Positions 1-32,000 of a DNA stretch of 32,000 nucleotides are shown piece by piece. Every line of letters begins with the position of its first letter. The stretch's first letter is position 1. This stretch comes from Flavobacteriaceae bacterium. Its GTDB lineage: Bacteria > Bacteroidota > Bacteroidia > Flavobacteriales > Flavobacteriaceae. The translations under genes were made by a program, and so were the position numbers. The notes beneath the pieces were generated by a model. The model made no database searches. It saw only the letters and a list, made by a program, of their open reading frames with translations, and was not told the origin of the DNA. The stretch spans positions 930,001 through 962,000 of the forward strand of contig OZ245049.1 of the NCBI GenBank assembly GCA_965224465.1, in the 5' to 3' direction.

Positions 1-947
1 GGTCCTTTTTTTAAATACACCCTAGCATTTTTATAGTCAAAAACTACCCTAAACCTCCCCAGCACCATCCCACCAATACTTCCATTCCTATCCAAATGTT
101 TACGAGCAATTACAATAGCGCTTGAATCAGGATAAGAAACCGTCGCTTCTTTTAAATGGTAATCCCCTAATATAAGCTTGTGAACTTTACTTCTTTTACC
201 AAAAATTATCCCACTCAATCCTTCTCCTAAATAATCCTCAAAATAATTCTCTGGAGAAACAATCTGTTTGTGACTCCCTTCAAAAAGCCACAAAGCATCA
301 CTTCCTCCAGAATCTATTAATAATTTCATCCGTACAGGGGAAGTCTCTTTTTTAAACTGAACATGTACATAGATATACGGTTTTTTATTAAAAAATGTCA
401 ACTCAAATTTTTTAAATTTTCGTATTTTTTTCTTCTTAAATTTTTGATGCTTGTAGAACGTTATTTTTTCTTGACCATAATTTATCTCAACTACAAAATC
501 TTTCATCAAATCATAGCCAATAATCCCATGAATAGTCAACCCTAACTTTGCAGACAAATCAAAATCATCATCTATTATAAAAAGTAAATTCTGGGCTACA
601 CCCAACATGTTTTTAATTTTAAAAGTATTATTTTTGGAGAGCAGTGCATGCACAGGCTTGTTAGCACCTAAACCTCTTATTTTTATCTTCTTCACCTCGC
701 GTAAATCCAACGAATCTATTTGATTTAAATTAAAAAGCATTGTCCGACTCACCCCTGTATCTAAAATAAAGTTCAATAATTTACCATTTACCTCAATGGG
801 GAGAATTATTAAATTATTTTTATTGATAAAAGAGACCTGCTGTTTCTCTTTGTTTCCAGTCAAAAAAAACTTTCCTTGCCCAAATAAAGGCTGAAAACAC
901 AGTAAGAATACCGTTATTAAAACAAAAATAAAACTAGGTAATTTCAA
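1..947 (-). CDS. Secreted retropepsin-like aspartic protease; 3' end runs off the window
   Basis: Absent from the ORF track because there is no stop inside the window. Manual minus-strand translation from TTG 947-945 (in-frame TGA two codons upstream) gives a signal-like N-terminus (M)KLPSFIFVLITVFLLCFQPLFGQ. It continues through ...FILDTGVS... and ...LLIDSGGS..., the two D-T/S-G catalytic motifs, and stays open to position 1. Confidence 0.7.
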   Translation of the reverse strand, partial: MKLPSFIFVLITVFLLCFQPLFGQGKFFLTGNKEKQQVSFINKNNLIILPIEVNGKLLNFILDTGVSRTMLFNLNQIDSLDLREVKKIKIRGLGANKPVHALLSKNNTFKIKNMLGVAQNLLFIIDDDFDLSAKLGLTIHGIIGYDLMKDFVVEINYGQEKITFYKHQKFKKKKIRKFKKFELTFFNKKPYIYVHVQFKKETSPVRMKLLIDSGGSDALWLFEGSHKQIVSPENYFEDYLGEGLSGIIFGKRSKVHKLILGDYHLKEATVSYPDSSAIVIARKHLDRNGSIGGMVLGRFRVVFDYKNARVYLKKG

Positions 948-1044
948 TGGTCAGGTTTTTAGATACCTAAGATACAAAACACAGCTATAATTAGCGAATA
1001 ATTAGGATCTATTTTACCTCTCCCTAGAATGCAGCAACAACATT

Positions 1045-1204
1045 AATACAAATACATTTCCAAGTGTCGGTTTAGAAATGTCACAAACAAGCGGTTTTTC
1101 CTGTAAATTTCACGGTGTTGAGCGGGCATAATTTAAACAGTTATCTTTTTAGGAATCAGAATACAAAACACGGCTATAATTAGCAAATATTAATGAACTA
1201 TTTA
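1045..1204 (-). repeat. Inverted-orientation, internally diverged full-length member of the intergenic A+B repeat family
   Basis: 1060-1075 ccaagtgtcggtttag is the exact reverse complement of the core at 10193-10208. 1193-1204 atgaactattta is the reverse complement of taaatagttcat at the A-module start of the 10070 copy. Overall span is ~160 bp, as in the other copies, and the interior differs. Confidence 0.55.
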
Positions 1205-1284
1205 ATGCTGTAATTTCATAAAAAAAAACAGTTAAAATCAAAAATATGTTGCAATTTTGTGTTTTAATATTAATCGATTTTAAC

Positions 1285-2478
1285 ATGCCAAAGATATCCA
1301 CTAAGGGCTTAAACATGCCTGAGTCACCGATTCGAAAACTAGTCCCTTTTGCAGAAATAGCGAAGAAAAAAGGAGTCCAAGTATATCACTTAAACATAGG
1401 ACAACCGGACATTAAAACCCCTGAGGTTGCATTAAAAGCCATTCGTGAAAACAACGTAAATGTATTGGCTTATAGTATGTCTGAAGGATCCGAACAATAC
1501 CGTACAAAACTAGCATCGTATTATCAAAAAAACAATATTGATGTAAACGCCAAAGACATTATTGTTACTACAGGTGGTTCTGAAGCCTTATTATTTGCTT
1601 TAGGAACTGTTTGTGATTACGGAGACGAAATTATAATCCCAGAGCCTTTTTACGCAAATTACAATGGTTTTTCTACAGCATCAGGAGTAACTATCAAACC
1701 CATCATGTCAAGTATTGAAACTGGTTTTGCACTCCCTGAGATCTCTGAGTTTGAAAAATTGATTACAAAAAAAACCAAAGCTATTCTGATTTGTAACCCT
1801 GGGAATCCAACAGGATATGTATATTCCAAAGACGAACTAGAAAAATTAGCTAAAATCGTTAAAAAACATGATTTATTTCTGATAGCAGATGAAGTATATC
1901 GTGAGTTTATTTATGATAAAGACGTAAAACACCAATCGGTATTATCAGGATTTGGTTTGGAAAAACACGCCATTATTATAGACTCTGTTTCTAAGCGATA
2001 CAGTATGTGTGGTGCTCGAATTGGATGTATTATATCTAAAAACAAAGAAGTCATGCAAACTGCCATGAAATTTGCACAGGCACGTTTAAGTCCACCAACC
2101 TACGCACAAATTGCAAGTGAGGCGGCTTTAGAAACACCTGATAGTTATTTTACTGAAGTTATTGTAGAATACAAAGAGAGGCGAGACACTTTAATAAACG
2201 AACTCCAAAAAATAGAGGGCGTAAAAGTAGCAAGTCCAAAAGGCGCATTCTATTGCGTTGTTGAATTACCTATTGCGGACGCAGATAACTTTGCACAATG
2301 GTTACTCGAAAGTTTCAGTTCAAACAACGAGACTATTATGGTAGCTCCTGCTGCAGGTTTTTACTCAACACCAGGCGTTGGCACAAACCAAATTAGGATT
2401 GCTTATGTACTCAAAAAAGAAGCATTGATCCGTTCTGTAGAAATACTAAAAGAAGCCTTAAAATTATACCAAGCCTAA
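1285..2478 (+). CDS. Class I/II PLP-dependent aminotransferase (aspartate-aminotransferase-like)
   Basis: ORF 1246..2478; the ATG at 1285 (MPKISTKGLNMPESPIRKL) is the more plausible start. Carries the SVSKRYSMCGARIG PLP-lysine motif and NPGNPTG. Confidence 0.85.
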   Translation: MPKISTKGLNMPESPIRKLVPFAEIAKKKGVQVYHLNIGQPDIKTPEVALKAIRENNVNVLAYSMSEGSEQYRTKLASYYQKNNIDVNAKDIIVTTGGSEALLFALGTVCDYGDEIIIPEPFYANYNGFSTASGVTIKPIMSSIETGFALPEISEFEKLITKKTKAILICNPGNPTGYVYSKDELEKLAKIVKKHDLFLIADEVYREFIYDKDVKHQSVLSGFGLEKHAIIIDSVSKRYSMCGARIGCIISKNKEVMQTAMKFAQARLSPPTYAQIASEAALETPDSYFTEVIVEYKERRDTLINELQKIEGVKVASPKGAFYCVVELPIADADNFAQWLLESFSSNNETIMVAPAAGFYSTPGVGTNQIRIAYVLKKEALIRSVEILKEALKLYQA

Positions 2479-2479
2479 A

Positions 2480-3490
2480 TTGAAAATACAACACAATATT
2501 TCATTAAAACAATACAACACTTTCGGCATTGACGTCAATGCCGAAAGATTTGTTGAAATTAATTCTGTTCTTGAATTAAAATCACTTTTAAAAATAGAAA
2601 AAGACCTTTTTATAATTAGTGGAGGAAGTAATATGTTGTTGCTTTCTGACATAAAAAAACTCGTAGTTTTCTTAAATATTGAAGGTGTTATCATACAAGA
2701 AACTCAAGAAAACGATGTTTTTGTAACTGCAAATGCAGGTGAAAACTGGCATGATTTTGTCTTGTGGTGTATTGATCAGAATTATGGAGGACTGGAAAAT
2801 TTATCTTTAATACCAGGCAATGTAGGATCCTGCCCTATTCAAAACATAGGTGCGTATGGAGTGGAGGTTAAAGATACGATTCACCAAGTAACTGCCATAG
2901 AAATTAACACTGGAAAAACAAGCATTTTTTCTAACCAAGAATGTGATTTTGGCTATAGAAACTCTATTTTCAAGAACAACTTAAAAGGAAAATTTATTAT
3001 TACAACTGTTGCTTTTAAATTGACAAAAAACGCGCATGTAATCCACAATTCCTATGGTGCCATTCAAAATGCTCTAAAAGAAAATGGTATTAAAACGCCA
3101 TCTATTTCCGACATCTCAAAAGCCATTATAGAAATTCGTACTTCTAAACTCCCTGACCCTAAAAAGATCGGAAACAGCGGAAGCTTTTTCAAAAATCCAA
3201 TTGTACAGAAAGTTGTATTTGAAAAAATTCAAAAAGAAAATCCTAAAATGCCATTTTATAAAATAAACGAAGATGCATTTAAAATACCTGCGGGTTGGCT
3301 GATTGAAAGCTGTGGCTTTAAAGGAAAAAGATTTGGTGATGCTGGAGTGCATAAAAACCAAGCTTTGGTACTTGTGAATTATGGAAATGCCACTGGAAAA
3401 GAAATTTATACATTGGCTCAAAAAATACAAACATCTATTTTAGAAACTTTCGGAATACCCTTAGAGATTGAAGTAAACATTATTGATTAA
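2480..3490 (+). CDS. murB: UDP-N-acetylenolpyruvoylglucosamine reductase
   Basis: 336 aa with a typical MurB N-terminus (ISLKQYNTFGIDVNAE) and FAD-binding-domain-like GGGSN-type segment (ISGGSNMLL), plus a C-terminal SGSFFKNP...AGWLIE...G motif region. TTG start lies 1 nt after the upstream stop; there is no nearby ATG. Confidence 0.9.
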   Translation: MKIQHNISLKQYNTFGIDVNAERFVEINSVLELKSLLKIEKDLFIISGGSNMLLLSDIKKLVVFLNIEGVIIQETQENDVFVTANAGENWHDFVLWCIDQNYGGLENLSLIPGNVGSCPIQNIGAYGVEVKDTIHQVTAIEINTGKTSIFSNQECDFGYRNSIFKNNLKGKFIITTVAFKLTKNAHVIHNSYGAIQNALKENGIKTPSISDISKAIIEIRTSKLPDPKKIGNSGSFFKNPIVQKVVFEKIQKENPKMPFYKINEDAFKIPAGWLIESCGFKGKRFGDAGVHKNQALVLVNYGNATGKEIYTLAQKIQTSILETFGIPLEIEVNIID

Positions 3491-4147
3491 TTACAACCCA
3501 AAATAATCAATATAAATAGTTTATTTTACGTGCTAGCATTGTTAAAAAACAGAACGATAGCTATGGCCATCCTTAGATTTTCCGCCTAGCTATACTACCA
3601 ATTAAAATCCAAAATGACCTATATAAATAGTTTATTTTACGTGCTAGCGTTGTTGAAAAACAGAACAATAGCTATGGCTATCCTTATATTTTCCGCCTAG
3701 CTATACTACCAATTAAAATCCAAAATGACCTATATAAATAGTTTATTTTACGTGCTAGCGTTGTTGAAAAACAGAACGATAGCTATGGCTATCCTTATAT
3801 TTTCCGCCTAGCTATACTACCAATTAAAATCCAAAATGACCTATATAAATAGTTTATTTTACGTGCTAGCGTTGTTGAAAAACAGAACGATAGCTATGGC
3901 TATCCTTATATTTTCCGCCTAGCTATACTACCAATTAAAATCCAAAATGACCTATATAAATAGTTTATTTTACGTGCTAGCGTTGTTGAAAAACAGAACG
4001 ATAGCTATGGCTATCCTTATATTTTCCGCCTAGCTATACTACCAATTAAAATCCAAAATGACCGATATAAATAGTTTATTTTACGTGCTAGCGTTGTTGA
4101 AAAATAGAACGATAGCTAAGGCTATCCTTAGATTTTCCGCCTAGCTA
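3491..4147 (+). repeat. Head-to-tail array of six 111-bp units (module A of the intergenic repeat family)
   Basis: The anchor word tataaatag recurs at 3511, 3622, 3733, 3844, 3955 and 4066, a period of exactly 111. Units 3-5 are identical by eye and unit 2 differs at 3667 only; outer units 1 and 6 carry several changes. Each unit holds the hairpin GATAGC-TATG-GCTATC (e.g. 3778-3793). Confidence 0.95.
3614..4144 (+). other. Five in-phase copies of a candidate 28-codon mini-ORF (3614-3700, 3725-3811, 3836-3922, 3947-4033, 4058-4144)
   Basis: Manual translation gives ATG...TAG, MTYINSLFYVLALLKNRTIAMAILIFSA for units 2-5 and MTDINSLFYVLALLKNRTIAKAILRFSA for unit 6. Copies are separated by 24-nt A-rich spacers. 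Unit 1 (3503-3589) has ATA in place of ATG. Coding status is unproven. Confidence 0.3.
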
Positions 4148-4252
4148 GAACAAAAAATAATTCTATTTCTAAACCGCCACTTGGAAATTTAATTGGTAGA
4201 ACGAAAAATAATTCTATTTCTAAACCTTCACTTGGATATGTATTTTGTGTTA
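4148..4252 (+). repeat. Two tandem ~51-bp copies of module B (4148-4198, 4199-4252) capping the array
   Basis: Both copies begin gaac(a/g)aaaaataattctatttCTAAACC..CACTTGG. Cores lie at 4169-4184 and 4220-4235. The second copy abuts or overlaps the stop codon of the MBL gene (4250-4252). Confidence 0.85.
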
Positions 4253-5026
4253 CACTTGTACTACTAATTGATCATAAGCTACAAAAACATTTTCTGGTAG
4301 CATTTTTTCCAAATCAGCATGAACACCAAGAAAATGACTCATATGGGTTAAATATGCTTTCTTTGGTTTTAAATAAGCGATCAATTCTAAGGACTCACTC
4401 AAACTTAAATGAGAGTGATGTTCTTTAAAACGAACAGCACTAATCACCAATACTTCTAAATTTTTAAGTTTTTCAAGTTCTTTTGGTTCTATGGTCTTCA
4501 CGTCTGTTAAGTAGGCAAACGCAGTACCAAATTTATAGCCCAATATAGGAAGATTCCCGTGCATTACTTGTATTGGAGTCACTTTTAATTGATGTAATAC
4601 AAACGTTTCTTTAGTAACAATATGCTGTTCAATATAAGGAGCACCTGGATATTTATTAACATCATTAAAAATATAGTTAAACCTTATTTTTAATTCGTTC
4701 AAAACCCTTTCTTGTGCATAAAACGGCATTTTCCCTAATTTAAAAGCATAGGGTCTAATATCATCCAATCCTGCGGTATGATCGGCATGTTCATGCGTCA
4801 ATAAAATTCCATCAATATGTTGGACATTTTCTCGCAGCATTTGATACCTAAAATCGGGGCCACAATCTATTATATAGCAAGCGTCGTTCCATTCTAACAT
4901 CACAGAAACTCGCAATCTTTTATCTCTTTTGTCCTTGGACAAAAACACAGGGTGCTCTACGCCTACTACAGGAATTCCTGTAGATGTTCCAGTACCTAAA
5001 AAAGTTAATTTTATTCCTTTCATCAT
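4250..5026 (-). CDS. MBL-fold metallo-hydrolase (PhnP-like)
   Basis: 258 aa with N-terminal LTFLGTGTSTGIP and the HxHxDH motif LTHEHADH. Confidence 0.85.
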   Translation of the reverse strand: MMKGIKLTFLGTGTSTGIPVVGVEHPVFLSKDKRDKRLRVSVMLEWNDACYIIDCGPDFRYQMLRENVQHIDGILLTHEHADHTAGLDDIRPYAFKLGKMPFYAQERVLNELKIRFNYIFNDVNKYPGAPYIEQHIVTKETFVLHQLKVTPIQVMHGNLPILGYKFGTAFAYLTDVKTIEPKELEKLKNLEVLVISAVRFKEHHSHLSLSESLELIAYLKPKKAYLTHMSHFLGVHADLEKMLPENVFVAYDQLVVQV

Positions 5027-5403
5027 TCAAAAATAGTTTTATTATTTGACTCTCAAAATTAATTTATCAAATTGGCTGGTATTCCATGAATGTACCCAAA
5101 GTAACAGAATAAAAAATTACACACAACTAACTGTAAATTAACATTTTAATTAGATTCATAAAGCTTAAAAATTAGAGATAAAATTTACACTGAATAAGTT
5201 GACTTTTATCATAAAAAACACAAAGAAATGAGCTTACATTTGATTAATTATTTACTAATTAAGAAACAGTCATTTAATCCTCAATAGTATATACATATTA
5301 CTATTTGTATTAAAAATGCGTTTCAAACATGTATCAATCTTTCTTATACAGACAAGACTATGTTTACATTCAAAAACTACAACTAATTTTAAATAAGCAC
5401 CAT

Positions 5404-6504
5404 ATGAAAATAGGTTTTCTAAAAGAAAGTCTTAAAGGAGAAAAACGAGTTGCTATTACCCCAACAATAGCAAAGTTATTCGAAACTAAAGGCTTTGAAG
5501 TATTTGTAGAAAAAGATGCAGGAAAGGCATCAAATTTTAAAAATTCTACTTACGAAAAAGTAGGTGTCAAAATAGTAGACCAAGCATCTATATTCCAACA
5601 ATCTGACATTGTGGTAAAAATAAACCCTTTTGAAGAAGATGAAATAAGGCAATTAAAGGAAGGACAAACTACCGTCAGTTTACTCTTTCATTTATCACAT
5701 CCTGGTATCATCACAGCTTTATCAAAACAAAAAGTATCGGCATTTTCTTTGGATGCTATTCCAAGAATTTCTCGTGCTCAAGACATGGATATCTTGAGTT
5801 CTCAAAATAACTTAGCGGGGTACAAAGCCGTTATTTTAGGCGCCTATGAAATGGCGAAGATTTTCCCGTTAATGATGACGGCAGCAGGAACTATCACCCC
5901 TTCAAGAGTCCTTATATACGGCGTAGGAGTTGCAGGATTACAAGCGATCGCAACGGCAAAACGCTTGGGTGCTATTGTAGAAGCAACAGACATAAGACAA
6001 GACACTAAAGAACAAACAGAATCTCTTGGCGCTAAATTTATAAGTGTAGACAATACAGGAGAGAAAGAAGAAGGCGGCTATGCAAAAGAAGCTTCCGATG
6101 ATTATAAAAAAAGACAAAAAGAAGCAGTAGACACCTCCCTTTTTAATGCAGATTTAGTAATCACAACTGCATTTGTACCGGGTAAAAAAGCACCTATTTT
6201 GATATCCAAAGAACAGGTAAACAAAATGAAAGAAGGTGCCGTAATCGTAGATTTAGCAACCGGTCAAGGTGGGAATTGTGAATTGAGTAAACTCAATAAA
6301 ATTATCATAGAAAACGGAGTTAAGATTATAGGAACTACCAATTCTCCAGAAAGTGTTGCAACCAATGCCAGTGAACTTTTCGGGAAAAATGTATTTAATT
6401 TCCTAAAACATCTGACCAACGAAGACTGCCAATTTAATTGGAATTTAGAGGATGAAATAACAACATCAACTTTAATTATTCACAACGGAACTATAAAACA
6501 ATAA
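5404..6504 (+). CDS. pntA: NAD(P) transhydrogenase subunit alpha, part 1
   Basis: ORF 5329..6504; the ATG at 5404 (MKIGFLKESLKGEKRVAITP) matches the usual N-terminus. Has a Rossmann motif VLIYGVGVAGLQA, followed by the small alpha-2 and beta subunits. Confidence 0.9.
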   Translation: MKIGFLKESLKGEKRVAITPTIAKLFETKGFEVFVEKDAGKASNFKNSTYEKVGVKIVDQASIFQQSDIVVKINPFEEDEIRQLKEGQTTVSLLFHLSHPGIITALSKQKVSAFSLDAIPRISRAQDMDILSSQNNLAGYKAVILGAYEMAKIFPLMMTAAGTITPSRVLIYGVGVAGLQAIATAKRLGAIVEATDIRQDTKEQTESLGAKFISVDNTGEKEEGGYAKEASDDYKKRQKEAVDTSLFNADLVITTAFVPGKKAPILISKEQVNKMKEGAVIVDLATGQGGNCELSKLNKIIIENGVKIIGTTNSPESVATNASELFGKNVFNFLKHLTNEDCQFNWNLEDEITTSTLIIHNGTIKQ

Positions 6505-6506
6505 AA

Positions 6507-6815
6507 ATGACAGAATTCATTCAATTTATAAGTGAACATCTTCAAATGATATACATCGTAATTCTGATGGTATTTGTAGGTATAGAAATTATTGGTCACG
6601 TACCAGCTGTATTACACACCCCGTTAATGTCTGGCGCCAATGCCATACACGGAGTGGTAGTTGTTGGGGCAATTTTAGTAATGTTAGGGTCGTCTCCAGA
6701 CAACATACTAGCACTTTCTTTAGGCTTTGTAGCCGTATTATTAGGAACCCTTAATGTAGTCGGTGGTTTTGTAGTTACTGACCGTATGTTAGAAATGTTT
6801 AAAAAGAAAAAATAA
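6507..6815 (+). CDS. NAD(P) transhydrogenase subunit alpha, part 2 (membrane)
   Basis: 102-aa hydrophobic protein between pntAA and pntB; its stop overlaps the pntB start as TAATG. Confidence 0.85.
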   Translation: MTEFIQFISEHLQMIYIVILMVFVGIEIIGHVPAVLHTPLMSGANAIHGVVVVGAILVMLGSSPDNILALSLGFVAVLLGTLNVVGGFVVTDRMLEMFKKKK

Positions 6816-8197
6816 TGGAATTTACACTTAGTATTATATATTTATTTGCGTCGATTACATACATCCTTGGATTAAAAATGTTAGGACATCCTCAAACGGC
6901 GCGTAAAGGAAATCTAATCGCTGCCTTTGGAATGGGAATAGCCATTATAGGAACTATCTTTATTTATCCAAACAAGGTTCCAATGCTTATTTATACACTC
7001 ATAGGAATCGCTATTTTAATTGGAACTATTATTGGTTGGCTCGTCGCAAAGAAAGTAGTGATGACAAAAATGCCTGAATTAGTATCAATATTTAATGGAA
7101 TGGGAGGCGCAAGTGCTGCCCTTATAGGCCTGATAGAATTTGAACATTACCAAGGGCAAACACTATCAATTGTCACCATTTTAGCAGGAATGATTATTGG
7201 AACTATTTCTTTTTCTGGAAGCATCATTGCTTGGGGAAAACTGAACGGAAGAATTCCTAAACCAATTCGTCTTCCGAAATACAATATCATAAATAACGTG
7301 TTTTTTATAGGCTTAATTGCTTTCGCTTCTTTTATCGCATACCAAGGGATTGATAGTCAATTATATTTATACATACTCTTCTTTGGAGCATTGGCTTACG
7401 GAGTCCTGTTTGTACTTCCTATAGGTGGCGCAGACATGCCAGTAGTAATATCCCTTTTAAATTCATTTACCGGACTAGCTGCAGCATTGGGAGGTTTTTT
7501 ATATGGAAATATGGTGATGTTAACTGGTGGTATCCTTGTTGGTTCCGCTGGTACAATCCTCACTTTTACCATGTGCGATGCCATGAACAGATCCTTAAGC
7601 AGTGTTATATTCGGAGCCTTTGGTCAGGGTCATAAAAACGACGAAGCATCCCGAGAAATTGTTGGAAACATCAAAGAAACAACACCCAGTGACGTCGCTA
7701 TTTTAATGAATTACGCCAATAAAGTAATTATTGTACCAGGGTACGGACTTGCCGTTGCACAAGCACAACATATAATTCATGAATTAGAAGAGTTACTGAT
7801 AAAAAAAGGAGTAGATGTAAAGTATGCGATCCACCCTGTAGCAGGTAGAATGCCAGGACACATGAATGTGTTACTTGCGGAAACCAACGTAGATTATGAT
7901 AGGTTAAGAGAGATGGAAGATATAAATCCAGAATTTTCTAATACCGATGTTGTTTTTGTAGTGGGCGCCAATGATGTAGTAAACCCAGCCGCACACAACG
8001 ATCCGAGCAGCCCTATTTACGGAATGCCAATTTTGGAAGTAGAAAAAGCAAAATATATTGTTGTAAATAAACGAAGTATGAAACCAGGCTATGCAGGTAT
8101 TGAAAACGAATTATTTTACAATCAAAAAACAGCCATGCTCTTTGGAGATGCAAAGGATGCATTGACAAAATTAGTTGCAGAGTTAAAAAACATGTAG
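6815..8197 (+). CDS. pntB: NAD(P) transhydrogenase subunit beta
   Basis: 460 aa with multiple TM segments, then the C-terminal NADP(H) domain (IIVPGYGLAVAQAQH...HPVAGRMPGHMNVLLAE...GANDVVNP). Confidence 0.92.
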   Translation: MEFTLSIIYLFASITYILGLKMLGHPQTARKGNLIAAFGMGIAIIGTIFIYPNKVPMLIYTLIGIAILIGTIIGWLVAKKVVMTKMPELVSIFNGMGGASAALIGLIEFEHYQGQTLSIVTILAGMIIGTISFSGSIIAWGKLNGRIPKPIRLPKYNIINNVFFIGLIAFASFIAYQGIDSQLYLYILFFGALAYGVLFVLPIGGADMPVVISLLNSFTGLAAALGGFLYGNMVMLTGGILVGSAGTILTFTMCDAMNRSLSSVIFGAFGQGHKNDEASREIVGNIKETTPSDVAILMNYANKVIIVPGYGLAVAQAQHIIHELEELLIKKGVDVKYAIHPVAGRMPGHMNVLLAETNVDYDRLREMEDINPEFSNTDVVFVVGANDVVNPAAHNDPSSPIYGMPILEVEKAKYIVVNKRSMKPGYAGIENELFYNQKTAMLFGDAKDALTKLVAELKNM

Positions 8198-8210
8198 CAG
8201 TTATACCTAC

Positions 8211-8365
8211 TTACAATCCAAAATGACAGATATAAATAGTTTGTTTTATATTCTAGTGTTATTAAAAAACAGAACGATAGTTAAGGTTATCCCTAGATTT
8301 TTCGCCTAGTTAAAACAAAAATTAATTCCATTTATAAACCGTCACTCGGAAATGTATTGGTATTG
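8211..8365 (+). repeat. Single full-length A+B copy of the intergenic repeat family
   Basis: Starts ttacaatccaaaatgacagatataaatag 13 nt after the pntB stop. Aligns to array unit 6 plus module B at roughly 85 percent identity by eye. Core ATAAACCGTCACTCGG lies at 8334-8349. Confidence 0.9.
8223..8309 (+). other. Candidate 28-codon mini-ORF in the single-copy element
   Basis: Manual translation gives MTDINSLFYILVLLKNRTIVKVIPRFFA. ATG, TAG and length are the same as in the array copies despite 13 nt differences from unit 6. Confidence 0.3.
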
Positions 8366-8382
8366 CTTCTTAAATTATTTAG

Positions 8383-8416
8383 AAGACACGTCTTTTTAGA
8401 CGTGTCTTTTTATTTT
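8383..8416 (+). terminator. Rho-independent terminator after pntB plus the repeat element
   Basis: AAGACACGTC-TTTTTA-GACGTGTCTT, a perfect 10-bp stem followed by TTTATTTT. Confidence 0.8.
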
Positions 8417-8572
8417 AAAAAATCAACAATCAGGAATTACACTTTATAAATACGGTAACAATCCAGAAAAAATAAATATTATTTTTAAGGCACGCATTAA
8501 AAACAAGACACTTTCATTATGATAAAAAACATGAAATTTATCAGTTTTATAAAAAATTCCGTTTAAATTCAT

Positions 8573-8580
8573 TATTTTTG
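8573..8580 (+). promoter_or_regulatory. Candidate Bacteroidota -7 box (TAnnTTTG)
   Basis: tatttttg lies 24 nt upstream of the ATG at 8604. Confidence 0.35.
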
Positions 8581-8603
8581 TTCTTGAATCAAAAAAAAAC
8601 AAA

Positions 8604-10058
8604 ATGGCAATCGTTTTAAAAGGAGACACTGTAATTATTGATGTCCCTTCTGCAAAATCTAAAGCATTAAAAATCAATCTAAACCAGAATGTTTACGGAA
8701 CTTTTGCCGAAATTGGAGCAGGACAAGAAACTGCGCGTCACTTTTTTAGAGCTGGAGGTGCTTCAGGAACAATTGCAAAAGCAATGAGTGCCTATGACAA
8801 GGATTTTTCAGATGCCATTTATGGAATAGAAAAAGATGGTCGCTATGTAACCGAAAAACGTTTAAAAGGAATGCTCTCTCATGAATTAGAACTCATGGAA
8901 GATAGATTGAGCAGAAAAAAACATCCTGAAAAAATATTCTTCACCTATGCCAATACGGTAACTACCATAGATTTTGTAAAGAAATTTAAAGGCCACGGAT
9001 GGCTAGGAATTAAATTCCAACTGGATCCCTTAGAAGCCTATAACGAAATTATATTACACGTACGTTTTAAAGAGAATGATGCAAAACAGCAACAGGAAAC
9101 CTTAGGATTATTGGGTGTGAATTTAATATATGGTTCCTTTTATTTACACGACAACCCCAAAGAACTATTAAAATCACTCTATCATAATATAGAAGCCGAC
9201 CAGATAGAATTAGACATGATTAATTTTTCTGGACCACGGTTTTCTTATGTAGATAATAGGTTGATGAGTTTATTGCTGGTTAAAAACGGTTTCACTAATG
9301 CCGTAATGTTCGGCCCTGATGGAAACAATCTTTTGCCTGCACAACAATTGTATAAAGCAAACATATTGGCTTTACGAGGAAGCTTTAGACCCGTAACCAA
9401 AGTAAACATAGAAATGTTTGAATTGGCACGTGAAATGTTTTTAAGCGAAACAAAAGTAGACGAAGAACACACCAAAATAATTTTCGAAATTACATTGACA
9501 AATTTAATTTCGGGAGGTAAAATTGACGAAAGAGACTTTCTTGACCGCGCAGAATTATTATGTTCTTTAGGACAAAATGTAATGATTACAAACTATCAAG
9601 AATATTACAAACTGGTAGAATACTTTTCTGAATTCACTAAAAAACGTATTGGACTGGCGATGGGAGTGTACAATTTTGTACAAATTTTTGACGAAAAATA
9701 CTATCGCAATTTAAGTGGTGGTATCTTAGAAGCCTTTGGGAAATTATTCTTCAAAGATTTAAAAATTTACTTATACCCTCTAAAAGACCAACGCACAGGA
9801 GAAATAAAAACCAGCGAAAACCTAAAGGTACACCCACGTATGAAAGAATTGTATAAATTCTTTAAATACAATGGAAAAGTTGTAGATATTAAAAACTACA
9901 CCCCAGAAATACTTGGAGTTTTCTCTCGTACAATCTTAAAAATGATAGAAAATGGTGAAGCTGGATGGGAAGAAATGCTCCCTTCTGGAATTGCAGAAAT
10001 CATAAAAGAAGAACGCTTATTTGGATATTCTAGACGTAAATTTATTTCTAAAAAATAG
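8604..10058 (+). CDS. Conserved cytoplasmic protein of unknown function
   Basis: 484-aa ORF with uniform coding look, no signal peptide or TM segment and no motif I can assign. N-terminal region reads GTFAEIGAGQETARHFFRAGGASGTIAKAMSAYD. Confidence 0.75.
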   Translation: MAIVLKGDTVIIDVPSAKSKALKINLNQNVYGTFAEIGAGQETARHFFRAGGASGTIAKAMSAYDKDFSDAIYGIEKDGRYVTEKRLKGMLSHELELMEDRLSRKKHPEKIFFTYANTVTTIDFVKKFKGHGWLGIKFQLDPLEAYNEIILHVRFKENDAKQQQETLGLLGVNLIYGSFYLHDNPKELLKSLYHNIEADQIELDMINFSGPRFSYVDNRLMSLLLVKNGFTNAVMFGPDGNNLLPAQQLYKANILALRGSFRPVTKVNIEMFELAREMFLSETKVDEEHTKIIFEITLTNLISGGKIDERDFLDRAELLCSLGQNVMITNYQEYYKLVEYFSEFTKKRIGLAMGVYNFVQIFDEKYYRNLSGGILEAFGKLFFKDLKIYLYPLKDQRTGEIKTSENLKVHPRMKELYKFFKYNGKVVDIKNYTPEILGVFSRTILKMIENGEAGWEEMLPSGIAEIIKEERLFGYSRRKFISKK

Positions 10059-10069
10059 ATTTGCACTAA

Positions 10070-10228
10070 TTACAAACAAAGATAACCGATATAAATAGTT
10101 CATATAACGATCTAAAACAACTAAAAAACAGAACGATAGCAAGGATATCCTTTGATGTATCGCCTAGCTTAAACAAAAAAACAAATACATTTCTAAACCG
10201 ACACTTGGAAATGTATTTGGTATTACAA
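10070..10228 (+). repeat. Degenerate single A+B copy of the intergenic repeat family
   Basis: Starts ttacaaacaaagataaccgatataaatag 11 nt after the upstream stop. The B module is very well conserved, with core CTAAACCGACACTTGG at 10193-10208 inside a 12-bp stem (caaatacatttc/gaaatgtatttg). In the A module the mini-ORF has ATA instead of ATG and a 1-nt frame change before the stop. Confidence 0.85.
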
Positions 10229-10275
10229 ACCTTTATTAAACCATTTCCTTTATAGGCAGTCTAAACTAAAAAAAA

Positions 10276-10818
10276 GTGAACGACGAACGCGAACTAATTA
10301 CAGCATTACAAACCATAGATACGAAAGAAAAAGCCTTTCGTCAACTAATGACGCTGTATAAAGAACGCCTGTATTGGCATATCCGGAAGATTGTTATTTC
10401 TCATGATGATGCAGATGATGTGCTCCAAAACACGTTTATCAAGGTTTTTAAAAATATTCAGAATTTTAAAGGAGATAGTAAACTGTATTCTTGGATGTAC
10501 CGCATAGCTACAAATGAGTCTATAACATTACTTCATAAAAGAGCAAAAGAGAGACATGTAGATATAAGTGATGTATACTCCGAACTTGGAAAATCCTTGC
10601 AATCTGACGTGTATTTTTCTGGTGATGAAATTCAGCTTGTATTGCAAAAGGCAATATTAACCTTGCCTCAAAAACAACAATTAGTATTTAATATGAAATA
10701 CTATGACGCATTAAAATACAAGGAGATTTCCGAAATTTTAGACACCTCAATTGGCGCCTTAAAAGCCTCTTATTTTCATGCTGTAAAAAAAATTGAGAAA
10801 ATAATAAAAAACCATTAA
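10276..10818 (+). CDS. ECF-type RNA polymerase sigma-70 family factor
   Basis: 180 aa with region 2 (DDADDVLQNTFIKVF...YSWMYRIATNE) and region 4 HTH (YKEISEILDTSIGALKASYFHAVKKI). GTG start with an in-frame TAA three codons upstream. Confidence 0.88.
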   Translation: MNDERELITALQTIDTKEKAFRQLMTLYKERLYWHIRKIVISHDDADDVLQNTFIKVFKNIQNFKGDSKLYSWMYRIATNESITLLHKRAKERHVDISDVYSELGKSLQSDVYFSGDEIQLVLQKAILTLPQKQQLVFNMKYYDALKYKEISEILDTSIGALKASYFHAVKKIEKIIKNH

Positions 10819-10851
10819 ACCAACTACATAAAACAAGGTCTAACTTATAGA

Positions 10852-11484
10852 ATGAAACCTACAAATAAACATAACATCCAATTATTGAATGATATTCCTA
10901 GAGAAAATAATTTTAAACTTCCTAAGGACTATTTCAAAACTGTTGAAGAAATCATATCTTCCACTGTTTATTTGCAACAAAAACACACTTCAGACAGCAA
11001 AATAATGTCTGTCCCCAATGGGTATTTTGACTCCATTGAAACTTCCATTGTTTCAAAACTTAAAGAAGAAGAAGTAGAAGAGACTAAAAAACAAGCTTTA
11101 TCCAATACAATTCCTACGGATTATTTTGAAACACTAGAAGATCGCGTATTTAAACGTCTTCCAAAACCAAAGCGTATCACACCATTTAAAAAAGTTTTAA
11201 AAACTGCATTTGCCCCTATTGCTATAGCAGCATCTTTATTGCTTATTGTTACTTTGGGAAACCTACATAAAGCAAACCCTATTAGTACGTTTGATACTAT
11301 TTCTAGCAACGATATTGAAGCTTGGATAGCAAGTGGAGATTTATTTTTTGACACAGAAGATTTCACAGAACTAATTACAGATAAAACCTTAGAATTTGAT
11401 ACTTTTAGTAATATCTATACCGATGAGCAAGCAATGGAATTCTTAGGAGAAACCGACTTAGAAAACATACTATTTGAAGAATAA
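10852..11484 (+). CDS. Single-pass membrane protein, putative anti-sigma factor
   Basis: Lies immediately downstream of the ECF sigma gene. One TM segment (AFAPIAIAASLLLIVTLGNL) and an acidic C-terminal domain. Function is inferred from position only. Confidence 0.55.
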   Translation: MKPTNKHNIQLLNDIPRENNFKLPKDYFKTVEEIISSTVYLQQKHTSDSKIMSVPNGYFDSIETSIVSKLKEEEVEETKKQALSNTIPTDYFETLEDRVFKRLPKPKRITPFKKVLKTAFAPIAIAASLLLIVTLGNLHKANPISTFDTISSNDIEAWIASGDLFFDTEDFTELITDKTLEFDTFSNIYTDEQAMEFLGETDLENILFEE

Positions 11485-11560
11485 ACAACAAACAGACCTA
11501 GACAACAATTGGCGAACGCCAAAACATATTATAAACCGTCTATCCTACAAAAAAAACAGA

Positions 11561-12034
11561 ATGATGAAAAAAAATCTCTTATTTTTTTTCTTGGTGACAT
11601 TTGGACTTCTGAGCAATATACATGCACAAAGAAAACACAGAATAAACCATGAAAAATTCAAAGCATTAAAAACCGCTTTTATCACAGACAAATTGGACTT
11701 AACCGTAAAGGAAGCTGAAAAGTTTTGGCCTATTTATAACGCATATCACAAAGCACATAAAAAATTAAGTTATCAATTAGAACACGACATCAAAAAAAAG
11801 ATAGACGATCTCGGAGGCATTGAAAATTTATCAAAAAATGAAGCTGATAAAATTCTGGAAAAAATTGTAAGATTAAAAAAACAAAAATCCAAGTTAAGTG
11901 AACAATTATACCCCGACTTAAAAAAAGTGATTTCTGCAAAAAAAATAATTCTACTCACAAAATCTGAACGTGATTTTAGACATAAAATATTTAGAGAATA
12001 CAAAAGACAAAGAAGAAATCATTCAAATAGATAA
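11561..12034 (+). CDS. Secreted basic helical protein (possible Spy/CpxP-like periplasmic partner of the ECF system)
   Basis: ORF 11474..12034 starts at TTG. The ATG at 11561 gives the signal peptide MMKKNLLFFFLVTFGLLSNIHAQ. Lys/Arg-rich with an LTxxE-type repeat (LDLTVKEAEKFWPIY). Confidence 0.55.
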   Translation: MMKKNLLFFFLVTFGLLSNIHAQRKHRINHEKFKALKTAFITDKLDLTVKEAEKFWPIYNAYHKAHKKLSYQLEHDIKKKIDDLGGIENLSKNEADKILEKIVRLKKQKSKLSEQLYPDLKKVISAKKIILLTKSERDFRHKIFREYKRQRRNHSNR

Positions 12035-12051
12035 GTAGAAAAAAAATGCAA

Positions 12052-12104
12052 CCTATGATTATAAAGCAATCCATTTATAACCATAGGCAGGTGTTTTTTT
12101 TTTT
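12052..12104. terminator. Bidirectional terminator hairpin between convergent genes
   Basis: cctatgattataaa / tttataaccatagg, a 14-bp stem with one mismatch and an 8-nt loop, followed by a T10 run; an A-run precedes it. Confidence 0.7.
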
Positions 12105-12123
12105 GAATACTGTTTTAAAACAA

Positions 12124-13257
12124 CTAGATAATTCCTTTCAATACAGCGATTACGCTATCTATTTCTTCTTTGGTATTGAGTTTACTAAACGAAAAACGCA
12201 CTGATGTTTTATCCGCATCTTCTGAAGATAGAATTGTATTTAGCACATGTGACCCCTTACTGCTACCACTCTGGCAGGCACTTCCCCCAGATGCGGCTAT
12301 CCCTTTTAAGTCTAAATTAAATAATAGCATTCCGTAATTTCTAGGAAAACGTACATTCAAAATGATATGACTTGATTTAGAGCCCTCATTCGAATTCCCA
12401 TTATAAGCAATTCCTTCAAAACTATCATTTAACCTATTGATGAAATACGTTTTCAAAGACTGGATATATTCCGTATCCTCCATGATAGCATCACAGCCCA
12501 CTTGCATGGCTTTTCCCATCCCAATAATAGCATGCACATTTTCCGTTCCAGCACGTGCTCCTTTCTCTTGTTCACCACCGTGTAGTATTGGTTGAATTCC
12601 AAAGCCTTTTTTAATATAAGCAAAACCAACACCTTTTGGTCCGTGAAATTTATGGGCACTCGCTACCATAAAATCAATAGGAGTTTCTTTTAAATCAATC
12701 TTAAAATGTGCCACTCCTTGAACCGTATCCGAATGAAAAAGTGCCCCGTGTTGTTCACACAACAGGCTTACTTTTTTCAAATCTAACAGCGTACCAATCT
12801 CATTATTTATATACATTAAGCTCACCAATACTTTGGTGTCTGTACCCGATAACAAATGCACTAAATGGCTGTAGTCTACCGTTCCAAACTCGTCTACATC
12901 CACATCCAATACTTGAATGTTAAATTCTTTTTTTAAGGATGCAATGGTGTGCAAAACTGCATGGTGCTCAATTTTAGAAGAGATGATTGTTTGTACACCT
13001 AAATTGACTACGGCATTTCTTAAAATCAGATTATCCGCCTCGCTACCTCCAGCTGTAAAGATAATTTCGCTAGAATTTACATTCAAATAACCCGCTATAT
13101 TTTTACGTACTGTTTCCACTGCAGATTTTGCCGTCCTCCCTAATTTATGAATAGAGGATGGATTTCCAAAATTTGTTTTCATAGATTCAGCGACCACCTC
13201 TATAACGGATGGAATTATCGGTGTTGTTGCGGCATTATCAAAATATATTGTATTCAT
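12124..13257 (-). CDS. Cysteine desulfurase (NifS/IscS-type class V aminotransferase)
   Basis: 377 aa with PLP-lysine motif SAHKFHGPKGVG and active-site loop SGGSACQSG. Confidence 0.88.
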   Translation of the reverse strand: MNTIYFDNAATTPIIPSVIEVVAESMKTNFGNPSSIHKLGRTAKSAVETVRKNIAGYLNVNSSEIIFTAGGSEADNLILRNAVVNLGVQTIISSKIEHHAVLHTIASLKKEFNIQVLDVDVDEFGTVDYSHLVHLLSGTDTKVLVSLMYINNEIGTLLDLKKVSLLCEQHGALFHSDTVQGVAHFKIDLKETPIDFMVASAHKFHGPKGVGFAYIKKGFGIQPILHGGEQEKGARAGTENVHAIIGMGKAMQVGCDAIMEDTEYIQSLKTYFINRLNDSFEGIAYNGNSNEGSKSSHIILNVRFPRNYGMLLFNLDLKGIAASGGSACQSGSSKGSHVLNTILSSEDADKTSVRFSFSKLNTKEEIDSVIAVLKGII

Positions 13258-13279
13258 TGTTGCATACTTTTTTACACTA

Positions 13280-13287
13280 CAAAAGTA
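13280..13287 (-). promoter_or_regulatory. Candidate -7 box (TAnnTTTG) for the cysteine desulfurase gene
   Basis: Minus-strand tacttttg, 23 nt upstream of the ATG at 13257. Confidence 0.35.
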
Positions 13288-13339
13288 GTTAAAAATTAGA
13301 ATTCTATCATTTTAAAACTTCACAATCACAAAAATCAAG

Positions 13340-13347
13340 TACATTTG
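13340..13347 (+). promoter_or_regulatory. Candidate -7 box (TAnnTTTG) for the lipoprotein gene
   Basis: tacatttg, 41 nt upstream of the ATG at 13388. Confidence 0.35.
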
Positions 13348-13387
13348 CATTGCTTAAAGCGTTTAAATTATAGAAACCCGTTTAAAT

Positions 13388-13876
13388 ATGAAAAAAGTCC
13401 TCTTATTATTAAGTGTTGTTATGTTATTTTCTTGTAATGATGGTGATTTTGAAGTACCTTCTATGGAGTTTAAAGCAAGTATTTCTGAATGTGGAGATTT
13501 ATTACTCTACAGACTTAACGAATCCGGTACAGAGTCCATTGCAATTTCTCTTTCAAAAAGTGATTTTGAGCAAAAAGTAGGTAAAAAAATCATCAATTTA
13601 GGAAAAACTATTAAGGTGACATACCTTATTTTTGATGCAAAAGTAGGTGCTAATTACTTTTGCAATAACATTCCTCCTACAAGCCCAAAAGTTCTGCAAA
13701 CCTATACCGCTACCAGTGGTAAAATAGTACTCAATGCTATAGAAGTTACCGATGATGACAAGAAAATAACAGGGTATAACTACACCATTGTACTTACCGA
13801 TTTAATCTTAGACAATGGCAAAGAGAAAATAGGTTATGCCTCTTTTGATTTCGGAAAAGTAACTCGTAATTTATAA
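13388..13876 (+). CDS. Lipoprotein of unknown function
   Basis: 162 aa with lipobox-like signal MKKVLLLLSVVMLFSC. Confidence 0.7.
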   Translation: MKKVLLLLSVVMLFSCNDGDFEVPSMEFKASISECGDLLLYRLNESGTESIAISLSKSDFEQKVGKKIINLGKTIKVTYLIFDAKVGANYFCNNIPPTSPKVLQTYTATSGKIVLNAIEVTDDDKKITGYNYTIVLTDLILDNGKEKIGYASFDFGKVTRNL

Positions 13877-13929
13877 ACCAACCTTTCTTTGACAAAGAAA
13901 ATTTAGTCCTAATAAAAGTTTTTTTTTTC

Positions 13930-13968
13930 AATAACAGCTATCGTAATAACAGCTATCGTAATAACAGC
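13930..13968 (+). repeat. 15-bp tandem repeat aataacagctatcgt, about 2.6 copies
   Basis: Copies at 13930-13944 and 13945-13959, then a partial copy at 13960-13968. The reverse complement contains acgatagct, which is the module A hairpin arm. Confidence 0.85.
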
Positions 13969-14077
13969 ATTTTGTATTGAATTACCTTCGATTTACAGTC
14001 TTATTTCTCGTTCGTTTTTAATAACTCTTTGTGTTTTTTTTTAAGGGATATACATTTTTTATTGCTAAAGCATGTAG

Positions 14078-14118
14078 TTCTATTGCTAAACCTTCACTTG
14101 AAAATGTATTTGGTGTTA
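14078..14118 (+). repeat. Isolated module B fragment of the intergenic repeat family
   Basis: gttctattgCTAAACCTTCACTTGAaaatgtatttggtgtta, with the core at 14086-14101. Confidence 0.75.
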
Positions 14119-14205
14119 TCGCTAATTGGATTGTTTTTTTTCCAACATAAAAACAAGTTACTGCTATGACAAAACAGAAGATACTCCATCCTAAAAACAG
14201 TGCTA

Positions 14206-14766
14206 TTACCCTGGGTTTTGTAAAATATACACCTCAGTAGCTCCCAATCCATATTTCTGAAAAGAAGCACTATACACTTCCACTGGATACCGACTAAATA
14301 AATAATCTAGTTCTGTTTTTAACACACCTTCTCCCACTCCATGCACAAATACTACTCTAGGAATACGGTTTCTAATGGCAAATTCCAATTGTCTTTTAGC
14401 GGTATCTATTTGTAAGGTAAGCATGTCATAATTACTAAATCCTCTACTCGATTTAGTTAACTGGTTGATATGTAAATCCACCTCCATGGCAGGCAACTTA
14501 TCTTTTTTATTATCACGTTTCTTCTTGATTTTTGGTTTCCCTTTTACAAAATCAATATTCTCTCTTAATAATGAATAGTTATTAATTCGAGATTTCTTAG
14601 AAATCTCATGCTGATCGGTATTTTTCTTAACCAACTCATTTTTCTTAAATTTCATAACAAAACCATCGGTGGTTTCTATGGTAACCATTTCGTTTTGAAC
14701 AGAAATTACCGCTCCACTAATCACATCATCCAACACAGCAACTAATTCTCCTTTTGTGAAATTCAT
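14206..14766 (-). CDS. Smr/MutS2-C family domain protein
   Basis: 186 aa whose C-terminal domain starts MEVDLHINQL and contains VVFVHGVGEGVLKTEL, typical of Smr domains. Confidence 0.8.
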   Translation of the reverse strand: MNFTKGELVAVLDDVISGAVISVQNEMVTIETTDGFVMKFKKNELVKKNTDQHEISKKSRINNYSLLRENIDFVKGKPKIKKKRDNKKDKLPAMEVDLHINQLTKSSRGFSNYDMLTLQIDTAKRQLEFAIRNRIPRVVFVHGVGEGVLKTELDYLFSRYPVEVYSASFQKYGLGATEVYILQNPG

Positions 14767-14809
14767 TTGTTAACTATTAATTAATTTTTAAAACAACTTT
14801 ATTCTTTTG

Positions 14810-14817
14810 CAAATGTA
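14810..14817 (-). promoter_or_regulatory. Candidate -7 box (TAnnTTTG) for the Smr gene
   Basis: Minus-strand tacatttg, 44 nt upstream of the ATG at 14766. Confidence 0.3.
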
Positions 14818-14843
14818 TTATTATTGTATAAAAAACAAGCAAA

Positions 14844-15476
14844 ATGTCCGGATCAATCACAGGAAACCCTGAATATTTTTTCAAACAAGCATATAATAAC
14901 CTTCAATTAAGTGAAAACAGGAAATTAATATTAACTGCAATTGCAAAAGAAGCAAGTAACGAATTACTTAAAGGAAATCCCGTAAATTTTAATTTTATTT
15001 GTACACATAATTCTAGACGGAGTCAATTATGTCAAGTATGGGCACATTATGCGTGTCATTATTTTGAATTAGAAAACATTCAACTTTTTTCTGGAGGAAC
15101 TGCCGTCACTGCATTTTTCAGGAATACTTTAAAAACACTACAAGAGGTTGGCTTTTATTTTCAATTGACTGTGTTTTCTCATAAAAACCCAGCATATATT
15201 ATTTCTAACCCTACGCATTCACATACACTGCTCGGTTTTTCTAAATTATACGATCATTCTTCAAATAAGAAGCCTTATTTTGCCATTACAACATGTAATA
15301 ATGCAGACAAAGACTGTCCGTTTATTCCAGATGCCATGCAACGTTTTCACCTTCCGTTTATAGATCCAAAAGCACATGATAACACAGCACTACAAGATCA
15401 AATGTATTTAGAAACCAATAGTCAAATAGCAGGTGAGATGTATTTTTTGTTTTTGATTATATCATCGTCTCTATAA
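14844..15476 (+). CDS. Low-molecular-weight phosphatase family protein (ArsC/LMW-PTP-like)
   Basis: CX5R(S) P-loop CTHNSRRS. The downstream TTCNNADKDCPFIP resembles the Cys82/Cys89 region of thioredoxin-coupled arsenate reductases. No other ars genes are nearby. Confidence 0.7.
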   Translation: MSGSITGNPEYFFKQAYNNLQLSENRKLILTAIAKEASNELLKGNPVNFNFICTHNSRRSQLCQVWAHYACHYFELENIQLFSGGTAVTAFFRNTLKTLQEVGFYFQLTVFSHKNPAYIISNPTHSHTLLGFSKLYDHSSNKKPYFAITTCNNADKDCPFIPDAMQRFHLPFIDPKAHDNTALQDQMYLETNSQIAGEMYFLFLIISSSL

Positions 15477-15604
15477 TTTGTATATATTTGATTATCGAAT
15501 GCACTTTATAAAAAGGGCAAAAAACAAAATAGACCAAGAAAACGGTTAAAATGTAATCCCCGTACGTAACATTGAAAGAAATAACACATTACATAGAACT
15601 AAAC

Positions 15605-15868
15605 ATGCTCTCTTGTTCCTCTAAAAAGTACTTAGGGTCCGATTGTATGGGGTGTGGTATGCAACGCGCTATAATCCATCTTTTAAAAGGAGAATTCTTA
15701 GATGCTTTTTATATGTACCCAGCCATTTACACCCTTATTATTATGTTTGGGTATTTAGGTTTACACCTTCTATTTCAATTTAAATACGGTGCTAAAATCT
15801 TACTGTATCTATTTTACATTAACACTGCTATCATTCTAATTAATTACGGACTAAAAATTAACAATTAA
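15605..15868 (+). CDS. DUF2752-like membrane protein
   Basis: ORF 15572..15868 starts at TTG; the ATG at 15605 gives MLSCSSKKYLGSDCMGCGMQRA, the C..CxxCGxxRA signature, followed by two TM segments. Confidence 0.7.
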   Translation: MLSCSSKKYLGSDCMGCGMQRAIIHLLKGEFLDAFYMYPAIYTLIIMFGYLGLHLLFQFKYGAKILLYLFYINTAIILINYGLKINN

Positions 15869-15877
15869 CACAAAATT

Positions 15878-16210
15878 ATGAATAAACAAATTTTACCACA
15901 TGCTCAAAGTTCATTGGTCTTTGGAATACTATCCATTATAACTTCCTGTTGCTGTTTCGGAGTCCCTGGAATCATTTTCGGAATTATTGGCTTAAATAAT
16001 TCTAATAGAGCCTATGCTTTATTAGAACAAAATCCTGGGGAATATTCAGGGGAAGACAACGCTAATACAGGAAAAATAACATCTATAATAGGCTTAATTA
16101 TCGGCGGATTAATTGTTGCTAATATCATCTATCTATTTAGTAATGGAGAATGGACAGAGGTTATTGAGCAATTTGAAGAAGGAATGAGACAAGGTATGGA
16201 AGGTCAATAA
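15878..16210 (+). CDS. CCC-motif small membrane protein (DUF4190-like)
   Basis: 110 aa with two TM segments; the first contains SIITSCCCFGVPGIIFGIIGL. Confidence 0.7.
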   Translation: MNKQILPHAQSSLVFGILSIITSCCCFGVPGIIFGIIGLNNSNRAYALLEQNPGEYSGEDNANTGKITSIIGLIIGGLIVANIIYLFSNGEWTEVIEQFEEGMRQGMEGQ

Positions 16211-16298
16211 ACAAGAGCAATAACCGAATATTTCACGAATAACTATCTATAAATCATCCTGTTCTTTATGACATGGAAATAAGAATGATAGACAAACT

Positions 16299-16336
16299 AA
16301 AAAAGCTGTTTTCAAGTATTGAAAACAGCTTTTTTA
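16299..16336. terminator. Bidirectional terminator hairpin
   Basis: A-run, then agctgttttcaa-gta-ttgaaaacagct (perfect 12-bp stem), then a T-run. Sits between convergent genes. Confidence 0.8.
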
Positions 16337-16378
16337 ATGTGTTTTTTAGAAGTGCACTCCTAAAAAAGCACTTAAAAA

Positions 16379-17170
16379 TTATATTTCTTTTTCCTTATCA
16401 TAAGGAATACTACTTAGAATGTGGTTAATGGCTTCTACTCTCGCATAGGTCTTACGATTTGCCTTAATCCGTTTCCATTGGATTGCATTGTTTTCACCAC
16501 CTTCAAACATAATGCGTCTATAATGCGTGTATTGATCCCATAAATCTTGCGCCTTTTCATCCACAGCCGTCATTTTCCATTGTTTTAATGGGTTTGTACG
16601 AATGTCTTCAAAACGTTTTTCCTGTTCACGTTTAGAAATGGACATGTATATTTTGACCAAACGAGTACCAGACTCAGTAATCATACGTTCAAAATCATTG
16701 ACTTGGTTCATGAAAATTTCGTATTCCTCTTGGGTACAAAATCCATTTACAGGTTCTACAACGGCTCTATTGTACCAACTACGGTCAAAAAAGACAATTT
16801 CACCAGCCTTTGGAAACTGTTGTACATAACGTTGAAAATACCATTGTGTTTTTTCTTCCTCTGTAGGCTTGGACAGTGCAACAATTCTAAAGTGACGTTG
16901 ATTCATACGTTCTGTAATCCTACGTATAGCCCCACCTTTTCCTGCAGCATCTCTACCTTCAAATAAAACAATAATACGTTCATTTTCATCGATAGCCCAT
17001 TGCTGTAAACGAATTAGTTCTACTTGTAGTTTTTTTAATTTTTTTTCATAATCTACAAATCGTACAGCTTTTTCTACATTAAAAGGGTCTTTCATCAACA
17101 AGGCTCTAAGCCCTTTATTGGTGTTTAATTTATCGACATCTGCTTGGGTAATTGTGTATTCTTTTTTCAT
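16379..17170 (-). CDS. ppk2: Polyphosphate kinase 2 family protein (single-domain), copy B
   Basis: 263 aa with FEGRDAAGKGG (Walker A) and FFDRSWYNRAVVEPV. Its start overlaps the upstream stop as TAATG. Confidence 0.88.
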   Translation of the reverse strand: MKKEYTITQADVDKLNTNKGLRALLMKDPFNVEKAVRFVDYEKKLKKLQVELIRLQQWAIDENERIIVLFEGRDAAGKGGAIRRITERMNQRHFRIVALSKPTEEEKTQWYFQRYVQQFPKAGEIVFFDRSWYNRAVVEPVNGFCTQEEYEIFMNQVNDFERMITESGTRLVKIYMSISKREQEKRFEDIRTNPLKQWKMTAVDEKAQDLWDQYTHYRRIMFEGGENNAIQWKRIKANRKTYARVEAINHILSSIPYDKEKEI

Positions 17171-18030
17171 TAGTCGGTCTGATTAGATGAACGAAAATAG
17201 CGCATAATATAATTTGGATCTGGGATTACAGAAGTCGTTGAATCTTGTTTTCCTTCATAATCAAAACAAGAAAGGACATGCCGTATACACTCTAATCTCG
17301 CAGCCTTTTTATCATTTGCTTTTACTATAATCCACGGACTATAACTGGTATGAGTTTTACCAAACATTTGGTTTTTATACAAACTATAATCATCCCATAA
17401 TTCCTGTCCTTTTTTATCTACGGGACTAAATTTCCAACGTTTTAACGGGTTTTTTATTCGTGAATCAAAACGTGCTAATTGTTCTTTTTTAGAAATTGAA
17501 AACCAAAATTTAATAATTACAATCCCATCTTCATATAACATATGCTCAAATTCTGGAACTTGCTGCATAAACTCGTTATACTGCTGTACATCACAAAACC
17601 CCATTACAGGTTCTACTACTGCCCTATTATACCAACTACGGTCAAAAAAGGAAATTTCTCCAGGATTTGGTAAATTTTTTATATACCTCGTAAAATACCA
17701 CTGTCCTTTTTCTACAGTCGTAGGAACAGCCAAGGCAACATGTTTTACTGAGCGCGGATTCAAATGCTCCATAAAACGACGAATATTACCGCCTTTTCCA
17801 GCGGCATCTCTACCTTCAAAAATCACAACTACGCGTTTTTTATGCTTAGAAACCCACTGTTGAAGTTTTACAAGTTCTATTTGTAAATTTTTCAATTCAG
17901 ATTCGTAGTATAAACGTTTTTTAACTTTCTCTATATTGATATTCTTCGTCTTGATGATATCTAGTAGCTCTTGGTTGGTAGCGCTATTCGAAAAATCTTC
18001 AAGGGTTAATACCGCAGTTTTTTTTTCCAT
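17170..18030 (-). CDS. ppk2: Polyphosphate kinase 2 family protein (single-domain), copy A
   Basis: 286 aa with FEGRDAAGKGG and FFDRSWYNRAVVEPV. Its start is 5 nt after the stop of the upstream membrane-protein gene. Confidence 0.88.
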   Translation of the reverse strand: MEKKTAVLTLEDFSNSATNQELLDIIKTKNINIEKVKKRLYYESELKNLQIELVKLQQWVSKHKKRVVVIFEGRDAAGKGGNIRRFMEHLNPRSVKHVALAVPTTVEKGQWYFTRYIKNLPNPGEISFFDRSWYNRAVVEPVMGFCDVQQYNEFMQQVPEFEHMLYEDGIVIIKFWFSISKKEQLARFDSRIKNPLKRWKFSPVDKKGQELWDDYSLYKNQMFGKTHTSYSPWIIVKANDKKAARLECIRHVLSCFDYEGKQDSTTSVIPDPNYIMRYFRSSNQTD

Positions 18031-18035
18031 TCACT

Positions 18036-18752
18036 TTAGGGTTCTACAGTTACACAATCTTTGGACATGTTAGATATCTGCAATTTCGCATCGGAAGGTG
18101 AGAGATAAGGAATCCCAAGACCAAGTCCGCGTAAAATAAATAACAAACCAATTATAACGACAAATACAGGGATAAATCGCTGTATTTTTTTTCGCATGGA
18201 TAAATTTACAACATTTCCGAGAAAAAAAATACTAACCATCATGGGAATTGTTCCTAAACCAAATAAAAACATATAAAAGGCTCCGTAAATTTCTGAGCCA
18301 GTAGCCACAGACCCTAATAAGGCCATATAAACCAACCCACAAGGTAAAAAACCATTAAAAATACCTAAGGAGAATAGTGCCTTACTCGATTTTCTTTGCA
18401 GGTAAATCCCCATTTTCTTTTTTACAGTTTGAATCAATCCAAAAACAGGTTTCGAAAAATTGTACTTATTTAATATCCGTGCAGGAACAAGCACAACAAC
18501 AATCATTACAACCCCCATTAAAATAGAGATACGCTGCTGAAAACCTGCTAAATATAATCCTTTACCAACAAATCCAAACAACAATCCAATAACAGAATAG
18601 CTAAGCACCCTACCTAATTGGTACAGGAATAATTGCCACAGCATTTTTGGAGTATTTGATCTATCTACGGGCAATACAAATACAATAGGTCCACACATAC
18701 CAACACAGTGCATGCTACCTGCAATACCTAATAAAAACGCAGTCCAAAGCAT
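18036..18752 (-). CDS. DsbD_2 / TauE-SafE-like integral membrane protein of the cco assembly cluster
   Basis: 238 aa with about 6 TM segments and an N-terminal MHCVGMCGPI motif. Its start directly abuts the fixH-like stop (TAGATG). Confidence 0.7.
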   Translation of the reverse strand: MLWTAFLLGIAGSMHCVGMCGPIVFVLPVDRSNTPKMLWQLFLYQLGRVLSYSVIGLLFGFVGKGLYLAGFQQRISILMGVVMIVVVLVPARILNKYNFSKPVFGLIQTVKKKMGIYLQRKSSKALFSLGIFNGFLPCGLVYMALLGSVATGSEIYGAFYMFLFGLGTIPMMVSIFFLGNVVNLSMRKKIQRFIPVFVVIIGLLFILRGLGLGIPYLSPSDAKLQISNMSKDCVTVEP

Positions 18753-19205
18753 CTAGTAATTGAATTTATCTTTATACAGGTACAATTTTTTATCGTAAGA
18801 CCAATCTACTTTCACATTCCATCTACCCTCTATTAATTTATCATCCTGAACCAAATACGTAGCATTTGTTAATACTATTGGTTTCTTAAAATCAAAATTT
18901 TCATCGGATAAACGCATAAAATAAATAGTTCCCTTAATTTCAGAAGCCACCATATTAGGAGGAAAATGAATCAATATACCTTGACTAGATTTGGTTAACG
19001 TAATGTTATTCTCTAACCCTTCAGCATTTTCTAATTTATCAAATTCTCCTTGATATTTCATTTCATCTTTATAGTAATGTTCTGAAACTAAATGATGGTC
19101 ATATTTTGGCACAAACGTTGCTTTATACACATAAGATAATATAAAAATTATAAAAGATGCTAATGCGATTACGATGCCCAAAGGCCATATTATTTTTGCT
19201 TTCAT
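18753..19205 (-). CDS. FixH-family protein
   Basis: 150 aa with one N-terminal TM segment. Lies immediately downstream of ccoG, as in ccoGH(I)S clusters. Confidence 0.65.
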   Translation of the reverse strand: MKAKIIWPLGIVIALASFIIFILSYVYKATFVPKYDHHLVSEHYYKDEMKYQGEFDKLENAEGLENNITLTKSSQGILIHFPPNMVASEIKGTIYFMRLSDENFDFKKPIVLTNATYLVQDDKLIEGRWNVKVDWSYDKKLYLYKDKFNY

Positions 19206-19264
19206 TTCTTTAATTTATCGTTGCAAAGGTATCTTAATTAAAATATCTTTGATAAAAACTATTG

Positions 19265-20680
19265 TTAATTCCTGAGAACAGGTCCCATAAAGTTTGTGGT
19301 AGTCGATTCTATTAAAACATCGTTTGAATAAATTCCCAATTCAATTTTTTCCTTGGAGGAACTCAAATCAGTTTTAAGAATATCTATAAATAACGTTCCT
19401 TCAATCAGTCCTTGTTTAGGAACAGTATAATTACCTCCTACCAAAATTACTTTTCCTTTATGTGATATCAATCGGATGTCAATTTTATCAATTTCTCTAG
19501 TTGTTTTATTGATTAATTTGAATGTATACACATTTTTAATAGTGGTATTGGTAGATTGAAATGTTTGTCCTGGAAGGTGGAAAATTTTTGCTTCAACATC
19601 ATTTCTAATAAATAACATGGTGACTAAAACCCCCATCAATACCGTAAGAATTCCTGAATAAACAACGAGTCGAATATTGAATTTAAATTTATTTTTCTTT
19701 ACTATTTCTTCTTCCGACGCATAGCGAACCAATCCTTTTTCAAATCCTACTTGTTCCATCACAGCATCACAAGCATCAATACATGCGGTACAGTTAACAC
19801 ATTCCATTTGTGTACCATTTCGAATATCTATACCTGTAGGACATACCTGAACACATTGTTTACAATCTATACAGTCTCCGTGTCCAAGAGCCTCTCTATC
19901 ATCTTTCCTATGTATTTTTTTACGTCCGTTTTCTCCTTCTCCACGAACAAAATCATACGCAACGTTGATAGATTTATCATCCAATAACACCCCTTGTAAA
20001 CGCCCATAAGGACAGACAATAATACATGCCTGCTCTCTAAACCACGCAAACACAAAATAAAATACACTTGTAAATATCAAGAGTTTTACAAAGGTTCCTA
20101 TATGATTTAAAGGACCATCCGTAATATGAGCAATTAGGACATCTCCGCCTATAAAATACGCTAGAAACACATTGGCAATTACTAAAGATAATAAGAAGAA
20201 AATAGACCATTTTGTGGCTTTTTTTATAATTTTATCTCGAGTCCAAGGCATTTTATCTAAGCGTAGTTGCTTGGAGCGGTCACCTTCAATAAAAAACTCA
20301 ACTTTCCTGAAAATCATTTCAAGAAAAATGGTCTGTGGACACACCCATCCACAAAAAATACGACCAAAAACTACCGTAAATAAAATGATAAAAACAATGC
20401 TTGTCAACATTGATATTACCAATAGGTAAAAATCTTGTGGCCAAAATGGAAATCCGAAAATATTAAATTTTCGATCCATTAAGTTAAATAGTAAAAACTG
20501 ATTACCATTAATTTTCACAAAGGGGGCTGAAAACAAAAATGCGATGAGCAACCAACTTACGTAGCCCCGATAATTGTATAACTTCCCTTTGGGTTGTTTT
20601 GGATAAATAAAATTTCTTCCACCATCTGCATTGATGGTTCCAATAGAATCTCTGAATGTTTCTGTGCCTTGTACTCCCAT
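19265..20680 (-). CDS. ccoG: cbb3 oxidase accessory protein CcoG (4Fe-4S ferredoxin-type membrane protein)
   Basis: ORF 19265..20728 starts at TTG; the ATG at 20680 (MGVQGTETFRDS) is preferred. Two ferredoxin Cys clusters (CIDCKQCVQVCP and CVNCTACIDAC) plus TM segments. Confidence 0.88.
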   Translation of the reverse strand: MGVQGTETFRDSIGTINADGGRNFIYPKQPKGKLYNYRGYVSWLLIAFLFSAPFVKINGNQFLLFNLMDRKFNIFGFPFWPQDFYLLVISMLTSIVFIILFTVVFGRIFCGWVCPQTIFLEMIFRKVEFFIEGDRSKQLRLDKMPWTRDKIIKKATKWSIFFLLSLVIANVFLAYFIGGDVLIAHITDGPLNHIGTFVKLLIFTSVFYFVFAWFREQACIIVCPYGRLQGVLLDDKSINVAYDFVRGEGENGRKKIHRKDDREALGHGDCIDCKQCVQVCPTGIDIRNGTQMECVNCTACIDACDAVMEQVGFEKGLVRYASEEEIVKKNKFKFNIRLVVYSGILTVLMGVLVTMLFIRNDVEAKIFHLPGQTFQSTNTTIKNVYTFKLINKTTREIDKIDIRLISHKGKVILVGGNYTVPKQGLIEGTLFIDILKTDLSSSKEKIELGIYSNDVLIESTTTNFMGPVLRN

Positions 20681-20841
20681 AGTGTTTTTTATAATGAAAA
20701 AGGCTATCTGTCTTTTTTCACTCTGCAATAATAACCATCTTTAGAAAAACAGCCTGTTACATAAGTGACAAAAAACACATAGCCCATCGCTATTTTAAAC
20801 TAAAAGCAGCGTCAAAAAGACACTGCTCTTTCTCTATTCAT

Positions 20842-21489
20842 TTATTTCCCGTCCCAAATAATGTCACCTTGCGGTGCTTTTGGTGCTGCAGGTGAAACAC
20901 CTTGCATAGAAATAATATAACTTGCCAATTGTTGACGTTCTAATTTACTGATAGAACTCTCCCATGAAATCATCCCTTTCCCAGGGCGTCCTCCTTTAGA
21001 TATTGTATTAAAAATATCATCCATTCCTCCACCAAGAATCCATTGATTGTCAGTAAGATTTGGTCCAATACCACCTCCTAAATCCACTAAATGACATGCA
21101 GTACAGGTCTTAGAAGCAAACAATTCTTTTCCTTTGGTTAAATTTTCTGCATCTTTAAAAACTTCCAAGTTTTTCACACTAAACAATTCTGGATTTGCCT
21201 TTTTATAAGCTTCCAATTCTATTTTTGCTTGAGCAACATCCGCTTTTAATTCATCATATTGATTGTAATCTCCACGCAATGCGAAAAAATAATACCCAAT
21301 ACTAATTACAATGGTAATATAGAACCCGTACAACCACCATGGTGGAAGTACGTTGTCCAATTCCTTAATCCCATCATAATCGTGATCCGTCATGATGTCT
21401 TCCTCTGTGGCTATGTCATGTGCCTTGGTCATCGACTTAATAAATCGTTTCCAACCTGATATGTGTTCTGAATTTTTATTCATGGTCAT
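20842..21489 (-). CDS. ccoP: cbb3 oxidase subunit III-like cytochrome c (CcoP), apparently monoheme
   Basis: FixP N-terminal signature DHDYDGIKELDNVLPPWW, one TM segment and a single CXXCH (CTACH) in 215 aa. Confidence 0.8.
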   Translation of the reverse strand: MTMNKNSEHISGWKRFIKSMTKAHDIATEEDIMTDHDYDGIKELDNVLPPWWLYGFYITIVISIGYYFFALRGDYNQYDELKADVAQAKIELEAYKKANPELFSVKNLEVFKDAENLTKGKELFASKTCTACHLVDLGGGIGPNLTDNQWILGGGMDDIFNTISKGGRPGKGMISWESSISKLERQQLASYIISMQGVSPAAPKAPQGDIIWDGK

Positions 21490-21670
21490 TCAATTTTGTG
21501 CTGTTAGAATCTAATGGAAATCGACTCACTTCTTCAATGTTTGATTTTTTCATTTTTATAACGATGAATAACATCACAACAAAAACAGTAAAAAACAGAA
21601 GTAGAGAAATAATCGGATAGATGGCTACCCCATCAATAGTTTCTAAATTATATTTAATATACCTTAACAT
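21476..21670 (-). CDS. ccoQ: CcoQ/FixQ-family small membrane protein
   Basis: 64 aa with one TM segment, positioned between ccoNO and ccoP. Overlaps the ccoP start by 14 nt. Confidence 0.7.
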   Translation of the reverse strand: MLRYIKYNLETIDGVAIYPIISLLLFFTVFVVMLFIVIKMKKSNIEEVSRFPLDSNSTKLNDHE

Positions 21671-21675
21671 TGTTA

Positions 21676-23859
21676 TTAGTTTTTTGCAGTACGACCTACT
21701 TTTATATCAGTTCCCAAACGTTGTAAATAAGCAATCAAAGCAATAATTTCTCTCTCTTGCATATTTTGATCTCCATAATTTTTAACAAACTCTGGATCTT
21801 CACGTAAGTTCTCAACAATACCAGCTGCTTGTTTAGCTATTGACTCACGAGCATTGGCAATTTCCTCTTTAGAATAAGGGTGACCTAAGGTAGCCAATCC
21901 TTCTAATTTAGCTTCAATTCCTGAAGCATTTAACGTATTCTTAATCAACCATGTATAACGTGGCATAATAGAACCTGGTGAAGTAGATCTTGGATCTAAC
22001 ATGTGCTTAAAGTGCCAGTTATCGTTGTATTTACCACCTATTCTATGTACATCCGGTCCTGTACGACGCGATCCCCAAAGGAATGGACGGTCGTAAATAA
22101 ACTCACCTGCTTGAGAATATAGGTCTGGATCGTTATCACTATAACGCGCTACTTCCGATCGAAATGGACGAATCATTTGTGAGTGACAGTTATTACACCC
22201 TTCTCTAATGTATAAATCACGTCCTTCCAATTCTAGTGGAGAATACGGTTTTACACTGGCAATAATTTTTACGTTTGATTTCACTAAAATCATTGGAACT
22301 AATTCTACAAGTGAACCTACTAAAATAGCAACGGTTGTAAGAATAGAAAACAAGATTGTTCTTCTTTCTAACCAAGAGTGAATAGGCTCTCCTACTGCTC
22401 TACCAGAAGAGATTTTTTTCAATGGAGCTGCTTCTGCAAGTTCATCTTCTACCTTAGACCCAATCTTAGCAGTCATCAATATATTATATGCCATAATTAT
22501 GAACCCTGTTAAATATAAGGTTCCTCCAATAGCACGCATCCAATACATTGGAATAATAGAGGTTACAGTATCTAAAAAATTTCCATAAACTAAAGTTCCA
22601 TCAGGCTTAAATTCATTCCACATAAAGGCCTGAGTAAATCCTGCGATATATAAAGGAATTGCATAAAACAAAATACCAATGGTTCCAATTAAGAAATGAG
22701 TATTTGCCAATTTCTTAGAATACAGCTCTGTTTTAAATAGTTTAGTTGCCAACCAATATACGATTCCTGCAATCATAAATCCATTCCAAGATAAGGTACC
22801 AATATGAACGTGACCAATAATCCAATCCGTATAGTGACCAATCGCATTTAAATTTTTAAATGATAACATAGGCCCTTCAAAAGTACTCATCCCGTAGCCC
22901 GTAATAGCAACCACAAAGAATTTTAATTCTGGAGTCTCTCGTACTTTATCCCAAGCACCTCTAAGAGTTAACAATCCATTAATCATCCCTCCCCATGAAG
23001 GGAAAATAAGCATAATAGAGAATACTGTCCCTAAATTTTGTGCCCATTCTGGTAATGCTGTGTACAATAAATGGTGAGGTCCTGCCCAAATATATAAGAA
23101 AATCAATGTCCAGAAGTGGATGATAGATAATCGGTAAGAATACACGGGACGATTTGCTATTTTTGGTACAAAATAGTACATCAGCCCTAAGATTGGTGTG
23201 GTTAAGAAAAATGCCACTGCATTGTGTCCATACCACCATTGCACTAACGCATCTTGTACTCCTGCGTATACAGAGTAACTTTTAAATCCAGAAACTGGTA
23301 AAGCCAAATTATTAAATATGTATAGAACAGCAATGGTTATAAACGTAGCAATGTAAAACCAAATAGCCACATATATATGTCGCTGACGACGTTTTAAAAT
23401 GGTTCCAATTAAATTGATCCCAAAAACCACCCAAATTAGAACTACCCAAATATCAATAGGCCATTCTAATTCTGCGTATTCTTTAGAAGAACTATACCCT
23501 AAAGGAAGCGTTATAGCCGCAGCTACAATGATTAATTGCCATCCCCAAAAGTGAATCCTACTTAATAAATCACTCAACATACGTGCTTTTAACAAGCGTT
23601 GCGTAGAATAATAAATCCCCATAAATGCACCATTTCCTACAAAGGCAAAAATTACTGCATTGGTATGCAAGGGTCTCAATCGACCAAAACTCAACCACGG
23701 AATGGCGTTGTCTGAACCTGCGAATTCTAAAAGCCCGGGAGCCACAAAAAGAAATGCTACTAGTAGCCCTACTAGCATTCCAACAACTCCCCATAGAATT
23801 GTTGCCCAAAGGAACATTTTTACAATTTTGTTATCGTAATAAAATTGTTCTTTTTCCAT
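21676..23859 (-). CDS. ccoN: Fused cbb3-type cytochrome c oxidase subunits I and II (CcoN-CcoO)
   Basis: 727 aa. The N-terminal ~470 aa is a polytopic heme-copper oxidase (HNAVAFF, GPHHL, IGHVHIG). The C-terminal part has the CcoO heme c site REGCNNCHSQMIRP. Confidence 0.92.
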   Translation of the reverse strand: MEKEQFYYDNKIVKMFLWATILWGVVGMLVGLLVAFLFVAPGLLEFAGSDNAIPWLSFGRLRPLHTNAVIFAFVGNGAFMGIYYSTQRLLKARMLSDLLSRIHFWGWQLIIVAAAITLPLGYSSSKEYAELEWPIDIWVVLIWVVFGINLIGTILKRRQRHIYVAIWFYIATFITIAVLYIFNNLALPVSGFKSYSVYAGVQDALVQWWYGHNAVAFFLTTPILGLMYYFVPKIANRPVYSYRLSIIHFWTLIFLYIWAGPHHLLYTALPEWAQNLGTVFSIMLIFPSWGGMINGLLTLRGAWDKVRETPELKFFVVAITGYGMSTFEGPMLSFKNLNAIGHYTDWIIGHVHIGTLSWNGFMIAGIVYWLATKLFKTELYSKKLANTHFLIGTIGILFYAIPLYIAGFTQAFMWNEFKPDGTLVYGNFLDTVTSIIPMYWMRAIGGTLYLTGFIIMAYNILMTAKIGSKVEDELAEAAPLKKISSGRAVGEPIHSWLERRTILFSILTTVAILVGSLVELVPMILVKSNVKIIASVKPYSPLELEGRDLYIREGCNNCHSQMIRPFRSEVARYSDNDPDLYSQAGEFIYDRPFLWGSRRTGPDVHRIGGKYNDNWHFKHMLDPRSTSPGSIMPRYTWLIKNTLNASGIEAKLEGLATLGHPYSKEEIANARESIAKQAAGIVENLREDPEFVKNYGDQNMQEREIIALIAYLQRLGTDIKVGRTAKN

Positions 23860-23893
23860 ACTAAAATAATGTTAGTTTGTTATTAATTATTGA

Positions 23894-24070
23894 TTATTGT
23901 TTGTTTTCTTTTTTAGTACTAGGTTTCACAAGTTCATCATCGAACAGCATTCGAACAGAAGGTGTATAGGTATCATCATATTGTCCACTTTTTAACGATT
24001 TTATAAAAGCCACAAAAAACAATACTGCTACTATAATACTTACCCCTATTGTGATGTAAATTACTCCCAT
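23894..24070 (-). CDS. ccoS: cbb3 oxidase maturation protein CcoS
   Basis: Not in the ORF track (58 codons). Manual translation gives MGVIYITIGVSIIVAVLFFVAFIKSLKSGQYDDTYTPSVRMLFDDELVKPSTKKENKQ: one TM segment plus the SGQYDD signature. Confidence 0.8.
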   Translation of the reverse strand: MGVIYITIGVSIIVAVLFFVAFIKSLKSGQYDDTYTPSVRMLFDDELVKPSTKKENKQ

Positions 24071-24112
24071 CGCTCTCTTAATTTATATATTTAGGAATAA
24101 AAACAGTTAAAA

Positions 24113-24128
24113 CATGATAATTATCATG
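24113..24128. promoter_or_regulatory. FNR/CRP-type box, perfect 16-bp palindrome CATGATAATTATCATG
   Basis: TGAT-N4-ATCA core, 43 nt upstream of the ccoS ATG in the 105-bp ccoI-ccoS spacer. Confidence 0.65.
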
Positions 24129-24175
24129 TAAAACAGACAAAATTGTCTTTTAATCCTAAATATCGAACAAATGTA

Positions 24176-26533
24176 CTATTTTTTTGTTAACAAATTCGTC
24201 AAAACAGTGACAAAAATCACAATAGTTATAGAACTTAAAGGCATTAAAATTGCTGCAACAACGGGTGTTAATTGTCCACTGAGCGCAAAGTACATACCTA
24301 CAATATTATAGAGAAACGAAAGCGCAAAACTAAGTTTAATAATTGCGACGGTTTTTTTTGAATATCTGAGAAAGCTTGGCAAAGAGCCAAACAGACTTGC
24401 ATCCATAATAATGTCACAGGCAGGAGAAAAAACGTTGATATTTTCAGAAATTGAAATTCCTACATTACTTTGCATAAGCGCACCTGCATCATTCAAACCA
24501 TCACCTATCATTAAGACCTTATTATCAGCTTGCATCTTTTTTATAAATAATAATTTGTCTTCAGGTTTTTGATGAAACACCAATTGAGTCCCCTTAGGCA
24601 ATATAGATTCTAAAAATGATTTTTCCCCATCATTATCCCCAGACAGCACCACTAATTTATAATGAACAGCCAAGGCATCAAAAACTTCTTTTAATTGAGG
24701 TCTGTATTTATTTTTTAATTGATAACACCCTTTTACCTGTCCATCTATCTGAACGTATATAGCAGTATCATGTGTGTTTTCTTTTTCCGCTCCAACATAG
24801 GAAGCAGATCCGAATTTTACTTGAATGCCACCTAGAAATGCTTCCACACCTTTACCTAGCTTTTCTTTAAAATTAAGCATCTCCATTTGTTGAAAATCTA
24901 CATTTAAAAAGCGATACAAAGCACGACTTAAAGGGTGATTAGAAGTTCGTAACAAAGATTTAAGAATTATTTGTTCTTGTGTAGACAAGGCAATTCCTTT
25001 ATAGATAATAGCGCTATCTTTTGTACTGGTAAGCGTTCCCGTTTTATCGAATACAATGGCATCAATTTTTGCTAAGTGTTCAACCGTATCTGCATTTTTT
25101 ACATAAAATTTACGATAGCCAAAAATTCTTAAAATATTCCCTAAAGCAAAAGGAGCAGACAAAGCCAAGGCGCAAGGACAAGCAATAATCAGTACCGCCG
25201 TAACCACATTCACGGCAAGACGAATATCTATAAAAGACCAATAGATTCCAGAAATAAGGGCAATTGTTAAGATGGCTATTGTAAAGTATTTACTTATCGA
25301 ATCTGTAAGATTTTTTATTGATTTCGTTGATTTTTTCGAAAACACATCATTCCCCCAAAGCTGCGTCAAATAGCTCTGTGCTATTGTTTCTATGACTTCT
25401 ATTTCTATAGCGCCACCTGTTTGTTTCCCTCCTGCATAAAGTGTATCTCCAGATTTCTTTTGTACTGGATTTGCTTCTCCAGTTACAAAACTATAGTCAA
25501 TTTCTGCATCCCCATTAATTAAAATACAATCTACAGGGATTAATTCTTCATTTCTTATTAGCAATCGATCGGTTTTAGCAATGTCTTGAATCGGAACATT
25601 TACTTCTTTTCCTTCAAAAATTTTAGTAACTGCTATTGGGAAATATGATTTATAATCACGTTCAAAAGATAAATAATTATAGGTTTTCTTTTGGAAAAAT
25701 TTTCCTAATAATAAAAAGAACACGAGCCCTGTTAAACTATCAAAAAAACCAGGACCTAAGTCAAAAAGAACTTCAACAACACTTCGAACAAACAAAACAG
25801 CAATTCCCAAAGATATCGGAACATCAATGTTTAATATTTTATGAGAAATCCCTTTATAGGCACTTATAAAATAATCTCGCGCTGAATAAAACACCACTGG
25901 AATGGACATCACCAAGATAATGCCTCTAAACACATATTTATATTTATTCAACCAGTATTCGTCTACTTCAAAATATTCTGGAAAGGAAAGTAACATTACA
26001 TTTCCAAAAACAAAAGCAGCGATGGTTACTTGATACAACAGTGTTTTATCTGCCTTGTTTTTTGTTCCTTCAGTATCGTCCAAACTTATATATGGTTCAT
26101 ATCCTATAGAACTCATTAGTTCTACCACTTCCCTTAAATTAATTTCTTTATTCTTAAAGGTAAACCGTACTGTTTTATCAGGAAAATTAACTGTAGAGGT
26201 AACAATACCACTATGCAACTTGTTTAAGTTTTCCAAAATCCAAATACAGGAACTACAATGAATGGTCGGAATAAACAATTTAACAACCGAAGTGGTATCA
26301 TCAGAAAAATCAAATAATTTGCGAATGATATCCGTATTTTCAAGATAGGCATATTTTTCTTTGATCTCATTAGGAATGCTTCCTGGTGTTTTTTCGAAAT
26401 CATAATAGCAATTCAATTCACTTTGATGCAAAATTTCAAATACAGTTTTACAGCCGTTACAACAAAAAACTTTCTGATCAATTATGTGTAATTTATCCTC
26501 ACAATCATTTCCACAATGATAACAAACATCCAT
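24176..26533 (-). CDS. ccoI: Copper-translocating P1B-type ATPase CcoI/FixI
   Basis: ORF 24176..26569 starts at TTG; the ATG at 26533 (MDVCYHCGNDC...FCCNGCKTVF) is preferred. Has the CPC motif (IACPCALALS), DKTGTLT and GDGLNDAGAL. Confidence 0.9.
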   Translation of the reverse strand: MDVCYHCGNDCEDKLHIIDQKVFCCNGCKTVFEILHQSELNCYYDFEKTPGSIPNEIKEKYAYLENTDIIRKLFDFSDDTTSVVKLFIPTIHCSSCIWILENLNKLHSGIVTSTVNFPDKTVRFTFKNKEINLREVVELMSSIGYEPYISLDDTEGTKNKADKTLLYQVTIAAFVFGNVMLLSFPEYFEVDEYWLNKYKYVFRGIILVMSIPVVFYSARDYFISAYKGISHKILNIDVPISLGIAVLFVRSVVEVLFDLGPGFFDSLTGLVFFLLLGKFFQKKTYNYLSFERDYKSYFPIAVTKIFEGKEVNVPIQDIAKTDRLLIRNEELIPVDCILINGDAEIDYSFVTGEANPVQKKSGDTLYAGGKQTGGAIEIEVIETIAQSYLTQLWGNDVFSKKSTKSIKNLTDSISKYFTIAILTIALISGIYWSFIDIRLAVNVVTAVLIIACPCALALSAPFALGNILRIFGYRKFYVKNADTVEHLAKIDAIVFDKTGTLTSTKDSAIIYKGIALSTQEQIILKSLLRTSNHPLSRALYRFLNVDFQQMEMLNFKEKLGKGVEAFLGGIQVKFGSASYVGAEKENTHDTAIYVQIDGQVKGCYQLKNKYRPQLKEVFDALAVHYKLVVLSGDNDGEKSFLESILPKGTQLVFHQKPEDKLLFIKKMQADNKVLMIGDGLNDAGALMQSNVGISISENINVFSPACDIIMDASLFGSLPSFLRYSKKTVAIIKLSFALSFLYNIVGMYFALSGQLTPVVAAILMPLSSITIVIFVTVLTNLLTKK

Positions 26534-26557
26534 GCGCAGCGAATTATTAATTTTTAA

Positions 26558-26565
26558 CAAATCTA
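26558..26565 (-). promoter_or_regulatory. Candidate -7 box (TAnnTTTG) for ccoI
   Basis: Minus-strand tagatttg, 25 nt upstream of the ATG at 26533. Confidence 0.35.
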
Positions 26566-26584
26566 ACAATTTATAAGTTCCGAC

Positions 26585-26602
26585 AAATGATAAATATCAT
26601 TT
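26585..26602. promoter_or_regulatory. FNR/CRP-type box, inverted repeat AAATGATA-AA-TATCATTT
   Basis: TGAT-N4-ATCA core at the midpoint of the 118-bp divergent ccoI / Crp-Fnr spacer. Confidence 0.65.
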
Positions 26603-26610
26603 ATTTTTAT

Positions 26611-26618
26611 TATATTTG
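26611..26618 (+). promoter_or_regulatory. Candidate -7 box (TAnnTTTG) for the Crp/Fnr gene
   Basis: tatatttg, 34 nt upstream of the ATG at 26652. Confidence 0.35.
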
Positions 26619-26651
26619 TACTCCCTAAAACACCCGACTAAACTAACAATT

Positions 26652-27338
26652 ATGAGTAAATGTGGACAATGTATTATTAAAAGTTTCAATGCTTTTCATA
26701 CACTTACAATTGAAGAATTAGATACCATATCTGATCACAAAACTTCTCTAATAATCAAAAAAGGTGAAAACCTTATGACTGAAGGTCATGCTATAAATGG
26801 ACTTTACTGTATAAAACAAGGAAAATGTAAATTAACAAAACTAAACACCAACGGAAAGGAACAAATTATAAAATTTGTTAAAGGAGGTGATATCTTAGGA
26901 CATCGTTCTATTTTGAGTGAAGAACCTGTTGGATTGACCGTTACAGCTTTAGAAGAGATGAAAGTGTGCTTTATTCCTAAAGGAGACATTATGCAAACCA
27001 TCAACCAAAACACCGCATTTTCTTTACAATTGATGAAAAACATTTCTAACCAGCTAAATCACGCAAATGAGTCCATCTCCCAAATGGCTCAAAAACCTGT
27101 AAAAGACAGACTTGCTGAAACTTTGCTGAATTTAGAAGAAATTTTTGGTGTAGACAAGGACGGAAACATAGACATTGTGTTGACCCGAGAAGAAATAGCA
27201 AACACCATTGGTACTGCTACGGAATCTGCCATTCGTTTACTATCAAATTTCAAAAAAGAAAAAATTATAATGCTGCAAGGAAAGCAAATAAAGCTATTAG
27301 ACAAAAACACACTAAGAAATATTTCGGAAGGATATTAA
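26652..27338 (+). CDS. Crp/Fnr-family transcriptional regulator
   Basis: ORF 26616..27338 starts at TTG; the ATG at 26652 (MSKCGQCII) is preferred. cNMP-binding-like fold with a C-terminal HTH REEIANTIGTATESAIRLLS, where E and R are spaced as in the FNR recognition helix. Cys at 4, 7, 53, 59 and 106. Confidence 0.88.
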   Translation: MSKCGQCIIKSFNAFHTLTIEELDTISDHKTSLIIKKGENLMTEGHAINGLYCIKQGKCKLTKLNTNGKEQIIKFVKGGDILGHRSILSEEPVGLTVTALEEMKVCFIPKGDIMQTINQNTAFSLQLMKNISNQLNHANESISQMAQKPVKDRLAETLLNLEEIFGVDKDGNIDIVLTREEIANTIGTATESAIRLLSNFKKEKIIMLQGKQIKLLDKNTLRNISEGY

Positions 27339-27356
27339 TTAAATCAAGACCCCTAT

Positions 27357-27400
27357 AAAAAACCCCATTAAAATATTAATTTTAATGGGGTTTTTATTTT
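27357..27400. terminator. Bidirectional terminator hairpin
   Basis: aaaaaccccattaaaat-att-aattttaatggggttttt followed by atttt. Sits between convergent genes. Confidence 0.8.
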
Positions 27401-27414
27401 TATAAAAATGTTTT

Positions 27415-28668
27415 TTAAGACTTCGCCATCATAGCGGCCGCAATTCTCTTATAAACACCTCCTGTTAATTTTTCTCTAATTCCAGAAAACGCATTGAGTG
27501 TAATTTCTACATCCTCTAAATTATGCATCGCCGTAGGAATTAAACGTAAAATAATTAATCCTTTAGGAATTACAGGATACACAACAATAGAACAAAACAC
27601 TTTGTAATTTTCTCGTAAATCATTTACCATAGCCATCGCTTCAGGAATATCTCCTTTCAAATACACAGGAGTCACACAAGAATTGGTAGCTCCGATGTCA
27701 AATCCATTGTCTTTTAATCCATTTTGAAGTGCATTTGTGATTTCCCACAATTTATTTTTCAATTCTGGCATCGTACGAATCATATCCAAACGCTTCAAAG
27801 CACCTTTCACCATTGCCATAGGCAAAGATTTGGCAAACATTTGAGAGCGCATATTGTATTGTAAAAACTGAATAATATCTTTATCTGCAGCAAAGAATGC
27901 CCCAATACCAGCCATTGACTTCGCAAAGGTTGCAAAATACAAATCTATTTCATCTTGAACACCTTGCTCTACGCCTGCACCTCTTCCTCCTTCTCCAAGA
28001 GTTCCAAAACCATGAGCATCATCTACTAAGAATCTAAACCCATATTTACTTTTTAAAGCTACAATTTCTTTTAGTTTCCCTTGCATTCCTCTCATACCGA
28101 AAACACCTTCCGAAATCACTAAAATACCGCCTCCAGTTTCATTCGCAATTTTAGTAGCACGTTGTAAGTTTTTCTCTAAACTTTCAATATCATTATGTTT
28201 AAAAGTATACCTTTTACCGTGGTGTAAACGCACCCCATCGATAATACACGCATGACAATCTACGTCATAGACAATTACATCATGCTTGGTAACCAAAGCA
28301 TCGATGGCAGAAACCATTCCTTGATATCCAAAGTTCACTAAATAGGCTGATTCTTTATGAACAAACTCTGCACATTCTTCCTCTAACTGCTCATGAAATT
28401 TTGTGTGTCCAGACATCATTCTAGCCCCCATAGGATACGCCATTCCGTGTTCCATAGCTGCTTCTCCGTCTGCTTTAATTACCTCTGGATGATTTGCCAA
28501 TCCTAAATAATCGTTGATACTCCAAGTAACCAGTTCTTTACCATTGAATGACATTCTGTTTGAAATAGGCCCTTCTAATTTTGGAAATACATAATACCCT
28601 TCTGCTTGCTTCGCCCACTTTCCAAGAGGTCCTTTATCTTTTATAATTCTTTCAAATAAATCTTTCAT
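27415..28668 (-). CDS. Alpha-oxoamine synthase family PLP enzyme (Kbl/BioF/Spt-like; candidate cysteate-C-fatty acyltransferase CapB)
   Basis: 417 aa with WSINDYLGLANHPEV, DDAHGFG and the PLP-lysine region FATFAKSMAG. Longer than a typical Kbl or BioF. Confidence 0.8.
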   Translation of the reverse strand: MKDLFERIIKDKGPLGKWAKQAEGYYVFPKLEGPISNRMSFNGKELVTWSINDYLGLANHPEVIKADGEAAMEHGMAYPMGARMMSGHTKFHEQLEEECAEFVHKESAYLVNFGYQGMVSAIDALVTKHDVIVYDVDCHACIIDGVRLHHGKRYTFKHNDIESLEKNLQRATKIANETGGGILVISEGVFGMRGMQGKLKEIVALKSKYGFRFLVDDAHGFGTLGEGGRGAGVEQGVQDEIDLYFATFAKSMAGIGAFFAADKDIIQFLQYNMRSQMFAKSLPMAMVKGALKRLDMIRTMPELKNKLWEITNALQNGLKDNGFDIGATNSCVTPVYLKGDIPEAMAMVNDLRENYKVFCSIVVYPVIPKGLIILRLIPTAMHNLEDVEITLNAFSGIREKLTGGVYKRIAAAMMAKS

Positions 28669-28782
28669 TTGTATCTTTTTTGAATGTTTTTGAGCATTTC
28701 TGGCTCAAAAACATGCATTTTCAAGTCATTTTTACTCTTTGCAAATTACGTGTTTTTTTTTGGTCAAAAAAAATGTATCCCA

Positions 28783-28820
28783 ATAAAAAAGAGATTTCTA
28801 GCATGCTAAAAATCTCTTTA
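28783..28820 (-). terminator. Candidate minus-strand terminator after the CBS/CysK-like gene
   Basis: Minus strand reads aaagagattt-ttagcatgctag-aaatctcttt followed by TTTTATT. Confidence 0.5.
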
Positions 28821-28839
28821 AATAAAATATAAAATATTC

Positions 28840-29877
28840 TTATTTAATAAACTCTACGGGTGCATGTGGGACTCTTTGAGTATCAAAAAAGCCTTGTTCT
28901 TGCATCCATTCATCACTATAAATTTTACTCATATATCGCGAACCATGGTCTGGAAAAATAAGTACTACTTTACTATTGTGATCAAACATTCCTTGCGCTC
29001 CATACTGGAGTACTCCTTGCAATACTGCTCCGGAGGTATATCCCGCAAAAATAGCTTCTGTAGTTGCTAAAGATCTTGCTGTATGTGCAGAATCTTCATC
29101 AGATACTTTTTCAAATTGATCAATAATTTCAAAATCTGTCACAGTAGGAATCAAGTTTTTTCCAAGTCCTTCAATTCTATAAGGATAGATTTCATTACTG
29201 TCAAATTCGCCCGTTTCATGAAACTTTTTAAGAATAGATCCAAAAGCATCCACTCCCAAAATTTTTATAGCAGGATTTTGTTCTTTTAAAAACTTAGCGG
29301 TACCAGAAATAGTACCACCCGTTCCACTTGCAGCCACCAAATGGGTAATTTCACCATTGGTTTGATTCCAAATTTCGGGTCCTGTAGAATTGTAATGTGC
29401 TTCTGAATTCAAGGCATTGAAATACTGATTGATATACACAGAATTGGCAGTTTCGGCATGCAATCGTTTCGCAACTTCGTAATACGATCTTGGGTCATCG
29501 GCTTTTACATGTGCTGGACATATATATACTTTGGCTCCCATCGCCTTTAACATATCTATTTTGTCCTTAGATGATTTTGAGCTTACTGCTAAAATACATT
29601 TATAACCTTTAATGATACTAACCATCGCCAAACTAAACCCTGTATTACCAGAGGTTGTTTCGATAATGGTAGAATCTGAATTTAACAAGCCTTTCTTCTC
29701 TGCTGCTTCTATAATGTGTAAAGCAATTCTATCTTTCATAGAATGGCCTGGATTGGCACCTTCTAGTTTAGCATAAAATTCACCTTGTAAATGGCTGGTT
29801 ATTCTATTTAATTGAACCATTGGTGTATTACCAATAAGGTCCAATATATTATGGGAAATTCCTTTATAATTTTTCAT
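28840..29877 (-). CDS. Fold-type II PLP enzyme, cysteine synthase / cystathionine beta-synthase-like without CBS domains (candidate cysteate synthase CapA)
   Basis: 345 aa with PLP-lysine motif GHSMKDR, TSGNTG and SGTGGTISG. Confidence 0.8.
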
Positions 29878-29910
29878 AAAATAAATTATGATATTTCTTT
29901 AATTAACATA

Positions 29911-29918
29911 CAAATTTA
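29911..29918 (-). promoter_or_regulatory. Candidate -7 box (TAnnTTTG) for the CBS/CysK-like gene
   Basis: Minus-strand taaatttg, 34 nt upstream of the ATG at 29877. Confidence 0.35.
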
Positions 29919-29933
29919 CTAAAATATTTTTAA

Positions 29934-31997
29934 TTATTCCTTTACATTTTCTAAATCTAGTAAAAAAGCATAATCTATAGCGATCTCTTTTAATGCTTCA
30001 AAACGTCCAGAAGCCCCTCCATGACCGGCATCCATGTTGGTATGTAACAATAGTTGATTTTCATCAGTTTTCATATCTCTTAATTTAGCGACCCATTTTG
30101 CTGGTTCAAAATACTGTACTTGAGAGTCGTGCAAGCCGGTAGTAACTAATATATTTGGATAGGATTGTACTTTTACATTATCATACGGAGAATAGGATTT
30201 CATATATTCATAAGCCTCTTTTTTATTTGGATTCCCCCATTCGTCATATTCTCCTGTTGTCAATGGAATGCTATCATCTAACATGGTTGTAACCACATCT
30301 ACAAAAGGCACACTTGCAATAACTCCATTAAATATTTCTGGGTTCATGTTTAATACAGCTCCCATTAACAGTCCGCCCGCAGAACCTCCACTAGCATATA
30401 AATGAGATGGAGACGTATAATTATTTGCAATTAAATGTTTTCCACAATCAATAAAATCTGTAAATGTATTTTTCTTTTGCATCATTTTTCCATCTTCATA
30501 CCATTGCCTTCCAAGGTATTCCCCTCCACGAATGTGTGCTATTGCAAAAACAAAGCCACGATCTAACAAACTCAATCTTGTAGTACTAAAACTCGGATCA
30601 ATGGTATATCCATAAGACCCATAAGCATATAACAACACTGGTGTATCCTTTGTATACTTGGTGTTTTTATGAGCGACTATAGAAATGGCTACTTTTTTTC
30701 CGTCTCTGGCTGTTGCCCAAATACGTTCACTTTTATAATTAGATTGCTCAAATTTACCTCCTAAGACTTCTTGTTGTTTTAATAATTTTTTAGATTTATC
30801 TACAACATTAAAATCAATTACAGAGCTTGGAGTTGTCATAGAGTTATAGCTATAACGAATGGTATCCGTAACAAATTCTGCATTATAGTATACACCCGCA
30901 GCGTATGTTTCCTCCTCAAAAGGCAAATAATAATCAGCGGTATTATCCCATCGAACAATTCTAATTTTATTCAAGCCATTACTACGCTCCTCTAAAACAT
31001 AAAAATCTTTAAATATGGAAATATCTTCTAACAAAACATCTGCACGGTGTGGAATTACATCCTTCCAATTTTCTTTTGAAAGTTTTCCTTCGGGAGTTTT
31101 CATTACTTTAAAGTTCAGTGCCTTGTCCTTATTTGTATGGATGTAAAAATAACCATCATAATGGGCTACATTGTATTCTAAATCGCGTTCACGTTTTTGA
31201 AACAACTCAAATTCACCTAATGGATTATCCGCTGCTAACAATCTACATTCCGTAGAAACTGTACTATAAGATCCAATAATAATAAATTTATTAGATTTGG
31301 TTTTATACACATAGGTCCCAAAAGTATCGTCCAATTCTTCATAAACCAAGACGTCATTTACAGGATCTGTTCCCAATTCATGTCTATACACTTTATCACT
31401 CCTAAGCGTTACTGCATCTTTTAATGTATAAAAAACTGTTTTATTATCATTTCCCCAAGTAGTACCTCCAGTTGTATTTTCTATTTTTTCATCATAGAAC
31501 TTTCCTGTTTCCAAATTTTTAAAATACAACGTATACTGTCGCCTACTTACAGTATCAATTCCATACGCTGCAATATGATTGTTTGGGCTTACAGACAGTC
31601 CTGTAAATTTATAATAGGTATGTCCTTCTGCCATTACATTTACATCAAAAAGCAATTCGTCTTCAGCATTTAACGATCCTTTTTTACGTGAGTGTATAGG
31701 GTATTGATTTCCTTTTTTAAATTTGGATATATAATAATACCCATTTTTTTTAAAAGGTACAGACTCATCATCTTCTTTAATCCTCCCTTTCATTTCTAAA
31801 AATAAGGATTTTTTAAAATCTTTAGTGTGTGCTGTTAGATCATTATAATAATCATTTTCGGCATTTAGATAGTCAATCACCTTACTATCTTCACGGTTGT
31901 TCAACCAATAGTAATTATCAATTCTTACATCACCATGCTTTTCTAATTTTTTTTCGATCTTAGCTGCTATTGGTGCCGTTTTTATTTCATTCTCCAT
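29934..31997 (-). CDS. ptrB: Oligopeptidase B (protease II), S9A prolyl oligopeptidase family
   Basis: 687 aa. N-terminus HGDVRIDNYYWLNNRED...DYLNAEN matches the protease II signature, with nucleophile GGSAGGLL and a C-terminal DAGHGG. Confidence 0.88.
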   Translation of the reverse strand: MENEIKTAPIAAKIEKKLEKHGDVRIDNYYWLNNREDSKVIDYLNAENDYYNDLTAHTKDFKKSLFLEMKGRIKEDDESVPFKKNGYYYISKFKKGNQYPIHSRKKGSLNAEDELLFDVNVMAEGHTYYKFTGLSVSPNNHIAAYGIDTVSRRQYTLYFKNLETGKFYDEKIENTTGGTTWGNDNKTVFYTLKDAVTLRSDKVYRHELGTDPVNDVLVYEELDDTFGTYVYKTKSNKFIIIGSYSTVSTECRLLAADNPLGEFELFQKRERDLEYNVAHYDGYFYIHTNKDKALNFKVMKTPEGKLSKENWKDVIPHRADVLLEDISIFKDFYVLEERSNGLNKIRIVRWDNTADYYLPFEEETYAAGVYYNAEFVTDTIRYSYNSMTTPSSVIDFNVVDKSKKLLKQQEVLGGKFEQSNYKSERIWATARDGKKVAISIVAHKNTKYTKDTPVLLYAYGSYGYTIDPSFSTTRLSLLDRGFVFAIAHIRGGEYLGRQWYEDGKMMQKKNTFTDFIDCGKHLIANNYTSPSHLYASGGSAGGLLMGAVLNMNPEIFNGVIASVPFVDVVTTMLDDSIPLTTGEYDEWGNPNKKEAYEYMKSYSPYDNVKVQSYPNILVTTGLHDSQVQYFEPAKWVAKLRDMKTDENQLLLHTNMDAGHGGASGRFEALKEIAIDYAFLLDLENVKE

Positions 31998-32000
31998 TGT

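Follow-up and report, generated by a model that had tools for sequence, protein, structure and literature searches.

The window, which is the whole 32-kb stretch of Flavobacteriaceae DNA analyzed here, includes two convergent genes separated by a tandem array. murB, the gene for UDP-N-acetylmuramate dehydrogenase, is an open reading frame on the forward strand (2480..3490) with homologues that carry PF01565 and PF02873 and are named MurB, and it faces a gene for an MBL-fold hydrolase on the reverse strand (4250..5026, stop codon at 4250-4252), the orthologues of which carry PF00753, PF12706, and PF23023. The 759-bp spacer between the two (3491-4249) is repeat throughout and consists of six 111-bp units followed by two 51-bp modules. 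Only one strong array is found in the whole window by TRF, at 3489-4147, with a period of 111, 5.9 copies, 97% matches, no indels, and a score of 1220. When the units are aligned in register, units 3-5 are identical, unit 2 has one change, at 3667, and units 1 and 6 have, over the 104 nt compared, 9 and 4 mismatches to unit 3, respectively. Downstream of GCCTAGCTA the sequence switches to the 51-bp module, the two copies of which are identical at 44 of 51 positions. The array is about 31% G+C, as compared with 33% for the window. TRF and the register of the units thus bear out the original prediction in its account of an array of six units and two modules that fills the spacer, with three identical central units and a single change in unit 2. 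A CRISPR array, which had already been discounted, is rejected because the units lie head-to-tail with no spacers between them. Integron attC sites, type I toxin-antitoxin systems, and a Bacteroidota promoter (TAnnTTTG) were dropped as candidates, their defining motifs or partner genes being absent as judged by eye.

It should be noted that the copy number of the three identical units is as assembled and is taken from the sequence alone. Short reads do not easily resolve a perfect repeat of more than 333 bp, and the identical units might have been collapsed or expanded during assembly, but such an artefact seems quite improbable; an identical MurB is recorded on a 5.24-Mb contig, suggesting a finished or long-read assembly, and private variants in units 1, 2, and 6 anchor the array. 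The element family described below is itself independent of the copy number.

The 111-bp unit and the 51-bp module that caps the array had been regarded as different things. The switch between them is real, but they are not separate, being the left and right parts of one palindromic element of ∼160 bp. The left arm (A, ∼104-111 bp) contains a 5′ inverted repeat, a core, and an apex hairpin, and the right arm (B, ∼51 bp) ends in a 3′ inverted repeat, so that one unit together with one module forms an imperfect palindrome with terminal inverted repeats of ∼22-33 nt; over 22 nt, the 5′ end of A (TACCAATTAAAATCCAAAATG) and the 3′ end of B (CACTTGGAAATTTAATTGGTA) are inverted repeats of each other at 82%. 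One such complete element of ∼160 bp, composed of unit 6 and the first of the two modules (B1), is present at 4040-4199 and gives a full-length nhmmer match at 4041-4198 (E 3.5e-49). The consensus fold of the seven full copies that were compared is one long imperfect hairpin or rod, in which a terminal helix and three internal helices lead up to an apex hairpin, GATAGC-NNNN-GCTATC. The terminal helix, in which columns 4-19 pair with columns 145-161, is 80% paired across the seven copies, and 85.6% of cells are paired on the consensus structure as a whole, versus 34-52% after the partners have been shifted by 1-3 columns. The copy designated L002, from another genome (see below), has folding energies of −35.8 kcal/mol (z −4.8) and −47.7 kcal/mol (z −6.7) for its two strands, the antisense strand giving the better fold.

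Other members of the family are dispersed in the window. With an nhmmer model of the six units, A is found at 8211-8314 (E 1.7e-22) and 10069-10169 (E 1.5e-12), with a B module directly after each, and lone B matches occur at 14075-14113 on the forward strand and 1079-1049 on the reverse strand; the matches to the full-length model are wider. These define a complete single-copy A+B element within the 3′ region of pntB (8204-8362, forward strand, E 3.8e-43), upstream of a conserved intrinsic terminator (8377-8410), and a single older element between a gene for a 484-residue protein and an ECF sigma-factor gene (10064-10223, forward strand, E 1.2e-37), which is 77% identical to the copy formed by unit 6 and B1. 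The lone right-arm fragments lie in a convergent spacer (14068-14114, forward strand) and a divergent spacer (1049-1081, reverse strand).

For searches of larger collections, the pattern consisted of two blocks common to all local copies, which matched all eight local A units and none in shuffles. In a GTDB scan with one genome per species there were five matches, four of them true family members; the fifth, L003, is a chance match. The four members are located in two North Pond Flavobacteriaceae MAGs, L001 and L004 in NORP150 and L002 and L005 in NORP129, at unrelated sites, and in each a single A is followed by a single B. In the metagenome collection a relaxed A pattern matched three times, in each case by chance and without similarity in nhmmer, and the complete element of unit 6 and B1 had no blastn match in the plasmid and phage collections. 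Because the collection scans are exact pattern matches, this census of the family, which places it in three Flavobacteriaceae genomes only, is a lower bound. Within the reach of these scans, this is a real family that is dispersed and has a narrow host range, and its restriction to a small clade of marine Flavobacteriaceae is likely and forms part of the best explanation of the data. A private satellite without homologues, which had been set down beforehand as the counter-case, is contradicted by the nhmmer homologues in the window and in two other genomes. A full-text literature search returned no relevant paper on MITEs in Flavobacteriaceae, and the repeat family is apparently undescribed, although of an already known MITE/BOX-like kind rather than a new kind of system.

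The orthologous sites in related genomes are empty. The nearest MurB homologues are those of North Pond MAGs (82-87% identity), followed by those of Tenacibaculum, Lutibacter, and Polaribacter (∼68%), and syntenic loci from four related MAG lineages, with MurB identities of 82-87%, were found through these homologues. The stop codons of murB (7722) and MBL (7723) adjoin each other in NORP129, the two genes overlap by 4 bp in NORP150, and in the two other relatives they are separated by spacers of 132 bp and 342 bp in which nhmmer detects no A or B homology. The pntB site and the site between the 484-residue protein and sigma-factor genes are also empty in the four relatives, with the flanks and the pntB terminator conserved, so that all three A-bearing sites of the window are unoccupied. 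No A or B is detected by nhmmer anywhere in the syntenic loci; there are thus five family loci in the 32-kb window versus none in the ∼20-kb syntenic stretches of four relatives, which suggests that the family has expanded in the source genome. NORP129 and NORP150 do carry family members, at other sites. Orthologous sites that are occupied in one genome and empty in others, in addition to copies at non-orthologous positions, are characteristic of a mobile element. Repeats may drop out of MAGs, which all of the relatives are, but the empty murB/MBL junction is agreed by three independent assemblies.

The features of the element are those of a MITE. It is small (∼160 bp) and AT-rich, with no transposase gene and a sole ORF of 28 codons; it has terminal inverted repeats (22 nt, 82%); it occurs in multiple dispersed copies, with three A-bearing loci and two lone B fragments in 32 kb and two copies in each of two MAGs; and it is polymorphic for presence and absence, three sites in the window being empty in four relatives. 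An amplified MITE-like element was one of the three options offered in the original prediction and is the one favored by the evidence.

The two ends of the array differ in a manner that points to more than one insertion. The subtypes of the terminal repeats co-vary between the ends of the element, the pair at columns 12 and 153 being CG in four copies, AU in two, and UA in one, a comparison that rests on seven full copies. Unit 1 (3489..3599), with a “C-type” 5′ inverted repeat (AATTACAACCC), has the C/G type in common with the second module, B2 (about 4197-4249), which has the “G-type” ending ..GGATATGTATTTTGTG. The A/T type is found in units 2-6, in B1 (about 4146-4198, 3′ inverted repeat ..GGAAATTTAATTGGTA), and also in L002. 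The pairing scores agree with this division: the 5′ ends of units 3 and 6 score 13 with B1 versus 6 with B2, whereas unit 1 scores 7 with B2 versus 2 with B1. B1 is also closer to the right arm of L002 (47 of 54 positions identical) than to B2 (38 of 54), and unit 6 (4044..4147) has 5 mismatches to the left arm of L002 over 104 positions versus 10 to unit 1. The matched subtypes at the two ends, together with the greater similarity of B1 and unit 6 to L002 than to B2 and unit 1, therefore indicate an outer element, of which unit 1 and B2 would be the left and right arms, and an inner element made up of unit 6 and B1. The last codons and TAA stop of murB overlap the degenerate 5′ end of unit 1, which is truncated against that stop and has no ATG, and B2 directly adjoins the MBL stop codon.

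Units 2-5 (3600..4043) appear to be four copies of a chimeric A unit. Within unit positions 1-56 they match unit 6 at positions 6, 9, 17, 19, 50, and 56, they match unit 1 at positions 62 and 76, and they have private changes at positions 21 and 88. This pattern is the product, and has the order, expected of one unequal crossover between the inner and outer A arms followed by amplification of the chimera. Position 80 is an exception to a single crossover unless unit 1 has mutated since; the C that unit 1 has there occurs in no other family member and is attributed to such a subsequent mutation. The divergence of the edge units, to which attention had been drawn originally, is confirmed, but its attribution to incomplete homogenization is not, since two different nested copies, one with unit 1 and B2 and the other with unit 6 and B1, would account for it better.

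We estimate a probability of about 0.7 that the spacer consists of two copies of a ∼160-bp non-coding, imperfectly palindromic MITE of the same kind as BOX, RUP, and Correia, with one copy inside the other and the left halves amplified by unequal recombination. In the sequence of events that this would involve, the outer element inserts at the exact point where the stop codons of the convergent murB and MBL genes abut, and a copy of a different subtype (unit 6 with B1) then inserts at the TA of a CTAG at the A/B boundary of the outer element to give the order A-A-B-B. The adjacent A arms, which are ∼90% identical, would then misalign, and an unequal crossover between positions 56 and 62 would give rise to a chimeric third unit; this would gain two point changes before being amplified to four copies by unequal exchange or slippage.

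The simplest reading of the architecture is different, namely, that a single insertion was followed by independent tandem duplications by slippage, six-fold for A and two-fold for B, with the edge units escaping homogenization and no nesting. It would be assisted by the TA microhomology at both junctions, and internal amplification of this type is known for boxB (PMC3049150). However, B1 would not then be expected to resemble a copy from another species more than its neighbor (47 versus 38 of 54), nor unit 6 likewise (5 versus 10 mismatches), the matching subtypes at the two ends would need convergent mutations at mirrored positions, and the left boundary of the repeat is the exact terminus of the element, which slippage does not predict. 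This single-insertion scheme is regarded as unlikely.

The boundary sequences are informative about the target of the proposed inner insertion. When GCCTAGCTA is joined to GAACG, the A/B junction of the family is restored, with one TA inside CTAG; since the rejoined outer halves regenerate the family junction, GCCTAGC-TA-GAAC, the inner copy appears to sit in the TA of CTAG. This copy carries TAC as three additional bases at the 5′ end. In five of the seven copies, TA flanks CCAA...TTGG on both sides. Removal of the copy at 8204 with one TA leaves GTTATTGCTT, and the same place in NORP150 reads CTTATTCCTT, flanks that have diverged and do not align base-exactly; the flanks in the relatives are in general too diverged (murB is 83% identical at the nucleotide level) to fix a target duplication to the base. 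Elements of the IS630/Tc1-mariner type characteristically duplicate TA, and for IS630 the preferred TA is the one in CTAG (PMC2170065, citing Tenzen and Ohtsubo 1991). The TA flanks and the CTAG target therefore suggest mobilization in trans by an IS630/Tc1-mariner-type transposase that would be encoded outside the window, although the type of enzyme is a weaker inference than the nesting. No transposase gene is present in the 32-kb window, and a search of the window and the relatives' loci for terminal-repeat-like sequences next to a transposase yielded only the known copies and one 5′ remnant.

The similarity between copies in different species is higher than might be expected for inert DNA. 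The inner element and L002 are 93.8% identical over 160 nt, whereas murB is 83% identical at the nucleotide level and only ∼65% identical at third codon positions. Such a difference between the element and neutral sites needs either recent horizontal spread or constraint and is more than junk alone would explain, and it is one of several observations in keeping with a functional RNA or terminator module, such as a 3′-UTR element, a small RNA, or a bidirectional terminator, multiple copies of which would be selected to insulate murB and MBL transcription. Every unit has an apex hairpin, GATAGC-TATG-GCTATC, between an A-run and a T-run, recurring every 111 bp (3556-3571, 3667-3682, 3778-3793, 3889-3904, 4000-4015, and 4111-4126), as seen in pattern scans and folds. 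Terminator-like sites are found on both strands of each unit in the pattern scan, with 9 observed versus 0.4 expected. The stem of the apex hairpin is preserved among loops that differ (TATG, TAAG, TACG, and TAT), and G·U variants occur. Five of the seven A-bearing loci lie immediately 3′ of a gene and in sense orientation to it, and in relatives murB and MBL abut with no terminator between them.

On the other hand, the stem is weak, having 6 bp with 3 G-C pairs, and the copies at 8204-8362 and L005 are upstream of strong canonical terminators and so would not be needed there. L001 and L004 have other settings, the former being antisense and beyond a terminator and the latter adjoining a tRNA-Arg gene, and four relatives manage without the element. 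There is no match to Rfam in the window at gathering thresholds and, in the region itself, nothing credible at E values up to 10, the best being BTnc060 with 29 bits versus a threshold of 229. Covariation among the seven full copies is modest, with 5 pairs that have changes on both sides and 105 of 500 shuffles as high. The departures from pairing in the consensus are of both G·U and A·C types, so that no single RNA strand is singled out, and the better folding of the antisense strand also gives no strand-specific signal. An RNA or terminator module under selection is for these reasons considered improbable, and the structured-RNA array that had been put forward as a second option receives no real support, from Rfam or from covariation. 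A broader formulation, in which the element is a mobile selected module, either a bidirectional terminator or insulator or a carrier of RNA or peptide cargo, and the array is selected to separate convergent genes, is a little less probable again; it draws on the 94% cross-species identity, as compared with ∼65% for neutral sites, and on the abutting or overlapping genes of relatives that have no array. The apex hairpin looks like a weak terminator on both strands, and at most the hairpins with their T-runs may act as weak bidirectional terminators or spacers between genes that would otherwise collide.

The third original option was an array of small ORFs. The statement that each unit has a stop codon in every frame is correct for all six frames on both strands, but units 2-6 each hold a complete 28-codon ORF with an ATG start, on the forward strand at 3614-3700, 3725-3811, 3836-3922, 3947-4033, and 4058-4144 in the ORF list, which had been mentioned only as a possibility. 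If translated as a set of polycistronic small genes, these would encode a 28-residue product (MTDINSLFYVLALLKNRTIAKAILRFSA), such as a small membrane peptide or one resembling a toxin. The ORF is also intact in the 8204 copy, L001, and L002, and large BOX elements can form expressed ORFs (PMC3049150). Among copies with an intact frame, the numbers of variable columns at codon positions 1, 2, and 3 are 4, 8, and 12, and there are 11 synonymous and 17 non-synonymous distinct changes, but this skew is not significant and is drawn from copies chosen for the intact frame. Of 10 aligned copies (9 distinct sequences), 4 have lost the start or the frame; the ATG is absent from unit 1, L005, the 10064 copy, and L004, the last two having a frameshift or stop as well. 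Furthermore, no codon position varies within the conserved blocks, the start codon falls within the terminal inverted repeat, KNR interrupts the hydrophobic stretch so that it could not form a single membrane-spanning helix, and processing or partner genes are absent nearby. Neither a conserved start and frame nor an excess of synonymous changes, as expected for an array of small-protein genes, is found, and with the loss of start or frame in four copies such an array has no real support; a peptide-coding role is very improbable, and the 28-codon ORFs are probably incidental. The array produced by nesting and unequal recombination is most likely a selfish or neutral by-product with no dedicated function.

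These results add an apparently undescribed MITE-like repeat family for marine Flavobacteriaceae, and the murB/MBL spacer is an unusually legible bacterial case of a mobile element becoming a minisatellite, in which the putative outer and inner copies, the crossover interval, and the later point changes can all be read. The array should serve as a hypervariable typing marker, and the family should be masked in the prediction of sRNAs, small ORFs, and terminators in this clade. The high identity between species flags either constraint or a transposon system that has recently spread horizontally among flavobacteria of subseafloor and marine habitats.

As far as can be judged by analogy, the closest described system is the BOX element of pneumococci. 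In Streptococcus pneumoniae and S. suis, these elements (boxA-boxB(n)-boxC) are modular arrays that are enriched between convergent genes (PMC3049150). Like the A+B element, they are modular, non-coding, AT-rich interspersed repeats with ends that pair into a duplex, and one module forms a tandem array of variable length, although here this is so at one locus only. The similarities extend to location between convergent genes, to supplying or abutting stop codons, to the presence of small ORFs, and to the insertion of copies into one another (PMC3049150). However, there is no sequence similarity, the hosts belong to another phylum, and single copies in the present family always have exactly one A and one B. 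The module repeated in BOX is the internal 45-nt boxB, whereas the unit repeated here includes the 5′ terminal repeat, and the 3′ module is also doubled, which argues for nesting plus unequal crossover rather than slippage of an internal module.

The bacterial MITEs mobilized by IS630/Tc1-mariner elements (RUP, Correia/NEMIS, and Nezha) are similar in size (100-160 bp) and in having terminal inverted repeats and a rod-like fold (PMC2170065, PMC3049150), and they resemble the A+B family in the flanking TA, seen here in 5 of 7 copies, in nested insertion in the TA of CTAG, and in having sites that are polymorphic between related genomes. The A+B family differs in that its inverted repeats are imperfect (∼64-82%), no autonomous partner is seen in the window, the target duplication is a candidate one, and the family is confined to three Flavobacteriaceae genomes as far as the scans show. 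With ERIC and REPIN elements it has in common that two diverged inverted halves together make the entire element an imperfect palindrome, that it lies in transcribed intergenic regions, and that lone halves also occur; in contrast, it is longer than REP-based units, no RAYT gene is seen, and TA flanks are not a feature of REPINs.

The intergenic minisatellites or VNTRs used in strain typing include the mycobacterial MIRU and the boxB-based MLVA loci of pneumococci. Repeats of this class resemble the present array in that units of ∼50-110 bp, nearly identical in the center, follow head-to-tail within a spacer and in that differences from strain to strain are expected (for boxB, see PMC1315331 and PMC3049150), but here the origin of the unit can be reconstructed, and it would be a truncated mobile element. 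A precedent for the proposed route is the expansion of an array by unequal exchange after double insertion of a transposon, which has been described for Drosophila hobo and others (PMC5932611). The two are alike in that two copies at one site would give a dimer that expands by unequal exchange, whereas hobo involves a eukaryotic host, full-length elements, and much larger arrays, and the flavobacterial case would involve a bacterial host, a nested dimer, and six units.

The palindromic, MITE-like element is made up of a left arm A (~104-111 bp) and a right arm B (~51 bp), and its copies in two species are much more alike than the third codon positions of their orthologous genes. The inner complete A+B copy of the repeat block (window 4040-4199) is 93.8% identical to the copy in L002, a locus of the related MAG NORP129 (5380-5540), whereas the third codon positions of orthologous genes of the same two species are 60-68% identical. 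This disparity between the sequences points to either recent horizontal spread of the element or strong constraint.

In two other relatives, the junction between the convergent murB and MBL-hydrolase genes contains inserts of 342 bp (L014, 11012-11353) and 132 bp (L012, 11012-11143), which are unrelated sequences, and in NORP129 and NORP150 the junction is 0 bp or the genes overlap. Insertions thus seem to have landed at this junction repeatedly. The 342-bp insert includes TAGCTA/GATAGCTA motifs that recall the core of A, but an nhmmer comparison of this insert with the element gave no match. In the window, 13 of the 53 CTAG tetranucleotides fall within the 764-bp repeat block (3489-4252), a count that is of interest if CTAG is the insertion target, since the element would in that case create its own landing sites.

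A gap of 15 bp separates one of the NORP150 copies of the element (L004, 617-767) from the gene for tRNA-Arg(TCG) at 528-602. At L005, a second NORP129 locus, one gene has the full element at its 3' end and, on the opposite side, an isolated stretch of ~36 nt from the 5' part of the A arm (1725-1760; ACACCAAATAAAGTTCCAAATGACCATTTATAAATA).

Lone fragments of B are also present in the window. The one at 1049-1081, which lies in a spacer between divergent genes, upstream of an aminotransferase gene, is flanked on both sides by a 43-nt direct repeat (972-1014 and 1161-1203), the copies of which are 86% identical and 189 bp apart. Since NORP129 has only a single copy of this 43-nt segment, a duplication or insertion of ~189 bp in the spacer is suggested. 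About 100 bp upstream of the fragment at 14068-14114 is a perfect 15-bp tandem repeat (AATAACAGCTATCGT x2.6; 13930-13968). It has AGCTATCGT in common with the A apex when the latter is read on the opposite strand, and may be a remnant or may share this string by chance.

Synteny of the window with the four relatives stops after ~12,030; at the position of the class-V aminotransferase gene of the window (12124-13257), all four have a gene for an ABC-F ATPase of 541-543 aa. Farther along are two adjacent PPK2 paralogues of 263 and 286 aa (16379-18030), followed by a cbb3-oxidase cluster (18036-26569) in which CcoN and CcoO are fused in a protein of 727 aa (COX1+FixO), accompanied by homologues of FixP, FixG, and FixH, a DsbD_2 protein, and a P-type ATPase.
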